Shown here piece by piece: positions 1 to 64,000 of a stretch of DNA of 64,000 nucleotides. The stretch covers positions 1 to 64,000 of IMG/VR virus record IMGVR_UViG_3300045999_006495, one strand, 5' to 3'. Within the stretch, counting starts at the first letter, position 1, and each line of letters opens with the position of its first letter. The DNA comes from a virus. Position numbers and translations under genes: made by a program. The notes beneath the pieces are model-generated. The model ran no database searches and was not told the origin of the DNA. It saw nothing but the letters and a program-made list of their open reading frames with translations.

Positions 1-99
1 CCTTGACCCCTTGACCCCTTGACCCCTTGACCCCTTGACCCCTTGACCCCTTGACCCCTTGACCCCTTGACCCCTTGACCCCTTGACCCCTTGACCCCT
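1..99. repeat. Perfect tandem octamer (CCTTGACC)x12 plus CCT at the window start; minus strand (GGGGTCAA)n; telomere-like terminal repeat
   Basis: Read directly from the sequence; the array runs off the window start. Confidence 0.95.
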
Positions 100-454
100 A
101 ATCATAATTTATAAATTGACATAATGTAAAATTGACAAATCCTAAAATAAGGGGGTCTTTGACCCCCTTATAATTTTCAATTCTTGACCCCCTTATGACC
201 CCCTTTATTCTTGATTATTCTAGCATAGCACTTGTATAATAAGGGCTAAAACCACTCCCAGAAATAAGGGGGTCAAAGACCCCCTAATCTAGACCCCTCG
301 TCGCGTGCGACTTGCATCGCATTTTCGGTTGTAATAATCCTGTAATCAAAATATCATGTAAATATCAGGTTGAAAAGCTTGCAAAAACTCGGCACTATTG
401 ATATAATAGTATTATCAATAGTAAGTTGACTATTGACAATATGAGGAGGCTACC

Positions 455-628
455 ATGACCCCTATTGAATTGTTTGCCCTGTTCGCCACCCTGTTCCTTA
501 TGTTGAGTGGGTTGCTTGTGACGTGGATTGCCGAGGAGTATGGTCTGCGCCAAAAGATCCTGAGCTTTATCATTTTGGCAGGGGTCCTGTGGGCAATAAT
601 GGTGAGTATTTTGGTCAACATTCTGTAA
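455..628 (+). CDS. 57-aa two-TM membrane protein (MTPIELFALFATLFLML...), missing from the ORF track
   Basis: GAGGAGG RBS at 443-449, TATAAT at 403, terminator at 641-672, two hydrophobic segments. Confidence 0.8.
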   Translation: MTPIELFALFATLFLMLSGLLVTWIAEEYGLRQKILSFIILAGVLWAIMVSILVNIL

Positions 629-640
629 TCCACCTGTAAG

Positions 641-672
641 ATTGATCCCGAGGCAACTCGGGGTCAATTTTT
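641..672 (+). terminator. Intrinsic terminator (GCAA tetraloop hairpin plus U tract)
   Basis: ATTGATCCCGAG-GCAA-CTCGGGGTCAAT followed by a T run. Confidence 0.8.
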
Positions 673-790
673 ATTTATTTTAAGGGGGTCTCAGACCCCC
701 TTTTCAAGACCCCTCGTCGCAGCTCGGTTTCTCATAATCTTCTCATCTAATTTTAATGTATTTTAATCTATTTTGGGCTATAATGGGGTC

Positions 791-827
791 AGTAGGATAA
801 AACTCGGGGTCAGCCCCTACCTGACCT
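791..827 (+). ncRNA. 5'-leader pseudoknot, copy 1
   Basis: GTAGG(792-796)/CCTAC(816-820) and GGGTCAG(807-813)/CTGACCT(821-827); begins about 7 nt after TATAAT (779-784). Confidence 0.6.
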
Positions 828-846
828 ATTTTCAAGGAGCAGTCAG

Positions 847-1128
847 ATGCAAGTAGTAGCAGTAGCCATTGTGGCAACAAGTGGACAAGTCAGTCAGTCA
901 AAGATGATCCTCAAAGAGTCTGCTTATGTCAATGAGCACGATTTGGCAGTCGAGCTGTTTTTGGACTGCCTCGACATGGTAGACGCCTTCGACATCAAGG
1001 GTCAGGTAACTTTTCACTTTGTCTCATATCTTAATGGTATGACCCTTGATGGTCAGGTAGATAATGGTAAGATCCTGCGTGCATACATCAATGACTATAT
1101 GGAGGAGTTATTTCACAAAGCTAGCTAG
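847..1128 (+). CDS. Hypothetical cassette protein, 93 aa (family A)
   Basis: AAGGAG RBS, own promoter and downstream hairpin. Confidence 0.8.
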   Translation: MQVVAVAIVATSGQVSQSKMILKESAYVNEHDLAVELFLDCLDMVDAFDIKGQVTFHFVSYLNGMTLDGQVDNGKILRAYINDYMEELFHKAS

Positions 1129-1170
1129 TTGACCCAAAAGGGGGGACTTGCAAAAAACAAGTCCCCCAAA

Positions 1171-1238
1171 ATCCAAAAGTCAAAAACCAAAAACCAAAAG
1201 TCAAAAAACAAAAGTCAAAAACAGGATCAGAAAAAAAA
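1171..1238 (+). repeat. Degenerate 7-bp A-tract tandem repeat (CAAAAGT/CAAAAAC)
   Basis: Read directly from the sequence. Confidence 0.7.
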
Positions 1239-1471
1239 ATACGGGGGTCATAAGGGGGTCTAAATAAGGGGGTCATAGACCCCCTTTGACTTATTGTCCT
1301 CTGACCCCCTTATTTCATTTTTACAAATCTGGATAATCCGTTCTGGCACTTTATTTATGGGGGTCTATGACCCCCGAATTCAGACCCCTCGTCGCACGCG
1401 ACTCGCAGTTACTCATCCAATTCTAATGTTAGATTAATCCAATTCTAATGTAGGATTGGGATAATGAACAC

Positions 1472-1504
1472 AGTAGGATCTTACTCGGGGCTAGCCTACG
1501 GCCC
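1472..1504 (+). ncRNA. 5'-leader pseudoknot, copy 2
   Basis: GTAGG(1473-1477)/CCTAC(1495-1499) and GGGCT(1488-1492)/GGCCC(1500-1504). Confidence 0.6.
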
Positions 1505-1523
1505 ACCTGGGAGGAATTGACTT

Positions 1524-1829
1524 ATGTCAACTCAAAAAGTGACTGTGGCTGTGACTGTGAGCAACGTGCGTGGTATGTTGGATTGTCAGATGATGGCGTT
1601 GCCCATGCCCTATGACTATGAGGCGTGGCAGTATGCTTCGGAAGTGGTGGAGTGGGTGCGTGCTACTGAGGTGTATCAGGGGTCAGTAGATGCACAGGAT
1701 CCCACCTGCTATGTTACTGTTATGGTAAACCTGAACTCCAAAATTACAATTTCAGAACAATTCATTACAAGTGTAATGTTTATGTCAGAAGTCCGCGAGT
1801 TCTTTGAGGAGGTCATCATCAAGTCATAA
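1524..1829 (+). CDS. Hypothetical cassette protein, 101 aa (family A)
   Basis: GGAGG RBS, promoter, terminator 1844-1873. Confidence 0.8.
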   Translation: MSTQKVTVAVTVSNVRGMLDCQMMALPMPYDYEAWQYASEVVEWVRATEVYQGSVDAQDPTCYVTVMVNLNSKITISEQFITSVMFMSEVREFFEEVIIKS

Positions 1830-1843
1830 TCTAGGATCAGGGT

Positions 1844-1873
1844 GGGGGTGGTAGAAATACCACCCCCTATTTT
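1844..1873 (+). terminator. Intrinsic terminator (GAAA tetraloop)
   Basis: GGGGGTGGTA-GAAA-TACCACCCCC-TATTTT. Confidence 0.8.
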
Positions 1874-2010
1874 GTGTTAAAATTCGGGGGTCAAAAATTT
1901 AAGGGGGTCTAAGACCCCCTTTTCAAGACCCCTCGTCGCTCATAATTTTCTAATCCAATTCTAATCCAATTTTGTAGCATAGCACTTGTATTTTGTGTTA
2001 AAATACTCTC

Positions 2011-2042
2011 GTAGGATTAATTCGGGGCCACGCCTACGGCCC
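2011..2042 (+). ncRNA. 5'-leader pseudoknot, copy 3
   Basis: GTAGG(2011-2015)/CCTAC(2033-2037) and GGGCC(2025-2029)/GGCCC(2038-2042). Confidence 0.6.
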
Positions 2043-2059
2043 GCATACCGGAGGACCGC

Positions 2060-2362
2060 ATGAACCGCATCGCAATCGCAATCACCGCCACCGAGCTCCA
2101 CACCGCCTCGATTCAGGGGCGCACCGTGGCCGACCTGTTCAGCGTCGAGGGTGACGGTAACAGCCCGTACAGCCTGTCGTGGGAGATCCTGTTGCACGCC
2201 GAAAACCTGCGGTCGCAGGTCAACGAGACCGGCCTGTTCGAGTATGTGTTCGCAGTCAAGGCCGGGGACACGACCCACGTCTACATCTCGAACACCGCAG
2301 ACGAAATGCTTCGGTTCAATATTCACCATTTTCTGCGAGAGGCGATTTTCACCGAAGAGTAG
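2060..2362 (+). CDS. Hypothetical cassette protein, 100 aa (family A)
   Basis: GGAGG RBS, TAAAAT -10, terminator ~2376-2406. Confidence 0.8.
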   Translation: MNRIAIAITATELHTASIQGRTVADLFSVEGDGNSPYSLSWEILLHAENLRSQVNETGLFEYVFAVKAGDTTHVYISNTADEMLRFNIHHFLREAIFTEE

Positions 2363-2518
2363 TCAGGATCACCGAGTGGGGGGTGAGAAGTCACCCTCCA
2401 CATTTTAAAATCTAAAATTCGGGGGTCAAAAATTAAAATAAGGGGGTCTAAGACCCCCTATTGACCCCTCGTCGCATTCTCTAATCCAATTCTCATACTA
2501 TTTTGGTACAATTCTCTC

Positions 2519-2557
2519 GTGGAGATAAATACCGGTCGGCTATAGCTCCACCCGACC
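2519..2557 (+). ncRNA. 5'-leader pseudoknot, copy 4 (covariant)
   Basis: GTGGAG(2519-2524)/CTCCAC(2546-2551) and GGTCGG(2534-2539)/CCGACC(2552-2557). Confidence 0.6.
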
Positions 2558-2571
2558 ACCCGAGGGATGTT

Positions 2572-2889
2572 ATGAAAAGTCGAATTCTACCCGCTTTGGT
2601 CGTGCTCATCAACGATGTCACGCCGCTCAACCAGCCACCTGCCCGCACAGGATCTGCGTTTTGGGTCCTCGACATTGACGAGGCGATGTCAATCATCAAC
2701 ACGTTCCGTGCTCGCTACGGGTACTCGAGTGCCGCAATCGCCCTCCACGACGGGCAAACGTACCGCAAAGTCATTTGGTCGACATCAACACTCGACCGTG
2801 GACTTTGGGACATTAGCGACCAAGCGAAGTGGGAGGGGCACGAAAAGATTGTAGCGACCCTCGATGCTCGGAAGCGCAAGCGACGGTAG
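2572..2889 (+). CDS. Hypothetical cassette protein, 105 aa (start moved from 2503), basic C-terminus
   Basis: GAGGGA RBS before ATG 2572; the TTG at 2503 lies inside the promoter. Confidence 0.75.
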   Translation: MKSRILPALVVLINDVTPLNQPPARTGSAFWVLDIDEAMSIINTFRARYGYSSAAIALHDGQTYRKVIWSTSTLDRGLWDISDQAKWEGHEKIVATLDARKRKRR

Positions 2890-2895
2890 GATCAA

Positions 2896-2923
2896 GGAGG
2901 GGCGGGCGAAAGCCCGCTTCTCC
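2896..2923 (+). terminator. Terminator hairpin (GAAA loop)
   Basis: GGAGGGGCGGGC-GAAA-GCCCGCTTCTCC. Confidence 0.7.
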
Positions 2924-3152
2924 AAAATCTTATTTAAGGGGGTCTCAGACCCCCTTTTCAAATTTAAGATTTGACCCCCTTATTTTAAGTCTAAAATAGG
3001 CTAATCCAGCCTAGCACTTTATTTATAAGGGGGTCTATGACCCCCTAATCAAGACCCCCGTATTTTAGCTTAATTTTTCTCATCTAATTTTAATCTACTT
3101 TTGGTATTATACCTATGTAGTCAATAGTTGACTATAGATTTCGGAGGATGAT

Positions 3153-3437
3153 ATGACCGAGTTTACCGTAGACGTGTCCGCCCGTTGTGCCGTGTCCGAG
3201 ACCAGCGACTACTCGATGACGACCGCTTTCAAGATCCAGCGGCTCGGTGACACGACCCTTCAGGCCGCTCTGGCTATCCGGAAGTCGGCTATGTACGAGG
3301 AGTTGCCCGTGGGTTCGGTTATTCAGGGCAACATCCACATGTATACGCTCGAGGACGGGACCCTGTGTCGCATTCCGTTCACTATCACCCGTCAGCCTGA
3401 TGGCGAGCCGAGCTATGTAGAATTGATAGCCGAGTAG
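3153..3437 (+). CDS. Hypothetical cassette protein, 94 aa (family B)
   Basis: GGAGG RBS, promoter, downstream hairpin. Confidence 0.8.
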   Translation: MTEFTVDVSARCAVSETSDYSMTTAFKIQRLGDTTLQAALAIRKSAMYEELPVGSVIQGNIHMYTLEDGTLCRIPFTITRQPDGEPSYVELIAE

Positions 3438-3612
3438 TAACAGATCCCGTGGGGGTGGGCAACCACCTCCACATTCTAAAATCTAAAATTCGGGGGTCAA
3501 AAGGGGGTCTAAGACCCCCTAAAATAAAATATGTTTTTCTCATCTTCTCTTAATGTTGATGCGGTACAATAATAGTGTAGTCAATAGTTGACTATATGAA
3601 ACGGAGGCGGAT

Positions 3613-3861
3613 ATGTCACTCGAGCTAAACGTCGTATTCAAGGGGAGCGAGATGATGGTACCGGTCGATCGGTTGGGTCAGGTCAAAGATGGGATCATCA
3701 AGACGGTGACCTCGACCACCGAGTACTCGGGTATGATGCTGGGCGAGACTGCGACAGGGTCAGCGTTTCTCGAGGTCCCGCATGTCGGGCCTGTGTTGGA
3801 GATCCTCTTCGAGGTCAAGCGGGTAACGTGGTCAGGTAATCCCGAGGTGCGTGTATGGTAG
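3613..3861 (+). CDS. Hypothetical cassette protein, 82 aa (family B)
   Basis: GGAGG RBS, TACAAT -10. Confidence 0.8.
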   Translation: MSLELNVVFKGSEMMVPVDRLGQVKDGIIKTVTSTTEYSGMMLGETATGSAFLEVPHVGPVLEILFEVKRVTWSGNPEVRVW

Positions 3862-3911
3862 TCCTCGTGTTTGCGGCAGTAGCCATCGTGGTCGCTCTCA
3901 TCCTAGATTAA
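3855..3911 (+). CDS. 18-aa hydrophobic micropeptide MVVLVFAAVAIVVALILD
   Basis: GAGGTG RBS at 3844-3849; overlaps the previous stop codon and lies before the terminator hairpin. Confidence 0.5.
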   Translation: MVVLVFAAVAIVVALILD

Positions 3912-4083
3912 TCAAGCACACGGACCACCTTCGGGTGGTTTCGTGTCAATCTTTTATAAGGGGGTCTATGACCCCCTAAAATCCAAAAAACGATTCTCAT
4001 CATTTCTTAATCTGTTTTTTGGCACGGTAGTGTTATGCGTGGTATACTAGTATAGGATTAGATAACAGTATACGGAGGCGGAT

Positions 4084-4437
4084 ATGAAAAAGCGGATTGC
4101 ATACTATGTGGCGGAATTGACCCAAACGGAAACGGCATTTAAGAACGGCCTGTCGAGTGTAAATCCCGAGGGTGACTATTTCTACGAGGGTCCCGAGGTG
4201 ATCCCATCCCGCACTAGCGTACTCGTCTATAAGAAAACGCCATTTACTGCGAAACAAATAGCCGAGTTGGAGTGTACTGTTGAAAGTTCAAAGATTATCA
4301 GCATAACCGAACTTGACACAATATACACTACATTTGATGAACCGAAGCCGAGTATCTTTATCGGGCTCGTGCTCAAATACGGCAACTTTATCCGTGATGA
4401 GCGTAAGTTCCGTAAGGCGGTCATGAACGAGGAGTAG
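4084..4437 (+). CDS. Hypothetical cassette protein, 117 aa
   Basis: GGAGG RBS, TGGTATACT extended -10. Confidence 0.8.
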   Translation: MKKRIAYYVAELTQTETAFKNGLSSVNPEGDYFYEGPEVIPSRTSVLVYKKTPFTAKQIAELECTVESSKIISITELDTIYTTFDEPKPSIFIGLVLKYGNFIRDERKFRKAVMNEE

Positions 4438-4631
4438 ACAACACACAACACAACATACTCGGTAGCATGGTCAGGGACCGTGCTACCATCATATTTTTTT
4501 ACAGATCCTAGAATAAGGGGGTCTCAGACCCCCTAAAATACAAAATCCAATTTCTCATCTTCTCTTAATGTTGGCGTTATATAATAATAGTGTAGTCAAG
4601 TTGACTATACACTACCGAATGGAGGAACCGT

Positions 4632-4835
4632 ATGAAAATCGCTCGCATTTTGCTGGACGAGGCTAGTTTCACCGAAGACGAGTTGCAGGAGTATGTGGAG
4701 GTCGAGCCTAGCGAGGACGATGTGGCCGACATGATGCGTGGATGGGACGAGGTCGAGAGCAACTTGCCCGAGGTGGACTACATCGAGCAGTTCGAGAACG
4801 CCCTGCTTTACGGAGACGGTGACGTTCCGTGGTAG
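4632..4835 (+). CDS. Very acidic 67-aa protein (DNA-mimic candidate)
   Basis: GGAGG RBS; 21 D/E versus 3 K/R. Confidence 0.8.
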   Translation: MKIARILLDEASFTEDELQEYVEVEPSEDDVADMMRGWDEVESNLPEVDYIEQFENALLYGDGDVPW

Positions 4836-4999
4836 TCGATAGTTGGATGGTGGGTCAATCGGCCCACCGTCCTCTATGCAGAGTATAAGGGGGTCTCAGA
4901 CCCCCTTATTATTCTCTCACAATTTCTCATCTCGTTCTAATGTTGATGGTATATACTATAGATGGTTAGATAAGAGTACTTGATTATATGGAGGCGGTT

Positions 5000-5317
5000 A
5001 TGAGCAACGAGAATTCGGTTCAGGGATATCATGCCGAGGTATTGTACATGCTAGACGGGACCCCGATTAAAATCCAACTTGCGAACTATGTCAACATTAC
5101 GGACATGGTGAATAGCGCATGGAGACTTGTTGATACTCTTAAGAATGCGAACGTCAGTAAGTTCTACTTCGCATACTATCACAAGGGCGGGCTATATTCT
5201 ATCGCCACATACAAAATTAAAAACGGTATTTCGCATGATATAGGTTTTTACGGGACTAGCCCGTTTTCAATCCTACACATAGACGAGCTAGACATCAGCG
5301 CATGGGACAACGCCTAG
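5000..5317 (+). CDS. Hypothetical cassette protein (start moved from 4988)
   Basis: GGAGG RBS overlaps the 4988 ATG and precedes ATG 5000. Confidence 0.75.
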   Translation: MSNENSVQGYHAEVLYMLDGTPIKIQLANYVNITDMVNSAWRLVDTLKNANVSKFYFAYYHKGGLYSIATYKIKNGISHDIGFYGTSPFSILHIDELDISAWDNA

Positions 5318-5465
5318 ACTAACGGGAGCACGGGCCTACGGGTCCGTTGCTCTATCTGTACAATAAGGGGGTCTGAGACCCCCTTAAATTACTCTCATCT
5401 TGTTCTAATATTATTCTGTTATATTGTAAGTGTGATAAATATTTTATCACTTAATGGAGGCGGAT

Positions 5466-5741
5466 ATGATACAGTATGCGGTAGTCGCCATCAAAGATGA
5501 CACGGGTCGCTGGAACGAAGTATACGAGACTACGGACCATTACAGCACAGGATTTGTCTATTCTATGAGCGAAGTAAAAGCGCAAGAAGCGTGCGAAAAG
5601 CACGGTTGGGATTTCTGCGAAGTGATGATTGCGGCGTGTACTATCGAGCTCGGTGGCTATCCTGTCAAGTTGAACACTAACGTGTACTATTCATTCAAGT
5701 ATGAATATACACGAGAGAAGACGGACGAGGATAATGAATAA
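5466..5741 (+). CDS. Hypothetical acidic cassette protein (start moved from 5454)
   Basis: GGAGG RBS precedes ATG 5466. Confidence 0.75.
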   Translation: MIQYAVVAIKDDTGRWNEVYETTDHYSTGFVYSMSEVKAQEACEKHGWDFCEVMIAACTIELGGYPVKLNTNVYYSFKYEYTREKTDEDNE

Positions 5742-5891
5742 GTAGTGATAGTGTGGGGCGAGGCTATTGCCAGACCCCACCGTAATCTTAAGGGGGTCTA
5801 TGACCCCCTAAAACTATCTGCTATTTTCTCATCTTGTTTTAATGTTGTTACTGTATACTATAAAGGGTTAGATAATTATATGGAGGCTAGT

Positions 5892-6155
5892 ATGAAATAC
5901 GTGATGGATTGGGTCGGACTTAAGACGGGGGCCACGGTAACGATTCAGCAATTCGGTAACTTTCGCGACCTGCACTACGACTACGATACTGCCGAAGGTA
6001 TCCGTGCATTACATTACATGATGGAGAACCGTATGGTCGGTGGTCGTGCTTTTGTCAACTTTACCTGCGGATGTGTGTATACGTACAAGTGTGACGGCTA
6101 CCTGTCTAACGAGGACTTGTGCGATGCTCACGAGGAGATAGCGAACCTAGATTAA
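5892..6155 (+). CDS. Hypothetical cassette protein with Cys/His motif (CGC...C...CxxH); start moved from 5745
   Basis: The longer ORF would run through the palindrome and promoter; GGAGG precedes ATG 5892. Confidence 0.75.
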   Translation: MKYVMDWVGLKTGATVTIQQFGNFRDLHYDYDTAEGIRALHYMMENRMVGGRAFVNFTCGCVYTYKCDGYLSNEDLCDAHEEIANLD

Positions 6156-6319
6156 CATAAATGTGGCGGATGACTTGTGTCGTCCCCACATGTTTTTGAT
6201 AAGGGGGTCTGAGACCCCCTAAAAATTGCCGTATTTTCTCATCTCGTTTTAATGTTTATCTGTTAATATATAAATGTAGTCAATAGTTGACTATGTAGCA
6301 CTTAATAAGGAGCGACACA

Positions 6320-6727
6320 ATGGGACTTGACATGTATGCACATGTGCTCACCACCGAGGGCGCAGACTTGATTGCGAGTGGCGACTATGTTTGGGATGAC
6401 CTGCAACCGCACATCGTGGAAACGAACTTTTGGTACTGGCGGAAACATCACTCGTTACACGGTTGGATGCAACGCTGCTACGCAAAAAAGACGGGTATCG
6501 ACGAGCCAAACGAGTTTAATTGCATCTATGTGGAGCTTTTGGAGACGGATTTGGATGACTTGTTCGATGATATTAGCGAGGACCGACTAACGCCAACCGA
6601 GGGATTTTTCTTTGGTACACAATTCCCGTACACAGACGAGGATAAAGTTGGCGACTTCGAGTTTATTGAAAAAGCTCGAGAGCATATCAAAAACGGACAT
6701 CATGTATTTTACTCCTCGTGGTGGTAG
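6320..6727 (+). CDS. Conserved phage protein of unknown function (MGLDMY...YWRK...GFFFG...YSSWW type)
   Basis: Motif set recognised from widespread phage/mobile-element hypothetical proteins; AAGGAG RBS. Confidence 0.8.
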   Translation: MGLDMYAHVLTTEGADLIASGDYVWDDLQPHIVETNFWYWRKHHSLHGWMQRCYAKKTGIDEPNEFNCIYVELLETDLDDLFDDISEDRLTPTEGFFFGTQFPYTDEDKVGDFEFIEKAREHIKNGHHVFYSSWW

Positions 6728-6906
6728 ATTAGTCTAGGATTAGGGCCGCTCTCATAAAGAGGGCGGTCCCTGTCTACCTACAAAATAAGGGGGTCTGAGA
6801 CCCCCTAAAACTGAAGATTAAAATTAGATTAGTAATTTAATTTTAGTATTGACTTTTGGTATATGCTAGTGTAGAATATAAATGTAAGTTAGTTAAAGGA
6901 GCGATT

Positions 6907-7107
6907 ATGAGTCGATTGTTCGAATTGTTTGTTGACCATCAGGGGACAAAATGGCGCATTGACTATTATTGCGATTCGTTACAGGCACTACTTGACGAGG
7001 GTCGCTTAGACGATGCAAAAAAGTCTATCGAGTTGCGCGAAAGTTTGTTGTCGTTAGTTGAATTGATTAACACTATTGAGGAGATTAAGGATGCGAGTAA
7101 CAATTAA
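6907..7107 (+). CDS. Hypothetical protein (start moved from 6856)
   Basis: AAGGAG RBS before ATG 6907. Confidence 0.7.
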   Translation: MSRLFELFVDHQGTKWRIDYYCDSLQALLDEGRLDDAKKSIELRESLLSLVELINTIEEIKDASNN

Positions 7108-7336
7108 ACCGGCTATTTGGAGCGATGATATCCATGACTTTGTCGAAGTCAATTCTTATGATTACATAAGTACTACAGAAGATAATGCTAGCTCGGCCTG
7201 TGCTAACTTCGCTATTAAGTATCTTCGTAAGCACCGTATGAAATCCCAAACATTCGAATTTTGGATTATTGACAATGTCTACGGTGAATTGTTGGAAGTA
7301 GTGCGATATGACTATGGTATTGACACGCTAGATTAG
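7091..7336 (+). CDS. Hypothetical protein (start moved from 7076)
   Basis: GAGGAG RBS, coupled to the upstream gene. Confidence 0.65.
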   Translation: MRVTIKPAIWSDDIHDFVEVNSYDYISTTEDNASSACANFAIKYLRKHRMKSQTFEFWIIDNVYGELLEVVRYDYGIDTLD

Positions 7337-7512
7337 AGGATGGCCCCGAGGATTAATTCCAACGGGCCTGATTAAAATAAGGGGGTCTGAGACCCCCTTA
7401 TACTACACTGATTTTCTCATCTAATTTTAATGTAATATGTGTCGAATATATGTTAATATAAAGATGGTTAGATATGACTAACCGCAGGAATTGTAAGAAC
7501 GAGGAGACGAAG

Positions 7513-8136
7513 ATGCGTAAGCAACAGGTGAAGCGTGAGACGGTAATCCGTGAGTTGGCGACTACTTTTGCCACGGATGTCGAGTTGGTTGCGAAAGTGA
7601 CAGGGGTCGAGCCGAGTAAGATTACGAAACCGCTGTCGTATTTGGTCGAGGCTACGGATGCCGAGTTGGCACAATGGTTTACGACTCCACAGATCCAGCG
7701 GTTGCGTGCCGCCTTCGAATTGTCAAAGCGTGCAACGTTCGCATTACCCGAAGTCATCCGTGCACCATCGGACGCCGCTGCTTTTCTTAAGGCGACATAT
7801 CAGGATAAGTCACAGGAGTATTTTGTAGTGTTGTGTCTCAATACGAAGAATCGGATTATTAGCGTAGTCGAGCTTTACAAGGGGTCGCTTAATTCATCGC
7901 TTCTTCGTGTGGGCGAGGTATTTAGCGAGGCTATCCGTGTGAACGCCTGTGCTATCATCATCGCTCATAATCATCCATCAGGGGACCCGACACCGTCTGC
8001 CGATGATATTCAAGTCACACGGGATATTGCGGCCGCAGGTAAATTGTTGGATATCGATGTGCTCGACCATCTTGTAATCGGTAGTGACGGATGGATTAGT
8101 TTGCGAGAGCGTGGATTGGGCTTCGGTAACATCTAA
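7513..8136 (+). CDS. radC: RadC-family JAB/MPN domain protein
   Basis: QEYFVVLCLNTKN, AHNHPSGDPTPSADD and DVLDHLVIG motifs; GAGGAG RBS before ATG 7513. Confidence 0.93.
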   Translation: MRKQQVKRETVIRELATTFATDVELVAKVTGVEPSKITKPLSYLVEATDAELAQWFTTPQIQRLRAAFELSKRATFALPEVIRAPSDAAAFLKATYQDKSQEYFVVLCLNTKNRIISVVELYKGSLNSSLLRVGEVFSEAIRVNACAIIIAHNHPSGDPTPSADDIQVTRDIAAAGKLLDIDVLDHLVIGSDGWISLRERGLGFGNI

Positions 8137-8311
8137 ACGGTTAAGTAGGATGGGGGCGCAAGCCCCTGTTCTACACATCATGAATAAGGGGGTCTGAGAC
8201 CCCCTTAAACTATCAAAGTTTTCTCATCAATTTTTAATGTTATATGCTATGTATCTATGCTATACTATAAATGGTTAGGTAAGAGTAATTAAGCAACGAA
8301 AGGGAGCGGTT

Positions 8312-8503
8312 ATGAAACAGGTGCAGGAGATGGAGCAGACGATTAATCGGCGTATCATCAATCCGTTCAAGTCGGTTCTTGACCTGATGACGGTAGGACA
8401 CTCCCACCGTGACGGGGCAATAATCCGAGTTATGTTGGCGACCTATCTGATTACATGGTTAGACGGGTATCGGCAGTATTGGAACACACAGATCGGTAAG
8501 TAG
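8312..8503 (+). CDS. Hypothetical protein, 63 aa
   Basis: AGGGAG RBS, TATACT -10. Confidence 0.7.
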   Translation: MKQVQEMEQTINRRIINPFKSVLDLMTVGHSHRDGAIIRVMLATYLITWLDGYRQYWNTQIGK

Positions 8504-8517
8504 AAAGCGAGTATGCG

Positions 8518-8766
8518 ATGATTAGTGTAATGATTAGCGGTGGCGACCGTTCTACAATGGTAAACGGTTTTGCGTATGACTTGTCCCGTAGTGTTATTTT
8601 TCTTAAGTTTCGCTCCTCTGATAAGTGGTATGCGAAGTCAGTACCGGTCGATGTGTTGATGGAGGCTATCGGTGTATGGTTAGACACCGACCAATCTTTT
8701 GGTAAGTGGGCACACAGTAAGAGCATTACGAAAGATATGGTATTTTTTACTGACGTGGATTTGTAG
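8518..8766 (+). CDS. Hypothetical protein, 82 aa, weakly KTSC-like
   Basis: S..v..f.YD....l.l.F....Y....VP...S.Gk pattern; second gene of the unit. Confidence 0.55.
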   Translation: MISVMISGGDRSTMVNGFAYDLSRSVIFLKFRSSDKWYAKSVPVDVLMEAIGVWLDTDQSFGKWAHSKSITKDMVFFTDVDL

Positions 8767-8964
8767 TAAGTAGCCCCGAGGAGATTAGTCTCCGAGGGGT
8801 TGTTTGTTTTAAGGGGGTCTGAGACCCCCTTTTGCTACAATGCCGTTTTCAACTTTTTGTTTTAATCTTACTCTCATTTTACTCTTATCACTTTTTAATA
8901 TGGGCTGTGTGCAATTATGATACAATGAACATGTAAGTTAATTCTAGCCCGTGAGGAGCTACCT

Positions 8965-9672
8965 ATGCGGTTTGTTATCGGTTCTCAAAATGTTAAACTT
9001 TCGGAAGACGGTAGTGTTATTGCGACCTATAGTAAAACGGGGTCAACTTGTCCGTCATCATGTATGTATCACCCGACACCTAACGAGTATGCAAAAGAGA
9101 AGCGTACCGCCTTTGGTCGTGTTACGACCTGCTATACTCTTAAGGGCAATACCCGATATCACCAAAAACATTTATCGACAGTAGATGCGTTAAAAGTTCG
9201 GGTAGACGTGGTCAAGTTTTTAGAATTGCGTAATTCAACAAAGCGGATAAAAGGCGGTACAAAAGCAAAGCGTATAACCGCTATTCGTTGGAACGTCTCG
9301 GGTGATGTATTTGATAATAACATCCCTAGTGTGGAGTATATTGATGCAATAGTGTGGGCGTGTGGTAAATTGTCCGAAGCAGGGGTCAAGTCAATCGGAT
9401 ATACACACGGTTGGATGTTGCCCGAATTACAACCGCTCAAAAAATACTTTATTGCATCGTGTGACACAGTAGACGAAGTATTACAGGCGCAAGCTACGGG
9501 ATGGATGACTATGATTACGAAGTCGCCTAAAATGGATTTGTCGAAGCTTAAGATAGCCGATTGCCCTAATCAGATAACGGATGGCCGTATCAAGTGTTCA
9601 AAATGTATGCTGTGCTCGGTGGATAATCTACCAAAGTTTAGTTTACGAGTAATAGGTATGGAATATCACTAA
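8965..9672 (+). CDS. Cys-rich putative Fe-S protein (phage Gp88-like)
   Basis: TCPSSC...CY, RWNVSGD, YTH, ASCD and CPxQ...CxxCxLC motifs; GAGGAG RBS. Confidence 0.6.
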   Translation: MRFVIGSQNVKLSEDGSVIATYSKTGSTCPSSCMYHPTPNEYAKEKRTAFGRVTTCYTLKGNTRYHQKHLSTVDALKVRVDVVKFLELRNSTKRIKGGTKAKRITAIRWNVSGDVFDNNIPSVEYIDAIVWACGKLSEAGVKSIGYTHGWMLPELQPLKKYFIASCDTVDEVLQAQATGWMTMITKSPKMDLSKLKIADCPNQITDGRIKCSKCMLCSVDNLPKFSLRVIGMEYH

Positions 9673-9827
9673 AAAGTAGTGCGGTGGCGTACGGTTAATC
9701 GTAGGCCTACTGCCGTAAATATTTTAAGGGGGTCTGAGACCCCCTTTTGCTACAGGCAAATTAACCTAGATTACTACTATACAATGTAGTAATAAAAACC
9801 TAGCACTTAATAATAAAAAATTGCAGA

Positions 9828-9900
9828 AATCCAAAATCCAAAAATTAAAAAACTAAAATTAAAAATCAGAACATCAGGATCTAAAATTAAAAATAGAAAA
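9828..9900 (+). repeat. Degenerate 7-bp A-tract repeat (AAAATCC/AAAATTA)
   Basis: Read directly from the sequence. Confidence 0.65.
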
Positions 9901-9934
9901 GTCCCCCTACACTTTAAGTAAGGGGACAATTCGG

Positions 9935-10180
9935 TTATTCCTCTTCGGCTACATAGATTGTACCGACTTTCTTAAACACATGCGGATTATACTCTTTGCC
10001 CACATCCCATGTGCTATACTCTACGGGCCTGAATGTAATCAGTATGTATGTATATAACTCTGCCGGTGTTTCTTTCTTGAATAACTCTGCTCGTTTGTCA
10101 GCGTAGTATGAAGAACTACAGCGGCTATACCAATACTTTTTATAATCGGGCCCGATAATCCAAATATCATACTCGAACAT
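9935..10180 (-). CDS. Hypothetical protein, 81 aa
   Basis: Abuts the upstream minus-strand gene; terminator hairpin ~9901-9927. Confidence 0.7.
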   Translation of the reverse strand: MFEYDIWIIGPDYKKYWYSRCSSSYYADKRAELFKKETPAELYTYILITFRPVEYSTWDVGKEYNPHVFKKVGTIYVAEEE

Positions 10181-10789
10181 TCACTCTTTCCTCGCTTTGC
10201 TATAGATATATTCTTGGAACCACTTCTCGTCTAGATAGGCGAGCACACTCTTACAATGAGTAGAAATACCGTCTAAAACCTCCTCGTTTAGTAGTGATAG
10301 ATGTACTAATGTATCATAATCTAGTGTATGTAGGTCAATTACTGAATAGTAGTTAAAACCTAAAATCATTTTCAGAAGTTGATAGCGCATACTTTCCGCA
10401 TACAGGTTATCCCATAAATGTTTAGCATACTCACTCTGTATACGTCCTACACTATCCATATCTAACCAATTTTCAGTATAACCCTCACGAGTGTTAAGCC
10501 GTCGTTTTAATTCCTTAATGAGTAGGTGACCGTGTACAGTAATTCTATCAGGGTCAATACGGAGAACCCAATACTCTAAACCATCGCTAGTAGTAGTGTA
10601 TAGCCCCGTGTGATTGTATACCATGTCATAGGTACTCTGAATGTGACCGCACAACCAAAGCCAGTTAGCTCGCTCAGGTGAGTACTCATCCATGTCGTAG
10701 GGGCTGATAATCAAATCCAAAACTTGCTTGTTGTTTCTGAAATTAAACTTCTTAAAATCAGAAATTGAAATTAGAACAGGCATCTCCAT
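10181..10789 (-). CDS. Hypothetical protein, 202 aa
   Basis: AGGAGGTG RBS and an array-type promoter on the minus strand at 10820-10870. Confidence 0.8.
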   Translation of the reverse strand: MEMPVLISISDFKKFNFRNNKQVLDLIISPYDMDEYSPERANWLWLCGHIQSTYDMVYNHTGLYTTTSDGLEYWVLRIDPDRITVHGHLLIKELKRRLNTREGYTENWLDMDSVGRIQSEYAKHLWDNLYAESMRYQLLKMILGFNYYSVIDLHTLDYDTLVHLSLLNEEVLDGISTHCKSVLAYLDEKWFQEYIYSKARKE

Positions 10790-10990
10790 AACACACCTCC
10801 TATAATTTAACTACATATAAAGTATAACATACAAAATACCAAAAAAGATTAGAGGAATATTAGAATTGAAAAACAAATAAGGGGGTCTAAGACCCCCTAA
10901 AACTACAGCCGCTTTCTAATCATTCTCTAATGTTATTTCTGTTTGTATGTGTTATACTACTTGTGGGTTAAGTTTTAGTAGGAGTTAGTA

Positions 10991-11782
10991 ATGATTACAG
11001 AAGTTCGGTTAATCCCAAACGGGGATGGTCGCTTTAGCCTGATGGTTAACGACAAATGTGTGGGTGTTGCGGTTCCTAATTCAGAAGGTACGCTTGGTTA
11101 CGACATCATGCAAGACGACTACATCCCTATTGACTTCACGGCACCAACGGACACTCGCTCTGCGGTGGCCACGATGCTCAAATGGAACACAGGCTCGCAC
11201 TTCTTGGACTCGGGTGGTTTTGGTGGTCGTTGGTGGCAAATGCGTAGGGACGCTGATTTAGATGCCGAGCCCGAGGCTTATCTTGACGAGGACGGCTACC
11301 ACCGTAACCTGTATCCATTTTTGGTAGAACACTTGCGATTTGATGACCGAATGCAACGTATCTTCGATGCTTTTGACTTCCAACTGCCGACTTTCAATTA
11401 CTTTGAAGTGTTGGAAAAGTTTTGTAAGCGGTATGACATTTTGGTGACGGCTATGGGAAACACTTATAACGAAGAGACGGTGCTTCGTGGTGGTTTTCAG
11501 TACTATGAATTGGAACTTGCTGGCGGTGAGACTTGTCTCGCTATCATGTCGCACAACGGGGCTGATATCCGTGGTGGTTATAGCAAACCGTTCTTCTTCT
11601 CTAACTCTATTGAAGATTTGTGGGTCGACATCAATAGCGGTGATGTATGGTGCGATACTTGCGATAACCGCTGGTACTGGGATGGTTACCGCTGGGAGAC
11701 TGATACGGCTACTTTTAACTTCCTTGACAAATGGGACGGTTCACAGTATAATTGTGAATGTGGAGGTAAAGTGACATGTTAG
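10991..11782 (+). CDS. Conserved phage hypothetical protein (HFLDSGG, NTYN, HNGADIRGGY motifs; C-terminal CxxC/CxC)
   Basis: AGGAG RBS; motif-rich long ORF. Confidence 0.8.
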   Translation: MITEVRLIPNGDGRFSLMVNDKCVGVAVPNSEGTLGYDIMQDDYIPIDFTAPTDTRSAVATMLKWNTGSHFLDSGGFGGRWWQMRRDADLDAEPEAYLDEDGYHRNLYPFLVEHLRFDDRMQRIFDAFDFQLPTFNYFEVLEKFCKRYDILVTAMGNTYNEETVLRGGFQYYELELAGGETCLAIMSHNGADIRGGYSKPFFFSNSIEDLWVDINSGDVWCDTCDNRWYWDGYRWETDTATFNFLDKWDGSQYNCECGGKVTC

Positions 11783-12135
11783 CCGAGGCTATTGATAAGC
11801 TTAACGATGGTGTTTGTGATGGTTGGTACCTCGACAATCCCTATGTAGTCTTGCGCTACATAGGGTACGAGGGAGAGGATCAAGACCCACTCATTATGGA
11901 AACCGATTGGTATAGTATGGCGTGGGTTGCTCTTATGCAAGTTTTACCCGATGCTTGTATATTGACTATTATGCGAGAGTCCGATTGGTTTATGAAGGCG
12001 GCACATCAAAAGTATTTTGAGTTAGTAGGCGAGGCCGAGGAATTGTGCGATTATAATTTTACCGTGGAAGTATTTGATGGCGACATCATTCTAGTTAAGA
12101 AAGGCGAAGTAGATGCACCCACAGACGATAATTGA
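11776..12135 (+). CDS. Acidic hypothetical protein
   Basis: GGAGG RBS, coupled to the upstream gene. Confidence 0.75.
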   Translation: MLAEAIDKLNDGVCDGWYLDNPYVVLRYIGYEGEDQDPLIMETDWYSMAWVALMQVLPDACILTIMRESDWFMKAAHQKYFELVGEAEELCDYNFTVEVFDGDIILVKKGEVDAPTDDN

Positions 12136-12454
12136 TTATGTCAATTTTTCATCAAAGGAACGTCGTAAGGATTTGGCCCGATTGGTTCGTGGTTCATTCA
12201 CTGAAAAACCGCTGGCTCGGTATAAGGACACCGAGATTTGGGGCCACGGTTGGGAGTTTGATGACGATGCTACTTGGTGGTCAATTGTCTACAAGGGGCG
12301 TACAATTTATTCTAGCGAGTTGTTTGATGATTTGAGTAATCCTGATAATTATGAGTTGGACCGGGATAGTAACGAGATAGAAGAACAATTAGGCGAAGTA
12401 TTAGGATGGTTTACAGATTTACACATGTATACAAGATATGTAGAATCGTGGTAA
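12113..12454 (+). CDS. Hypothetical protein
   Basis: Coupled ORF followed by a terminator hairpin ~12460-12492. Confidence 0.7.
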   Translation: MHPQTIIDYVNFSSKERRKDLARLVRGSFTEKPLARYKDTEIWGHGWEFDDDATWWSIVYKGRTIYSSELFDDLSNPDNYELDRDSNEIEEQLGEVLGWFTDLHMYTRYVESW

Positions 12455-12623
12455 GCACTTGCCCCTGCCGAGAAATCAGTAGGGGCGGTTTTATAATAAG
12501 GGGGTCTGAGACCCCCTTAAACTACCCGTAGCTTTCTAATCTTCCTCTAATGTTATTTGCTGTAATACCTGATATAATAAAGATGTTGGTAGTTGACCAA
12601 CTAATGAATTAAGGAGAGCGGAA

Positions 12624-13058
12624 ATGAGTAAGGACATGCGTGAGAAGTTGATGGATTTGATGGACGAGTTGAACTCAATCAAGGACAATCTGGACGATGC
12701 GGACACTTCATCGCTCAGCCGTGACTTGGAGAGTTTGGCTAGTGACATCGCAGGTGTGAGCGACACTGTTAGCAGTGCTCAGGATGACTTGGACAGCATT
12801 CGTGACCAACTCGACAACATCCTGACCGAGATGGACTTTAGCCGACCAACACCGCAGAAGCCCCCACACATTTCAGAAGTTGGTGAGTTGGCACAGTTGG
12901 TACACCACGACCGTAATCAGCCCGAGATTCTTGCTGGTTACATGGTGACTAACCCCGCAAAGTTCTGGCTCGCAGTTACTTACAATTTGGCAACCAATCC
13001 GTTTGGTAACGTCGAGTTGATTAAGTTCATGCAAACGATGGGGCAATACATTGATTAA
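12624..13058 (+). CDS. Protein with acidic N-terminal coiled coil
   Basis: Heptad L/I pattern over residues 1-70; AAGGAG RBS. Confidence 0.8.
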   Translation: MSKDMREKLMDLMDELNSIKDNLDDADTSSLSRDLESLASDIAGVSDTVSSAQDDLDSIRDQLDNILTEMDFSRPTPQKPPHISEVGELAQLVHHDRNQPEILAGYMVTNPAKFWLAVTYNLATNPFGNVELIKFMQTMGQYID

Positions 13059-13323
13059 GGAGCTAGTATCTAGCTACCGAGGGACCCCCACCCTTTGTCT
13101 GGTGGGGGACTCTCTCCCTCGGGAGCCGTGGTTATGGAAACAGTATGCGTTTTTGTCAAAGTATGCAAAGCCCGTGGCCAACATACCTGACAACGATGCT
13201 AATCTTACTGACAATTTGGCTTTTGTGGTCCACGAGATGTTTTGGGATGTAAACGAGCAGTTAGAGAAGTATGCATTAGAATTACAGATAACCGCTGGCA
13301 ATATGTACCTATGCCGCAAGTAA
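13051..13323 (+). CDS. Hypothetical protein
   Basis: Coupled ORF ending before the last palindrome. Confidence 0.6.
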   Translation: MIKELVSSYRGTPTLCLVGDSLPREPWLWKQYAFLSKYAKPVANIPDNDANLTDNLAFVVHEMFWDVNEQLEKYALELQITAGNMYLCRK

Positions 13324-13457
13324 ATAGAGAGCATACCCATCCCCGGGTGTGCTCTGTGTTTTATAAGGGGGTCTCAGACCCCCTTAAACTTATGTCTACT
13401 GCGACTTGGCCAAACAAAAGCCCCCCTCCGGTTAAGGAGAGGGGCACTTGTGTTATA

Positions 13458-13730
13458 CTACCACCCTTGCCGCTCCATGTAGTAGCTAATGGCATTCTCA
13501 AACTGAATAGCCTGACCGTGGTTAATCAAGTCCATGCTATAGGCGTTAGTCACAATAGAATCGAAATCACAACGGCCACATGCTGACTCACCGTTAATCA
13601 TAATCTCCCAGTACATGTAGTCGGGGCACTTCTCATATCCCCACACATACAACTCTGCACCCTCTTCGGTAGCCACAAGCTTACGGACATACGCACCACA
13701 CAACTTACGCATCTTCTCTTTGACTGACAT
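13458..13730 (-). CDS. Hypothetical protein, 90 aa
   Basis: AAGGAG RBS, sigma70 promoter, terminator 13420-13445. Confidence 0.8.
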   Translation of the reverse strand: MSVKEKMRKLCGAYVRKLVATEEGAELYVWGYEKCPDYMYWEIMINGESACGRCDFDSIVTNAYSMDLINHGQAIQFENAISYYMERQGW

Positions 13731-13759
13731 AACGACTCCTTAAGTAAGATTATATACAA

Positions 13760-13788
13760 AGTATACCACAACCGAAAACCAATGTCAA
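13760..13788 (-). promoter_or_regulatory. Sigma70-type promoter TTGACA-17-TATACT
   Basis: Near-consensus match. Confidence 0.8.
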
Positions 13789-13926
13789 CTACTTCTTACG
13801 GTCAAAAATATCAAACAGACTCAAAATAGTAATCACCCCAATGATAATACGCAACACAGGAATAAACAAGATAATAGCCAATAACTCTGCGACCAACTGA
13901 CGACCCTCTGGTGATATGAAGTACAA
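13789..13926 (-). CDS. 45-aa membrane protein (TTG start; MYFISPEGRQLVAELLAIILFIPVLRIIIGVITILSLFDIFDRKK)
   Basis: AAGGAGGT RBS, hydrophobic core, basic tail; not in the ORF track. Confidence 0.55.
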   Translation of the reverse strand: MYFISPEGRQLVAELLAIILFIPVLRIIIGVITILSLFDIFDRKK

Positions 13927-13989
13927 TCTATATGTACCTCCTTTCTATTACATGTGTATTTTAGCATATATACAGAGAGATAGCAAATG

Positions 13990-14460
13990 CAGTTTTCTCA
14001 TCTTCCTTTAATGTTTTACGGGCGATGTCTTTTTCCGTATATATACAGATACATATATAGATATATACAGAGATACACAAGGGTAGGGCCATGGCACTTG
14101 TATATAAAGGCCCTTGGAGAGTTTAATTTGTAGCTAATTGGCCACTTTTGCACAACTTTGGTCACTTTTTGTGCACATTTGTGGACATAGAGAGTATGGA
14201 GAGTTACATAACTACCTCATTTTCTTCCACATTTCTTCCACACTTTCCACATTAACTTGAGCAGTTCTCTTTGGTATAGAGTAAGGGATCAGACTAACAG
14301 GGTACTTCTATTGCTCTTTGGGGACACGGTCTACCTCTTACTTATTTTTGTGTATATATTTTTGTAGATATAAAAAATAACAGAGCGCGGAATTTAAATT
14401 TCAAATCTTGGATTCCAAAACCCAAATTCTAAAACTTAATTTCAGCACTCTGTTATTCTC
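13990..14460. other. Non-coding origin-like region with AT-rich repeats and DnaA-box-like 9-mers
   Basis: TTTTGCACA 14146, TTGTGCACA 14169, TCTTCCACA 14223 and 14234, CTTTCCACA 14243; (TA)n-rich 14037-14078; lies at the change in coding strand. Confidence 0.4.
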
Positions 14461-14465
14461 ACTCA

Positions 14466-14993
14466 CTACATCATTGTGTCTTTACCCTCTGTACTTGGCA
14501 TAGTTACATTGATGTAATATGCTAGAGTATTTCTCCAAGCTTCCAACCAAGGGTACTTCTCTTTATCATATCCATACTTTAGTTTATCTTGGTAGTATTT
14601 AAGGATATGGTAGGTAAGCACCGGCGAGATTTTCTTGTCTGTGTAGTTATCTACAACAAGACTGAGGTAAGTTCTTTCCCAGTAAGTTCTTGATGAATCA
14701 TATACTGGTACTAATTCATACAATACAATAGGCTCTGTGATAATAGCCCCGGCTGTCTCTGCTCTGGAGTCCACCCAGACCCTACAGTAAAACTTATCAT
14801 AGGAAGCTGTGGTAAAGTTGTTGCTGAGTTGCATCACGTAGAACACAGGGCTTCGTGAGGACTCTTCCAGAACAACCACAGTCTCAAAACCCAACTTATG
14901 TAGATTCTTGAATGTATCAAGGCCTACGGTGGCATAATGGTAAGGTGAACCTAGGAATAAGTGATTATCATCAAAGGGTTTATAGGTTGACAT
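14466..14993 (-). CDS. Hypothetical protein, 175 aa
   Basis: ORF track; orientation matches its neighbours. Confidence 0.65.
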   Translation of the reverse strand: MSTYKPFDDNHLFLGSPYHYATVGLDTFKNLHKLGFETVVVLEESSRSPVFYVMQLSNNFTTASYDKFYCRVWVDSRAETAGAIITEPIVLYELVPVYDSSRTYWERTYLSLVVDNYTDKKISPVLTYHILKYYQDKLKYGYDKEKYPWLEAWRNTLAYYINVTMPSTEGKDTMM

Positions 14994-15000
14994 AATATAT

Positions 15001-15080
15001 AAAAACTAACTCCAAACTAAAATAAAAAAATCCCAAAAACCCAAAATCTAAAAATCAAAAACTAAAATACGAAATCCAAA
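15001..15080 (+). repeat. Degenerate A-tract repeat (AAAATCY-like, ~7-bp period)
   Basis: Read directly from the sequence. Confidence 0.65.
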
Positions 15081-15470
15081 TTACCACTGAGAGTAAACAT
15101 AGAACTCGTCTCTGCCTATAATGTCTAGCTCTGCCTGACTAAACAACACGTCCTTAGGAAAGTTTGCGGAGTTTAGAACAGCCTTAAGACTCTCAGATGA
15201 GTAAACCAAATCGTGTTTATATCTTAATTCATATCCATCTGGTTCTATACTGTTCTCAAAACCATCTGCATAGAGTGTGGTGTCGCCAACTTGCATTAGC
15301 AATTTAAGACACCAGTCACCTTTGGCATACCAGAGAAGTTTTCTAATTTCTTCTCTGGTCATACCATCTACCAACTCAATAGCCTGACTTAGAATGTCTT
15401 TTTCCAAGAGTTCTTCTTGGTTTCCTGACCCACAGTTACAACTCTGTCCTTGACAGCTACAACAGCCCAT
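15081..15470 (-). CDS. Hypothetical protein (start uncertain)
   Basis: ORF track; overlaps the upstream gene. Confidence 0.55.
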   Translation of the reverse strand: MGCCSCQGQSCNCGSGNQEELLEKDILSQAIELVDGMTREEIRKLLWYAKGDWCLKLLMQVGDTTLYADGFENSIEPDGYELRYKHDLVYSSESLKAVLNSANFPKDVLFSQAELDIIGRDEFYVYSQW

Positions 15471-15760
15471 ACTGCTTCTCCTATATCACTTGTACTACCA
15501 TCTTCTTCCTCAACCAAGGCATAGCCTAGGTGAGCTAAAAACTCAACTGTATAACCCTTAGGAATTTCCTCACCCTCTTGAACCATGATGGCCTCTACTT
15601 TTTCAATAGGGGCTTCTGTGTCGCCCTCTAAATACAAAAATAGATTTTCATCATCTTGTGTGAAGTAGAATGAACCACCAATAGGTACATCAAAGATAAA
15701 CTTCCCCGGAATTTCCTCAACACTGATTGGATGTACCTTAGTCACATTAAAGATTCGCAT
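15389..15760 (-). CDS. Acidic hypothetical protein
   Basis: Coupled ORF in the minus-strand operon. Confidence 0.7.
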   Translation of the reverse strand: MRIFNVTKVHPISVEEIPGKFIFDVPIGGSFYFTQDDENLFLYLEGDTEAPIEKVEAIMVQEGEEIPKGYTVEFLAHLGYALVEEEDGSTSDIGEAVWAVVAVKDRVVTVGQETKKNSWKKTF

Positions 15761-16604
15761 CGCCAGTCCCTTTCTTTACAGCTGAGTTATATGCTTTTGT
15801 CCATTTAATTTGGTTCTTACCAAATCCTCTGTGACCCCCGCTGATTCTGCTACCATTTTCATCTACAAGCACTGTGTAGATTCCCGGAAACTTTTTCTGC
15901 AAAATCATACCATCATTCCAGACAGTCTCTGCATTATGGTTTTCCCAGAATAACGAAGTCATTTTACGCTCAACACTATTGTTAGCTCTGACAAACTCAG
16001 AACTCTGTTTAGTGCCATAGCCTCTAGACAATGCAGTAAGGCTAAAGTTAATGTCCTCTGATGAACTGACACAGAGTAAGTCCCAATCATCAAAGTTCTC
16101 ATTAGCCAAGTCAATTCCATTGATCCAAGAAGCCCCAGTAGCCCCTTTGTTTTTTATGATAATCTTCTTCTCTGGTGGTAACTTTCTTGACCCTAAGCTA
16201 CAGATTGTAACATCAGGCTCGTCCAACCAAGAGTCCATCATATCAAACAAGTCAAAAAAATCTTGTTCTGTACATCGTCTTTGTGACTTTTCCATACTAC
16301 TTGGTAGGCCAAAGTATTTAGTATTTCGCCTAATGATAGAGAAGTCATCATCTATCATTAGATACTTCATACCCTTACCAAGCTCATAAATAAGCTTACG
16401 AGTTCTGGCTATACAGTACAGGTCTTTGAAATGATACTCAGGGGTATCTGGAAGAACAAAGTAATCTGCGTCAAACTTATACTGCTCAGCTTCCCATGCT
16501 TGTACCACAAACGTAACTCTTTTCTTGAGTTCCTCTGGTAAGCTATTGTAAGTGACTTGATTATTGATTCTGTTGACTGTGGGAATAAAGATTCGCTCAA
16601 TCAT
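15747..16604 (-). CDS. GT-A glycosyltransferase, TET-associated (TAGT-like), paralog 2
   Basis: IFIPTxxR N-terminus, YLMIDDD DxD motif, SED motif; clearly similar to 16597-17448. Confidence 0.7.
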   Translation of the reverse strand: MIERIFIPTVNRINNQVTYNSLPEELKKRVTFVVQAWEAEQYKFDADYFVLPDTPEYHFKDLYCIARTRKLIYELGKGMKYLMIDDDFSIIRRNTKYFGLPSSMEKSQRRCTEQDFFDLFDMMDSWLDEPDVTICSLGSRKLPPEKKIIIKNKGATGASWINGIDLANENFDDWDLLCVSSSEDINFSLTALSRGYGTKQSSEFVRANNSVERKMTSLFWENHNAETVWNDGMILQKKFPGIYTVLVDENGSRISGGHRGFGKNQIKWTKAYNSAVKKGTGDANL

Positions 16605-17448
16605 TCTTTATCCTTTTCTTACTCTGTTGGTAAGCTTTGTTATAATATACCCGAACTCTCCCAGTGTTTCTAAACCCGCCCTCAATTAGTTGACCATTAT
16701 CATCATAGAGTATGTTGTAGATGCCGGGAAACTTCTTTGCAAGAGTTTGCTTTGTCCGCATTAACTTCTCGTAGTCCTGATGATTCCACAGTACGGACTC
16801 CATGTTCTTTTTACGGATGCTCTGGTTCTTAAAGTAGAACTCTTCAGAACACTTATTACCATAACCTTTAGTAAGTAAGGTAAGTACCATGTTAATGTCA
16901 TGAGATGTAGAAGTGGCTGTGAGACCCCAAGTATCTAAGTCCTCATGTGCAAAGTCAGCTCCGTTAAACCAGAATGCACTTGCTATAGTTGTATTGTATC
17001 TTGATATTGTACTACCCGGACGGTTTTGTATGTGTGCTAAGCCACCAAGACTGACTTCTGGTTCATCTAACCAAGAGTCCATCATATCAAACAGCCCCAA
17101 AATTTCCTCTGGAGTTAAATCTCTTTGAGATCCAGGTAGGTTATTTGGCCCATCAAAGTACTTAGTGTTGCGTCTACCAAACCCTAAATCATCGTCAAGC
17201 ATTGCATACTTGATTGGTCCTGCTGTTTTGTAAATTAAGAGTCTGGTGTTAGCCAGCCCAAACTCATTAGTATAGTGATACTCATGTGTATCTGGAAGCA
17301 CTAAATAGTTGCAATCGTACTTGTACTGGTCAGCTTCCCAAGCCTGAACAACCAAGGTAACTTTCTTTTTTAACTCATCTGGTAGCATGTTAAAAGTTAT
17401 CTGGTTGTCAACTCTCTTAACAGTTGGGATATAGATTTTTTCTATCAT
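16597..17448 (-). CDS. GT-A glycosyltransferase, TAGT-like, paralog 1
   Basis: IYIPTxxR, YAMLDDD, SHD. Confidence 0.7.
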   Translation of the reverse strand: MIEKIYIPTVKRVDNQITFNMLPDELKKKVTLVVQAWEADQYKYDCNYLVLPDTHEYHYTNEFGLANTRLLIYKTAGPIKYAMLDDDLGFGRRNTKYFDGPNNLPGSQRDLTPEEILGLFDMMDSWLDEPEVSLGGLAHIQNRPGSTISRYNTTIASAFWFNGADFAHEDLDTWGLTATSTSHDINMVLTLLTKGYGNKCSEEFYFKNQSIRKKNMESVLWNHQDYEKLMRTKQTLAKKFPGIYNILYDDNGQLIEGGFRNTGRVRVYYNKAYQQSKKRIKND

Positions 17449-17720
17449 GTATACTCCACTAAAAACCCATCTGGGTTATAAGTACCAATAGCAAGGTGCA
17501 GGTGCTTCTTAGCCTTACTAACAGCCGTCTTTATTGCGTGTCCCTTATAATTCTCAATCAACCTAAAGCTAAATGAAGTCTTTAACCAGAAAGCTGGAGT
17601 GGGGCTCCAGCTCCTGTTCCTAAGAGTAACATCAGCTTCCCAGTGCTCATCATCAAAAGTAAGTACACTGACAACCATACTATGGTGTTCTGATTCTAAT
17701 TGTGCGTGGTAATCATTCAC
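17445..17720 (-). CDS. Hypothetical protein
   Basis: Coupled ORF. Confidence 0.7.
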   Translation of the reverse strand: MNDYHAQLESEHHSMVVSVLTFDDEHWEADVTLRNRSWSPTPAFWLKTSFSFRLIENYKGHAIKTAVSKAKKHLHLAIGTYNPDGFLVEYT

Positions 17721-18003
17721 TGGTTCTCTCCTCTGCTAGGCTAAAAAAGATTATTTGATGTGCTCTGTCTATCATTGACTCAGCAATTCTCTTTATCTCT
17801 TCATCAGTCTGCTTACCTACAGTATACCAATCAATACGAACCCACCCATCATCAGAGTTCTTACCACCCTCAAAGGTAACCATAATCTGTGTATCAGCAT
17901 GGTGTTTGTTACGCCAAGCAATCAATCTATACCCAAATACAAACCTACGGGTAGTAATCTCTTCCCATAGTGTACCAAAAGCTGACTTTACAGGCTTGTC
18001 CAT
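17713..18003 (-). CDS. Hypothetical protein (paralog of 18013-18267)
   Basis: GGAG RBS; shares the W...TFEG...G..xD...xxRAxxIxF pattern. Confidence 0.75.
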   Translation of the reverse strand: MDKPVKSAFGTLWEEITTRRFVFGYRLIAWRNKHHADTQIMVTFEGGKNSDDGWVRIDWYTVGKQTDEEIKRIAESMIDRAHQIIFFSLAEERTSE

Positions 18004-18012
18004 TTTGTTCTC

Positions 18013-18267
18013 CTAACGCCGCATAAATACAATGTCCCTAGCCCTCTCTACCAAGTTCTCTATAATCTTGTCCTCGTTGGCCAAGTTAATAGGAACAGCA
18101 ACTATATCGAGTTCTGAGTAACCACGGGGACCATGTCCCTCAAAAGTAATCTTATAGATTACATGGTTGTTAAATTCAGTTTTCCAAATAGCAAACGAAT
18201 AACTGAGTGTGAGTTCTTCTTGATATATAAGCTCATAGTCACACATAGGGGTAGTTCTAGTACTCAT
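18013..18267 (-). CDS. Hypothetical protein (start moved from 18378)
   Basis: AGGA RBS before ATG 18267; avoids overlap with the upstream gene. Confidence 0.65.
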   Translation of the reverse strand: MSTRTTPMCDYELIYQEELTLSYSFAIWKTEFNNHVIYKITFEGHGPRGYSELDIVAVPINLANEDKIIENLVERARDIVFMRR

Positions 18268-18271
18268 TTTC

Positions 18272-18682
18272 CTAAATTGGCCAGACATAAGGTATAAACT
18301 CCATTTCAAATTGAGGATAATCAGACGGCGACTTATGATACAAATTGGACTGATGTGACATATGTAATGACTTGTCACCTAACCACCAAGGCATTTCCAC
18401 AGTTTCTGGTACTGAGTACATAAACATAGTATTCTTGTAGCCGCGCTTAATCCACTCTTCTATAGCTATATTACAATACAGCTTGAGAGCATTAGGATAA
18501 CTGCGCCACATTTTAGTTGCTGGGTGATTAACCCAGCCCTTGTAAGGTTTACCATCTAGAGTAGGTACTTGCTCAATAGCCTTAATTAACTGCATAGCCT
18601 CTACACGCTGTTTGCCTAGTCTACGGTAGTCTAGGGCTTGTAATGACTCACGAAAATCTGCATATGGTAAGAATGTCTGCAT
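18272..18682 (-). CDS. Pyrimidine-dimer DNA glycosylase / endonuclease V-like protein (MSMEG_6728 family)
   Basis: MQTFLPY..F......LD..RLGKQRVE, HPA.KMW, PWWLG...H.SH.SNL..K motifs. Confidence 0.85.
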   Translation of the reverse strand: MQTFLPYADFRESLQALDYRRLGKQRVEAMQLIKAIEQVPTLDGKPYKGWVNHPATKMWRSYPNALKLYCNIAIEEWIKRGYKNTMFMYSVPETVEMPWWLGDKSLHMSHQSNLYHKSPSDYPQFEMEFIPYVWPI

Positions 18683-18723
18683 AATTAATTCCTTTCTGTA
18701 GCTATTCTAGCACAAAAAGAATT

Positions 18724-19374
18724 TCATGTCAACTGGGTAACTGTCTCATATCCGGGGAGACCACCCCACTTTTCTATGTAATAAGCTTGATTTATTCTGA
18801 ATACTCTATGGTGAAGTTCTAAGTCCTCAGCTGATAAAGATTTAATTGTAGAGCTTCCCTCGTGGTAGTATTTAGGATCGCCCAAGAATTGCATCTGGAC
18901 ATTGTTTAATTTCATTCTCATAAAATAATCATTGTCCTCAAAGTATGCAGGATGAAAGTTCTCATCAAACTTACCTACTAGTTTAAACACACTTAAGGGT
19001 AAAGTAAACAAAGAGAATGAGTTGTCCCCACCGTAAGCAATAAAGTCTCTTGGAAATTCCTTTAGCTTATCTAGCATGGTTGATATAGTATCTTCAAATA
19101 GAATGATGTCGTCGTTGGCTATTATCACAGCATCTAAGCCTTCGTCAACAGCTAATTCACAAAAGAAGTTCCAAGATTTAGCAACACCTAAGTTAGTTTC
19201 TGAGTACGAGTAGAAAACTGGTACATTCATAGGGACTTCTAACTTAAGAGACTTCTCTGGTCTATTAGAATGCACATAGACAAACTCAATACCATCGGTA
19301 TTTAAACTGGGTAGATGGTTAGTACGTACCCAATCTAACTGATTAAATGTTGGTATAAAATAACCTACTCTCAT
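18724..19374 (-). CDS. GT2-family glycosyltransferase
   Basis: NLGVAKSWN, ANDDI, GKFDENFHPAYFEDNDY. Confidence 0.85.
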   Translation of the reverse strand: MRVGYFIPTFNQLDWVRTNHLPSLNTDGIEFVYVHSNRPEKSLKLEVPMNVPVFYSYSETNLGVAKSWNFFCELAVDEGLDAVIIANDDIILFEDTISTMLDKLKEFPRDFIAYGGDNSFSLFTLPLSVFKLVGKFDENFHPAYFEDNDYFMRMKLNNVQMQFLGDPKYYHEGSSTIKSLSAEDLELHHRVFRINQAYYIEKWGGLPGYETVTQLT

Positions 19375-19375
19375 G

Positions 19376-19933
19376 TTAGCCCCTCAAGTAATTATAATAG
19401 CTAATGTATTTTTGTATCTTAAGGTACTTTCCAAATTGGTAAGCTTCTTTTGCTAAGATACCATCAGCAACATAATCATCCTTAAACTTTAAATTTTTCA
19501 TAACACTCCCTTTAACCATGTAACAAGCGGTGTCTATATTTCCAACATCTGGGTGGTCTGGTGGATTTAATCTAGTCTGACCATTCTTCCAGAGCTGACC
19601 CCAACCAAGCATGTTAAAATCTAACTGTACATATTCCAGAACTGTAGAATACCAGTCTGGGTGAATAATGTTATCATCATCAAGAATGTACACCCAGTCT
19701 TCGTCACTCAGATTAATTTTAGATAGTGCATAGTTTCTAGTTGGGTTACCGGAAAAGCCTGTGTATGGGGAATGAACAAAAGTAAGATTGCCTACATAAC
19801 CCTCAGGCGCAGTCTCTCTGTGGTTAATCACTGAGTTGTCATACGAGACTACCCAGTTACACTCAAGGGGTACTGAGTTAATCATGTACTTAATGTTTTC
19901 TGGTCTAGTACAAGGTGTAATAATATGTATCAT
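19376..19933 (-). CDS. GT-A/GT2-like glycosyltransferase
   Basis: IITPCTR, RNYAL, YILDDDN, IDTA, ADG. Confidence 0.8.
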   Translation of the reverse strand: MIHIITPCTRPENIKYMINSVPLECNWVVSYDNSVINHRETAPEGYVGNLTFVHSPYTGFSGNPTRNYALSKINLSDEDWVYILDDDNIIHPDWYSTVLEYVQLDFNMLGWGQLWKNGQTRLNPPDHPDVGNIDTACYMVKGSVMKNLKFKDDYVADGILAKEAYQFGKYLKIQKYISYYNYLRG

Positions 19934-20577
19934 TAAACACCTCTAACAAACACAAGAAGTTTATCATTATTCCAACCTGTAGAATCTTTATTTACATGCT
20001 CTGTCTCAATAAATGTAATGCTTTGATAGTGTGGTATAATCTCTTTCAGTGCCTCGTAGTACTTTTGTTCTGGAAAGTCTCTGAAAATGTCCTCAATGAC
20101 AAAGTAACCACCCGGCCGTATAAACTTATGAATAACTTTTGCTATTCTGATTTGATCCTCAAACTTGTGTGTTGAGTCATCAATAATTACATCAAAAGTA
20201 ACACCAGAATTTATCAAATTCAAAATAATAGAGTCAACAGATGTAACATCCATAGGTAGATATGTTACTTTTGTTAAATTGTCCATCAAAGCATTCTCTA
20301 TTTTCTCTGGGTAGTATTCCCAGCCCCACAAGTTAGCCTGAGGAAAGTATGACCGCCAGCATTTCATTGACTGATTTTGTTCAATACCAATTTCCCCAAA
20401 ATTAATAGGCAAATGTCTTAGTGGACTAAACAACAAATCATATACAGCTGTATACGGGTGTCTATGCCCGCTTACGCTTGAGAAATTATACGGTGATTTA
20501 TCAGTGGGGTAAACAACACCCAGCTCACATAGGTCAGTCCTAGATGAGCTGGAGTCAATAACTAGTTTATTAAACAT
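19933..20577 (-). CDS. Class I SAM-dependent methyltransferase (sugar O-methyltransferase-like)
   Basis: TDK...H.Y...Y, EIGI, FDVIIDDSTH, GGYFVIEDI. Confidence 0.8.
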   Translation of the reverse strand: MFNKLVIDSSSSRTDLCELGVVYPTDKSPYNFSSVSGHRHPYTAVYDLLFSPLRHLPINFGEIGIEQNQSMKCWRSYFPQANLWGWEYYPEKIENALMDNLTKVTYLPMDVTSVDSIILNLINSGVTFDVIIDDSTHKFEDQIRIAKVIHKFIRPGGYFVIEDIFRDFPEQKYYEALKEIIPHYQSITFIETEHVNKDSTGWNNDKLLVFVRGV

Positions 20578-20584
20578 AGGTCTC

Positions 20585-21268
20585 CTAAAGACTTTGCTCT
20601 TTTAAATGGTACAGTGATGGAAACACATCAATAATGTTATCCCAACACGCTTGAGCAAGTAAGCGGTGTTCTTTTTGTGTCTCAAGTTTTGTGCGTTCTC
20701 CGCAGTAGTGAATCCAAGAACGAATTGTACCATTGATAGCAAGCCTTGAGCGCATAAGACCCTCTGGAAGTACTACTCTGGCCTGTTCCTTAGCAATACC
20801 ATGGCTACGTGCCCAACGATAAATGGTTTCTGCCTTTACAATCAATTCAGTCTGCATCTCTTCCCAAGTAGCAGCTACATACTCATGCTCACGATTCCAC
20901 AAGTCCAGTTCAATACTATTCTGACGGTTATTTGTGTCTTGTAGGCGAGCTTCTCTAGTTTCAAAACCTAGCTCTGCTGTTGAATCAGCGTAGCGTTGTG
21001 AGTATTCTTGGAAACAGAAGCTTCGGTGTCTGAGAATCTGTCGGGCAATATCTCGGGTAGTCTCCACCTCCATAACAACATTAACCATCTCAAAGGGTGA
21101 CCAGTGGCGATGTTTTACAAGGTACTTCAACAAACGAGCTGAAGTCTCTGTATTCATTTGGTTACTTGGATTTGAGATACGTGCGAAGTAAGCAATCAAG
21201 TCCTCTGGGAGCATGTGCTTAATATCTTCATCATAGGCCTGAGTCACCGCTTTAATCTTTGCGTACAT
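20585..21268 (-). CDS. thyX: Flavin-dependent thymidylate synthase
   Basis: HWSPFE, RQILRHRSF.FQEYSQRY, EQAR.VLP, TQKEHR. Confidence 0.95.
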   Translation of the reverse strand: MYAKIKAVTQAYDEDIKHMLPEDLIAYFARISNPSNQMNTETSARLLKYLVKHRHWSPFEMVNVVMEVETTRDIARQILRHRSFCFQEYSQRYADSTAELGFETREARLQDTNNRQNSIELDLWNREHEYVAATWEEMQTELIVKAETIYRWARSHGIAKEQARVVLPEGLMRSRLAINGTIRSWIHYCGERTKLETQKEHRLLAQACWDNIIDVFPSLYHLKEQSL

Positions 21269-21269
21269 G

Positions 21270-21911
21270 TTACTTCACTTTCTTGATAAAAGATGTAAGG
21301 TCGTTAATCCAACCTTGAATATTTGGGTCATTAGACCACCCTGCATTCATACCCATTCTGATAAGGTAGAATGAATCCCACAACTTTGACCACACAATAT
21401 CTGCAATTTTTTGCTCAGAAATTTGTGACCCTCCACTGTTATTCTTTTTAAGCTCTTCAATTTCTCTAGCTTGTCTAGCATTTATAGCTTCTACAGACCC
21501 TACACGATTAGTCAGGCGGTCGCAGACTGCTTGCAAGTTAGAAATCATCTGCTTAAGCTCTGCTACTTGCTTATCGTTTATATTCACTGTTGTTGAGTTG
21601 ACTTTGTCATCTGGGTGAATGTAACCCTCAATAGGTATGAGAAACTGCTTACGATTCTCTGTGTTGAGTGCTAGATATAGCTCCTTACCAATTACATGCA
21701 GTGAACCATGCGAACCGGGGAAAGACAGAAGAAGTTGAGGGGGTTGATTCTTTGGGGTTTTCCACACATTAATACCAAACGCTACACTAGAGCTGGGTGA
21801 TCCCATTGAAGTACTGTAGATAGCACCAGTTTTGTCTGGCTCAATCTCTGTTCGTGTGGCAGTATAATTACCGCCGGGTTTACTAATATCAATCATTTTT
21901 GGCTGAGTCAT
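21270..21911 (-). CDS. Hypothetical protein with coiled coil
   Basis: GGAG RBS; heptad region. Confidence 0.7.
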   Translation of the reverse strand: MTQPKMIDISKPGGNYTATRTEIEPDKTGAIYSTSMGSPSSSVAFGINVWKTPKNQPPQLLLSFPGSHGSLHVIGKELYLALNTENRKQFLIPIEGYIHPDDKVNSTTVNINDKQVAELKQMISNLQAVCDRLTNRVGSVEAINARQAREIEELKKNNSGGSQISEQKIADIVWSKLWDSFYLIRMGMNAGWSNDPNIQGWINDLTSFIKKVK

Positions 21912-21941
21912 TATATACTCTCCTGAGTTAATAACCTTTAA

Positions 21942-22017
21942 TGGTACCGGTGGAGGGATTTGAACCCCCGACCCACAGTTTAGAAGACTGTTGCTCTATC
22001 CACTGAGCTACACCGGC
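21942..22017 (-). tRNA. tRNA-Arg(TCT)
   Basis: GCCGGTG acceptor, TAGCTCAGTGGATAGAGC D-arm, ACAGT-CTTCTAA-ACTGT anticodon arm, GTTCAAATC T-loop, encoded CCA. Confidence 0.95.
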
Positions 22018-22025
22018 ACTGTCCT

Positions 22026-22101
22026 TGGTGGGCCAGACAGGGGTCGAACCTGTAACCAACTCGTTATGAGCGAGGTGCTCTAACCTTTGAGCTACTGGCC
22101 C
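22026..22101 (-). tRNA. tRNA with CAT anticodon, probably Ile2 (lysidine-modified); Met not excluded
   Basis: GGGCCAG acceptor, CTCG-CTCATAA-CGAG, GTTCGA T-loop, encoded CCA; G1-C72 pair argues against initiator tRNA. Confidence 0.9.
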
Positions 22102-22375
22102 GTTCTCTGATGGCCCACGTCTCTTTATAAGTCTTTGCAAACTTATTGAGGATTCTGATGGCTTCTTCATCAGTTGTATATCTGAACCAGTATTCTGGTG
22201 CTAACCTTGGGGTAAGTTTAGCTTCACCATCTTTACTGGTAATAAGCCATCTGTAGTAGATAGAACACTCATTATCTTCTACTACATGCTCAAGCTCAAG
22301 ACGGGCTTTCTCTGTTATTGCTAACTCTGAAATAACCCGTCTTGTCTTTTTTGATTTAGGCTTTCTAATCTTCAT
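22064..22375 (-). CDS. Hypothetical protein; 3' end overlaps the CAT tRNA
   Basis: Coupled to the upstream gene with GAGG RBS. Confidence 0.6.
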   Translation of the reverse strand: MKIRKPKSKKTRRVISELAITEKARLELEHVVEDNECSIYYRWLITSKDGEAKLTPRLAPEYWFRYTTDEEAIRILNKFAKTYKETWAIRERASSSKVRAPRS

Positions 22376-23798
22376 AAACCTCTGGGAGATTGTAACGGTC
22401 TACCATCACTGTTTTCAACATCATGTTGAAAGGTGTGAATGAGTCCTTTTCCATACCAAGTACGGACTTTACAATCACTGGTGAGCATCCGCTTATCAAG
22501 GCTGTACCAGATGAGTGCGCTGATACAGGTACTCCCTTGACATTGTTGACATTCCAGAATACAATACTAGGCATTTCATAGCCAGACTCAGTGTACTTTG
22601 CCTTGGCTAATTCAAACAGAGTAGCATTAGAATTTTCAACTGCCACATCAAACTGCATATCTGATAAGATAAGCAGAGTACCGGGCATGTCCTCTTGTGC
22701 AACATTGTTGTCCTTGGCTACTTTGAGAATAGCATCAAGAGCATTTACAATATTGGTACTACCACCCCACTCTGCCTTGACCATCTGAACCAGACGGTCT
22801 ACAATATTACCGTTGAGAGTAACAAACTTAGGCTTGGTAGTGAAAGTAAGGAACATATCCTTAAAAGCACCCTCATTCTTTTCAGACAAGTACAGACCAA
22901 TAGAGACTGCAACATCAATAGGGGTTAAGTTACCATCTAAACCAGAGTACATAGAACCGCTAACATCTACCAGTGGTAAGATATTAGCATTACCTACATA
23001 GTTTGGAAGAGCATCCCATTGTGCTACAGTAGCTTTGATTACATAAGGGTCGAACTTAAGACGACTAATGTTTCCATGAGATGGAAGCATACCCTTAATA
23101 ATATCATATGGAAATACTGCCCCGGCGTTAATCTTCTCCTCTCCGTCAATAACACGCTCAAGGTACTTTGAATAGGTGCTTGAGTTGCGAGCAAAAGCTT
23201 TCTTGTACCGTGAGTGAGCTACTGATGGAACTTGTGAGAAGTTAATTGAGTCCCACTGCTTTTCACACATTTGGGTCTCTACCACATTGGTCCGCTCAAC
23301 AAGGTACTTACGCCACTGACGTGGGGTCATCTTGAAGAACTCAGCAAGCTCACGAGCTACTGAACCCTGACGTGGCATCCATTTAGCACACAAACCGTTG
23401 TTAGCTTCCAGAGCTGACTTAATCATCTTGAAAGCATACTGACGGCCTTGATGAGTAACCAAGCACAAGAGGTCATCCCAACGACCAACCTCTGGCACTT
23501 TCTGAAGAACTGATTGAAGAATGTGGAATGGGTAGAATACTTCAATGTGTTGAAGAATCTTGCGGAAGAGTTCTCGCTCTCCAGCACCACCCCGAGCATC
23601 ACGCAACCACAATGCAGTTCGTAATGCTACTTCCATACTGACCCCAGCGGCCTTTGAAAACAAAGGAATTGGGTCCTGACCTCGCATAGCTCCTGCTTGG
23701 TAGAAGAAGTCTACCAGTGCTGAAGAGCTAGTTTCCAGAGTTGGCATACCATTGGTGGTAACCGTCCGGATGTTGTTCACTGCTTGTTTGAAGTTCAT
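22365..23798 (-). CDS. DUF2828-family helical + vWA protein (TROVE/Ro60-like architecture)
   Basis: LRDARGGAGER, GRWDDL, AKWMPR, vWA MIDAS DVSGSM, ILSDMQFD, IVFWN. Confidence 0.85.
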   Translation of the reverse strand: MNFKQAVNNIRTVTTNGMPTLETSSSALVDFFYQAGAMRGQDPIPLFSKAAGVSMEVALRTALWLRDARGGAGERELFRKILQHIEVFYPFHILQSVLQKVPEVGRWDDLLCLVTHQGRQYAFKMIKSALEANNGLCAKWMPRQGSVARELAEFFKMTPRQWRKYLVERTNVVETQMCEKQWDSINFSQVPSVAHSRYKKAFARNSSTYSKYLERVIDGEEKINAGAVFPYDIIKGMLPSHGNISRLKFDPYVIKATVAQWDALPNYVGNANILPLVDVSGSMYSGLDGNLTPIDVAVSIGLYLSEKNEGAFKDMFLTFTTKPKFVTLNGNIVDRLVQMVKAEWGGSTNIVNALDAILKVAKDNNVAQEDMPGTLLILSDMQFDVAVENSNATLFELAKAKYTESGYEMPSIVFWNVNNVKGVPVSAHSSGTALISGCSPVIVKSVLGMEKDSFTPFNMMLKTVMVDRYNLPEVYED

Positions 23799-23811
23799 AT
23801 AGTTCCTTTCT

Positions 23812-24106
23812 CTGGCTGACGTTGTTGGTAAAGTTGAAGTTTACTGATTAACTTGCTGAAGTCAGCCTAAATAACCGCAGACTGGTATTATATATTAATG
23901 CTTGATATATATAATTGGTTGCTGTAACCAGTCTAAATCTAACGAACATTGTGTAACAGATTGGCGTTATAACTTCCCATAAGTTTTTTAAGTTGTTGCT
24001 GAAACCAATCTAAAGTAAGTCTATCACATCTGTATTAAGTTGTCAAGTAGCAGGTTGGTGTAATGAAACCCATAATCATTTAAGTAGTGTGCTGTAACCA
24101 ACCTAA
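23812..24106 (-). ncRNA. Four ~56-nt Y-RNA-like hairpin RNAs (23812-23869, 23878-23936, 23957-24013, 24051-24106)
   Basis: Each has a covarying terminal stem, invariant TWCAGCA after the 5' stem and an AU-rich loop; directly upstream of the DUF2828 gene. Confidence 0.6.
24018..24046 (-). promoter_or_regulatory. Sigma70-type promoter TTGACA-17-TAGACT; predicted start at the 5' end of hairpin 3
   Basis: Near-consensus match. Confidence 0.7.
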
Positions 24107-24113
24107 TATAATT

Positions 24114-24524
24114 CTACCACGACTTTATGTTCTTGTCAAATACTGGTGGTGTAATTATTGCCCGGCCATCTTCTGTGAACGTAGCCCACTTACCCCAACA
24201 ATCTTTGCTAGAAACCCAGTGCTTCCAACCATAACCATTATTCCAGAGCTTGTAAAACATCTCTAGTTGTTTGGATTGTGGAGCATCTTTAGCCCGCTCT
24301 TTCTTACCCGATAACCATTCCCAAGTACGGTCATTAAATTGAAATGCACCAGTGTCATTTGTGTGACTAACAGCCTCCCACTCAATTGTACCCCAATTAT
24401 GACCATCACCTGATTCACAAGAAGTAATGGCAATCACTTCTGGTGCTACCTCTACAGACTTGCAGTAACCAAAGTCGCATACCCTAAACTGAATCTCTAA
24501 CAAAACAAATAACAGAAAAGTCAA
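24114..24524 (-). CDS. Secreted lysozyme-like transglycosylase (Rpf/SLT-like)
   Basis: Hydrophobic N-terminus, I..CESG catalytic Glu, GAFQF...TW, G..HW; GGAGG RBS. Confidence 0.75.
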   Translation of the reverse strand: MTFLLFVLLEIQFRVCDFGYCKSVEVAPEVIAITSCESGDGHNWGTIEWEAVSHTNDTGAFQFNDRTWEWLSGKKERAKDAPQSKQLEMFYKLWNNGYGWKHWVSSKDCWGKWATFTEDGRAIITPPVFDKNIKSW

Positions 24525-24565
24525 TAGTTCCTCCTAAAATTTATTACTACCTAAGTATAGCACGA

Positions 24566-25099
24566 TTAGAGTCGCGTGTCAAATGCTACAATGTCTTCTG
24601 CTATGCTGGCAATTTTTTGTGCGTATGTAGTACCGGGCCAAGCCCAGCGACCGTTCAAGTCTGCCCAAGTATCAGCAACCCCAAGAAGCTTTGCCCTCTC
24701 AAGTACATTATACCTTGGGGAAACCTGAGCAAGCCTAAGTCTTTGGTAGGTGCTCTCTTCCTCACCTAAATTTAGTGTATAGGCCAGTAAGTGTGCGTAC
24801 TGTGCTAATATTCCTTGCTCTGGATTAGTCCAGATATGACCCTCAGCACCATCATTAGTAGCACCAATACCAGCTGGATTATAATTCTGTACCCAACGTC
24901 TTGAGCTGAACCAGCCGGTCTCATGAATTGCTTGGGCAAATGGCATTACATTTCCAATACCAGTAGCTGCTCCGTAGACTGTGTAGGCCTTAGCAATGGT
25001 ATTGAGGTTCTCTACTTTCTTATTCTTCATCTGAACATACTTAACTAATGTGTCCTGCTTAACAGTCAGGTTAGAAAGAATCTTAATCTTCTCAAGCAT
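24566..25099 (-). CDS. Glucosaminidase (GH73-like) peptidoglycan hydrolase
   Basis: AQAIHETG.F, NPAGIG, L.GRWA...Y. Confidence 0.8.
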   Translation of the reverse strand: MLEKIKILSNLTVKQDTLVKYVQMKNKKVENLNTIAKAYTVYGAATGIGNVMPFAQAIHETGWFSSRRWVQNYNPAGIGATNDGAEGHIWTNPEQGILAQYAHLLAYTLNLGEEESTYQRLRLAQVSPRYNVLERAKLLGVADTWADLNGRWAWPGTTYAQKIASIAEDIVAFDTRL

Positions 25100-26075
25100 T
25101 TAATTCTCCTAAGTGCACTACTTTATCTACACTTGCAGTCTTACCATCCCAAGACATAAGTCTGAGAGTGTTGTAATTACTCACTACTGCATAACCACAC
25201 TGAATAGCGGGATATGAATTGAATGAAGCTTTCTTATAGTAAATGTTCTCTGGTACAAGTGCCGCACCTACAGAGATACCATAGTGGTTACTATCGTTCT
25301 CAGTATAAATACCACGGATGTGGTCGTGGTTTACAATAGCATGTCTGTTGTATTGCTGAGCAATCTTCCAAGCCAAGAAGCCCGGGACCTGATTCCATTC
25401 TTCAAGATGACCAACTATAGCATTATTGTTGAGATATACATATCCATAGTTAGACACAGTGATTCTGTGCTCACCCAACATCTCATCAATAAGTTGCTTC
25501 ATCTGCATCTCAAAGTAGTCCAGAACCCAGCCATCATGATTCCCGGGAAGTACAAATACATCAGCAAACATAGTATCAAAGTATCGCAAATAATGACGCA
25601 TGTAGTTTAGCTCATCCGTTGCAGGTGCGGTGAATTCCGGGGGGTTTTTGTGCCTCCCAGTGAACTGTCCATCAATAAGGTCACCTGCTATAATCAAGGT
25701 GTCGATATTATTTCTATGACTATCTTCCATAACAGCCTCAATTAAAGCACGGTCTACATGAGGACAATGTAAGTCACCAATAATAATAGCATCCTTAGCT
25801 TCCACCGTTGGTGCTGGTGGTAAGTTCATGATGTATTGTTCTGGTAATTGTGTAGGGTCACCCATGTAGGGGTCATCTGGCCTTGGGATAATCTTTCTGC
25901 GCTCAAGCTTCATCATAGAAACTTCAGAGTCTCTCTGGAGCTCAGCAATATACTTACGAAGAGCACCAGCATAGTCAGGATCACCCAATAGAATCTCTGC
26001 TATTTGTCTAAAAGTAATTCTAGACTTTTCTGACCTCATTCGCAAGGCTTCTTGTACAATCTCTGTTGTAATCAT
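25092..26075 (-). CDS. Calcineurin-like metallophosphoesterase with N-terminal HTH-like segment
   Basis: GDLH, GDLID, PGNHD, H.H motifs. Confidence 0.85.
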   Translation of the reverse strand: MITTEIVQEALRMRSEKSRITFRQIAEILLGDPDYAGALRKYIAELQRDSEVSMMKLERRKIIPRPDDPYMGDPTQLPEQYIMNLPPAPTVEAKDAIIIGDLHCPHVDRALIEAVMEDSHRNNIDTLIIAGDLIDGQFTGRHKNPPEFTAPATDELNYMRHYLRYFDTMFADVFVLPGNHDGWVLDYFEMQMKQLIDEMLGEHRITVSNYGYVYLNNNAIVGHLEEWNQVPGFLAWKIAQQYNRHAIVNHDHIRGIYTENDSNHYGISVGAALVPENIYYKKASFNSYPAIQCGYAVVSNYNTLRLMSWDGKTASVDKVVHLGELNA

Positions 26076-26488
26076 TCTACCTCCGTGAATGTTAAATAGA
26101 TTTTATTTAGTACATCTTGTGCGGCTATTCTAAGGGGCTTGTCTAACTTTCTAACAATCATTGCGTCATCAAGTTGGAGAACCTCACCTAGAACAGCAAA
26201 GGTGAATAATAAAACCTCTTGCACATCTTGTGTGGTAGACCCAACCATCTGAGCTATTTCCTCAGGACTATAGCCTATTGAGTAGCGCACCAAATAGAAA
26301 GGGGCTAGTGCGCTACGGTCAACAAGTACACCATAAACTGATTTATAGGCTTCTTGAATTTCTATAACTTCTTCAAATGATAGCCTACCCTTAAAAAAAT
26401 CTTTAATCTTTTCTCTAACTAAGGTCTTCGACACTTTCTTCCCCCCAACAGACATTATGAAAGTGGCAGACTCTTTCACAAAAACCAC
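26072..26488 (-). CDS. Protein with sigma-region-4-like HTH (true start possibly GTG 26434)
   Basis: GYSPEEIAQMVGSTTQDV. Confidence 0.55.
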   Translation of the reverse strand: MVFVKESATFIMSVGGKKVSKTLVREKIKDFFKGRLSFEEVIEIQEAYKSVYGVLVDRSALAPFYLVRYSIGYSPEEIAQMVGSTTQDVQEVLLFTFAVLGEVLQLDDAMIVRKLDKPLRIAAQDVLNKIYLTFTEVE

Positions 26489-27161
26489 TCTTTGGGATTT
26501 TATTGTATTCAGTATCTGCTAGAATTTGTCTAACATCATCTGCAATTTTCTCTATCTTGGTATCAATGTCAGTGATTACATCAGCCTCAATAAGTTCTTG
26601 AGTTCTCAGGTGATGCCAATAGACTTTCTCTGGAAGCTCACCATACAGTTCTCTGTAGGCCCAAGCATACAATGTGAACTGATAGTTATCTGCCAGCTTT
26701 TTCTTAGTTGGTTTGGTCTTACTTGACTTGTGGTCGATAATAGTACCGCCACTAACAATCATGTCAATAACACCCCTGAGAGTACATACTGGATTTTCTT
26801 TATTAGGGAATGGAAGTCTAAACGCCATTTCTAATTCAACTGGTTTAAATGACCAGTCAATTGAATCCAAAATTGATTGACCAAGAAGAGCTACCTGAGT
26901 GGGGCTGTCTCTACCAACAACCCCTACCTCAGCTTCTGCAAGTGCTACACCGTCATAAAACTCTTTATTAAATGTGAGCTTAGGTGGCTTATCATTGCGG
27001 TAGTACTCTTCAATACTCTTATGCAAAGCACTACCCATGATGGTTAAAACATGTCTAGGCTCTGCTTCCCCCTTTTCAATGTACTTGAAGAAGTACAACC
27101 TAGGACAAGTTTTATATGTATTGATTCTAGATGCACTAAAATCAGGTAATGTCGTAGTCAT
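26415..27161 (-). CDS. PD-(D/E)XK RecB/AddB/Cas4-like exonuclease
   Basis: SAS.I..Y..CPR, GSALH, GVID, IIDHKS, Q...Y, C-terminal Cys cluster. Confidence 0.85.
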   Translation of the reverse strand: MTTTLPDFSASRINTYKTCPRLYFFKYIEKGEAEPRHVLTIMGSALHKSIEEYYRNDKPPKLTFNKEFYDGVALAEAEVGVVGRDSPTQVALLGQSILDSIDWSFKPVELEMAFRLPFPNKENPVCTLRGVIDMIVSGGTIIDHKSSKTKPTKKKLADNYQFTLYAWAYRELYGELPEKVYWHHLRTQELIEADVITDIDTKIEKIADDVRQILADTEYNKIPKSGFCERVCHFHNVCWGEESVEDLS

Positions 27162-27510
27162 TTTCAGTCACCTCTAATCGTATTTTTGCTGTGTAAGCCG
27201 CTGAGGAGAACATTGACTTACGATATTCCAGAGACTTAACTAACGCTTCTTGTACTGCTGTTTGTGCCTCAAAATCTGCCAGTGAGTCCTTGAGTACTGA
27301 CGTTGCTTGTAAACGCCTACTCCGGGCCTCATTCGAACGTGGGCGTTGTTCTTCGATGGACACTTGTTCTTCAACTCTTTCTATCTCCCGTTTAAGTCGA
27401 ATAATTTGCGCCCTTAATTCACCTAGTGTTTGGTATGCCTTAGTCATATCATAATAATCTGGCACGTTATCAATCCACTCGTGAAGCTTACTTCTTGGTA
27501 GTAAACTCAT
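27142..27510 (-). CDS. Coiled-coil protein next to recA (possible recombination mediator)
   Basis: Heptad pattern and gene context only. Confidence 0.55.
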   Translation of the reverse strand: MSLLPRSKLHEWIDNVPDYYDMTKAYQTLGELRAQIIRLKREIERVEEQVSIEEQRPRSNEARSRRLQATSVLKDSLADFEAQTAVQEALVKSLEYRKSMFSSAAYTAKIRLEVTENDYDIT

Positions 27511-28456
27511 TAATCAGCTCCCTTTCTACTAACAGACGAATCTCATCCATTGGGAATGTATCAATAGCTGAGTCAGCACCTTGTGTCTTAGTACCATTGT
27601 ACTCAAACCAAGAACCACTCTTCTTGACAATACCCTGCTCAATAGCCAAGTCCATAATATCATGATTAGCAGATACACCCTGACCTTTAATCATTGTGTA
27701 CTCTACTTTCATTCCCTCTGCCGCTTGCTTGTTCTTAGATACAGTCAACTGGATTGTTGAGCGTGTCTCTTCTGTTTTAATCTTGACTAACTCAAGAATA
27801 ATCTTAGAGAAGTATCTAAGTGCTCTGGGTCCGAATGGTTTCTTCTCAGAGCGTGCCATTGGTGATAAGTTAGCTCTGTACTGGTTAATAAAGATAAACA
27901 GAGCGTCAGAGTTATCTACCAAACCAAGCAACCGAATAAGCCACCGTGAGAGGATGTTAGCAGAACCGGCCATGCGTGCTGGTTCATCTACATCTTTCTC
28001 AAATTCATCCTTAGTAATCATAGCTGGAACACTATCAAATACTACTAACTGAAGTCCCTCTGAAAGTAACTGTTCCAGAGCAGGTAACGCTTTCTCTGCA
28101 AAGTCTGGTTTATATACAGCTAACTTGCTAGTATCTACGCCGATTTTCTTTGCATACTCAGGGTCAAATGTACGCTCTAGGTCTACAAACACTGCATTAA
28201 CAGTCAATGTAGATTTTCCAATCTTGATGTCAACCTCCTTTAGTTGACCAGATTTTTGTGCCTGAGCAATAAAATCTAATGCTAAAGTAGTTTTACCGTG
28301 GCCCGGCTCAGCAAGTAGTTGTACAATACTTCCGCCTTGAATTCCCCTTAAATCCCCTAAAGCTACATTTACTGACGGTAAACTTGACCGAAAGTAAGTG
28401 TGTTGTTTAGAAGTGTCCCCTAACATCATTCCGTCGAATGTAATCTGCCTAGCCAC
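27488..28456 (-). CDS. recA: RecA/UvsX recombinase
   Basis: EPGHGKTT Walker A, FVDLE, VFDSVPA, FINQYR, KSGSWFEY. Confidence 0.92.
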   Translation of the reverse strand: MARQITFDGMMLGDTSKQHTYFRSSLPSVNVALGDLRGIQGGSIVQLLAEPGHGKTTLALDFIAQAQKSGQLKEVDIKIGKSTLTVNAVFVDLERTFDPEYAKKIGVDTSKLAVYKPDFAEKALPALEQLLSEGLQLVVFDSVPAMITKDEFEKDVDEPARMAGSANILSRWLIRLLGLVDNSDALFIFINQYRANLSPMARSEKKPFGPRALRYFSKIILELVKIKTEETRSTIQLTVSKNKQAAEGMKVEYTMIKGQGVSANHDIMDLAIEQGIVKKSGSWFEYNGTKTQGADSAIDTFPMDEIRLLVERELINEFTTKK

Positions 28457-28656
28457 TCGTCACCTCCTAAAGTTGCTCTAATAACGTTGATTGATTTTAA
28501 GTGAGCTTCTAGTCTGGTTCTTCCAGATACCCTCTCAGCAAATACCACACTGCGAGGGGAATTGCAATAAAAAACAATATCACACCAAAAACTATGTCCA
28601 TCTTGGTCTGTTCTAACCACAATCTCATAGGTATCACACTCCTTTCTATTTGTCAT
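28426..28656 (-). CDS. Hypothetical protein
   Basis: Coupled ORF. Confidence 0.6.
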   Translation of the reverse strand: MTNRKECDTYEIVVRTDQDGHSFWCDIVFYCNSPRSVVFAERVSGRTRLEAHLKSINVIRATLGGDEWLGRLHSTE

Positions 28657-30571
28657 ATTTATCTGATATGGCTGGCGATACAGAAACTTCCTTACCTAAG
28701 TTAGGTAGTACAATACGTGCCGCCTCTTCCATTGACTCCTTGAGGATTTTACTAGCTGTCTCTGCATACTGAGCACTAGACTCAACAATAATTTCATCAT
28801 GTACTGTTGATACAATCCGTGCTCTTTTATTGTCAAGTCTATTAAAAGTAAGAATCAAGGCCAGCTTAACCATAGTGGCTGACAAAGCCTGAATAGGGAA
28901 GTTCATGGCTTCTCTTTCAGCGGCCGCTATCTTCCACTTGTTGATAAAGTTAGCTCTGTCCCAGAATCTCATACGACCATAGCTATCTCGCACAAAGCCA
29001 TTAATGGCTAAGGACTTTGCACTCTCTTTTAACCACTTATCTGCCTGAGGAAATCTACGCTTCCAGTCCTTGATGATACCATCTGCACGCTCAGTAGTAA
29101 TCTTCTGACCAAGGCTAGATAAGGCAATAGACATTTGCTTTCCTAAGCTCTCACTACCTACATTGTAGGCAATAGAATAGTTTACCATCTTAGCCACATC
29201 ACGCCAATACTTATAGGGCTCATCTTTCTTGTTTGCTTCAGTAATTCCTGTAACACCAAGAACTTCCTTTGCAACAAAGGTATGCAAATCTGACAAGTTA
29301 GTGATAAGACCTTCATCACCACTAGCATCTGCAATAATGACTAGTTCAATAGTTGAGTAGTCTGCTATGATAAGTCTACGGCCCTCTGCAACCTTAAAAG
29401 CATGTCTGATGCTGGAATCAACCCCTAGATTTTTCATCTTCTTATCAGACGGGATGTTTTGTAGGTTTGGACTTGAGCTAGAGAATCTACCAGTAGCTGT
29501 TCCATACTGCTTAAATGAGCAGTGAATACGACCTGTGTGAGGGTTCTTCATTGTAGGTAAAGCCTTGATATAGGTGCTATGTAACTTCTTTGTGGCTACA
29601 TAGAACGAATAAGCCTGTAGGTACTTATTCTCTAGACTACCAAAATTGTCCATAGCATCACTAATATCTTCCTCATCACTTAGCTCTGAGAAGTCAATGT
29701 CAAAGTTCTTGGCTGACCTGCGATTCTTAAAGTCCCATTCCATAACAACACGAGCATTGAGATTTGGTAAATCAATACCCACCTTGTTAAACATCTCAAG
29801 CATTTGCTTGTTTGATGATGGGTTAAAAGCTACATAACCATCTCTAGAGAACATGATTTGGTCACATACTCCAGCACTGATGAACATGTCTTGTAACATA
29901 CGGTCAGACTCCTCAAGAATTCTAACAAACTGAGGGTCAAGGTTCTCTAAGTGTGAGCTATCAAAAGGCATACCAGTAAACTCAATCATAGCTACAACTG
30001 GACATAAGTCCATCTCTAGTTTATGTATCTTCTGTAGCTCGTACTTCTCAATCTCAACAACCTGAAGAGCTTGAATCATAGGCAACACCAGAACATCACG
30101 TACAGCATAGTCCAGTTGTTCCTGACTAAGTTCACTAATCTCACCCTCAGTAAACGTAGAGCGGATTGTCTTGTCTAAAACAATCTGAAGCCTACGCTCA
30201 GCAACTGCTTGAAGTGCATTAGACATTCTAGGAAGTCCTGCTGTAAGCATCTGCTCAGTTACCATAGTATCATAGACATTACGGATGAGAATGTTGGAAA
30301 GTTTGTAGATAATCTTAAGGTCATAAGAAGCATTATGGAAAACCTTAAGAGACTTGCTTGACCACACAGGGTTCAAGAGACTCAAGTCTATTGTACCAGT
30401 GCAGTCAATAACAAAGGCTTCTGTACCAGTGTAGATTTGAATCATCAGAATCTTAGCCTGATGAGGGTCAAGACTAGTAGTTTCTGTGTCCATGTACAGA
30501 ACTGGACTTTCAAGAAACACTGGCAATACGGACTTTAGATGTGCTGTAGATTTAATGATTGTGTAATTCAT
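28646..30571 (-). CDS. polA: Family A DNA polymerase with 3'-5' exonuclease
   Basis: DTET, HNASYD, TATGRFSSSSPNLQNIP, ADYSTIE, AKMVNY, NFPIQ, TVHDE. Confidence 0.95.
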   Translation of the reverse strand: MNYTIIKSTAHLKSVLPVFLESPVLYMDTETTSLDPHQAKILMIQIYTGTEAFVIDCTGTIDLSLLNPVWSSKSLKVFHNASYDLKIIYKLSNILIRNVYDTMVTEQMLTAGLPRMSNALQAVAERRLQIVLDKTIRSTFTEGEISELSQEQLDYAVRDVLVLPMIQALQVVEIEKYELQKIHKLEMDLCPVVAMIEFTGMPFDSSHLENLDPQFVRILEESDRMLQDMFISAGVCDQIMFSRDGYVAFNPSSNKQMLEMFNKVGIDLPNLNARVVMEWDFKNRRSAKNFDIDFSELSDEEDISDAMDNFGSLENKYLQAYSFYVATKKLHSTYIKALPTMKNPHTGRIHCSFKQYGTATGRFSSSSPNLQNIPSDKKMKNLGVDSSIRHAFKVAEGRRLIIADYSTIELVIIADASGDEGLITNLSDLHTFVAKEVLGVTGITEANKKDEPYKYWRDVAKMVNYSIAYNVGSESLGKQMSIALSSLGQKITTERADGIIKDWKRRFPQADKWLKESAKSLAINGFVRDSYGRMRFWDRANFINKWKIAAAEREAMNFPIQALSATMVKLALILTFNRLDNKRARIVSTVHDEIIVESSAQYAETASKILKESMEEAARIVLPNLGKEVSVSPAISDKYDK

Positions 30572-30899
30572 GAGTATATTCTACCATATCTACTGTAGTC
30601 TTGTCAAGTAACAGACGAATACCTTTGTGGCGTGCAACAATCTTTGTGTCCTCTTCAACAAAAATCAGCCTAGCATTGTCGGAGAAAAGCAAAGCAAAAC
30701 AAGCTGGTGTGTAAGCCTTGCTATTTGATAAACGCTTATCTGGCGCAATTTTAAGTCCACCAATCTTTTGCTTTTCCATCCCTAGAAAGGTAATAGGCCC
30801 AAGTACATGACATACATCATCACCCTGCTGAACATTAATAATAACTGACTTCCCTACTAACTCATCAAAGATACCACCATCAATTAACAACTTCTGCAT
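30552..30899 (-). CDS. Hypothetical protein
   Basis: Coupled ORF with GGAG RBS. Confidence 0.7.
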   Translation of the reverse strand: MQKLLIDGGIFDELVGKSVIINVQQGDDVCHVLGPITFLGMEKQKIGGLKIAPDKRLSNSKAYTPACFALLFSDNARLIFVEEDTKIVARHKGIRLLLDKTTVDMVEYTHELHNH

Positions 30900-30900
30900 A

Positions 30901-31509
30901 CTAAATCTCCTTAAGTAAGTCCCTATAATACTCTAGACTCATATGATAGTATACCACTTCATTTACTTCAAGTAAAGAGTAGTAAGGTGGTTTGTTAGAT
31001 AGCTGTGACTTTGGTAGACTAACCACAACTGTTTTTGCACTTGTGTTGTGCTTGTGTGTTGTTGGTTCTGTATCATTTACTTGCTCTGGGTAGATGCTAA
31101 GTTTGTTTAAATCATTCTTAGCTACTAAAATAAAGTCTCCTGATACATCATGATAGTGGTATACAAGCACTGGAAATAAGGCGCGCATTGCTTTAGCATC
31201 CTTAATCATCTTGTCAAACCATAGCTTATATAACTTCATAGTTGGTACATTATCTCTGCGTACCTCACTAAGCTTACATTCAATCATGTACTTACCGGGT
31301 CTATTTGTGAAGTCAATTAGAATATCACCTTTAGCTGATCCTGCACCAGATTGAGGTGTTTGGGTTCCGTCTAGGTAACGGGCTACTCGCTTTTCCATAG
31401 CTTTCGCCCGTTGACGGTTGAGTCTGTTAATCTCTTTTCTGCGGTTGTCCACTTGTTTGAAATTACCTTTACTAGTAATTGGTCTAGGCTCTCTTACTCT
31501 ATTCTTCAT
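30901..31509 (-). CDS. PD-(D/E)XK Holliday-junction-resolvase-like nuclease
   Basis: E..VA..L.G...SGAG..KGD....IECK. Confidence 0.7.
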   Translation of the reverse strand: MKNRVREPRPITSKGNFKQVDNRRKEINRLNRQRAKAMEKRVARYLDGTQTPQSGAGSAKGDILIDFTNRPGKYMIECKLSEVRRDNVPTMKLYKLWFDKMIKDAKAMRALFPVLVYHYHDVSGDFILVAKNDLNKLSIYPEQVNDTEPTTHKHNTSAKTVVVSLPKSQLSNKPPYYSLLEVNEVVYYHMSLEYYRDLLKEI

Positions 31510-32738
31510 GCAATAAACTTCTGGTATGCACCATTGAATACTACTGGTGAAGTTCCTAAACGACCATTACGATTCTTATGGAACTTAAGATTAATTGCAC
31601 GCAGACCATCATTAGCAAATTCATCAATAGGTGAAAGTTCTAATACAGTATCAGCAATTTGAGAAATCTCACCAGAGTCTCGAATAGCATCCATACCCTC
31701 TCCTCCCTTATTCATTTGCGAAAGTAACACAACAGCTACACCATTTTCCTTAGCTGATTCCTTGAGAGCTTGTGCTACCTCACCCAAGTCATAATTACGA
31801 AGTCCTGTGTTGAAGTGATTAACAATCTGGACATAGTCCAAGAAAACCACCTTACCACCCTTACCAGCAAAGTCCTTAATCTCTTTCTGGATTTGGTCCA
31901 GACGAATGCTTGGTGTATCAATAACAAAAATAGGAAGTTGTTGAAGCTTCATAACAGCCTCTTCTACCTGCTTTCGTTGATTAGTAGTGATTCTGCCTAC
32001 CAGTAAGTGCGAGGAATCAATCTCTAGCATATAAGATACCCAGCGCATAACCAACTGTTCCTTAGCCATTTCCAGACTGAAAAGGAGAGATGGAATGTTA
32101 TACTGAGAAGCCATTTCAAACATTGACTGGCCTACTAACGCAGTCTTACCAGTACCGGGCTTTGCCATAATAACTGTCAAGGTCTTAGGCATCCACTCAC
32201 CACCCAACATCATATCAAGAAACTTAAGGCCGGTGTGTGTAAACTTATACTGACCCGCTGTTTTTTGAAACAGGTCACCCAACATCTTCTGTGCACCGGG
32301 GATAATAGTGCTATCTGCCGCTGGAGCAATAGGCTCAAAGTCAAGCACATTTGCAATAGTAGTCTCGTCTGGATTAAACCGCTTACTCTGCTCTTCCAAC
32401 TCTTTGGAGGCCAAGTACAACTGCCGTCGACGGGCAATCAAGACTAACTCATCCACAAGGGCACGCTGATTAGCTACTACACCACTAGTAACCTGAGGTG
32501 GTACATTACCGTCCATGGCAATACGAAGCCCCTCATAACTAAGCTCACCATATTTAATGTATGTGTTCTTCATAGCATCAAAAACATCCTGACGCTCTTC
32601 AGTAAAGATTTGCTTGGTAATTGAGTGCATAATATCAGGGTTGTCCATCAGTGTTGAAAGTAATCGCCATTCTGCTGTTGTGTCAGTATACATTAGTTCT
32701 CCTCTGTAATTTTGCCCACTCGTGGTATGGTAAGGCAT
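31506..32738 (-). CDS. dnaB: DnaB-like replicative helicase
   Basis: AKPGTGKT, FSLEM, FLDYVQ, LSQMN, RDSGEISQIAD, KNRNG. Confidence 0.93.
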   Translation of the reverse strand: MPYHTTSGQNYRGELMYTDTTAEWRLLSTLMDNPDIMHSITKQIFTEERQDVFDAMKNTYIKYGELSYEGLRIAMDGNVPPQVTSGVVANQRALVDELVLIARRRQLYLASKELEEQSKRFNPDETTIANVLDFEPIAPAADSTIIPGAQKMLGDLFQKTAGQYKFTHTGLKFLDMMLGGEWMPKTLTVIMAKPGTGKTALVGQSMFEMASQYNIPSLLFSLEMAKEQLVMRWVSYMLEIDSSHLLVGRITTNQRKQVEEAVMKLQQLPIFVIDTPSIRLDQIQKEIKDFAGKGGKVVFLDYVQIVNHFNTGLRNYDLGEVAQALKESAKENGVAVVLLSQMNKGGEGMDAIRDSGEISQIADTVLELSPIDEFANDGLRAINLKFHKNRNGRLGTSPVVFNGAYQKFIA

Positions 32739-33564
32739 TGTTAATTATTGTGCGGTATTCTTCCTCACCCTTTAGAATAATGAACGTATCTATGTCCATC
32801 TTCTCACCACCTAGTAGAGGAAGTAAAGCTACATAGGGATTATAAAGCCTACTAGCTAGTTTGTCAATAGCTCTAAATACAGTCTCACGACTGTGTTTAA
32901 TCTTACTGGAATCAAAGACAATAATCTGCTTGTTCTGAGTGCTTGAGGTCATAGCTCTCCAAGAAGATATTCCCGGAAGCCCTACAGCTGGTACACCAGC
33001 CTTACTAGATAAGGCAGACTTAATTTCACCCTCAGTAACCACATGGTCTACTTTAAGGTCTTTGTAGTTATAGGGAAATACAGCCCCTCTGAGCTCTGCT
33101 GAACCTAAGGGTGATTTATATCTTGTCTCCTCATTTGGGTCTAGACTTCTTGCTCTGATGTCAGTAACAGAACGACCAACTAAATAAGGAAAAGAGATTC
33201 TATCTCCTAGAACACACTTCCCATTTACATAAAGGCCAGAGTCTCTAGCCAGCTCTTGATTAAAGTGTAGAGGAATATCTACCGGTATGTAGCCAATCTG
33301 AAGCTCTTCTATCATGTCATCTGTGAAGCCTCGCTTGTTTAAGTACTCTAGCGAGTGCTTGTTCAGTGAACTGTGATAGTAGCGTGAAGCTATGTTGTAG
33401 AAATTGCGGATAGATTCTATGTCTGCTTTTGGTTTATATGTATTGTCTGATGCATTATCAGCACGCTCATAATAACTACAATGAAAGCAATAACCAACAC
33501 CATTACTAGGTGTAACATAGAAGTCATTGCCTCCGCATCTAGGACAGTCTGTTTTGTAATTCAT
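32683..33564 (-). CDS. DNA primase (Zn finger + TOPRIM)
   Basis: CPRC...CFHC, YL..RGF, RISFP, TEGE, IVFD, DID. Confidence 0.88.
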   Translation of the reverse strand: MNYKTDCPRCGGNDFYVTPSNGVGYCFHCSYYERADNASDNTYKPKADIESIRNFYNIASRYYHSSLNKHSLEYLNKRGFTDDMIEELQIGYIPVDIPLHFNQELARDSGLYVNGKCVLGDRISFPYLVGRSVTDIRARSLDPNEETRYKSPLGSAELRGAVFPYNYKDLKVDHVVTEGEIKSALSSKAGVPAVGLPGISSWRAMTSSTQNKQIIVFDSSKIKHSRETVFRAIDKLASRLYNPYVALLPLLGGEKMDIDTFIILKGEEEYRTIINNALPYHEWAKLQRRTNVY

Positions 33565-33625
33565 CTTTCACCTCAAATAAAATGATTGGGGCGTGATTTC
33601 TCACGCCCCACAAGACAAACACGGT

Positions 33626-34534
33626 CTAGAAAATCTCATCAGTAATCAGCTGAGGTACATACTGATACTTGTACTGCTTCATAATCTCACCATAGTCTAC
33701 ACCATCCAGAAGTGACCGGATAGCCTCAACATCCCAAGGGCGAGTGAATGACTTGAGGTCATACAAAGGAAGTGACAAAACTGACTGTGGAAGAGGCTCA
33801 CGGTTGATGCCAGCACTCACAGTACGCTTTGTAGCAAGTCCAGTACCGCTGGTCTTGAGTTCAACATCCACCTCAGTGATAGGCATAAGAACCAACTCAG
33901 TGATTGGCATACCCTTGCTATCAATAGCCGGAATTGAAGTCAGCTTACCATTCTCGTCCTTTTCATACATAGGTACTTCTTTCCACACAGTCTTTGACAA
34001 GTCATCAATGTCATTAAGCAGACCACCTCGGCGGTCAGCACGAGCACTTACACTGCCCTCAAGAACCATGATGCTGTTATTTGGCTCTGGTCGAACATCT
34101 GTAATCTTCTTAAGACCCGCACTATCTTTCTTCCAATACTCATTGAGGTGATTAGCATAAACAATTTCACCATCTTGGAGCTTGATTACCCGTGAGCGGT
34201 CAAACACATTCAAGAAAAAACGCAACTTGACCTTGCGGCTAAGTGCATCACGCTCACCCAACTTCATAACAGAGTCATACTCTGCCAAGAGTGGACGTAC
34301 AGCATCATTCACAAAGACACGACGCTCAGTGCGAACACCGTCCTTAATCACAGGAATCCAAACACTCCAGACAATCTCACCTTGCATAGGCTCTGATGGG
34401 TTATTTGGGTCAGGAATACAACGAAATGTACGACTGCCCTCCTTGATGTCCAGAAAAACATTAGGCATACGCTGGCCATTACTGCCCTCACTCACAACAG
34501 ACTTTGCATTGTTCAACATGTTACCGAAACCCAT
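33626..34534 (-). CDS. Probable ssDNA-binding protein (gp32-like)
   Basis: Position at the head of the replication operon; R..P, NV.DR, D.....SGTGL.T pattern; followed by a terminator at 33587-33610. Confidence 0.5.
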   Translation of the reverse strand: MGFGNMLNNAKSVVSEGSNGQRMPNVFLDIKEGSRTFRCIPDPNNPSEPMQGEIVWSVWIPVIKDGVRTERRVFVNDAVRPLLAEYDSVMKLGERDALSRKVKLRFFLNVFDRSRVIKLQDGEIVYANHLNEYWKKDSAGLKKITDVRPEPNNSIMVLEGSVSARADRRGGLLNDIDDLSKTVWKEVPMYEKDENGKLTSIPAIDSKGMPITELVLMPITEVDVELKTSGTGLATKRTVSAGINREPLPQSVLSLPLYDLKSFTRPWDVEAIRSLLDGVDYGEIMKQYKYQYVPQLITDEIF

Positions 34535-34552
34535 ACGCTTAATACTACTCCT

Positions 34553-34717
34553 CTACTTACTTTGATTTGATTTATTGGTATTGGATAGCTCTCTGGCAAG
34601 ATTGTTCATCTCATCAAGAACATATTTCCTCACAACACTATTAAGTATACCAAGTTGCTCGAGCTTTGTCAAGAGCCGTCTCGCATACTTACTTGCAAGC
34701 TCTAAATTCTTTTCCAT
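34553..34717 (-). CDS. 54-aa helical protein (MEKNLELASKYARRLLTKLEQLG...), missing from the ORF track
   Basis: AAGGA RBS; fills the gap exactly. Confidence 0.55.
   Translation of the reverse strand: MEKNLELASKYARRLLTKLEQLGILNSVVRKYVLDEMNNLARELSNTNKSNQSK
34644..34672 (-). promoter_or_regulatory. Sigma70-type promoter TTGACA-17-TATACT (extended TGG) for the replication operon
   Basis: Near-consensus match. Confidence 0.8.
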
Positions 34718-34721
34718 TTAA

Positions 34722-35921
34722 TTAATCCTTAAGTGATTTCATTACAGCTTTAAAGTGGTCTGCAATGACAGCCCAATCAAACTTAGCCCGTCTAATATGC
34801 TTCTCTGCTTTATCGCCAATTTCTTTTCTAAGCTCATAATTAGTATACAAAGTATACAGAGCTTCAATAGCTTTGTCTACATCAATAATGTGGTGAATAG
34901 TATTCAGGCCCCGGTCAGTGAGACTTGGAAATGGATAACAGTCTACCATAAGTGCATTACCACCCGGCCACTCATTGAGGGCTGAGTGAGCTGGAAGCAC
35001 ACAAGGTACTCCTACCGACATGGCCTCTGCAATTGGAAGCCCCCAACCCTCTGCGGCTGTGGTAGTGAAGAATACATCTGCACAATTATACACCATATTC
35101 ATTTGCTCGTCAGTAAGTCCAGTTGATGGGGTAAGGTCTGGGCGGCTAATTGCCAGACGGTCATCAATACCCAGATACCTACACCATTGAATAATATCAA
35201 TGCCATAGTCTCGAAGTGCACCGTGGTAGTACACACGAACATTCTTGGGGAGGTTGTATCTTTTTACAAACTCCGCAAAAACATAGAAGAACAAGTCAAG
35301 TCTTTTTCTTGGCTGGTTTCTAGACACATTAAGAACAACAAAGTCATCCTCTTTCATCTTCATAGCCTTTTTAACTTTAACTTTGTCCATACGTTTAAAT
35401 GTATTAAACTCTACACCATGAGGAATAGAGAAGACTTTATTCAGGTTTGCGCCTGACTCAATCAGTTGTTGCTCACCATACTCAGTGTAAGTGATAATTG
35501 CGTCAAATACAGCATCTACTGGCTTAACAAAATCCTCTTTGATATTCTCAGCGTCGATAGGTGTGTAAAGAATAAACTTAGTCTTAGCATCCGGCATTTC
35601 TTTCTTGTACGCCTCAATTCGTTGAGCATACTCAGCCGCAATCCATACATCATTAAGAATAAAACAAACCTCTGGCTGAAGCTGTACTAGCAAGCGGTAC
35701 ATCTTCTCGAAGCCGTAAATTTCATTGTCCCCTGAACTTGCAGGGTAAACCTTTAAACCCTCACAAAGGGGATCATAGTCACCAAAGTAGTTTACCCCAA
35801 TTACGTAAATTTCATAATCTTTCTTGAAATGTTTAATAAGATTCTTAGAAACTATTCCAAACCCAGTGGGGACTGGGAAGTCCCCCACGTACAACATCTT
35901 TGGTTTTTCACCCTTACCCAT
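34722..35921 (-). CDS. GT4 (GT-B) glycosyltransferase
   Basis: TGFG, IPHGV, RNQPRKR, EGWGLPIAEAMSVG. Confidence 0.9.
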   Translation of the reverse strand: MGKGEKPKMLYVGDFPVPTGFGIVSKNLIKHFKKDYEIYVIGVNYFGDYDPLCEGLKVYPASSGDNEIYGFEKMYRLLVQLQPEVCFILNDVWIAAEYAQRIEAYKKEMPDAKTKFILYTPIDAENIKEDFVKPVDAVFDAIITYTEYGEQQLIESGANLNKVFSIPHGVEFNTFKRMDKVKVKKAMKMKEDDFVVLNVSRNQPRKRLDLFFYVFAEFVKRYNLPKNVRVYYHGALRDYGIDIIQWCRYLGIDDRLAISRPDLTPSTGLTDEQMNMVYNCADVFFTTTAAEGWGLPIAEAMSVGVPCVLPAHSALNEWPGGNALMVDCYPFPSLTDRGLNTIHHIIDVDKAIEALYTLYTNYELRKEIGDKAEKHIRRAKFDWAVIADHFKAVMKSLKD

Positions 35922-35932
35922 ACATTCTCCTT

Positions 35933-36523
35933 TTAGTAGACCTTAGTCCCCGTAATAATATTAACAGGCTGTCGACTCATTGTTGGTTGTGCTATTCTAG
36001 TAGCAAACACAGTGTTCAGCTCTGTTTGTAAAGTTTCTAGTACTGCTCTCATTGTATTAGCAGCAGTTGTATTTGTGAATCTAATGTCCTCAGTTGACCA
36101 TGAAACAAAAGCCGATGAGCTATTGGTTAGCTTAGCCAAGTGAACAATATATGCTGTTGCCAAGACAATAGCATCTTCATCGTTCTGCTCAATTACAGGT
36201 GGTTGTTCCTGACCAAAAACAACAAAAGGATTTCTAAATACATCATTATTTGATAGACCAATAGGAATGTCTGCAATACCATCAATAGTAGATGCTTGAG
36301 CATAACCACTAGGTGACGAGCTATTGTCCCCTGTGTAAGTGCCCGAAGTAACAACTTGGTACTTACTGCGCCACCTCTTTTGTAGGTATTTAATACCAGA
36401 GATAAGCGCAGTTCTTATCAGGGTATCTGAGTAGATAGTACCGTCAAAGTCACCAAGTCTAAGCCTTACTTGGTCTATCATATAGTCAATGTTTGTTGGT
36501 GATGTAATCAATTCACCCTCCAT
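35933..36523 (-). CDS. Probable head-tail connector/neck protein (start moved from 36598)
   Basis: ID.VRLRLGD.....SD..I pattern of head-tail adaptors. Confidence 0.55.
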   Translation of the reverse strand: MEGELITSPTNIDYMIDQVRLRLGDFDGTIYSDTLIRTALISGIKYLQKRWRSKYQVVTSGTYTGDNSSSPSGYAQASTIDGIADIPIGLSNNDVFRNPFVVFGQEQPPVIEQNDEDAIVLATAYIVHLAKLTNSSSAFVSWSTEDIRFTNTTAANTMRAVLETLQTELNTVFATRIAQPTMSRQPVNIITGTKVY

Positions 36524-36539
36524 TATAATAGTTTTACGG

Positions 36540-36815
36540 TCAGTTGTCAAGTGGAACTTCAGGCCATGGCGTGTTAATAAAATTATTATTGACCGCAATC
36601 TCGGGCAGGTCTCTAAGCTTCTGTCGATATTCGTACCATTCTACCTTGTTTGTGATGGGCGAATCGGGAAGAACTCTCCAGTCAGATTCAGCAAGAAGCC
36701 TATTTCGTTCCTGCCTGATAACACCTAGTGCCCACTCCTCGTGGGGCTCTATCCTAAAATCCTCATCAACTTCTATTCTAGTTATCCGTGGAAAAATTTG
36801 AATTATTTCTATCAT
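36540..36815 (-). CDS. Tail fibre assembly chaperone
   Basis: IR.ERN.LL.ESDW..LPD.P...W..YRQ.LRDLP. Confidence 0.85.
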   Translation of the reverse strand: MIEIIQIFPRITRIEVDEDFRIEPHEEWALGVIRQERNRLLAESDWRVLPDSPITNKVEWYEYRQKLRDLPEIAVNNNFINTPWPEVPLDN

Positions 36816-36816
36816 G

Positions 36817-39255
36817 TTATCCTACCTTTACTGCGCTTAAGATTGCGCCGTTATTACCGGTTGAAATAGCCGCATTGGTACCGCCAGTGTTACTTAGCCA
36901 AAGTTCAAGTTCTCCGGGATTTAGGTAAAGTAATTTAGACGAGTATGCACGACCATCTGTTTGGGTTACTGAATTTAAAACTATGCCCGAGTTATATGCA
37001 CCGCCTGTTACTACCTGCCAAGGTAAGCCAACAGTTGTGCTTACTACACCTGCCACAATCAAGTAAAGACCGGCGTCTACTATGTTTATTTGGTTATTAG
37101 TTAAATCATCTAAAACACCATTATTACCGGCTACTTGAAAAGTTATCTTAGCAGTAACACCAGCATTTACAGTCTGAGCAGTATTTTTAGTCATACTGCC
37201 GAAGTTAAACTGAGTAAAGTTAGCATCAACTCTGAAGTCGCCATACGCTCTAGTGTTTCCAGTAGCAGTGTCCACTGTGAATGTGAGTGCATTTGCACTG
37301 TTTCTGGTGCTTAGAGTGCTTTGGGAAGCAGCTACACGAGCATAGTTATTAGTGTCCTGTACCTGCACACCCGTGTCTGCGACTACCGTGCCAGTTGTTT
37401 CTATGTTTCCAGTGTTTGTTATTCCTATAAATTCAGCCGCACCTGTTTTAGTGATGGATGCTACAATGGCCGTTTCTGCTGAGTTATAGACAAAGAAGTC
37501 ACCACCAAGTAAATCAAGATTACCCGTACTTGTTGAGACATCTATAATACGGTTTCCTGCACTACTATTAAGTGTAATACCAGTAGTGTTAGCTTTAAAT
37601 ATAAGTGAGTTATCAGTACTATCTCTAAAGAATATGCCGCCGGATGACATTTCATACTGAGTATTTGAACCAGAGATACCGTAAACTGCACCAAGTGTAC
37701 TTATATTACCACTAACTGTTAGGTCACCCTTTAGTGAGCTGTTGCCATTACTGTCTATTACAAATAAATCAACCGCTGGTTGGATTGGTAAATAGTCGTC
37801 CTGAGGATTTACATATTTAAAATAGTTTTCATTCACTTCTAAGATTGGTGAAAACTCTTCAATAAAGGGAGATTCTTGAGATATATCTTTATAAACAGTC
37901 AAAGTATCTTTAATATTAACGTAGTCTGTTCTGACTCTCAATTCTCGACTATCTATAGTAACTCTAGTACCGGGAGTTCCGCCCAAATAACTAAAACCAT
38001 TTTCACCAGCAGTCATGTTGATTGAACTTGACATATTCTCAGCAACATCGCTAGCCCTCAGCGTTAAATAAGATTGACCAGAGGCTACTGTAGAAATGGT
38101 TGTTTCAGCATAATCATTACGAAGTCCACTCGATGTTGGGGAGTAACCTGTTTGTATTCTAGATGCGTAACCATTAAAGGTACTCGAGGTATTTCCTTGC
38201 TCACCTATCTGAGTTGCTGATATATCAAAGTAAGATTCCGGACCAGAGTAAGGTCCGAGTTGATAATTAAAATTAAAAATACTCGTCCCGGAGTAAACAG
38301 ACGGGTAGTACCTTATTCTAGACCTAGGAACGTAATTAAAATAAAAACCTCCACCACCTCCCGGTCTAGAAAATTCAGCACCAACAACAAAAGAATTGTC
38401 TATGGAAAGACCCTCTTTAGTTAGTAAAACTTCTCCGCTGATACTCTCCCCTGTCCATAAGTAACCAGCCTCGCCAACTGTGATGCCGCTATTAACAAAG
38501 AGTGTACCCATGTTTGAGGCTATAGCGTCTAACTGACCTACGCTAATTTCATTGGCTGTAATGGTTCCGGGTGTAATTAAAACACCGCTGATTGTTCCCG
38601 CAAGAATTTTTTCACCAGTAATACTGCCCGGAGCCAAATCATCAGCACTGATTACAATGCTGTCTGAAACCCTAATAGTAACAGCATCAATAACGTCCGC
38701 TTCTAAATCGTCTACTTGAATAAGTGTTCTGGGGAGAAACTGACTTAGTCTGTAAGATTCTCCGGATGCTACCGCTCTGTGATGCAGTTTTATGTAATTC
38801 GAAGTATTAATATCCGGTAGAACAAAAACTGATGTGTTGTCTGTAGGTGCTGTGAATGTAATGCAGTTTGTGATTGCATCTGCTTCGCCCGAGTAATACG
38901 TCAGTACTTTGTACGCACCGGATATAGTAGTTGGACCCGAATAAAATGATGGACTACCGGAATAAAGAGAACCCAACTCAAAATAAAAGTTAAAGGATTC
39001 GCCTGAAAAAGACTTCATTGTAAAGTTTCTATATCTTCCATCTTTTTCTTTGGAGACCATTAGCCTTTTCCAGTCTGATCCGCTGTACGTAATATACTGT
39101 GTTAAGTCATCATTATACAGCTCGTTGGCTTCTTTGTTGTTTACAAACTGACTGTAGAATACAGGCCAGTACCTTGGTTGTAAGTCAGATTCATTGTTGT
39201 ACACAAACTCTAGTTGTGGTGAATCTTGTGGTATGTATGAATTTGAATCTGTCAT
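36817..39255 (-). CDS. Tail fibre / receptor-binding protein
   Basis: G/S/T-rich beta repeats (GSITGEKI.AGTI), directly upstream of the chaperone. Confidence 0.75.
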   Translation of the reverse strand: MTDSNSYIPQDSPQLEFVYNNESDLQPRYWPVFYSQFVNNKEANELYNDDLTQYITYSGSDWKRLMVSKEKDGRYRNFTMKSFSGESFNFYFELGSLYSGSPSFYSGPTTISGAYKVLTYYSGEADAITNCITFTAPTDNTSVFVLPDINTSNYIKLHHRAVASGESYRLSQFLPRTLIQVDDLEADVIDAVTIRVSDSIVISADDLAPGSITGEKILAGTISGVLITPGTITANEISVGQLDAIASNMGTLFVNSGITVGEAGYLWTGESISGEVLLTKEGLSIDNSFVVGAEFSRPGGGGGFYFNYVPRSRIRYYPSVYSGTSIFNFNYQLGPYSGPESYFDISATQIGEQGNTSSTFNGYASRIQTGYSPTSSGLRNDYAETTISTVASGQSYLTLRASDVAENMSSSINMTAGENGFSYLGGTPGTRVTIDSRELRVRTDYVNIKDTLTVYKDISQESPFIEEFSPILEVNENYFKYVNPQDDYLPIQPAVDLFVIDSNGNSSLKGDLTVSGNISTLGAVYGISGSNTQYEMSSGGIFFRDSTDNSLIFKANTTGITLNSSAGNRIIDVSTSTGNLDLLGGDFFVYNSAETAIVASITKTGAAEFIGITNTGNIETTGTVVADTGVQVQDTNNYARVAASQSTLSTRNSANALTFTVDTATGNTRAYGDFRVDANFTQFNFGSMTKNTAQTVNAGVTAKITFQVAGNNGVLDDLTNNQINIVDAGLYLIVAGVVSTTVGLPWQVVTGGAYNSGIVLNSVTQTDGRAYSSKLLYLNPGELELWLSNTGGTNAAISTGNNGAILSAVKVG

Positions 39256-41150
39256 CCTATAAACTCCATTGTGTAGATATAGCTCCCGTTAGTGTACTGA
39301 CTGGCGTACTCTTTAGGTATTGACGGTACAAGTCTAATACGGTATCTAGTTCCTTTTACAAACTTAACACCCACATCTGCAAATATTACTGGTACAGAAG
39401 AACCTGTTAGTGTCCAACTTAGTAAAAGAGAGTTGTGAGTTGAAATCATTCTAAGGTCGTAGCTTCTGCTTCTGGTATTATTTGGTGTAATATTTACCCA
39501 GTTTCCGTTTGTATTTATTTCAACAGATATGCTAAACCTGACAGTAAGTTGAAATCTTCCGTTGGCAGCTAAGTAATTACCAGCAACCAAACTACTAGCT
39601 CTTAAAAAAGAGTTACTTCTATTAAATCTGTCGTAATAGTAGCCGTTGAGTATTGGTGTACCAAAAGTAGTTTCTAGTTTTTGAATCAAATTAATCTTGT
39701 TGAAGTTGTACTCGTATCTGTTTTTAGAGACTCTACCGTTGGGTGCTACTAAGTACAAGTCTAGAGATTGTACATTAGTAACATCTAGTTTAAAAGAGTT
39801 ACCCAAGTTAGTTGCCTTAAATGGATCTTTTATAAAGTACCAATAACTACTACCAGACTGTGTTTGATTTAAAGATGTTACTGGGAAAAATCTAGGAATG
39901 TACCTAGTAGCCGAACTTATAAGAACTTTATAAATAAGAAGTACACCGCCAATAGGGGCTAAGTTTTCCTTTCTATAAGTGTATTCTCTGAAACCATCAA
40001 TTAAGTTTAATACATGCCGCCTCTCTGTTGTAAGTCCATCACTGTACACAGGTATACTTACATCATAGTCCACCTCAACAAGAAAGTTTGGCTTTATTTT
40101 ATCTTTTGGAAATATAACACCAGCCAAAGTACGTACTGTACTTATTTCAACTCTGTACTTACTGTTGTATTGTAAAAGACTAGTTGTGTTTGTGAGTGCA
40201 CTAGAAAAATCATTAAACTTATTGAATCTATTAGACAGCTCACTTACATTTATACGAGCACTTACTCTTTTATCTGGAAAGCTATTTAATCTTCTTCTAT
40301 ATACTTGGTTACTAGAATTGAGTACTGCTGTTGTTGATATGTCATAGATAGTTATTTCTATCCAGTCTATAGATGTTTGTGTGAAGTTCAGAATAAATTG
40401 GTCGTTGCTAAAGCTCACTGTAAAATCTGAAACATCTGCATTTCTTAATTGGTCAGGGCTTAGTGTGTATGAACAAGATACAGGTACTCTAAATAGGAAT
40501 GGTGCCGATGTTGTGGTGTCGTCTGGCTCTAATTCTTGGTACATGGCCTGAGCATAAACTCTCATGTTGTACATAGAGTTCTCAAAAATGTCTTTTAGTT
40601 CGTCATTGGATTTAGTTCTGAACTCTTCTATTGTTATGTCTACACCACTTGCTAGAAGTAACTGGTAAAAATTGTACTTATTAAAAAGCCTGACAATGTG
40701 AGAAGTAATGTCAAGATTACCTACCCCTCTGTTATTTGGGCCCACATGAGTAACTATACCTGTCACAAATGACACGATGTTTGAGAACCTATCATTCATG
40801 TCGTTAAAGTCCTCATCGTCATATCTATCAAAAGTATCTGCCTCAAAGGATAGGAATATTCTAAGCTTGTAGATGTCTGCGTTAGGGTTTTCCATACGTA
40901 TAACTAACTTGGGTACTCTAACTGCAAACTCAATTATACCCCTAGACAAGTCACTTTCTTTATACAAATTAAGAGGGGTCTTTACCCAGTTAGTACTTGT
41001 TTGAAGAAATATTTTATTTCTAGGTTCAGTGCTTTGTCTGATTACACCACCAGTATAAGGGTTATATCTAACAGGTTTAGCCCCCGGAGGAGGAGTTTTA
41101 TTTACTGTTTTCTGGTCAATTACTCGCAGTGGGCTATTTTTGTTTGTCAT
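39252..41150 (-). CDS. Tail-associated protein, 632 aa
   Basis: Position in the tail module; beta-rich. Confidence 0.55.
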   Translation of the reverse strand: MTNKNSPLRVIDQKTVNKTPPPGAKPVRYNPYTGGVIRQSTEPRNKIFLQTSTNWVKTPLNLYKESDLSRGIIEFAVRVPKLVIRMENPNADIYKLRIFLSFEADTFDRYDDEDFNDMNDRFSNIVSFVTGIVTHVGPNNRGVGNLDITSHIVRLFNKYNFYQLLLASGVDITIEEFRTKSNDELKDIFENSMYNMRVYAQAMYQELEPDDTTTSAPFLFRVPVSCSYTLSPDQLRNADVSDFTVSFSNDQFILNFTQTSIDWIEITIYDISTTAVLNSSNQVYRRRLNSFPDKRVSARINVSELSNRFNKFNDFSSALTNTTSLLQYNSKYRVEISTVRTLAGVIFPKDKIKPNFLVEVDYDVSIPVYSDGLTTERRHVLNLIDGFREYTYRKENLAPIGGVLLIYKVLISSATRYIPRFFPVTSLNQTQSGSSYWYFIKDPFKATNLGNSFKLDVTNVQSLDLYLVAPNGRVSKNRYEYNFNKINLIQKLETTFGTPILNGYYYDRFNRSNSFLRASSLVAGNYLAANGRFQLTVRFSISVEINTNGNWVNITPNNTRSRSYDLRMISTHNSLLLSWTLTGSSVPVIFADVGVKFVKGTRYRIRLVPSIPKEYASQYTNGSYIYTMEFIG

Positions 41151-43555
41151 GATGGCTCCTCAAAAAATTCAGATGCATAAACAATGCTGTCACCGTTTAG
41201 AAAATAGTACTGACCATAAGCTAGCTCTTCAATATTATTTAAGTGTACAACTACTGTTTGTTCAGCGTCCCCTGATATTATAGACTGAGTTTTGGCAAAA
41301 GTAATTCCAACATCACCTATAGGGTGTAGACTTCCCTTGGGGTCATCCTCACGTTTAAGTTCATCAATTTCTCCATAATGCATTGTAACATTTTTTCCTC
41401 TGACAATCAAGATGTTTCCCACACGCTGTTTGGCAAAGAAGAAAAACTTATCATTATACTCTTTAAACAAACCAGCTCTACTCAAAACAGATATAGGAGC
41501 TCCCCAAAAGAAGTCATACTGAACAAAGTGAGGGTTGTTAATAAACATAGACTGGTATAGATTGTCTAAGTCCGTGTTTATGTCAGAAAAATCTTCACAT
41601 AGCTCAGAGTAAGAGATTGCTGTTTTAGGTGTGTATACTATAGGAGGATTGTATAACCGCTTGTCTGGGTTGTAAGCAGACATTCCTAATACCTGAGTGT
41701 AAGAAATATAATTAGCCTTTGACTGTGTAGTCCTAGAGTGGTTATCGTAAATGTTTACAAACACTTGAGAATAACCTTTACTTCCATTCTTTGTAATCCA
41801 CTTGTAGTCAGAGTTATTATAGGTAGGTACTTGAGTGTATTGCATGTCTGCTTCATCCTCAGTATTATTAACTACAATCTTATTAACAAAGCCAGCCATA
41901 GCATCTGCCTTTGAGGCATCACCAATAAACCCGTATTGGATTGTTTCATTATCTACTTGAGACTTTGCTAGGCCCCATTTCTGGGTTGTACCGCTCTCCG
42001 CAGTTTTCTCAAAGACTATAGCTACTGAATCTTCCCACATACCAGCTGTCAAATAAAACTTTGAATATGTGGCTGTGTGGTTGTTGGTGTTTACATTAAA
42101 CTGAGGGCTATAGACTGGTGTGGTTGGTGACGGTATTCTCACATTGTACATTTTGTTGAGGTAGGCTTTAGGGGCACCACTATTAAACACACCTGCTATA
42201 GTATTGTGTTTAGTAAATACACTACCGTAGAGGTTTTGACCGCTGTAGTTTCCTAGGATGTGGTAAGAAAGTCTACCACCAGCATTCGGCCAGTACAGTA
42301 TTGACCTGCGTGTGCTTGTTTGGGAGACTGGTTGGTCAGGTAAGTCAACAAAGATGGCCTGTCTAGCTTCTGTATTACCGTAGAATTTAAAATTAAGGTA
42401 AATAGAATTGTACTCTTCAAAGTAAGGGCTCCATGAAAAAGTAGCCAAATTTGATTGTGCGTTGAGAGACTTGTTCATGTCAATAACTTTTCTTTGATCC
42501 TGAGTTTTATCTAATTTACTTAGCCTATTATCTATGGGTAACCAATAGTTAGATGTATAATAGTCCCACTCACCCGGAACAACATCTTCTTGGTGTAGTC
42601 TGACTGATGATGTACCACCAAAAGCACCTATATAGGTAATAGAACCAGTCAAAGGCATTGGTCGGTTCCTCAACCGTTCTGTTATGTACTTTTGTTTATT
42701 AGTAATTATCTTAAGGTTTGGTGCAGATAAAACACCACTACCAGTTGTCTGAAAAGATGTAGACGGCCAATTTGCAGAGTAAGATAAATCACCATCTACT
42801 TTAGCATATAACGTTGAGTAGAAAATATGCGAGTTAGCTAGTCTTACTGCGGGTAACTTAGCTTTCCAGAGAAACTTGTTAAAGAAGCTTGTGTACCCTT
42901 CACCAAAGTTAGCTGTTAATGTTGGGTCTGAGTGTGTAACAAGAACTAACTTAATTTCTACAATTTCTGTGTCTTGAAGTCCCAGTGGGTCTAAGTCTAT
43001 TCTAACTGAGGATTCTCTACTACCTCTAGTTATTACTTGAGTACCTAATAAAGTTTCTGTCTGAGTTGGGTCATAGTGTCCATTTTTAATTGTGAATCTA
43101 TAGTTACCACCGGTGCTTGTTACTGTGGTTGTTGCTACTGTTTTAAGTGGTACAGCGGCGCAGTGTTTCTTTATGCCAGCAGACTGGTATACTTCCTTGT
43201 ATGTTGACCCTGTGTACTTAACAATCACTGCCACAGATATATCTGTAAACTGAGCTAAGTTAAACTCACTGCTTAAGTCTTCTATACCGCTGTCCATTTT
43301 TATGTGAAAACCTATGTAGGCATAACGCATACCACTGCGGTACATAAAACTTCCTTTCCAAATATCATACTCGGGGCTCTGCCAAACCATTGGCATGGCT
43401 TTAGGTGCATAAGCATGGCTGTCCATAAACAAGGGCTGAGGTGAGTATAAAATATTTTTTGAGGTTACGTTATTATGTAGCAGAGAGTTTAAGTCGTATG
43501 CAGATATTGGTTGACCAGTAGTAAACTCTGGTACAGCCTGAAAGTCTATATTCAT
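41147..43555 (-). CDS. Tail/baseplate protein, 802 aa
   Basis: Position in the tail module. Confidence 0.6.
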   Translation of the reverse strand: MNIDFQAVPEFTTGQPISAYDLNSLLHNNVTSKNILYSPQPLFMDSHAYAPKAMPMVWQSPEYDIWKGSFMYRSGMRYAYIGFHIKMDSGIEDLSSEFNLAQFTDISVAVIVKYTGSTYKEVYQSAGIKKHCAAVPLKTVATTTVTSTGGNYRFTIKNGHYDPTQTETLLGTQVITRGSRESSVRIDLDPLGLQDTEIVEIKLVLVTHSDPTLTANFGEGYTSFFNKFLWKAKLPAVRLANSHIFYSTLYAKVDGDLSYSANWPSTSFQTTGSGVLSAPNLKIITNKQKYITERLRNRPMPLTGSITYIGAFGGTSSVRLHQEDVVPGEWDYYTSNYWLPIDNRLSKLDKTQDQRKVIDMNKSLNAQSNLATFSWSPYFEEYNSIYLNFKFYGNTEARQAIFVDLPDQPVSQTSTRRSILYWPNAGGRLSYHILGNYSGQNLYGSVFTKHNTIAGVFNSGAPKAYLNKMYNVRIPSPTTPVYSPQFNVNTNNHTATYSKFYLTAGMWEDSVAIVFEKTAESGTTQKWGLAKSQVDNETIQYGFIGDASKADAMAGFVNKIVVNNTEDEADMQYTQVPTYNNSDYKWITKNGSKGYSQVFVNIYDNHSRTTQSKANYISYTQVLGMSAYNPDKRLYNPPIVYTPKTAISYSELCEDFSDINTDLDNLYQSMFINNPHFVQYDFFWGAPISVLSRAGLFKEYNDKFFFFAKQRVGNILIVRGKNVTMHYGEIDELKREDDPKGSLHPIGDVGITFAKTQSIISGDAEQTVVVHLNNIEELAYGQYYFLNGDSIVYASEFFEEPS

Positions 43556-43564
43556 GTAAACCTC

Positions 43565-45262
43565 TTAGAAAGATAAAATCTTTTCGTTAGAGCCGCTGTA
43601 TGTCTGACCTACTACGAATAAGTCACTTTCATCATACAGACCAGAGACTGAAATAAGTTCATAGTCTGCTGTTGCTAACGATGTTGAAACAGTATATGAG
43701 TAGACCTTAAAGTAATCATCTACATCAGCGAATGTGCTAACTACTCTAACTATATCACCCAATTTTATGTTTTTATTAAATGGTACTTGGTTTAAAGTTA
43801 TGCTTGGGCGGTCATTTTGCATTAGATAAGCGGCTATATCTAGGAATCTAAAACCTTGTACTTTTGATTGTACATATGGATTGTTTCCTAAGTTTAACTG
43901 CCTAAAACCAGATGAAACTCCTGAGCTTGTAATAGGCAGTATACAGTTGTCCTCTGGTGCGCTATCCAGTGCCCTACCAAATAACTTAACTGTGGCTATA
44001 TATAAAGAAGATTGGTCTACTATTATATTGTTTTTAACACTTACTGTGGTGCTCTGACTGGAACTGACACCAGTGTCTTTAGCTAAAGTAAAGTTACCGG
44101 GTGTTCCCGTAGATACATATTTAGTTATGTAGTATGTATTATGCGGTTGTATTTTAGCACTTACCTGTCTGTTAGTGCCAAACAAGTCAACAGCTGTGAA
44201 GTTGTCCTCAACAGTCTTATAAGTAGTTGATACTAATGTGTCTGTTAACTGACCTGAGATTGTTTTGTTAACCAATTTCCAAACAGGTTTTTCAAACTCA
44301 ACACGTCTTTCAACCTCATCGTTAAAAGATAGGTATTCATCAAATATAGTTGAAAAAACTTCTTGGGAAGCAGACAAAAATCTTGGATTAAACGTAATTA
44401 CTAATTCTTTATACGGTTCATAATTATAACTACCAAAGGTTAAATCACTAAAGTCTTTGTCTGTTAAAACAATAGAGGTGACTTGTTTTTTTAAATTGAA
44501 TATATTTACATATTCAATAATACCATCGTCATTCTGCCTGAGTAAACCTCCACTTGCTTTACACAACAACGATAAGTCCCCAATAAGATTTTCGTAATTA
44601 AACCAAACCCACTCTGGGTTTATCACAGAGCTTTCACAGTCATAGTAAAACAGCGGTGTATAGTTAAGGGTGCTGTAATAAGTTGATGTAGGTTGGAATA
44701 GGCTGTAGTATTTATAAGGCCTACCACCCAAAAGCCATAAAATAGAATTGATAATACCTACAGTAGAACCCTCAACAATTGTTGGATTCTGTTCTTTAAG
44801 TAATTCAAACTTTTGAGCATCAGTAGACCCATTAGGAATGTAGGTAGATACTTTTCTGTTTCTAAATAGAGGAGTCTCTATTAAGTTGATATTGAGTAGG
44901 TCTATATAACCTCTAGCAACAAATGAAACTGAGTTTCTTGATTCAGTCCTTTCAAAAAGCAATCCCTCAAAAACTTTTTTGTAGGAAGATCCTGCGTCAA
45001 AACTGCTGAATATCTCTACTTTCTTAAGTCTCCATTGGTAATTTCTTTCTAAGAAGTTAGATATTTCAGTATCTTGGCCAGACTTAGGTTTTAATATTGT
45101 AAAAGATGTATTACTAGGATTAGCTACGCCGGTTAGTAATTCTGTATTACTTTGAAAAGTAACTGACTGTGTAGGGTCTATTTTTTCAATCAGTCTTGGC
45201 GGTATTACAAAAGAACTGTTACCAGTAGTTATTTTTATGTATTGGTGTGTTTTATAGTTCAT
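43565..45262 (-). CDS. Tail tip/hub protein
   Basis: Follows Dit-like gene; N...Q.....IKLGD.V hub-like C-terminus. Confidence 0.6.
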   Translation of the reverse strand: MNYKTHQYIKITTGNSSFVIPPRLIEKIDPTQSVTFQSNTELLTGVANPSNTSFTILKPKSGQDTEISNFLERNYQWRLKKVEIFSSFDAGSSYKKVFEGLLFERTESRNSVSFVARGYIDLLNINLIETPLFRNRKVSTYIPNGSTDAQKFELLKEQNPTIVEGSTVGIINSILWLLGGRPYKYYSLFQPTSTYYSTLNYTPLFYYDCESSVINPEWVWFNYENLIGDLSLLCKASGGLLRQNDDGIIEYVNIFNLKKQVTSIVLTDKDFSDLTFGSYNYEPYKELVITFNPRFLSASQEVFSTIFDEYLSFNDEVERRVEFEKPVWKLVNKTISGQLTDTLVSTTYKTVEDNFTAVDLFGTNRQVSAKIQPHNTYYITKYVSTGTPGNFTLAKDTGVSSSQSTTVSVKNNIIVDQSSLYIATVKLFGRALDSAPEDNCILPITSSGVSSGFRQLNLGNNPYVQSKVQGFRFLDIAAYLMQNDRPSITLNQVPFNKNIKLGDIVRVVSTFADVDDYFKVYSYTVSTSLATADYELISVSGLYDESDLFVVGQTYSGSNEKILSF

Positions 45263-45633
45263 ACCTCAATTAACCCTATGTCAATGTCATAGACTTTAAC
45301 ACCCCTTAGAGATACTTTAGTGGCTGTCAGTGTTTTGTTGAATGAATCTTTTTCGGTCAACACAGAGTACTGACTACCATCAATATCCTGAAAAATGAAC
45401 TCATCTGGTGTCATAAATACAGTATGTAATGTAGTCAGCACAGACTCAGATACATTTTGAAATTTTAATTTAAACTGTTTTTTAAAATTTCTGTGGTATC
45501 TGTGGGTAGTTCCGTCTAACGCAACTATATCATCACCAATGTTTTTTATTGTGGTCTGTATATCGTTAGGTTTTATTTCATAGTTGAACGGGGTACCTCC
45601 GGAGAGGTACCCGCTAATATAAATTGTAGCCAT
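45259..45633 (-). CDS. Distal tail (Dit-like) protein
   Basis: Directly after the tape measure; ALDGT..R...K..F.L.F pattern. Confidence 0.55.
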   Translation of the reverse strand: MATIYISGYLSGGTPFNYEIKPNDIQTTIKNIGDDIVALDGTTHRYHRNFKKQFKLKFQNVSESVLTTLHTVFMTPDEFIFQDIDGSQYSVLTEKDSFNKTLTATKVSLRGVKVYDIDIGLIEV

Positions 45634-45640
45634 AATTCTC

Positions 45641-48600
45641 CTATGGTTGGAAAGTAACTCTGAGTCTATCGCCTACCACGACTCTACCCAAAGTAGTAAC
45701 AAAGTTAGTGAGTGCTGTTGTATTATTAACAAGAGCATTAGTGTTGTTGACTGTAGTATTTAACTGTTCTCTAACTAACGGGTCCATGTCCTGAGCTGAG
45801 CTTGGTTCTAGTGTCTTAAGAGAAGTAAAAAGTTCCTCAAATACAGGTCTTAACTCCGGACCAGCAACATCAAGAATTCTTTTTTCACCTAGTTTTACAA
45901 AGTTTTGTTGATTTTTAATGGCTTGGTCAGAAGCCCCCATTGCTATAAGTCTTGCCAGCTGATTTACTTTTGTTCTGTAAACTTCTAACTCTATAACTAA
46001 GTTTTTATTTGCTATTTCGCGTTTAGTGGCGTCATCATCAGCCTTTTTACGGTCTTCTATTGACTTTTTATAGGATCTGTCAATTTCTGCAAGTTTGTCT
46101 TTATAGTCTTGCTCTCTTTTAGCTGTTTCAGTTTTAAAATCGGCTGTTATTTGTTCTTCTTTTCTGCGAGCTTGTTCGACCTCTTCCCTGTCTGCATCTG
46201 CTCTTATAACTCTAAGACCTTCAATTTGTTTAATTCTGTTTTCTGCGTTCAGCTTATCCTGATTAGCCGCATCAATTTTTCTTTGTATTTCAGCTCTATC
46301 ATCAGCATCTTTTGCATTAGCCATGTCTTTATTAAGCTGTGCAATTTCCTCGTCTGATTTTTTTATTTCCTCTTTATTATCGAGTACTTCATTATCGTAC
46401 TTCGCTTGGTTTAGTATCTGCTGAGAACCAGCATCTAAAAGTTCTTGTGCTGCTGTGAAGTTACCCTCACCTCTTAACTTAGTGGCCTCAGCCTCATAAG
46501 CTTTAAACTGGTCAATATAAGAGGCTCTTTGTTCATTAGTTAAGTCCATACCAAAAAGAGATTCATAAAAGTCTGCTTTATTACCTCTTTTAGTTATTTC
46601 GCTTTCCTCTTGAAGTTTTTTCATATCTTCATAATACTGGTCAGCTAATTCTTTCATGTCCTCTTGATAACTTTTTTCTTCATCAGCTAAATCTTCTAGA
46701 TATTTTTTATGTAGGTCAGCTAACTCATCCCCAGTTTTATTTCCATCTTGGCTGATTTGGCTAATTAATCCAATGGCTTGGCCAGCAATATTAAAAGCTT
46801 CCTCTTGATTTTGCGGTCCTGAATTTCTTCCTATCAAGCTGTTGGGATTAAGTTGACTCATTCTAAATGACAACTGGTCTTGGATAGATGTAAGAGGTAG
46901 TATAGATCCCATTGTAAAATTCTGCAATGAGCTATTAAATTCAACTGCTAGGTCAACAATCTGTTGCATACTTAAGTTAAACTTATATGCTTCAGCATTC
47001 ATGGCCTGTAGGGCACTTACTGACTTTTCACCCTCGAGAGTTTGAATAGCTCTGAGTTTGTTTGCTCTACTAATTGCCTCTAGCTGAGCTTGCGTACTAG
47101 CTGTAGCTTGGTCAGATGTATCTACAATACCTAACAATTCAGCTCTCTGAATAGCTAATGCCATTGCAGTCTCATCCCCGCCCTTAGCCAAATCATATTG
47201 TTTTATAACCGCATCTGCCAACAAATCATTATACTGACTTGATAGACCATTGAGAAACTCAACAGCTGATGCTGTTCTTTCTACACCAAAAGTTTGGTCA
47301 TTTGCTAATTTTACAATCTTCCCCAACTCTTCTGCAAATTGAGTGTACGGGTTAGGTAAAGAGGCTGTAAAAGCTTCGTAGGCTGTTGCTTTTACTTCTT
47401 TCTGAGCAAATATTATGTCCGCAAGTATTTGTAGGTATTGGTCAAATTCTTTTTCACGTGTAAGTGGGTCTGTGGCTGTTAAGTAGTCTACTCTTTCTTT
47501 AGCAATAAGAGCGTTGGCCTGACCAGCGGCAGTAGGACCGCCCATTCTTTCTAGGTAGTCTTTATCCTCTCTACTTTGGATGTACTGCCTAAGAGCCGCA
47601 TCCTGAAATCCATATCTTTCTTGATACAGGGCTGTTTGGGCGCGCATGTTAACATTTTGAGCACTTAGAGGGACATCTGCGAAAGACCTACCAACTCTTC
47701 TGAGAGACTGATTTACTGCATCGTTTAACTCAGACTCTAGTTCTCTTCTACCAGCATCAATTTCTAGTCGTTGTCTATTTATGTCTATGTCAGTGGTTCG
47801 ACCACCAAAAGCACCTTGGGCAATATCTGTCTGAGATATTGCTCCGTTGGGTATTCGACCTGCTAGTCTTTCTAGAGTTGTGTTAAACCTAGGCAACTCT
47901 CTGCTCATAGAATCAGCTATAGTTATGATGTTTTGTGTATCTTGGGCGCCGTATTCAGAAAACTCTCTTACTCTATTAGGGGAAGCTATAAAGTCCCAAA
48001 ATCCAGTAGCCTGTGCTGGGTCTTGTTGTCTAGCTGATAAAATGTTTCGTGTGTTTAATCCTAGCTGACTAGCTTGCGTAAACAAGACAAGAAAATCTCT
48101 ATCAGCCTGAGTAAACAAGGGAATTGGTTCTCTACCCTCTTCAAACCTAGTCGCATTAATCTGAGCTACATATTCATTAGTTTTAGTTATAAGTTCATTT
48201 ATAGCTTCTGTTGAGGTATTTACTGATATAGTAAGGTCATCAAAGTAAGTTGACCCGGGTTTTTCTGAGAACTGTAGTTTAAGTGTACTGAACTCTTCAC
48301 TTAGGGAGGCTATGCCTCTAAAGGCCGCATTGAATCTCTCTCTTCGTTGAGTAACCTCACCAAGCTCTGTTGAGAAATTACCTAACCAATCACTAATTGC
48401 TGTAGCATCTGGTAAGAAGTATTCTTGGAGAGCTGTACCAATTAAGGCTGTTGCGTTCTGAAAATTACCTGCAAGTCTATCGTACTCTGCCGCAGTTGAT
48501 TGTGCTCTGGCCTCAAGAACTGCATTAGATATACCTAGGTCAGCCAAAACATCATCAAGTTTTTGAAGTCTCTCTGATTCGTTGGCTACATCTTTAACTG

Positions 48601-51133
48601 AGTTAAGGGTCTTGCGGTCAATTTCAAATCTTCTAGAAAGTGATGTAATATCACCAGCAAAGAATTCCTTAAGTGCAATAGCGGCACCACTGAAGCCCTG
48701 CAAAGGGTCAATGATGGCCAATCTACGGGCCACATTATCAAGTTGTTCTAGGTCTACATTATATCTTCTAGTAATCTGGACTAAGCTAGTAAAACCACTA
48801 AGCTGTTCATTGAGAGATCCACCAAACTTTTGTTGTTGAATGGAGGCAACTCTAACAACATCTGAAAATTTTTCAAAACTACCAGACACAGCAGCTACTG
48901 TCGAGGCTGTTCTTTCAATTTCATTAGCTTGTTCAAGAAACTGTTGTAACTGAGTAGTTGCCACACCAATAGTAGACTGAAGAAATCCCATGACTGCCCC
49001 AAATCTACCAGCAAAGGCAGAGAATCGTTCAAAATAGCCACGCTCATTTTGACCAGCTCTATTGATTTTAGCGTCTCTTCTTGCCGCATCTTCGAAGTAG
49101 TTGGTTACATCTTTCTGAGAAAAACCCATACCAAGAAGAGTGTTTGCGTCTAGATTACCCATACGCATAACTGCATTTGCTTGGGTAACGGGACCAGTGG
49201 CTTGAGTAGGTACTACACCTCTTAAAAACTCTTGCTGTGCTCTAAGAGCTTGAGCATCTGCTAACCTACCCTCAGAAATGGCTAACTCTTCAGCCGCTCT
49301 AAGTTCAGCAAACCTAGTTATGTTGACCTTGTCTACAAGCTCATCGAGAACTCTGTATGATTGAATTAAATCTTGAATTTGTGATATAAGTTGCTGAGTT
49401 ACTACATCTAGTTGGTCATTTGTCAGTGTTGGTGCCGCAGCTTGTACCTGTGCTCTAATATTTTGAGCATTTAACTGACCAAGTGCATTTACTCTACCAG
49501 CTGTAGTTTCTTGGTTGAAGAATCCTGTACCAGAAAGAATATCTCTGTATAAAGTTCTTGACAACAACTGAGGTAAAGGCACTTGCATACCCGGTATTTT
49601 AGAGGCTGGTTGTTGTGATATAAGTGCATCATTGAACCTGTCAATAGCGGCAGCAAATCTATTATCAATTACATTATTTATTTCAGCATCTAATGTATTA
49701 GCGGCTCTTACATAATTGTCTACAGAAGCACTTTGGTTTCTAGTACTTCCTCTTAAAATGTCAGCTAATTTTGGCAGTGTTGAATCAAATGTTTTTATTT
49801 CACTAACAAATCTGTCTGAAGCTAAGTCTGGTTGTCTTGATTTTTTGCTTGGCTGTATTCCTAGCTGAGTCTGAATAAACTTGTCATTAATTCTCTGTAC
49901 TTCATCAGTAACTTTTTGACTGAATGCACTTATAGTTGTTTGTAACTGAGTTTCAACAGCTGATATTGCCGCAGTTAATTGAGGGTCGTTTGTAGCGGCC
50001 GCAGCAGACTTCAGCGCAGCTAGTTGGTTGTTTATGTTTTGTATTCTGGTTCTGACCGAAGCTTCAGCCGCATTTAATTGCTTAGCAAGCTCCAGCGGGT
50101 CAGCATCCTTTTTGCCAGCTAATCTATTTACCTCTGCAAAATCAGCTCTTCTAATAGTAAGGTCTCTGCCAGCTGTTCTTTGAAGACCCGTCTGAGCGCT
50201 ATTAAGTAATTGCTGTCTTAGAGAACCAGCTACGGTTTGGTCTACTAACCCTGATTTAGGTGTAATACCGCTAGGTAATAATTTCTGAAATACCTGTTGG
50301 TAGGCCGCCGCATAGTTACCAGCATTTGCTTTTACAGACTCTTTAAACAGTTGTTCAGCATTTCTTTGCGCTGTGCCCAGCTCTCTATTAGCTGCCTTAG
50401 CTAGACCAGCAATACCTACTTGGAATGATTCTGGGGTTATTCTATTCTTTAATAGGTTTTCTTCGTACTGCTCTAGTGATTTTCTAATGCTTTCATTGTT
50501 CTGACCAACACCTCTAATAAACTGCGTGACAGTTTCTAAGTAGGTACTTGCTGGTGCAAAACCCTTAGTTCTGAGCTGGGTGGCAAAAGACTCAATATCA
50601 GACCTAGCCTTGTCTGTGGCTTTATTTGCCTTAACTACTCTACCCGGAACTTGGCTAGCCCTGACATCGTCTGCTAATCTTTCAGCTTCTTCTATTTGAG
50701 CCGGTAGTAGCTTTTTGTCTTTTGACCGTGACTTTTTAGCTCGTAAATACCTAGCAACTTCACCATAAAAACTAGCTAATTCATCTAGAGGTTTTGCTCC
50801 CTCAGCAGTTACAAAAGAAGCACCACTCTCAAGCTTTTTCAGCAGTTCTGTTCTATTAAACTGCCTTGCATACTTCTTGAGTAACCCAGTAGGGCCAATT
50901 TGTGCATCAATAAAGCTTTGTAGGTCTTGGTCAGTTGAGATAGTTCTAGGTTTTGTCGCCCTATTTCTGGACTGAACTACTGTAGTTGGTGGCGATTGTA
51001 GATTTCTACCCGAAGCAGTAGCGGTTACCTCAGATTGTCTATTTATTTCTGCAAATAATTGCTTCATGTCAGCTTTTACTTGGGGTATACCAGTAGTGCT
51101 AACTTGAATTGGTATGTTGATTACACTGGACAC
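45641..51133 (-). CDS. Tape measure protein, 1830 aa
   Basis: Very long helical A/Q/L-rich ORF after the tail chaperones. Confidence 0.88.
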   Translation of the reverse strand: MSSVINIPIQVSTTGIPQVKADMKQLFAEINRQSEVTATASGRNLQSPPTTVVQSRNRATKPRTISTDQDLQSFIDAQIGPTGLLKKYARQFNRTELLKKLESGASFVTAEGAKPLDELASFYGEVARYLRAKKSRSKDKKLLPAQIEEAERLADDVRASQVPGRVVKANKATDKARSDIESFATQLRTKGFAPASTYLETVTQFIRGVGQNNESIRKSLEQYEENLLKNRITPESFQVGIAGLAKAANRELGTAQRNAEQLFKESVKANAGNYAAAYQQVFQKLLPSGITPKSGLVDQTVAGSLRQQLLNSAQTGLQRTAGRDLTIRRADFAEVNRLAGKKDADPLELAKQLNAAEASVRTRIQNINNQLAALKSAAAATNDPQLTAAISAVETQLQTTISAFSQKVTDEVQRINDKFIQTQLGIQPSKKSRQPDLASDRFVSEIKTFDSTLPKLADILRGSTRNQSASVDNYVRAANTLDAEINNVIDNRFAAAIDRFNDALISQQPASKIPGMQVPLPQLLSRTLYRDILSGTGFFNQETTAGRVNALGQLNAQNIRAQVQAAAPTLTNDQLDVVTQQLISQIQDLIQSYRVLDELVDKVNITRFAELRAAEELAISEGRLADAQALRAQQEFLRGVVPTQATGPVTQANAVMRMGNLDANTLLGMGFSQKDVTNYFEDAARRDAKINRAGQNERGYFERFSAFAGRFGAVMGFLQSTIGVATTQLQQFLEQANEIERTASTVAAVSGSFEKFSDVVRVASIQQQKFGGSLNEQLSGFTSLVQITRRYNVDLEQLDNVARRLAIIDPLQGFSGAAIALKEFFAGDITSLSRRFEIDRKTLNSVKDVANESERLQKLDDVLADLGISNAVLEARAQSTAAEYDRLAGNFQNATALIGTALQEYFLPDATAISDWLGNFSTELGEVTQRRERFNAAFRGIASLSEEFSTLKLQFSEKPGSTYFDDLTISVNTSTEAINELITKTNEYVAQINATRFEEGREPIPLFTQADRDFLVLFTQASQLGLNTRNILSARQQDPAQATGFWDFIASPNRVREFSEYGAQDTQNIITIADSMSRELPRFNTTLERLAGRIPNGAISQTDIAQGAFGGRTTDIDINRQRLEIDAGRRELESELNDAVNQSLRRVGRSFADVPLSAQNVNMRAQTALYQERYGFQDAALRQYIQSREDKDYLERMGGPTAAGQANALIAKERVDYLTATDPLTREKEFDQYLQILADIIFAQKEVKATAYEAFTASLPNPYTQFAEELGKIVKLANDQTFGVERTASAVEFLNGLSSQYNDLLADAVIKQYDLAKGGDETAMALAIQRAELLGIVDTSDQATASTQAQLEAISRANKLRAIQTLEGEKSVSALQAMNAEAYKFNLSMQQIVDLAVEFNSSLQNFTMGSILPLTSIQDQLSFRMSQLNPNSLIGRNSGPQNQEEAFNIAGQAIGLISQISQDGNKTGDELADLHKKYLEDLADEEKSYQEDMKELADQYYEDMKKLQEESEITKRGNKADFYESLFGMDLTNEQRASYIDQFKAYEAEATKLRGEGNFTAAQELLDAGSQQILNQAKYDNEVLDNKEEIKKSDEEIAQLNKDMANAKDADDRAEIQRKIDAANQDKLNAENRIKQIEGLRVIRADADREEVEQARRKEEQITADFKTETAKREQDYKDKLAEIDRSYKKSIEDRKKADDDATKREIANKNLVIELEVYRTKVNQLARLIAMGASDQAIKNQQNFVKLGEKRILDVAGPELRPVFEELFTSLKTLEPSSAQDMDPLVREQLNTTVNNTNALVNNTTALTNFVTTLGRVVVGDRLRVTFQP

Positions 51134-51134
51134 A

Positions 51135-51512
51135 CTATTGCTCCATTAAGAGACTTCTAACTATTGCCTCTTCTGCCTGTATTTCTTCCTTTTCTTTTTG
51201 AGCGATTTCTTCTTTTCTTCTGGCTATGTCGCCTAGTTTATCTTTTGTTAAAACTCTAAACAGTATGTCAAAGTCTAGGGCTGTTGCATTTCTCATAGAC
51301 TTTACATGAAGTAGGTTTAATTTATCTGTAGGTATTAGAAAAGAACACCAGTGGGCTGTCTCCTCTAATACAATATTAGCAATTTCTATTGTGTGATGAA
51401 TACCTACATAATCACTCAGGCTTAGGTAAGTCTCTAAAGTCCTGTAGTGTCTTGATGTACTCATCGAAAGTTCTCTTGTTAATTCTTCCAAGTTTCCAAA
51501 TGTGTTCTGCAA
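51135..51512 (-). CDS. Tail assembly chaperone extension (gpT-like), probably frameshift-accessed
   Basis: Overlaps the upstream chaperone in the +1 frame; no clear RBS. Confidence 0.5.
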   Translation of the reverse strand: MQNTFGNLEELTRELSMSTSRHYRTLETYLSLSDYVGIHHTIEIANIVLEETAHWCSFLIPTDKLNLLHVKSMRNATALDFDILFRVLTKDKLGDIARRKEEIAQKEKEEIQAEEAIVRSLLMEQ

Positions 51513-51807
51513 GTTCTTTCACCGTTTCACCGTGAGCATCCAAAAGTCTTTTAGCCTGAGCTGAGTTAAACTTTGGGCGAACGATGCCCTCTATAAGTGT
51601 ATTGAGTACAAACTCACTGTTGTCAATAACCCCCTCTTTTTGAGAGAGCTTGTTAATCTTTTCCATCTGAGCAAATGACAGTGCTCTAATTCTAAGTCTC
51701 TTGTTCATACCTTGAAGCTGGACATCAATTTCAATTGTCTGGTCGTCTTGGAGAAAGTCGTCAACATCCTCGTAATAGTCACCAGTTCCCGTTAAAAAGT
51801 CAATCAT
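51412..51807 (-). CDS. Tail assembly chaperone (gpG-like)
   Basis: Between tail tube and tape measure; IRALS...G..PK pattern; AAGGAG RBS. Confidence 0.7.
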   Translation of the reverse strand: MIDFLTGTGDYYEDVDDFLQDDQTIEIDVQLQGMNKRLRIRALSFAQMEKINKLSQKEGVIDNSEFVLNTLIEGIVRPKFNSAQAKRLLDAHGETVKELAEHIWKLGRINKRTFDEYIKTLQDFRDLPKPE

Positions 51808-51822
51808 AAATTCTCCTTAAGT

Positions 51823-51852
51823 AAAAATACCCCCCATGTTAGACATGGGGGG
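51823..51852 (-). terminator. Terminator after the tail tube gene
   Basis: CCCCCCATG stem, short loop, CATGGGGGG, then TATTTTT on the minus strand. Confidence 0.7.
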
Positions 51853-51865
51853 AGTTGTTTGTTTA

Positions 51866-52309
51866 TTAGGGCTCGTTGTTTGAATTCTCAGTTGTACTTG
51901 CATACAGACTGAAACCACCGTTATCAGTGAAATCAAAGCTCATAGTAACTGCGTCGGCAGCACTGTTTGTTACATTGTAACCCGTAATAATTCCCGAGGG
52001 AACTTCCCATGTGTAGCCACCCTTAGAGATAAGCCTGAGACCAACATCAAGGCCACTGTTAGCGGCATTAATGAGTGAAGTATGAACATCTGTTCTGTTG
52101 ATTGGCAGAGTCACATCAAAGCTACCAGTAATTCTCTTAGTGGTAGTGAACGTATAGAGTTTGCCTCCGTCGTTCAAGAACGGACCTTGGTCAACCTGAG
52201 TGGTGTTGAGCGTAGCTTGCCATTGAGAAATGAACCTAGCATTAACATACTCGTTACTGCCAGAGGCCTTAATCTTAAGCCAACCGTCAAGACCTTTAAT
52301 AATGGTCAT
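51866..52309 (-). CDS. Major tail tube protein
   Basis: IKGLDG N-terminus, W..T, GSF, G.IT..., F.F..G tube pattern; highly expressed codon style. Confidence 0.7.
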   Translation of the reverse strand: MTIIKGLDGWLKIKASGSNEYVNARFISQWQATLNTTQVDQGPFLNDGGKLYTFTTTKRITGSFDVTLPINRTDVHTSLINAANSGLDVGLRLISKGGYTWEVPSGIITGYNVTNSAADAVTMSFDFTDNGGFSLYASTTENSNNEP

Positions 52310-52323
52310 TTTTGTGTTTTCTC

Positions 52324-52755
52324 CTAATAGTCATTTGGAAATATATAAGCTTCCATTGTAACAGCGGCTGTATAAATGTAACCATCTGTTAACCGCTCTA
52401 CAGGAAAACTTGGAACTTCGTAAACACAGTAGCGTACACTGTGGGGTACTGCAACTCCGCTAACTGTTATTGTTTTTGTGGTAGATATTTCAGAAATTAA
52501 CTCCGAAAGTTTATCCTGCGCCTCTGTAAATGTAGGTGCTAAAGAACGAAATGTGATTAGGCCCTCCCAGTAGCTGTCATTTAACATCAGTGTTGCATAC
52601 GATTGGTTGACTACTGGTTGATAAACTAATAGAGGAAATGTAGAATTAGCAGGTGCGACCTGATAGTAAACACGCCCACTATACACAGGCATAACACCGC
52701 TCAAAGAGCGAGAAATAAACTTCCAAATGTTTGCATAGAGCAGTGGGTCATACAT
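52324..52755 (-). CDS. Tail terminator/completion protein
   Basis: GRVYY..AP....P..VY motif and position. Confidence 0.65.
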   Translation of the reverse strand: MYDPLLYANIWKFISRSLSGVMPVYSGRVYYQVAPANSTFPLLVYQPVVNQSYATLMLNDSYWEGLITFRSLAPTFTEAQDKLSELISEISTTKTITVSGVAVPHSVRYCVYEVPSFPVERLTDGYIYTAAVTMEAYIFPNDY

Positions 52756-52758
52756 TAA

Positions 52759-53601
52759 CTAGGTGTCTCTCCTGTTTCTATTTTTATTTTTAATGGTATT
52801 TAATCTTTTTTCAGAACCTCTTAATACAGCAGACCTATCAAACCTTACATTTTTGTCAAACCTGCTTTCAGATATAATAAGATTTAAAGGTACTTTAGTC
52901 ACATTTGAGTTTAAGTTAGATGTATATTTGCTGACAAAGCCCTGCTCGGGTAATTTAACTCTGTTAAATACATAGTTGGGAACTCTCCCCCTATTGCCTT
53001 TGGCAAAAGCTAATGTAAACATTCTAACCATTTGATTAAATCTGGTTTGGATATTTTTTCTATAATCTTTAACATCTTGTGGTGAGGGTTTCTTTCCCAT
53101 TGTTGGTTTATCAGTCAACAAAGACTCACCTGCCATAAAAGCACCAACTCTTAAATAACCTAAGCCTTTAATTCTGCCAGCTGGATGCCCAGCATACTGA
53201 CTTTTTCTTTTAGGGTTTGGTTTGTAAGGGACTCTCCACCTAGATACTGTATCGTCCCATTTGAGTATACTTGCCCCCTTTTTCATATCTTTAGGATAAC
53301 CAAACTCCTGAACAATAGCCTTAACGGGTAGTTCAGAATTTACGCGTGTATCAATACTTACTTCACCCAGATTCTCACTTACATCTGTCTCAATATCATT
53401 TTTAAGTCTACCGTGCTCACCACCTAAATCACCGTAGTTATAAGGGGCTATGCTTTGTACATAGCCTTGTGTTCTTTTTCCGAGCATTTTAGCTATGTTG
53501 TTAATACCTTTTTGATACTCATCGAAAAATTTAAGTGAGTTAGTAGGGTCAGCTTTTCTGATAGCTATTCTAACTACATCTGGTAGCCTAACTCTAGCCA
53601 T
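52759..53601 (-). CDS. HK97 gp10-like neck protein
   Basis: AP...G.L...I...QEFG motif; basic. Confidence 0.55.
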   Translation of the reverse strand: MARVRLPDVVRIAIRKADPTNSLKFFDEYQKGINNIAKMLGKRTQGYVQSIAPYNYGDLGGEHGRLKNDIETDVSENLGEVSIDTRVNSELPVKAIVQEFGYPKDMKKGASILKWDDTVSRWRVPYKPNPKRKSQYAGHPAGRIKGLGYLRVGAFMAGESLLTDKPTMGKKPSPQDVKDYRKNIQTRFNQMVRMFTLAFAKGNRGRVPNYVFNRVKLPEQGFVSKYTSNLNSNVTKVPLNLIISESRFDKNVRFDRSAVLRGSEKRLNTIKNKNRNRRDT

Positions 53602-53981
53602 TAGTCTAACTCCTCTACAAAGATAATTTGAGCACCCATCAACTCATGCCTGACTGGTACATATTTAATATCAAATGCTTTACCATTGTAGATAATCCTA
53701 TCTCTAAGAGAGACTTGTAAATCATAAGGTATTTGAATTCTGTAAAGTTGTCTTGTACTAGATTGCTGTAGTGCGCGAAATTGAGCAGCGGCTGAGCTTG
53801 TTACATCACCAGACCTATTAATTATTCTACAGATAATATTCTCTGGGGGTGCGTATTGTTGGATAATACCGCCATCTTCTGTAGTAGTTCCTAAAAATCT
53901 AAGTAGTTGTGCTTGGCTTTTTAAAAACTCCTCTGCTTTTTGTCTAATAAGTAAAACATCATCAAGATTAACTATTGTCAT
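53601..53981 (-). CDS. Head closure/stopper protein
   Basis: DGG...., DRI..nG..FDI..V pattern. Confidence 0.65.
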   Translation of the reverse strand: MTIVNLDDVLLIRQKAEEFLKSQAQLLRFLGTTTEDGGIIQQYAPPENIICRIINRSGDVTSSAAAQFRALQQSSTRQLYRIQIPYDLQVSLRDRIIYNGKAFDIKYVPVRHELMGAQIIFVEELD

Positions 53982-54474
53982 TTAGTTCTTTAATGCGGGC
54001 TTCGAGTACATGAACTCGCTTTACTGACTTACCCATATCAATCGCAAATTGCTTAAGTCGGGTCAGTGTAAGTGAACTTGATAGTTTATTAATTTCAGAA
54101 GCGAAGTCCTCATTACTCCTAATAGAGAGAATTTTAGAAAGTTCATCGTCACTCATTGTGTTAGTTTCATCAACAGTGCTACCTGAACCTGTGTATACTT
54201 TAAGGAGTCCACGCTCAATAAGTTTCTTGTTAAGTCTTACAAAGGCATCAGCTTCATACTGAGAATACAGCTCAATTACTTCATCTTCGTAAACAAAGGT
54301 TTTTTGCTTAGTTTTCTCATCGTAGTTGGAAGCATCAGTCATCAGCAACCAACTGATAGTATTCTTCTGGTCATAAGGATCAATGCGAACACCAGCTACT
54401 AAGTGAACTGGTACTTTAGCATATCTCTTAACAACCTTATCTGACAGCTCGTAGTAAATATTTTGTTTTGACAT
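53968..54474 (-). CDS. Hypothetical protein downstream of the capsid gene
   Basis: GAGG RBS; position. Confidence 0.7.
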   Translation of the reverse strand: MSKQNIYYELSDKVVKRYAKVPVHLVAGVRIDPYDQKNTISWLLMTDASNYDEKTKQKTFVYEDEVIELYSQYEADAFVRLNKKLIERGLLKVYTGSGSTVDETNTMSDDELSKILSIRSNEDFASEINKLSSSLTLTRLKQFAIDMGKSVKRVHVLEARIKELNDNS

Positions 54475-54521
54475 AAACCTCTAAGGGGGAATTTCTTCCC
54501 CCGTCCTTTCTATATAGAAAA

Positions 54522-55493
54522 TTAAATAAGTTTGATAACACCCAAATTCTCAGCGGCATCAACAACCATACCATACTGCATCCAAGCATTGAGAACATAG
54601 TCAGCAGGTTGAATGGTCATGTCAGTGTAGTCCTGATACTCAACACCACCGTACATCATAATCTCACCGGCATTGGCACCAACAACAAGAATCTTGTCAT
54701 CAGGAATCAATCTCTGGCGCATGTTTGGAAGTTGGTTGTTGAATACCTGAGGTAACTCAACCAAAGTGATACCCTTGTAGGCTGACACTCTGTTGGTGTT
54801 GAGGTACTCAAGCAACTTAGGAGTAATTGGATAGGCGATGTTGTTAATCGTGTTATCCATATAGGCATACTCACGCCAACCAGCAAACTGGTAGATAGGC
54901 ATAAGGGCTCTACGGGTACCAATAATTGCTCTGACCTGACCAGCATAATCAAGAACATTCTCAATCATGGTGTCCAAAGTCGTGTAAGTAAGTGACGAGG
55001 TCTCAACATAGTTGAGAGGGGTGTCAGTCGTATTCCAGACTGACGAAAGCAAGTTGAACACCTTGGTAACCAAGTTGTCAGTGAGATCCCACTGCATCTG
55101 CTGGCGCATACGCTCAACACTAGTAAGGTCACCATTTCTAAGATTCCAAGTTGACTCACGAGCACCCGCAATCAGCCTATCGAACATGTAGGTGTGAAAA
55201 TCCTGCACGTCCGTGGGCTGCGAAACCAAATGGTTGGTACCGGGCACCATTGACTGTACACCATATCGACCACGTCTTACTCTCTTGATAATAGTATCGC
55301 CAAGCGTAGCCTGTCTTACTGGCATGAAAGTGCTGAAGAGGTCAAGTGACAAGTGATTTGGCTCAACCATCTGAATGATAATCTCAGCAAAAGCTGACTT
55401 ACCATTTGGGCCTTGGCCCGCAGTCTTTGCGGCCTCAGCTACAGCACGCATTAATTCTTGATTTTGTTCCATTACTTTTAAATATTTCTCCAA
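54522..55493 (-). CDS. Major capsid protein (probable)
   Basis: 323 aa, follows protease/scaffold and decoration genes, followed by a hairpin; HK97-like C-terminal strands. Confidence 0.7.
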   Translation of the reverse strand: MEKYLKVMEQNQELMRAVAEAAKTAGQGPNGKSAFAEIIIQMVEPNHLSLDLFSTFMPVRQATLGDTIIKRVRRGRYGVQSMVPGTNHLVSQPTDVQDFHTYMFDRLIAGARESTWNLRNGDLTSVERMRQQMQWDLTDNLVTKVFNLLSSVWNTTDTPLNYVETSSLTYTTLDTMIENVLDYAGQVRAIIGTRRALMPIYQFAGWREYAYMDNTINNIAYPITPKLLEYLNTNRVSAYKGITLVELPQVFNNQLPNMRQRLIPDDKILVVGANAGEIMMYGGVEYQDYTDMTIQPADYVLNAWMQYGMVVDAAENLGVIKLI

Positions 55494-56021
55494 TTAGTAA
55501 AGAATGATATAGAGGGTCTCGGTCATGGCATCGTATCTGTCAATCTCACCAACAGCATTAGCTGAGGCAGTATACTCAAACAAGCCACTTGCGGCAACCT
55601 TAATCTTGTTTCCGGGAATCTTAATGTTTGCACTGTCAACAAAACAGCCGGTTGTAATACCAATCTTGCCCCAGTGAAGAGCAATCAACTCACCGCTGTA
55701 GGCTGATGGCTCTTTCCACTGTGAGCGTGGAACAAGGTACTGAGTTTGTGTGAGAGTTGGGTCACCGTAGATATTGGCATTGTTGATGTTGTAGGTCTGC
55801 AAGAAAGGAGCAGTGTACATATCAGCAATAGTCGGACGTGGGAAGTTATCCGGGGGAAAAAACGCAACATAAACACCTTGGGTGGTGTTGGCCGAGGCGT
55901 AGGTAACATTTGGGAGGTCATATCGAACACCCGAGGCACCTACAACCACAGCACGGCCCTCTACAATAGTAGCAGCCGCTACGCCCTGTCTTGAGCGCAT
56001 TGAAGTAACAAGTACAGCCAT
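55494..56021 (-). CDS. Capsid decoration/cement-like protein, paralog 1
   Basis: EGRAV motif; directly before the capsid gene. Confidence 0.55.
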   Translation of the reverse strand: MAVLVTSMRSRQGVAAATIVEGRAVVVGASGVRYDLPNVTYASANTTQGVYVAFFPPDNFPRPTIADMYTAPFLQTYNINNANIYGDPTLTQTQYLVPRSQWKEPSAYSGELIALHWGKIGITTGCFVDSANIKIPGNKIKVAASGLFEYTASANAVGEIDRYDAMTETLYIILY

Positions 56022-56042
56022 TTTTTATTTTTACCTCTGTTA

Positions 56043-56579
56043 TTAAAATACATTTATGTAGAGAAGTCCTGCTTGAGCACTATACCTAACAGTTTCTCCT
56101 ACAATTATTGGGTGATTTTTATCTACTTTTCTAAAAAGACCGTTGGGGTCTATAGCTAGACTAGCACCGGGGACTTTAATTTGGTCATTTCCCTGATGGC
56201 ACTCTTCAGTTATACCAACAATACCCCTAAATAAGGCTAGTCTTTCGTACCTATGCACTACTGGTGCTTTCATTATGGAGTGTTTCTCTAACCAGAACTC
56301 TTCTGTAAAAATAGGGTTTGAGTAGATATTTGAATCTTCTAGATTGTAAATTGCTTTATATGTAGCCGTGTACAATTCATGTGAAATTGGCTTTATAAAG
56401 TTTTCAGGTGGGCATAAAGCAACCCACACTTTAGTAGGATTTATGTGGTCTGGATATTCTACACTGGGTAAGTCATCCACACCGGCATCAGAAGAGATAA
56501 TTACAGCTCTTCCCTCAATCACTGCGTGTTTACCAGCAACCGCCTGAATACTGTAGCGAGGGTTTACAACTACAGCCAC
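56043..56579 (-). CDS. Capsid decoration-like protein, paralog 2
   Basis: Aligns full length with 55494-56021 (EGRAV, DLP.V.Y, PP.NF..P, YTA, G.IGIT..C, IK.PG, GLF, VGE..RY.A, LYI). Confidence 0.55.
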   Translation of the reverse strand: MAVVVNPRYSIQAVAGKHAVIEGRAVIISSDAGVDDLPSVEYPDHINPTKVWVALCPPENFIKPISHELYTATYKAIYNLEDSNIYSNPIFTEEFWLEKHSIMKAPVVHRYERLALFRGIVGITEECHQGNDQIKVPGASLAIDPNGLFRKVDKNHPIIVGETVRYSAQAGLLYINVF

Positions 56580-56797
56580 TTAGAGCGTTTATCCTTAAAG
56601 TATTGTTTTACTTTTTGGGCTAGCTCTTTATCTTCAGCGGTTGCTTGGCTTGGTAATTGTTCTCCGATTGTCAGTGCCATCCAATAGGCTTGAGCTTCCT
56701 CAGCTGTCTCGAAGCACTGCATTGGTTTATCGTCACCAACCCGATAAACACAGTAGTCATAAACCCTGCCTTGGTTATCACGGTATTCAAACGGCAT
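56570..56797 (-). CDS. Small head-associated hypothetical protein
   Basis: YCV.......CF.T.EEA.A...AL motif seen in phage head operons. Confidence 0.6.
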   Translation of the reverse strand: MPFEYRDNQGRVYDYCVYRVGDDKPMQCFETAEEAQAYWMALTIGEQLPSQATAEDKELAQKVKQYFKDKRSKWL

Positions 56798-56800
56798 TAA

Positions 56801-58054
56801 CTACCCCTTTTTAAGGTTCTTAAGAGCCTTAACGATACTATTGACATCATAACCGTTTTGACCCAATCTTGGCTCTGGAATAACATCAATGTCCTGATTT
56901 TTGTTTGAGGCCTGAGTTCTCTTTGAGGCAAAATCTTTGATAACAAACTCCAGTGCCTCATCATCCATTTTCACATAAAACTCAACTTTCTCTTCAGCCT
57001 CTGATTGGGTAAAACCTGCTTGAATCAAGCGGTTAATTACATTCTGCCGCCTTTCGGCTTCTGCCCGCCTTTCATCGGCTTCTTTGTAGGCTTCATTTTG
57101 TTGTTGTAGGACACTGATTTCATTCTCCTTTTCTGCGAGTGATGCCTTAAGCAACTCAATTTCTTTTTGTAATTCTTCCATTTTTTGTTTTTCTGCAACC
57201 TTTAAAAGTTTAGTTCGATTTCCATATGCAGGTGTATCGACAATACATGTTCCTGCAAAAGTAACATTTCTTAGCCAGTTTACACCGTCTTTTTCGTCAG
57301 AAGCAGAGTAGTAAACCTCCCAAGAAGTACCTATGTATTCACGTTCCTCAGCCACAGACTTTAGAAGTGTGTATACATCTGAAAACTCATCTCCCCAAAT
57401 CATGGCCTCTGCTTTAATTACTTCTCTACCCTCGTGTGTATCTTCATACACCTTAGTGATAGGTCCGATTGGTACTGCATTAGCATGACCTCCATAAGAT
57501 GACTCTGACATAGCAATCTTAATTGGCATGTTCAGGGCGGTCTTAATAATATTATTTTTCTCTTCGACCGGTATTCCCTCATTATTTGCATTTGGTTCAA
57601 AGTCTGTTAAAATTAGTTCTATCTTACGAAGAAGTGGGTTGTTTACATCAGCCTCAGCTAACTTCAACTTACCGGGGAGTGCTGTTGATGTTGATTTCTT
57701 ATCAGCGTTATCCATTTGCCTCACTAGACTGGCGAACCATGCTTTACCAGCACCACCACCCCAGAGTAACCAACTCACCCAAGCAGGTGAATCTTTGGGG
57801 GCATTAGCAAATCTTGCGTTTCTCCCAAAAAATCTGTTACCCATGCGAGCACGTTCAGGTGAGACATTGTCGCCACTAACATATTTTCTAGCCCAAGCTA
57901 CAGTAGCGGCCTCAAGACCACTACCACTTAAGCCTTTCTCGTGTAACTCTAGACCTCTTCTAGCTGCGCTTTTCACGCCGTCTGGAGGGCTAAAGTTGAT
58001 ATTACTATACTTGCTCACTGCTGTCCTCCATTGTTTCTTCTGTATCTGTGTCAT
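56801..58054 (-). CDS. Prohead protease/scaffold fusion with N-terminal PP...A.RGL...WLLWGG domain
   Basis: H...PIG, TSWE, F.G..IV..PAY protease motifs; C-terminal coiled-coil scaffold. Confidence 0.7.
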   Translation of the reverse strand: MTQIQKKQWRTAVSKYSNINFSPPDGVKSAARRGLELHEKGLSGSGLEAATVAWARKYVSGDNVSPERARMGNRFFGRNARFANAPKDSPAWVSWLLWGGGAGKAWFASLVRQMDNADKKSTSTALPGKLKLAEADVNNPLLRKIELILTDFEPNANNEGIPVEEKNNIIKTALNMPIKIAMSESSYGGHANAVPIGPITKVYEDTHEGREVIKAEAMIWGDEFSDVYTLLKSVAEEREYIGTSWEVYYSASDEKDGVNWLRNVTFAGTCIVDTPAYGNRTKLLKVAEKQKMEELQKEIELLKASLAEKENEISVLQQQNEAYKEADERRAEAERRQNVINRLIQAGFTQSEAEEKVEFYVKMDDEALEFVIKDFASKRTQASNKNQDIDVIPEPRLGQNGYDVNSIVKALKNLKKG

Positions 58055-58571
58055 CGGATGGGGCTAGGCCCAAATATTCCTCTTCAATGATCCAGAACTT
58101 ACACGCAGCATTCTCTTCTATCTCGCCCCTAACTATTGAACAAGACATAGAGTCCTCTGCATAGAACACACAGTTTTTACATGCTATACCCTCACTGGCA
58201 AAAACATTTTTCTCAGCAGGGATGTAATGAGCACCCTGACCACCAATGCCTTTATCAAACATACCAACATACTCAACACCTGTAATTAAAGTGTCTATAA
58301 GGTAACGTTGCATAAGGGTCAGCTCTTCTACTTCAGCAAGTGATTTGATTGAGCGTAGTTCAGTTAATTTATGACCTACAAAAGTGTCTGTAGGTTCATA
58401 GTTACCATCTGAATCTTTTCTATAAATTTGAATACGGGCCGCTGGTTCTTCGGGTGTTCCTGTGACCTTTGCATCAATATTAGGAACATCCCCGTTACGG
58501 ACAATCCTAACTATCTTCCCTCTAGCAGTTCCACCAGAAGAGTCCCATTCAACGAACTGTCCTGACTTCAT
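58005..58571 (-). CDS. Tudor/SH3-like N-domain plus HiPIP-like four-Cys C-domain
   Basis: G.FV.W.SSGG.A.G.I; CKNC-x9-C-x12-C..W. Confidence 0.6.
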   Translation of the reverse strand: MKSGQFVEWDSSGGTARGKIVRIVRNGDVPNIDAKVTGTPEEPAARIQIYRKDSDGNYEPTDTFVGHKLTELRSIKSLAEVEELTLMQRYLIDTLITGVEYVGMFDKGIGGQGAHYIPAEKNVFASEGIACKNCVFYAEDSMSCSIVRGEIEENAACKFWIIEEEYLGLAPSDDTDTEETMEDSSEQV

Positions 58572-59357
58572 CTATGCTCCTTTACTTGCGTAAATTTCAA
58601 AATCACCACTAACCACTTGAGACGGGCTAATTGTGATAAAAACACCTGCCAGAGGGGAATCAAGGGCAGGGATGTACTCATAACCACTTCCAGAAATTGT
58701 TGTGTTGTAGCACGTAAATGCTTTACCAACTGACTGACCTATCAAGCCACTTATAGTGCCTAGGTAAATTTGAAAGTCTGTTTCAAACTGACCAAAGTCT
58801 GCATACATAGTAACGGGTACTGAAGCCGCTGTAGCATCTGAATCATTTACCAGAGAGTGTTTAACATAAATAGTAGCTCTTCTAAAACCAGAGCGTGACA
58901 TAGGAATGTAAACATGTCTTTGTTGTGTATCTGATGTGTATGTAAAGAATGAAGAATAAGCAGGGACTACAGTACCGGTAAAGGTACCGCTAGCCACAAC
59001 TACATCGTGGTAATTATTTGAAAGTGCTGATGTAAGTATTGTAACTTGACCGTCAGAAGCGGCCATCAAGGCTCTTCTGTTGTTTACTCTTACAGTACCC
59101 ATCTCACCGTCAACCATTTCGGTAAAATCGCCACCTGTTAAGTCATTGATGTAGACACCACCAATAGGAACTACTGTTCCCTGATAGGTTGATGAAATAC
59201 TAGCATAACCAGAAATTGCTACATCAGTAGGAAGTGGGTTTGTATACTGGATTAGCTGACCCGTATTGTCAGCTATTGTAAATGTTTGATAAAACTCTTC
59301 GTTTATCTCTTCAGCCGCTATTGTAATCGGCGTTGAACTAGGAACTGGTATTCCCAT
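58572..59357 (-). CDS. Probable virion protein, first gene of the late operon
   Basis: AAGGAGG RBS; S/T/G-rich beta protein. Confidence 0.6.
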   Translation of the reverse strand: MGIPVPSSTPITIAAEEINEEFYQTFTIADNTGQLIQYTNPLPTDVAISGYASISSTYQGTVVPIGGVYINDLTGGDFTEMVDGEMGTVRVNNRRALMAASDGQVTILTSALSNNYHDVVVASGTFTGTVVPAYSSFFTYTSDTQQRHVYIPMSRSGFRRATIYVKHSLVNDSDATAASVPVTMYADFGQFETDFQIYLGTISGLIGQSVGKAFTCYNTTISGSGYEYIPALDSPLAGVFITISPSQVVSGDFEIYASKGA

Positions 59358-59379
59358 GAGGCCTCCTTAACATAAAAAA

Positions 59380-59413
59380 TACCTCTCTACTATTATATAC
59401 TATTTTTGTGTCA
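59380..59413 (-). promoter_or_regulatory. Putative phage late promoter TGACACAAAAATAGnnTATAWTAGTAGAGAGGTA
   Basis: 31/34 identical to 63197-63230; heads the structural operon. Confidence 0.65.
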
Positions 59414-59768
59414 AAATTCTGCGGATAGTTTCTCTTGATACAAAAATGTCACTTTTCTTACACATCTCTTCAATTTCTCTTACGGATATTTCTGGAAAGT
59501 CTTTTTTGATATTCCTGATTAATTCCATGATGACTAAAGACACTTTAGGTCTACCCTTACGCCTGTTAGCTCTGTAGCTTGGGGTACTAGGTTGGTCATA
59601 GATTGAAAATCTTTCTTTGTAATCAATCTGACGTTGTTTTCTCATAAGCGCAGTAAGTTCAATAAACCAAGGTTCTTTTTCCACCCCCTTATAAATTATT
59701 TCACAATCTTTACAGAATATTGAATTACTGGTAGAATAACTATCACAGACAGCGCACAGTTTATTCAT
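59400..59768 (-). CDS. Zn-finger + AT-hook-like + HTH DNA-binding protein (candidate late regulator)
   Basis: CxxC...CxxC, RKGRPK, SVREI...VSRETIRRIL. Confidence 0.65.
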   Translation of the reverse strand: MNKLCAVCDSYSTSNSIFCKDCEIIYKGVEKEPWFIELTALMRKQRQIDYKERFSIYDQPSTPSYRANRRKGRPKVSLVIMELIRNIKKDFPEISVREIEEMCKKSDIFVSRETIRRILTQK

Positions 59769-59845
59769 ATTTTTCCTCCTGACAATTTAATAGGGTATAT
59801 TAATACCCAGCATTATTTTAGCAGTTATCGCTAAAAATAGCAAAT

Positions 59846-59874
59846 TTGACAAGCTTGAAAATATATGTTATATT
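59846..59874 (+). promoter_or_regulatory. Sigma70-type promoter TTGACA-17-TATATT for the nucleotide metabolism genes
   Basis: Near-consensus match. Confidence 0.7.
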
Positions 59875-60051
59875 AGGGGGGTAGGGGGGTTAGGGACCCA
59901 AGTACCCTATAATTAATATACTAGAAAGGATATAATAATTATTAATATAGATATTAATACAAACTCTAATAAAGAATTTGATAAACAAGTTAGAGATTCT
60001 TTTAGAGAAGTAATTGGGATGCTAGTTAAGGAGGAAATTAAGGAGAAAGGT

Positions 60052-60378
60052 ATGGAAAACAAAGCTACTGGATATGTAAAGTACCCAGAACAAACCAAGG
60101 AACTTGAGGAGATTATGGAGACTCTGCGCCATATTCTTATTGTTAAAAATCAAGATTATTCCCCTTGGAATATGTTAGGGACTGGTGAGGTTGGATCTGT
60201 TGTAAGAATTTGGGACAAGACCGCTAGATTGATGAATCTTTATGGTTTTGATATTGCCACTGGTACTTTTACTGGACAGAAGAGTCCCAAGAACGAGAGT
60301 ATTGAGGATAATTTGCTAGATTTAGCGAACTATGCTATAATTTCATTATTACTTTTAAGGGGGAAGTGGGGTAAATGA
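60052..60378 (+). CDS. DUF1599 / nucleotide-modification-associated domain 1 protein (start may be 60019)
   Basis: KNQDY, VR..DK..RL, ESIED.LLDLANYAI. Confidence 0.8.
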   Translation: MENKATGYVKYPEQTKELEEIMETLRHILIVKNQDYSPWNMLGTGEVGSVVRIWDKTARLMNLYGFDIATGTFTGQKSPKNESIEDNLLDLANYAIISLLLLRGKWGK

Positions 60379-60770
60379 CACAAGATTACAATACACCAGT
60401 TAATGATGAGGGTGAGGATTATGTACCAGCAAATATTGATATGGACAGTTTACAAGCCTATCAAGACTTTGTTAAGTCCACAAAAGCTTATGACAAAGAG
60501 TATACTCTTGTCTATCCAATTCTAGGTCTAGCTAATGAGGCTGGTGAAGTTGCTGGAAAGTTGAAGAAAATCATGAGAGATGAAGATGGTCAACTTTCCC
60601 AAGAATCATTTCATGCGCTTGTAGCAGAGCTTGGTGATGTGGTTTGGTATGTAACAGCTGTAGCTGATGACCTAGGAATTACTATTTCTGACATCTTCTA
60701 TGAGAACTACAAAAAGCTCTCAAGTCGTAAGGCCCGAGGAGTTATCAAAGGCAGTGGTGATAACCGATGA
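60375..60770 (+). CDS. mazG: MazG-like NTP pyrophosphohydrolase
   Basis: LGLANEAGEVAGKLKK, ELGDVVWY, N..KL..R..RG...GSGDNR. Confidence 0.9.
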   Translation: MTQDYNTPVNDEGEDYVPANIDMDSLQAYQDFVKSTKAYDKEYTLVYPILGLANEAGEVAGKLKKIMRDEDGQLSQESFHALVAELGDVVWYVTAVADDLGITISDIFYENYKKLSSRKARGVIKGSGDNR

Positions 60771-61036
60771 AGATGTATAAGTTTAGTGTGGTTGAGTGGG
60801 TTTATAACGAGGACACAAAGGTCTTTACAGTTAAACTATCTGTCGCTAGTCAAGGAGACGATAATTGCGACTTCATTACTGTTGATGTAGGAGCTGATGT
60901 GGATACTCTCAGGGACTTTAACTTCTTGTTGCGTGTACGAGCTCTCAATGCTTATGAAGATGCTCTGAAGTTACAAGCATTTAAGGATTCTCTATCACAT
61001 TTAACTTTTATGTCCAGTGTTGCGTTGCCTGAATAA
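60767..61036 (+). CDS. Hypothetical protein
   Basis: Coupled ORF (ATGA overlap). Confidence 0.65.
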   Translation: MKMYKFSVVEWVYNEDTKVFTVKLSVASQGDDNCDFITVDVGADVDTLRDFNFLLRVRALNAYEDALKLQAFKDSLSHLTFMSSVALPE

Positions 61037-61056
61037 ATTTATAATAAGAGGAACAC

Positions 61057-63195
61057 ATGTATCTTAGTCAAGAGTTTTTGAATCGTTACCCAAATAACCC
61101 AGAGTGGAACTCACTTCTGGGTCAATTTGTCTATCTTCGTACTTACTCACGTTGGAACAATGACGAGCATCGTCGTGAGCATTGGAAAGAGACTTGTCAG
61201 CGTGTAGTTGAATATAGCATGAGTTTGTATGATGGCCCTGCTACCAAGCAAGAGCTTGAGGATGAGGCTCAGAACTTGTTTGACAATATGTTTAACTTGA
61301 AGTTGTTCACTGCTGGCCGAACCATGTGGATTGGTGGTACTGAAGCGGCAACTAAGTTTCCGTTGTCAAACTTCAACTGCTCGTTTACAGTAGTTGATGA
61401 CTACCGCTCTTTCATTGATGCTTTTTATCTGCTTATGCTTGGCACCGGTGTAGGATTTCGCGTCTTGCCATCAGATGTAGCTAAGCTTAAGGAGATTAAA
61501 ACCAATGTTGTGGTAGCTCACAAGCCTTATCACCCCAAGCCAAAGAATGAGCGTCTTGAAACCACCCATGTCTACAAAGACTCAGGTGGTGTTTACATCA
61601 TTGTAGGGGACTCAAAGGAGGGCTGGGTTGATGCTCTTCGCATCTACTTTGATACTCTAACAAGTGATGAGTTTGTTGAATCTATCATGATTAACTATGA
61701 CCACGTACGCCCTCAAGGGGAGGCTCTTAAGACTTTTGGTGGTCGTGCTTCAGGACACACTGCCCTGCGTGATATGTTCAAGCAGATTCACAAGGTTGTT
61801 TGCCGAGGTACTACTAAGCTTTCAACTGTTCAGGCCATGGACATTATGAATGTTATTGGTTCTTGTGTTGTAGTGGGTGGTGTTCGTCGTTCATCAGAGA
61901 TTACTCTTTTTGACATTAACGACAAGTCAGTCATGGACGCTAAGGTAGACCTGTGGTCTGACCCAAGCAAGGCTGAGTTCTACTACCGTGGTATGAGTAA
62001 CAACTCGGTGTACTTCACGGAGAAGCCCACCAAAGCACAGCTTAAGGACATCTTTAACCGAGTTATGAACAATGGTGAGCCGGGCTTTATTAACGCCAAA
62101 GCGGCCAGCTTGCGTCGTCCTAACTATGCTGGTACAAACCCCTGTGCTGAGATTCTCCTTGCACCAAACGGTGTTTGTAACTTGTCAGAGGTTAATGTAG
62201 CTTCTTTTGTTAAGTATGACAATAACCTTTACCGCCTTGATGTTGAGGAGCTTTCAGAAGCTATTCGCTTGGCTACTCGTGTAGGCTTGCGTATGACCAA
62301 TGTAAATCTGGAGCTTCCTCACTGGGACGAAGTCCAGAAGCGTGACCGTTTGACTGGTGTTAGTTTGACTGGCTATGTTGAGGCCATGGATGCCCTTGGT
62401 GTAGATACATCAAGTGATAGTTCACTTGTTCCCGTAGTTGATGATTTCTTTGATGTGACTCTTGGTTCATTGTTGCTGACTTTGAACCGTGTAGCTAATC
62501 GTGAGGCAATTGCGTATGCATCAGAGATGCGTATTCCAGCTCCTCTTTTGGTGACCACCGTGAAGCCAAGTGGTACTATTTCACAGCTTCCAACTGTTTC
62601 ATCAGGAGCACATAGCTCATATGCACCATATTACATTCGTCGTGTTCGTATTTCTTCATTTGACCCATTGGCTAAGACTATGCTTGCAGTAGGTTACCCT
62701 GTCTACCCAGAAGCAACCACAATGCGGCCAGAGGACTTTAGCAAGCTCAGTAATTTTGAGAAGATGAAAGTTCTTGACACTGCTCAGACTTGGGTGGTTG
62801 AGTTCCCAATTAAGACAAGTGCTACTCGCTCAGCTAACACTGAGTCAGCCTTGGAACAGTTGAAGCGTTACTTTATTCTGCAAGATTGTTGGACCGACCA
62901 CAACACCTCAATTACTATCACTTTCTCACCAGAGGAAGTTGATGGTTTGATTGATGCAATTCTTGAGGATTGGGACAGTTATATTGGCGTGTCGTTCTTA
63001 CCCAAGAATACTACTGCTTACCCATTGATGCCTTATGAGGAGATTACTCTTGAGCAGTATGCTAAGCGTAAGAATGAGGTTGAGCACATTAGCTGGCAGA
63101 GAATTGTGAGTGAGTTGACCCTCCGTGAGTCAGATTTGAGTGCTGACGATGAGTTTGACCCAGACTGTGCTGGGGGGGCTTGTCCAGTTCGCTAA
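61057..63195 (+). CDS. nrdJ: Class II (adenosylcobalamin-dependent) ribonucleotide reductase, monomeric RTPR-like
   Basis: RTYSR, FNC, GTGVG, GGVRRS, TNPCAE, CNL, TVKPSGT, C-terminal CAGGACPVR. Confidence 0.93.
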   Translation: MYLSQEFLNRYPNNPEWNSLLGQFVYLRTYSRWNNDEHRREHWKETCQRVVEYSMSLYDGPATKQELEDEAQNLFDNMFNLKLFTAGRTMWIGGTEAATKFPLSNFNCSFTVVDDYRSFIDAFYLLMLGTGVGFRVLPSDVAKLKEIKTNVVVAHKPYHPKPKNERLETTHVYKDSGGVYIIVGDSKEGWVDALRIYFDTLTSDEFVESIMINYDHVRPQGEALKTFGGRASGHTALRDMFKQIHKVVCRGTTKLSTVQAMDIMNVIGSCVVVGGVRRSSEITLFDINDKSVMDAKVDLWSDPSKAEFYYRGMSNNSVYFTEKPTKAQLKDIFNRVMNNGEPGFINAKAASLRRPNYAGTNPCAEILLAPNGVCNLSEVNVASFVKYDNNLYRLDVEELSEAIRLATRVGLRMTNVNLELPHWDEVQKRDRLTGVSLTGYVEAMDALGVDTSSDSSLVPVVDDFFDVTLGSLLLTLNRVANREAIAYASEMRIPAPLLVTTVKPSGTISQLPTVSSGAHSSYAPYYIRRVRISSFDPLAKTMLAVGYPVYPEATTMRPEDFSKLSNFEKMKVLDTAQTWVVEFPIKTSATRSANTESALEQLKRYFILQDCWTDHNTSITITFSPEEVDGLIDAILEDWDSYIGVSFLPKNTTAYPLMPYEEITLEQYAKRKNEVEHISWQRIVSELTLRESDLSADDEFDPDCAGGACPVR

Positions 63196-63196
63196 C

Positions 63197-63230
63197 TGAC
63201 ACAAAAATAGGGTATATTAGTAGAGAGGTA
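63197..63230 (+). promoter_or_regulatory. Putative phage late promoter, second copy
   Basis: 31/34 identical to the reverse complement of 59380-59413. Confidence 0.65.
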
Positions 63231-63308
63231 GTTTTATAGGAGTTTTACATACCTTAGGGTAGTATACTTCTCTAAAACTACCTCAATTTTTTTATTTTAG
63301 GGGCATTT

Positions 63309-63956
63309 ATGGCTAAAAAATCAAGGTTTCAGGAAATATTAGAGGAATACAGCCTTAAATATGACTTAGAAACTCTCAACTCACCAAATGACCGAGCAAA
63401 TCTTGAGATGTTGATAAACAACCAAGTCCTTGTGGAGCGTTTACAGGCTGAGTTGTTGCAGTTGACTGAGGAGTCTGCTATAGACAATATTGACAGCATT
63501 AAAAACATCAGTAATGCTATGCGTGACCTCATTGAAAGAAACTTGCAGATTGAAAGAGCACTTGCTCTTGACCGCAAGACAAGAAAATCAGAAAACAGTG
63601 ATAGTATTGCCTCCTACATCACTAACTTAAAAGTTGTGGCGCAAAATTTTTTAGAGAAAAGATTAATTAAAGTATATTGTCCAGACTGCAAAGTTCTGGT
63701 CGCAAGATTCGCACCCGTAATGGATCACACTGCATTCCATTTTGAGTGCCAGTGTAGTCAATGCAACAAAAGAATTACTATGACTAGAAAGGCAGCGTCT
63801 GAAGGTGTTCTGTTTGACATCAAAGACTACAAGTGGCGCAAGCAATACCTCTATGAGGTTGTTCAACCAGACGCAGTTAGAGATAGTCCAGAGCTTGATA
63901 GTGAAGAAGAAATGTTTATTATAGAGGAAGATGATGGCTCTACAGAAAAAGATTGA
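63309..63956 (+). CDS. Helical protein with Zn ribbon; possible terminase small subunit
   Basis: L.L.R..R motif, CPDC...CxC..C; follows the late-promoter motif. Confidence 0.45.
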   Translation: MAKKSRFQEILEEYSLKYDLETLNSPNDRANLEMLINNQVLVERLQAELLQLTEESAIDNIDSIKNISNAMRDLIERNLQIERALALDRKTRKSENSDSIASYITNLKVVAQNFLEKRLIKVYCPDCKVLVARFAPVMDHTAFHFECQCSQCNKRITMTRKAASEGVLFDIKDYKWRKQYLYEVVQPDAVRDSPELDSEEEMFIIEEDDGSTEKD

Positions 63957-64000
63957 AGAGGCTGAGCTTGCACTCTTAGAGGTTATTGAGGACCCGGTTT
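63931..64000 (+). CDS. Partial ORF (MMALQKKIEEAELALLEVIEDPV...), possibly terminase large subunit
   Basis: GAGG RBS, overlaps the previous gene, open to the window end; identity from position only. Confidence 0.4.
   Translation, partial: MMALQKKIEEAELALLEVIEDPV

Follow-up and report, generated by a model that had tools for sequence, protein, structure and literature searches.

A phage array of some 20 small early genes, each tagged by an invariant 17-base palindrome, closely resembles PeSL cassettes

Results

At the left of the window, the 64,000-nucleotide stretch of DNA from an uncultured phage that we analyzed, about 20 small early genes are laid out as separate promoter-gene-hairpin units, each tagged by an invariant 17-base palindrome (Table 1). 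Exact matching to GGGGGTC-N3-GACCCCC returned 24 copies within positions 151-13383, compared with a mean and a maximum of 0 over 100 shuffles, and scanning all 77,847 bp of the record, 13.8 kb of which lie past the window, revealed no further copy. The palindrome count, the loop tallies and the restriction of the motif to the array, all claimed in an initial annotation, were thereby reproduced. The central triplets are TGA (eight copies), TCA (five), TAT and TAA (four each) and ATA, AAA and TTT (one each), and include reverse-complement pairs. All 14 stem bases are identical in 24/24 copies, variation being confined to the central W-N-W, which occurs in both orientations. The proposed TAA/T-type flanks likewise held up: TAA precedes 23-24 of the 24 copies and T follows 23 of them. 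Sequence conservation fell to background within 4-7 nt on both sides. Some copies also have isolated half-sites 11-20 nt away.

Without exception, the palindromes are intergenic. Nineteen of 24 lie downstream of a plus-strand gene bearing its own hairpin, and 19 of 24 lie upstream of a promoter, a ribosome site and an ORF. Three pairs, named by their first positions (151/268, 1268/1359 and 2938/3029), enclose no ORF, copies 9728 and 10881 bracket a two-gene minus-strand block, copy 10881 sits between divergent genes with no upstream plus-strand gene to terminate, and the last copy, at 13367, is on its own at the operon end with no promoter block after it. A T-run follows the stem in only about six of 24 copies; the tails are mostly A-rich (TAAAAC or TTAAAC), so that most copies would be poor intrinsic terminators on the plus strand.

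The order of elements within a unit, that is palindrome, phased repeat, -10 box, leader, GGAG(G), one to three small genes and hairpin, was borne out, as was the description of the units as self-contained expression cassettes. The hairpin originally called a terminator is present, but it is gene-specific and distinct from the palindrome: an RNA-type hairpin lies between the upstream stop codon and the palindrome after 19/19 upstream plus-strand genes. These hairpins, 10-25 nt from the palindrome, have drifted freely in sequence, as have the spacers. The conserved promoter block, consisting of 11-bp phased TCTCAT boxes and then TATAMT without a -35 element, begins 16-18 nt downstream of the palindrome in canonical units and leads into a leader, after which come a GGAGG ribosome site and the one to three small ORFans of the unit. 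TATAMT is well placed, 32-47 nt ahead of most start codons, a position indicative of a host-type promoter. A leader palindrome, TAGTCAA..TTGACTA, occurs in four copies, at 3118, 3578, 4593 and 6277. From the palindrome center to the first TCTCAT box, the distance is 26-28 nt in 10 units, and the spacer between TAATGTTR and the -10 box measures 6, 17-18 or 27 nt, which would keep the palindrome at about 54-55, 64-65 or 75 nt from the -10 box, always on the same face of the helix; left-hand units, at 30, 38, 41 and 55 nt, fall outside this spacing rule. Because each module combines its own hairpin, a stem-loop and its own promoter, each small gene would form an insulated, self-promoted unit.

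Among the small ORFs, 0 of 19 tested belonged to a Pfam or PHROG family. The left-hand cargo (about 4 kb) is foreign in composition: in the left 4.2 kb, the ORFs have 56-58% GC and the intervening modules 39-46%, and GATC occurs at 4.3 per kb versus 0.4 per kb elsewhere in the genome.

Table 1. Features of the array in window coordinates; all palindromes are exact matches to GGGGGTC-N3-GACCCCC
Feature	Position	Strand	Details
Tandem repeat	1..99		8-bp unit, (CCTTGACC)n
Palindrome 1	151..167		loop TTT; next copy reached without ORF
Palindrome 2	268..284		loop AAA
Cargo ORF	455..628	+	57 aa; hydrophobic; G001 homologue weak
Palindrome 3	684..700		loop TCA; T-run tail
Cargo ORF	847..1128	+	93 aa; not in G001
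Palindrome 4	1268..1284		loop ATA; two additional GGGGGTC half-sites upstream
Palindrome 5	1359..1375		loop TAT
Cargo ORF	1524..1829	+	101 aa; not in G001
Palindrome 6	1903..1919		loop TAA
Cargo ORF	2060..2362	+	100 aa; GC 58%, GC3 82%; not in G001
Palindrome 7	2442..2458		loop TAA
Cargo ORF	2572..2889	+	105 aa; GC 56%; not in G001
Palindrome 8	2938..2954		loop TCA
Palindrome 9	3029..3045		loop TAT
Cargo ORF	3153..3437	+	94 aa; GC 58%; G001 homologue 37% identical
Palindrome 10	3503..3519		loop TAA
Cargo ORF	3613..3861	+	82 aa; GC 57%; not in G001
Palindrome 11	3960..3976		loop TAT
Cargo ORF	4084..4437	+	117 aa
Gene-specific hairpin 1 (example)	4461..4487	+	in stop codon-palindrome interval; T-run after
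Palindrome 12	4517..4533		loop TCA
Promoter block (example)	4552..4585	+	TTCTCATCTTCTCTTAATGTTG-N6-TATAAT; -35 hexamer absent
Leader palindrome (example)	4593..4607	+	TAGTCAA..TTGACTA; ~7 nt past -10
Cargo ORF	4632..4835	+	67 aa; G001 homologue 66% identical, neighbors there differ
Palindrome 13	4889..4905		loop TCA
Cargo ORF	5000..5317	+	105 aa; not in G001
Palindrome 14	5367..5383		loop TGA
Cargo ORF	5466..5741	+	91 aa; weak G001 homologue upstream of 4632 homologue (order swap)
Palindrome 15	5792..5808		loop TAT
Cargo ORF	5892..6155	+	87 aa
Palindrome 16	6203..6219		loop TGA
Cargo ORF	6320..6727	+	135 aa; phrog_7971 (unknown function)
Palindrome 17	6789..6805		loop TGA; then TTGACT-17-TAGAAT promoter, not TCTCAT block
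Cargo ORF	6907..7107	+	66 aa; no G001 tblastn match, but ORF at equivalent place
Cargo ORF	7091..7336	+	81 aa
Palindrome 18	7381..7397		loop TGA
RadC-like JAB domain protein	7513..8136	+	207 aa
Palindrome 19	8188..8204		loop TGA
Cargo ORF	8312..8503	+	63 aa
Cargo ORF	8518..8766	+	82 aa; preceding regulatory module lost (kept in L049, G001)
Palindrome 20	8813..8829		loop TGA; T-run tail
GP88 / DUF7227-like protein	8965..9672	+	235 aa; best-conserved gene of array
Palindrome 21	9728..9744		loop TGA; closes plus-strand unit opposite minus-strand genes; T-run tail
ORF within array	9935..10180	-	81 aa
ORF within array	10181..10789	-	202 aa
Palindrome 22	10881..10897		loop TAA; divergent genes either side; TTTCTAATC promoter block 16 nt on
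ORF	10991..11782	+	263 aa; phrog_11344
ORF	11776..12135	+	119 aa
ORF	12113..12454	+	113 aa
Palindrome 23	12500..12516		loop TGA
ORF	12624..13058	+	144 aa
ORF	13051..13323	+	90 aa; final plus-strand gene of array
Palindrome 24	13367..13383		loop TCA; positional orthologue is last hairpin of G001

The phage record is rated complete, and no relative of this ~78-kb phage was found in GenBank by DNA or terminase. Its genes include ones for TET-type DNA modification, for RecA and for a PD-(D/E)XK nuclease, and several large virion-region proteins belong to no known family; an HNH endonuclease gene (genome positions 76686-77360) lies directly ahead of the tandem repeat and the array. The placement of the array at the genome end is uncertain, because the record starts and ends in the same 8-bp repeat, which lies outside the cassettes, and a syntenic relative (G001) is permuted differently. 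The search of the rest of the genome for a recombinase or dimeric DNA-binding protein, which the initial annotation had proposed, gave no candidate: the complete genome contained no tyrosine or serine recombinase (integrase or resolvase) and no Y1 transposase, with positive search controls, and scans of 45 proteins in sets and of single proteins revealed no HTH, sigma or ParB-type family. A search for a T7-like polymerase domain, run without a positive control, found none, and no host genome carried multiple copies of the palindrome.

We compared this phage (G000) with G001, its closest full-length relative, with a closer relative (L049), and with G002/G004 and G003. Orthologous intergenic regions of this phage and G001 align, the palindrome matching hairpin 2 of G001 (GGGGACTC-TTC/GAA-GAGTCCCC, then a T-run). 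L049 carries TAGGGGGGTCTSAGACCCCCCTA in 4/4 copies with T-rich tails, and G002/G004 and G003 carry other G-run/C-run hairpins upstream of the same TCTCAT promoters. Each related phage has its own such hairpin, in the same architecture and at orthologous positions; copies within a genome are alike and differ between lineages, a pattern of concerted evolution. The counterparts of the palindrome in these relatives look like terminators, and the mismatches in G001 hairpins, 14 G.T versus two A.C, fit pairing in plus-strand RNA. Across lineages, the G-run is adjacent to the dyad (G002), 2 nt away (this phage) or 3-4 nt away (G001), stem length ranges from 7 to 13 bp, and the spacing to the promoter block is 4-8 nt or 16-18 nt.

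As had been anticipated, the cassette set differs between related phages by gains, losses and one order swap. Seven single-ORF cassettes are unmatched in G001, one cassette pair is in swapped order between this phage and G001, and an entire module present in L049 and G001 is missing here. G002 and G004, which are 96% identical, differ by three indels; one of them begins past the first TCTCAT box and stops precisely at the hairpin cluster that follows. The expectation that breakpoints fall at the palindromes found no support: every breakpoint that could be mapped fell inside the repeated regulatory module or at the edge of a gene, and none in the core, and the palindrome was used neither by two of the three recent G002/G004 indels nor by the module loss in this phage.

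Discussion

Promoter-early stem-loops (PeSLs) were described in the T4-type myoviruses RB49/phi1, PST/T4 and nt-1/KVP40 (Arbiol et al. 2010, PMC2839356; Comeau et al. 2014, PMC4122927). These GGGG...CCCC stem-loops lie immediately upstream of strong early promoters, sit between ORFans in hyperplastic regions, caused termination in reporter assays and formed mini-circles, and their authors speculated on a helper protein recognizing GGGG...CCCC (PMC2839356, PMC4122927). The initial description of the array as a candidate for an undescribed system does not stand, as shuffling cassettes of stem-loop and early promoter are already published under that name (PMC2839356, PMC4122927).

On balance, and with a little more confidence than doubt, we read the array as a hyperplastic early-gene region made of PeSL-like composite regulatory modules. 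It closely resembles PeSL cassettes: a G-run/C-run stem-loop lies just ahead of a strong early promoter, which is followed by the ribosome site and the start codon; nearly every small ORFan has such a module ahead of it; the modules concentrate in an early region that is hypervariable; each lineage has its own consensus; and ORFans are gained, lost or replaced beside the modules, with no dedicated recombinase known. The phage lineage, however, is unrelated to the T4-type, at ~78 kb and with TET-type modification genes. Its promoter has 11-bp phased TCTCAT boxes in place of a -35 hexamer, an extra gene-specific terminator-like hairpin lies ahead of the repeated stem-loop, and the stem-loop, an exact palindrome of 17-23 bp, does not vary among the 24 copies and mostly lacks a U-tract.

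Under the PeSL-like reading, the gene-specific RNA hairpin of each intergenic module would end the upstream message, the invariant G5TC-N3-GAC5 stem-loop coming next and then the early promoter (TCTCAT boxes and TATAMT). The palindrome would be the boundary element of the module, that is, the stem-loop part of a PeSL, which may block or attenuate read-through and, in some copies, cap the upstream RNA, a role that appears clearer in relatives with a T-run after the stem. The ~75-bp repeated modules could serve as homology patches for general recombination, the phage having RecA and a PD-(D/E)XK nuclease, and such recombination would delete, insert, replace and reorder whole cassettes and homogenize the repeats within a genome without involving a dedicated site-specific recombinase. 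The strict invariance of the palindrome beside freely drifting hairpins suggests a sequence-specific reader.

Several observations run counter to the PeSL-like reading. A separate hairpin already follows every gene, and stem identity in 24/24 copies is not explained by structure alone or by ordinary long-tract gene conversion. The central three bases alone vary, a pattern resembling that of a two-fold symmetric DNA site. Only about six of 24 palindromes have a T-run, copy 10881 has no upstream plus-strand gene, and two of three G002/G004 indels as well as the module loss in G000 bypass the palindrome.

The main alternative, possible though on the unlikely side, is that the palindrome is a DNA operator for a two-fold symmetric protein, phage-encoded or host, much as the initial annotation had put forward for a dimeric protein in its second option. 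Bound at a constant position ahead of all array promoters, the protein would turn the early region on or off as a whole, site and reader co-evolving per lineage like phage RNA polymerase promoters. Identical half-sites around a W-N-W center that varies in both orientations fit this proposal, with the drifting neighbor hairpins as an internal control, as do the 26-28-nt center-to-TCTCAT distance in 10 units, the single helical face relative to the -10 box, the isolated half-sites nearby, the joint change of all copies in L049 and the copy between divergent promoters, where there is nothing to terminate. Yet no candidate reader was found (HTH, sigma or ParB-type; 45 proteins as sets, plus singles), and shifts of the G-run against the dyad together with stems of 7 to 13 bp are easy for a hairpin but hard for dimer half-sites. 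Promoter-block spacing also differs among relatives, the left-hand units break the spacing rule, and the last copy lacks a promoter block.

A self-propagating site, or one targeted by a nuclease, is an improbable reading: the palindrome would be cut, for instance, by the upstream HNH endonuclease, and break repair from other copies would keep sites uniform and stimulate cassette exchange. The HNH gene lies directly before the tandem repeat and array, the copies evolve in concert, the reverse-complement loop pairs suggest DNA-level flipping, and the PeSL authors had raised the idea of a helper protein; but HNH genes near genome ends usually have a packaging role, identity is lost within a few bases, below normal conversion-tract length, and no mapped breakpoint lies in the core.

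Rho-independent terminators and bacterial REP elements share with the palindrome a repeated intergenic G+C-rich stem-loop downstream of genes, but a U-tract follows only about six of 24 copies here and, unlike REP elements, the palindrome is accompanied by no RAYT/Y1 transposase found here and has no copies in host genomes.

An integron-like attachment site, at which a site-specific recombinase would excise or insert cassettes, was one of the mechanisms initially suggested and, as in attC arrays, short tandem gene cassettes with variable cargo are regularly bounded by palindromic separators; it is nevertheless largely refuted and very improbable, because no integrase, other tyrosine/serine recombinase or Y1 transposase is encoded in a record rated complete (controls positive), mapped breakpoints lie away from the core, every cassette brings a promoter of its own, the palindromes are perfect and identical and lack attC features, whereas attC keeps structure and varies in sequence, and multiple copies occur in no host genome.

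Early promoters of phage N4 combine a 5-7-bp stem with a 3-nt loop, and the palindrome, a short G+C-rich hairpin with a 7-bp stem and a 3-nt loop that heads rightward early units, has this geometry; several large virion-region proteins also lack a known family. A role as hairpin promoter of a virion-carried RNA polymerase is equally improbable, as the central loop base varies (G, C, A or T, in both orientations) among the 24 copies and so leaves no fixed template-strand loop, no virion RNA polymerase was found (a T7-like domain search without positive control), the downstream -10 boxes, with TATAMT 32-47 nt before most start codons, point to a host-type promoter, and the gene order differs from that of N4.

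An invariant palindrome confined to the early-gene array

A pattern count for GGGGGTC-N3-GACCCCC returned 24 matches in the array and none in 100 shuffles. No further copy was found in the whole 77,847-bp record, including the part outside the window, so that the copy number and the restriction to the array given in the initial annotation hold, and its list of loop triplets agrees with our recount. The conserved core reads TAA-GGGGGTC-T-N-A-GACCCCC-T, with the 5' TAA present in 23-24 of the 24 copies and the 3' T in 23 of 24, and conservation reaches background no more than 4-7 nt from the palindrome on either side. All 14 stem bases are identical in every copy, whereas neighbouring hairpins and spacers show drift within a few bases of it. 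The centre base of the loop may be G, C, A or T, and loops are present in both orientations. A CRISPR array was rejected, as there are no uniform short spacers and the intervals between copies span 91-1619 bp and contain promoters and genes. Outside this virus, the exact palindrome with its flanks occurred as single chance matches only, in IMG/VR contigs and GTDB genomes (two in the search of 185,579 species genomes), which excludes both a repeat of the host and a mobile element in wider circulation. GGTCTC (BsaI-like) sites within the TCA and TGA versions of the palindrome were taken as coincidence.

Coordinates of the array elements and associated features (L005 is the far part of the virus record; G001 and G002 are related viral contigs)
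Feature	Position	Strand
Palindrome, first to last copy	window 151-13383	
Left-hand unit sub-family	window 268-2442	
High-GC cargo	window 2060-3861	
Example of phased promoter boxes	window 4552-4573	
Leader palindrome TAGTCAA(TAG)TTGACTA	window 3118-3134, 3578-3594, 4593-4607, 6277-6293	
Leader element GGTTAGRTAA	window 4964, 5866, 8273	
AGGATCA / AGGATYR	window 1835, 2367, 2890, 3443, 4504, 6743, 7346, 8150	
TAGCACTT repeat	window 226, 1980, 3012, 6296, 9801	
Palindrome copies bounding the two-gene block	window 9728, 10881	- (block)
Palindrome copy at array end	window 13367	
TET-associated glycosyltransferases, DNA methyltransferase, glucosyl-HMC-type glucosyltransferase	window 15747-16604, 16597-17448; L005:9420-10805, 12930-13802	- (both window genes)
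Terminal repeat, (CCTTGACC)12	window 1-99	
Terminal repeat, (TTGACCCY)7.6	genome 77787-77847 (L005:17787-17847)	
HNH endonuclease gene	genome 76686-77360 (L005:16686-17360)	
Hairpin copies with opposite loops	G001 58640, 59847	
tRNA 3'-end-like sequence	G002 (reverse-complemented) ~66060-66110	

Cassette anatomy and promoters

A promoter block, GGAG(G) and ATG come after the palindrome in 19 of 24 copies, and a gene-specific hairpin that folds at between -14 and -30 kcal/mol stands after each of the 19 upstream plus-strand genes, the order within a unit being gene-specific hairpin, invariant palindrome and promoter block. Nine of these 19 hairpins carry GNRA or UNCG tetraloops, a mark of RNA-level hairpins, and about half are backed by a T-run. 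The extended palindrome hairpin itself folds as RNA at -16.2 kcal/mol; a T-run lies behind only about six of the 24 copies, most tails reading TAAAAC or TTAAAC. Because T-runs are few and every gene already has its own hairpin, the palindrome would at best be a weak or back-up terminator. Inspection of the orthologous hairpins in two relatives, G001 and L049, revealed T-rich tails.

In canonical units, the promoter block TTTCTCATC-N8-TAATGTTR begins 16-18 nt past the palindrome, and the spacer from TAATGTTR to TATAMT measures 6 nt (six units), 17-18 nt (four units) or 27 nt (one unit), classes that are one helical turn apart. Array promoters have no -35 hexamer and carry TCTCAT/TCTAAT boxes 11 bp apart together with TAATGTT. 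A short leader palindrome (TAGTCAATAGTTGACTA or GGTTAGATAA-type) is found some 7 nt past the -10, ahead of GGAG(G) and a group of one to three small genes. The left-hand units form a sub-family with an additional AGACCCCTCGTCGC box and differing leaders. Three palindrome pairs enclose no ORF, two copies bound a two-gene minus-strand block, and the last copy forms the array end, adjoining a minus-strand terminator.

Two leader elements, the palindrome TAGTCAA(TAG)TTGACTA and GGTTAGRTAA, both about 7 nt past the -10 and the latter kept at orthologous G001 promoters, may act as RNA hairpins at the 5' end or as operators over the transcript start. Semi-conserved AGGATCA / AGGATYR occurs between stop codon and gene-specific hairpin in many cassettes. 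The TAGCACTT repeat is found in intergenic parts of the array, frequently directly 5' of a -10-like TATAAT or TATTTAT, and also in the arrays of G001 and a further relative, G002; it lies within all three ORF-less palindrome pairs, which might encode short RNAs.

Related phages share the architecture with different hairpins

Retrieval of relatives by terminase yielded 18 viral contigs, and the five long ones were examined in full. The same array architecture occupies the syntenic place in all of these, with hairpins that differ from genome to genome. G001 (76,099 bp, approximately 75% nucleotide identity), which is syntenic with our phage, carries GGGGAGC-N4-GCTCCCC directly behind stop codons (hairpin 1), plus GGGGACTC-TTC/GAA-GAGTCCCC followed by a T-run (hairpin 2). 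G002 and G004 each hold 19 copies of (TAGGGGG)2-W-(CCCCCTA)2, and L049, a metagenomic relative of 78% nucleotide identity, shows TAGGGGGGTCTSAGACCCCCCTA with an 8-bp stem in four out of four copies. In G003, a TAGGGGGTAGGGGG element precedes ATGAGA-N4-TCTCAT, a palindromic form of the TCTCAT hexamer, which lies directly 5' of the full -35 of a TTGACA-17-TATACT promoter. This palindrome and the phased, -35-less boxes of the array suggest that TCTCAT is bound by a candidate factor.

Orthologous intergenic regions of our phage and G001 align base for base near the hairpins; by position, hairpin 2 is orthologous to the palindrome, and hairpin 1 corresponds to the gene-specific hairpin. Across lineages, hairpin potential and the G-run/C-run clamp are kept, and stem length, loop size and promoter distance have changed. 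Since copies are alike in each genome and hairpins differ between relatives, the palindromic element is, judged by these alignments, subject to concerted evolution within a genome and divergence between genomes. Mismatches in the G001 hairpins, many in copies that share descent, number 14 for G.T and two for A.C, a bias that fits pairing of plus-strand RNA.

In G001, hairpin copies with opposite loops (GAA, TTC) flank the conserved minus-strand two-gene block; an old inversion of this block via recombination between two palindromes is possible, if not demonstrable. The early cassette array of G002 contains a tRNA 3'-end-like sequence ending in CCA, adjoined by a 52-aa zinc-ribbon ORF that is absent from the 96% identical G004. 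Among GenBank phages, neither the array nor 20 kb of core found a DNA match, and the terminase protein search was likewise empty.

Cargo turnover and origin

Our phage and G001 are collinear from about 7.4 kb on. Within the left 7 kb, our phage has seven single-ORF cassettes with no G001 counterpart, and G001 has cassettes of its own there. The order of cassettes 4632 and 5466 is reversed in G001, with weak homology for 5466 (pairwise E-value 1e-6), and a full regulatory module that separates the 8312 and 8518 homologues in L049 and G001 has been lost in our phage, from stop codon to start codon. Three indels separate the arrays of G002 and G004, which are 96% identical. In one of them, 0.39 kb stands in place of 1.66 kb; on the left it breaks just past the first TCTCAT box, and on the right it stops exactly where the next hairpin cluster starts. 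No edge of the other two is at a G/C palindrome. For one out of three indels, both edges lie within modules, and for the remaining two they do not.

Composition sets the left-hand cargo apart. ORFs within the high-GC stretch have a GC content of 56-58% and a GC3 of 66-82%, compared to 40% GC for the genome, and GATC occurs 4.3 times per kb at 0.3-4.5 kb, against 0.4 in the core and 0.56 elsewhere in the array. Modules between the high-GC ORFs are of ordinary composition. The deviant GC, GC3 and GATC values alongside ordinary modules indicate that the left-hand cargo consists of recently acquired foreign ORFs placed between native modules. Genome-wide, GATC is about ten-fold under-represented (0.4 per kb), except within the leftmost 4.2 kb of array sequence, and CCWGG has only two sites in 77.8 kb; this pattern suggests that sites for restriction or modification have been selected against and that the left-hand cassettes were imported recently.

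None of 19 small array ORFs matched a Pfam or PHROG family, and a RadC-like JAB protein and a GP88/DUF7227-like protein are among the longer products of the array. No paralogy was found among array proteins, and cassette duplication is therefore not the source of cargo.

A probable PeSL-like system outside the T4-type phages

Promoter-early stem-loops (PeSLs) of T4-type phages are GGGG...CCCC stem-loops that sit between the ORFans of hyperplastic regions, directly 5' of a strong early promoter, and that terminate or weaken transcription; their consensus is lineage-specific, indels adjoin the modules, flanking modules recombine to give mini-circles, and recombination is attributed to the phage's general machinery (Arbiol et al., PMC2839356; Comeau et al., PMC4122927). 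The array resembles them in its composite of intergenic stem-loop, early promoter, Shine-Dalgarno sequence and start codon, here with a promoter variant lacking the -35. It further shares the stem-loop of a G-run followed by a C-run, in our phage and in relatives alike (GGGGAGC/GCTCCCC, GGGGACTC/GAGTCCCC, (TAGGGGG)2/(CCCCCTA)2), and the clustering in a hyperplastic region of small ORFans, with cargo absent from the nearest full-length relative. Because its layout matches the definition of these authors, and its behaviour appears to, we interpret the array as PeSL-like, in a phage lineage with no relation to T4, and on balance favour a boundary stem-loop of this type as the explanation of the palindrome. 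The system had initially been annotated as the strongest candidate for an undescribed one, a label that this match to published elements does not support.

The PeSL design would accordingly not be peculiar to T4-type phages, given insulated, self-promoted early cassettes in an unrelated, uncultured lineage with probably modified DNA, and the array supports it as a general phage way of trialling and exchanging host-takeover or anti-defence genes. The drifting structural hairpins beside an invariant palindrome, together with relatives in which all copies have changed together, provide an internal control that makes what reads PeSL stem-loops experimentally approachable.

Alternative readings of the palindrome

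Recognition by a protein might bear on the invariance of the stem. With lower probability, the 23-bp palindrome may be a docking site for a putative sequence-specific protein that would evolve along with the site in each lineage, either an array-wide early master switch or a helper targeting recombination to cassette borders; the PeSL authors speculated on such a recombination helper, and none was found (PMC4122927, PMC2839356). An operator for a putative two-fold symmetric DNA-binding protein is the main rival reading and seems less likely. The stem never varies, and what variation there is falls in the central W-N-W triplet, whichever orientation the loop takes; this looks like a two-fold symmetric DNA site, and neither ordinary gene conversion over long tracts nor an RNA hairpin kept for structure alone would give it. 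The distance from palindrome centre to promoter box, fixed at 26-28 nt in ten units and helically quantised, also favours an operator; however, the left-hand units break this rule, relatives follow a different one, half-site geometry differs between lineages, and the Pfam/PHROG scan (45 proteins as sets, others singly) returned no DNA-binding regulator or sigma factor as candidate reader.

The initial annotation had proposed, as one of two options beside an operator for a dimeric protein, self-contained cassettes of changing content, moved by an integron-like mechanism. The cassettes are real and their turnover is seen between relatives; the mechanism is not supported. The complete record contains no match to tyrosine recombinases (PF00589; control positive in 14 out of 14 genomes), serine recombinases (PF00239; control positive) or Y1 (IS200/IS605-like) transposases (PF01797; control positive), and the mapped breakpoints avoid the palindrome core, which together rule out an integron-like mechanism as a working model. 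Integron cassettes are promoterless and end in a structure-conserved, sequence-variable attC, whereas here each cassette has its own promoter, the palindrome is perfect and sequence-invariant, and an IntI-type tyrosine recombinase is lacking; an integron was rejected on these grounds, and an integron-like site is given small weight. N4-type hairpin promoters have a 5-7 bp stem and a 3-nt loop, sizes that the palindrome fits, but its loop varies in both orientations, with no fixed template-strand loop, and this reading likewise carries little weight. The virion-encapsidated single-subunit RNA polymerase of that type (PF00940) gave no match, in a search whose control was without signal in any genome, and an 1830-aa protein had one PDB sequence match (E = 0.13, not meaningful) and no Pfam or PHROG family. 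REP/RAYT elements were rejected for lack of a PF01797 match and of a many-copy host chromosome (two single chance matches only), and a nuclease-targeted or selfish site is accorded similarly slight weight.

Possible genome end and probable DNA modification

The record is rated complete but 'linear', and its start and end lie inside the same 8-bp tandem repeat, TTGACCCC. As the repeat stands at both record ends and G001 is permuted differently, the 'genome end' of the first description may have arisen from a break in the assembly. Directly before the terminal repeat is a gene for an HNH endonuclease (PF14279, E 4e-8), its coding sequence itself holding several GGGGTCAA repeats, which may mark a real terminus of cos type. 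GACCCC is common to the repeat unit and the palindrome half-site, and one protein might bind both; tandem repeats at the equivalent place in relatives, upstream of the arrays and with 7-17 bp units, are unrelated.

The genome encodes PolA, DnaB, RecA, ribonucleotide reductase, terminase, portal, ThyX and a PD-(D/E)XK nuclease, as well as a DNA methyltransferase and TET-associated and other glycosyltransferases. With these modification genes, a glucosyl-HMC-type glucosyltransferase among them, the phage probably carries hypermodified cytosine.

What the first reader, a model, noticed from the sequence alone, without database searches (positions are those of the whole stretch)
791..2557. Covarying pseudoknot at the predicted +1 of four consecutive cassette mRNAs
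Seen: four leaders start 6-7 nt after the -10 hexamer and share the order S1a, AU-rich loop, S2a, short loop, S1b, S2b with no linker between S1b and S2b. The stem pairs are GTAGG/CCTAC + GGGTCAG/CTGACCT (792-827); GTAGG/CCTAC + GGGCT/GGCCC (1473-1504); GTAGG/CCTAC + GGGCC/GGCCC (2011-2042); and GTGGAG/CTCCAC + GGTCGG/CCGACC (2519-2557). Both stems change with compensation, which argues for RNA structure. Each ends just upstream of the RBS. Inference: a compact 5'-end cap against RppH/RNase J or a phage-triggered host-RNA shutoff, or a new riboswitch or protein-binding element. I do not recognise it as a known family.
Basis: partly seen in the sequence, partly recalled or inferred. Interest (0 to 1): 0.8.

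Follow-up and report, generated by a model that had tools for sequence, protein, structure and literature searches.

The report
Pseudoknot leader on phage early mRNAs
Four early genes of an uncultured 78-kb phage, and two genes of its nearest relative, start their messages with a small RNA knot that tucks the first bases into a hairpin loop; it most likely shields the message's 5' end from decay enzymes, but this is untested.

Summary
All four elements read exactly as described. Each starts 6-7 nt after a -10 box, has no linker between S1b and S2b, and ends 4-8 nt before a strong Shine-Dalgarno site.

New evidence supports a real RNA fold. The closest relative in IMG/VR (76 kb, portal 91% identical) has two more copies at the same promoter distance. 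They have different stems that still pair: ATAGGC/GCCTAT + GGGC/GCCC, and GTAG/CTAC + GGCGG/CCGCC. They sit in front of ORFs that show no similarity to the one window ORF each was compared with. Over six copies S1 has two compensated positions and S2 has five different helices. Loop sequences are not conserved.

Eight sibling cassettes in the window carry a plain hairpin at the same +1 position, against 1.7 expected from shuffles. So 12 of 19 early leaders have a paired 5' end.

The best reading is a portable promoter-leader module whose 5'-terminal structure hides the 5' end from RppH, RNase J or RNase E-type attack. The function and the transcription start are inferred, not shown.

No Rfam match was found, and there is no look-alike elsewhere in this scan. 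The scan has noted other, unrelated phage leader pseudoknots on other DNA. A riboswitch is unlikely. Six copies are too few for R-scape-type statistics.

The parts
792..827 (+). Leader knot c1: S1a 792-796, L1 797-806, S2a 807-813, L2 814-815, S1b 816-820, S2b 821-827
   Evidence: Read directly. The -10 TATAAT lies at 779-784.
1473..1504 (+). Leader knot c2: S1a 1473-1477, S2a 1488-1492, S1b 1495-1499, S2b 1500-1504
   Evidence: The -10 is TGG-GATAAT at 1460-1465.
2011..2042 (+). Leader knot c3: S1a 2011-2015, S2a 2025-2029, S1b 2033-2037, S2b 2038-2042
   Evidence: The -10 is TGT-TAAAAT at 1999-2004.
2519..2557 (+). Leader knot c4: S1a 2519-2524, S2a 2534-2539, S1b 2546-2551, S2b 2552-2557
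   Evidence: The -10 is TGG-TACAAT at 2507-2512. The nearest counterpart is L229:3538-3569 in the relative G001.
729..784 (+). Promoter of c1: phased CTCAT/YTAAT repeats plus the -10 box. The same architecture precedes c2 (1411-1465), c3 (1949-2004) and c4 (2470-2512).
   Evidence: The same motif and spacing occur in relatives G001, G002, G003, G004, G006 and L246.
835..849 (+). SD (AGGAG, 835-839) and ATG (847) of c1. The others are SD 1509-1515 with ATG 1524, SD 2050-2055 with ATG 2060, and SD 2562-2567 with ATG 2572.
847..2889 (+). Four small ORFs of unknown function behind the knots: 847-1128, 1524-1829, 2060-2362 and 2572-2889
   Evidence: No Pfam or PHROG family. The c3 ORF has one 79% homolog, P0002.
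414..436 (+). Sibling 5'-terminal hairpin of cassette 0 (TCAATAGT/ACTATTGA). Plain hairpins also start at +1 at 3117-3135, 3577-3595, 4592-4608, 5432-5450, 6276-6294, 7466-7483 and 12585-12601.
   Evidence: The cassette 0 hairpin is kept with compensation in G001, in front of an orthologous membrane protein.

Best explanation
The element is a cis-acting RNA fold at the very 5' end of early phage mRNAs. It is part of a portable promoter-leader module. Host RNA polymerase starts 6-7 nt after an often TG-extended -10 box. The first 4-6 transcribed bases (S1a, built on the family-wide GTAG start) pair with the 3' side of the loop of a G+C-rich hairpin (S2). S1b runs straight into S2b, so the two helices can stack into one 9-12 bp rod. 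The RNA's 5' terminus would then sit at the helix junction with 0-1 unpaired base. The 2-6 nt L2 would bridge S1 much as the 5' side of an anticodon loop does, and the 8-13 nt A/U-rich L1 (9-10 nt in the window copies) would run back along the rod. The rest of the leader is only 4-8 nt plus a strong SD that a ribosome would cover. This leaves no single-stranded entry site for 5'-end-dependent decay enzymes (RppH, then RNase J or RNase E). The fold would also insulate the ribosome-binding site from whatever ORF the module is placed in front of. Shown: the complementarity, its position, its covariation, and its recurrence before unrelated ORFs. Inferred: the start site, simultaneous formation of both helices, the stacking geometry, and the protective function.
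For: 1. All four copies are as described.
2. Two more copies lie in relative G001 (L229:2839-2873 and 3538-3569), 6 nt after TG-extended -10 boxes and 6-7 nt before an SD, with L3 of 0 or 1.
3. Covariation over six copies: S1 position 1 changes G:C to A:U, and position 3 changes A:U to G:C. S2 has five different helices. Between c4 and G001b, both partners of pairs are lost together.
4. The ORFs behind the two G001 copies show no similarity to the window ORFs they were compared with (c4 and c2), so the leader is kept independently of the gene.
5. Eight of 19 sibling leaders have a plain hairpin of at least 6 bp starting at +1 or +2. A ninth hit, in c2, is a weak 5-bp stem. Shuffles give 1.7 +/- 1.3, with a maximum of 6. 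Two of these hairpins are kept with compensation in G001.
6. +1 is G in 16 of 19 cassettes. Relatives with plain leaders also start GTAG or GTAA, which supports the start-site assignment.
7. A rough Dirks-Pierce-type estimate puts the knot 1.6-4.4 kcal/mol below the best nested fold.
8. Literature: 5' hairpins and bound ribosomes stabilise B. subtilis mRNAs, and BsRppH needs at least 2 unpaired 5' nt (PMC3997798). A knotted viral RNA can stop RNase J1 mechanically (PMC5760640).
Against: No transcript data exist, so the start site rests only on promoter geometry. The promoters lack a canonical -35 and are missed by the simple sigma-70 scan. There are only six copies from two phages, and three share an identical S1. 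S1a overlaps a start-site motif that is conserved for other reasons. A linker of 0 nt is impossible for a classical H-type stack, so the fold needs the alternative stacking, which is inferred and not modelled. The energy estimate ignores sterics. More distant relatives manage with short unstructured leaders, so 5' structure is not essential to the family. The host is unknown, and so is its decay machinery.
Confidence: 0.45

Rival explanations
1. The element controls translation. The fold sits 4-8 nt upstream of the SD, on the 30S platform side. It would act as a standby or enhancer structure, or as the binding site of a phage or host protein that shuts off early translation, as gp32 does on its own 5' pseudoknot.
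For: The distance from the knot to the ATG is a constant 14-20 nt in all six copies. T4 gene 32 is a precedent (PMC3014915). The scan has noted leader knots next to start codons in other phages (unchecked notes).
Against: Apart from the start-site motif GTAG, no sequence is conserved that a specific protein could read. The ORFs behind the module are unrelated, so autoregulation by the product is excluded. Sibling cassettes use plain hairpins of many different sequences at the same place, which fits a generic physical role better.
Confidence: 0.2
2. Only the S2 hairpin is functional. The S1 complementarity is incidental to the conserved GTAG start, so there is no pseudoknot.
For: Nested folding predicts S2 alone in c1 and c3. 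GTAG is conserved at +1 even in unstructured leaders of relatives. Three of six S1 helices are identical.
Against: When S1a departs from GTAGG, S1b follows: GTGGAG/CTCCAC in c4 and ATAGGC/GCCTAT in G001a. S1b always abuts S2b (L3 of 0 or 1) although L2 varies from 2 to 6 nt. A 6-nt perfect complement at a fixed place has a chance of about 1 in 4000.
Confidence: 0.15
3. The element acts at the DNA level. The interleaved inverted repeats around +1 would be operators or promoter-escape elements bound by a regulator of the early-to-middle switch.
For: The repeats overlap +1. The sibling palindrome GTAGTCAA-TAG-TTGACTAT is sequence-identical in three cassettes (plus a variant lacking the TAG in a fourth), like an operator.
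Against: The stems differ in sequence between copies while pairing is kept. G:U pairs occur only in the mRNA sense (c1, c2, and the first pair of several sibling hairpins). Interleaved repeats with variable spacing are not a usual operator form.
Confidence: 0.08
4. The element is a small riboswitch aptamer, a ligand-binding H-type knot like preQ1-I, SAM-II or guanidine-III.
For: The size and knot topology resemble the smallest aptamers, and it lies in a 5' leader next to an SD.
Against: No Rfam hit even at E<=10. Loops L1 and L2 have no invariant nucleotide. The SD is not part of the fold. The downstream genes are unrelated ORFs of unknown function.
Confidence: 0.03

Closest known systems
5'-terminal stem-loop mRNA stabilisers (E. 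coli ompA and papA leaders; B. subtilis aprE leader; ermC and SP82-type 5' stabilisers), reviewed in PMC3997798
   Same: The structure begins at or within 1-2 nt of the 5' end of the mRNA and is followed closely by a strong ribosome-binding site. Sibling cassettes here use plain hairpins of exactly this kind at the same position.
   Different: The 5' end is paired into the loop of a downstream hairpin (a knot), not into a simple hairpin. No half-life data exist. The host is unknown.
T4/T2/RB69 gene 32 translational operator pseudoknot (PMC3014915)
   Same: It is an H-type knot at the 5' edge of a phage mRNA leader, and gene 32 mRNA is unusually stable.
   Different: The gene 32 knot is a classical coaxial H-type fold followed by a long A/U-rich tract on which gp32 polymerises, and it serves one autoregulated gene. 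Here the linker pattern is permuted (L3 = 0), only 4-8 nt separate it from the SD, and the module precedes unrelated ORFs.
PeSL (promoter-early stem-loop) cassettes of T4-type phages RB49 and phi1 (PMC2839356)
   Same: Repeated small regulatory modules (a strong host-type early promoter plus a stem-loop) flank ORFs of unknown function in a plastic region. The same module is found before different genes.
   Different: PeSL stem-loops act as terminators or attenuators and lie around or upstream of the promoter boxes. Here the structure is in the transcribed leader and is a knot. The phage lineage is unrelated.
Exoribonuclease-resistant RNAs (xrRNA) of flaviviruses and plant viruses (PMC5760640)
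   Same: Both are compact knotted folds in which the 5' end is held inside the structure. An xrRNA blocks bacterial RNase J1 in vitro, so a mechanical block of this enzyme by RNA is possible.
   Different: xrRNAs are about 70 nt three-way junctions with a ring around the 5' end, and they lie inside 3' UTRs. This element is 32-39 nt (31-39 nt counting the G001 copies), has two helices, and there is no evidence of a ring.

Membership tests
Any Rfam 15 family | Match to a covariance model at gathering score | tested here: not met
   Only two tRNAs in the whole window. There is no hit on the leaders at E<=10.
Classical H-type pseudoknot (Pleij) | Two helices with crossing strand order S1a-S2a-S1b-S2b | tested here: met
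   Complementarity in six copies.
Classical H-type pseudoknot (Pleij) | S2a abuts S1b, and a loop of several nt between S1b and S2b crosses the shallow groove of S1 | tested here: not met
   The gap from S1b to S2b is 0 nt (1 nt in G001b), and the gap from S2a to S1b is 2-6 nt. The fold therefore needs the permuted stacking, with S1b-S2b as the continuous strand. That stacking is inference.
5'-terminal stem-loop stabiliser | The helix starts within about 2 nt of the transcript 5' end | tested here: inconclusive
   This is met for the predicted start, 6-7 nt after the -10, with G at +1 in 16 of 19 cassettes.
5'-terminal stem-loop stabiliser | It lengthens mRNA half-life | not testable with these tools
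   This needs rifampicin chase or reporter assays.
T4 gene 32-type operator | The knot is followed by a long unstructured A/U-rich tract over the RBS, and the product binds its own leader | tested here: not met
   Only 4-8 nt lie before the SD. The ORFs behind homologous leaders are unrelated.
PeSL-type mobile regulatory cassette | A repeated early promoter plus structure module flanks ORFs of unknown function and is found before different genes | tested here: met
   There are 19 cassettes in the window. The same promoter architecture occurs in six related records. The leader is conserved while the ORFs are unrelated.
PeSL-type mobile regulatory cassette | The stem-loop acts as a terminator placed at or upstream of the promoter boxes | tested here: not met
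   The knot lies downstream of +1 and has no U-tract, except for a weak one in c1. Separate terminator hairpins precede each promoter.
Riboswitch aptamer (preQ1-I, SAM-II, guanidine-III type) | Invariant unpaired nucleotides form a ligand pocket | tested here: not met
   L1 and L2 share no invariant base over six copies.
STAB-SD / polypurine 5' stabiliser | A free SD-like sequence near the 5' end that pairs with 16S rRNA | tested here: inconclusive
   S1a contains AGGA or GGAG, but it is predicted to be paired with S1b.

The most novel reading that the evidence does not exclude
A minimal (about 35 nt) bacterial-virus counterpart of xrRNAs. The knot buries the triphosphate 5' end at a helix junction and mechanically blocks RppH and 5'-to-3' decay by RNase J. 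It would be carried on a portable promoter-leader module that can stabilise any ORF placed behind it.
Probability: 0.3. Interest if true: 0.75.

Novelty: new variant of a known kind. Interest (0 to 1): 0.5.

Why it matters
If the fold protects the 5' end, it would be a new and very small structural solution to 5'-end-dependent mRNA decay in bacteria. It would be a ready-made portable stabiliser and insulator part for gene expression. It would also explain how a phage keeps a shuffled set of early genes expressed whatever their sequence. This phage and its closest relative use structured 5' ends, while more distant relatives with the same promoters do not. That contrast gives a natural comparison for testing what selects for such structures.

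Tried and rejected
- Rfam at gathering score and at E<=10 found nothing on the leaders.
- GenBank phages gave no match by megablast, blastn or tblastn, using the region, the c3 protein and the portal.
- An IMG/VR pattern for the c1-c3 leader gave two hits, both chance matches that appear to lie inside coding sequence, read by eye.
- The invariant palindrome in IMG/VR gave single chance copies only.
- Palindrome plus GTAGGAT in the metagenome and genome collections gave nine chance hits, including an unrelated family in L135, L138 and L139.
- The c3 protein homolog P0002 (79% identity, 22-kb contig) could not be located in viral or metagenome contigs.
- A single-protein search with the DNA polymerase found no relatives. 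An alignment of portal homologs did.
- MAFFT could not align the stems. I therefore counted covariation from coordinates and built no covariance model.
- The promoter motif is absent from the relatives with about 57% portal identity.
- I considered tRNA-like or RNase P mimicry, because ACC follows S2b in three of six copies. I dropped it for lack of any further support.
- The simple sigma-70 scan does not see the cassette promoters, because they lack a -35.
Full report
WHAT THE WINDOW IS. The window is the left 64 kb of a single-contig, 77,847-bp phage genome. The genome has (CCTTGACC)n-type repeats at both ends. It encodes a portal, DNA polymerase, DnaB-type helicase, class II ribonucleotide reductase and RtcB-like protein. 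It has no close relative among GenBank phages.

The first 13.4 kb is an array of about 20 single-gene units on the + strand. Each unit has its own terminator hairpin, an invariant palindrome GGGGGTC-N3-GACCCCC (24 copies), and phased CTCAT/YTAAT repeats. These are followed by an often TG-extended -10 box, a short leader, a strong GGAGG-type SD and a small ORF with no Pfam or PHROG family. This agrees with two other first-reader notes on the same window.

THE OBSERVATION. The four claimed elements read exactly as written. S1a starts 7, 7, 6 and 6 nt after the -10 hexamers. L1 is 9-10 nt and A/U-rich, L2 is 2-6 nt, and S1b runs into S2b with no linker. The fold ends 14-19 nt before the ATG.

A scan of the whole genome for this general shape gives 25 (+) and 22 (-) hits, about one per 3.3 kb per strand. 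On the listed + strand, the four claimed hits are the only ones that sit at a cassette promoter. Ordinary nested folding does not return the knot, as expected. A rough Dirks-Pierce-type estimate puts the knot at -9.3 to -14.2 kcal/mol. The best nested fold of the same stretch is -7.1 to -9.8. That estimate ignores sterics.

CONTEXT INSIDE THE WINDOW. I aligned 19 cassette promoters on their -10 boxes. The seventh base after the box is G in 16 of them, and in two more (c1, c2) G is the eighth. Eight leaders begin with a plain hairpin of at least 6 bp at that G or one base later. Examples are GTAGTCAA-TAG-TTGACTAT, GTGATAAA/TTTATCAC, GGTTAG/CTAACC, GTTGGT/ACCAAC and TCAATAGT/ACTATTGA.

Dinucleotide shuffles give 1.7 +/- 1.3 such leaders, with a maximum of 6 in 500 trials. 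The observed count by the same test is 9, including a weak 5-bp hit in c2. Random positions in the array give 10%. With the four knots, 12 of 19 early leaders have their predicted 5' end base-paired. So the knots are one form of a general habit of this phage.

RELATIVES. Direct searches for the leader, the palindrome and the promoter motif in IMG/VR, metagenomes and genomes gave only chance hits. The one homolog of a cassette protein (P0002) could not be located.

The portal has 177 homologs. An alignment of them recovered 65 IMG/VR loci. The closest long record is G001 (IMGVR_UViG_3300042691_020140). It is 76,099 bp, has direct terminal repeats, and its portal is 91% identical. It shares parts of the early region at 66-79% DNA identity and has the same promoter architecture.

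G001 has two knot leaders in the same part of its array, soon after the first cassette. That first cassette encodes a small membrane protein orthologous to the window's first cassette.
- G001a (L229:2839-2873) has ATAGGC/GCCTAT and GGGC/GCCC, with L3 = 0.
- G001b (L229:3538-3569) has GTAG/CTAC and GGCGG/CCGCC, with L3 = 1.

Both start 6 nt after a TG-extended -10, and each ends 6-7 nt before an SD.

COVARIATION. The six copies show the following:
- S1 position 1 is G:C five times and A:U once.
- S1 position 3 is A:U five times and G:C once.
- S1 has 4-6 pairs.
- S2 is a different helix in five of the six copies.

c4 and G001b are visibly the same leader. Their L1 reads ATAAATACC against ACAAAACC, and the 3' flank reads ACCCGAGGGATG against ACCCTGGGGGATG. 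Their stems differ by one compensated substitution and by loss of both partners of pairs. L1 and L2 have no invariant base.

Six copies from two phages are too few for an R-scape-type test. MAFFT could not align the stems, so I built no covariance model. The pattern, however, is what selection on pairing produces.

THE MODULE IS PORTABLE. The ORF behind G001b has no detectable similarity to the c4 ORF, and the ORF behind G001a has none to the c2 ORF. The leader is therefore conserved independently of the gene. This rules out autoregulation by the product. It matches the logic of the PeSL cassettes of T4-type phages, where promoter plus stem-loop modules flank shuffled ORFs of unknown function (PMC2839356).

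WHERE 5' STRUCTURE IS ABSENT. More distant relatives (G002, G003, G004, G006 and L246) have portals 71-76% identical to the window's where this was measured (G002-G004). They keep the CTCAT/TAAT promoter and the GTAG or GTAA start. Their leaders are 23-26 nt and unstructured, with 0-1 hairpins among 6-17 leaders each. Two points follow. GTAG at +1 is a promoter or start-site feature, and S1b has evolved to match it. And 5' structure is a speciality of the window phage and G001, not a requirement of the family.

GEOMETRY (inference). A classical H-type knot needs several nucleotides between S1b and S2b to cross the shallow groove of S1, so 0 nt excludes that form. The alternative is that S1b and S2b form one continuous strand, with S1 stacked on the loop end of S2. 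The seven-base loops of c1 and c2 then have two bridging bases and five stacked, paired bases. That is the layout of an anticodon loop read by a complementary strand, or of a kissing loop. L1 must return along the 9-12 bp rod.

This amounts to a circular permutation of the classical knot. Its consequence is that the RNA's first base lies at the helix junction, not on a free tail. The conserved 0-1 nt linker, set against a variable L2, fits this. It would be unexplained if the two helices were independent alternatives.

MECHANISM. In B. subtilis, a hairpin, ribosome-binding site or bound protein at or near the 5' end stabilises long downstream regions. BsRppH needs at least two unpaired 5' nucleotides and prefers G at position 2 (PMC3997798). 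Comparable 5'-terminal base-pairing effects are cited there for E. coli. A knotted viral RNA stops RNase J1 in vitro by a purely mechanical block (PMC5760640).

The leaders here consist only of a 5' structure, 4-8 nt, a strong SD and the start codon. There is no naked entry site. I therefore favour 5'-end protection combined with insulation of the ribosome-binding site in a shuffled cassette system, at confidence 0.45.

The rivals are:
- a translation-control or protein-binding element (0.2);
- a functional S2 hairpin with incidental S1 complementarity (0.15);
- a DNA operator (0.08);
- a riboswitch (0.03).

LIMITS. The host is unknown.

RELATION TO THE REST OF THE SCAN. No look-alike sequence has been noted elsewhere. 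Other agents have reported unrelated leader pseudoknots in other phages. These were mostly next to start codons in Bacteroidota phages. One, in crAss-related phages, was described as a hairpin whose loop pairs with its own 5' flank. Another was in a hot-spring phage. Those are unchecked notes. They suggest that small leader knots are a recurring phage device, and this would be the 5'-terminal, SD-compatible form.

VERDICT. It is an undescribed small cis-RNA structure with cross-genome support, best seen as a new variant of the known 5'-terminal stabiliser theme. Its function is untested.

Noticed in passing
window 1832, 2364, 2887, 6735, 8146 (also 1222, 9875): A YAGGATY motif lies just after the stop codon and directly before the terminator hairpin of several cassettes. 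The same motif (GTAGGAT) opens the c1-c3 leaders, and TAGGAT lies close to the cas7 leader start at 4053. The same word at both ends of the transcripts is unexplained.
   Followed up: partly
window 291, 707, 1382, 1926, 2462: The box (A/T)GACCCCTCGTCGC follows the invariant palindrome only in the first five cassettes, the ones with the knot leaders plus cassette 0.
   Followed up: no
window 148-13386 versus L229 1-19901: The invariant palindrome GGGGGTC-N3-GACCCCC (24 copies) is not shared by the closest relative G001. G001 instead has variable GGGGGAGYC...GRCTCCCC terminator-like hairpins, often two or three in a row. The invariance is therefore specific to this phage.
   Followed up: partly
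window 414-436 versus L229 about 1884-1907; window 12585-12601 versus L229 17067-17083: Plain 5'-terminal hairpins are kept with compensatory change between the two phages. TCAATAGT/ACTATTGA corresponds to TCAAAAAGT/ACTTTTTGA, in front of orthologous membrane proteins. GTTGGT/ACCAAC corresponds to GTTAG/CTAAC.
   Followed up: partly
window 2060-3861 and 4632-4835: Five cassette ORFs have 56-58% G+C in a 41% G+C genome, while their promoters and leaders stay A/T-rich. This suggests recently imported ORFs placed behind resident regulatory modules.
   Followed up: no
window 1505-1507, 2558-2560; L229 3570-3572: ACC directly follows S2b in three of six knot leaders (c2, c4, G001b), which recalls a tRNA-like 3' end next to a stacked 10-12 bp helix. 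It may simply reflect shared ancestry.
   Followed up: no
L231 (minus strand) promoter motifs at 5069, 5521, 5902 of the reverse complement: Relative G003 has three long (more than 60 nt) leaders or small RNAs behind the same promoter type, with extended internal complementarity. I did not analyse them.
   Followed up: no
L135, L138, L139: Three metagenome contigs share a conserved stretch of about 120 nt starting GGGGGGTCAACGACCCCC and continuing with GGCTAAAGCCGGGAGC. It is unrelated to this phage and was found by chance with the palindrome pattern.
   Followed up: no
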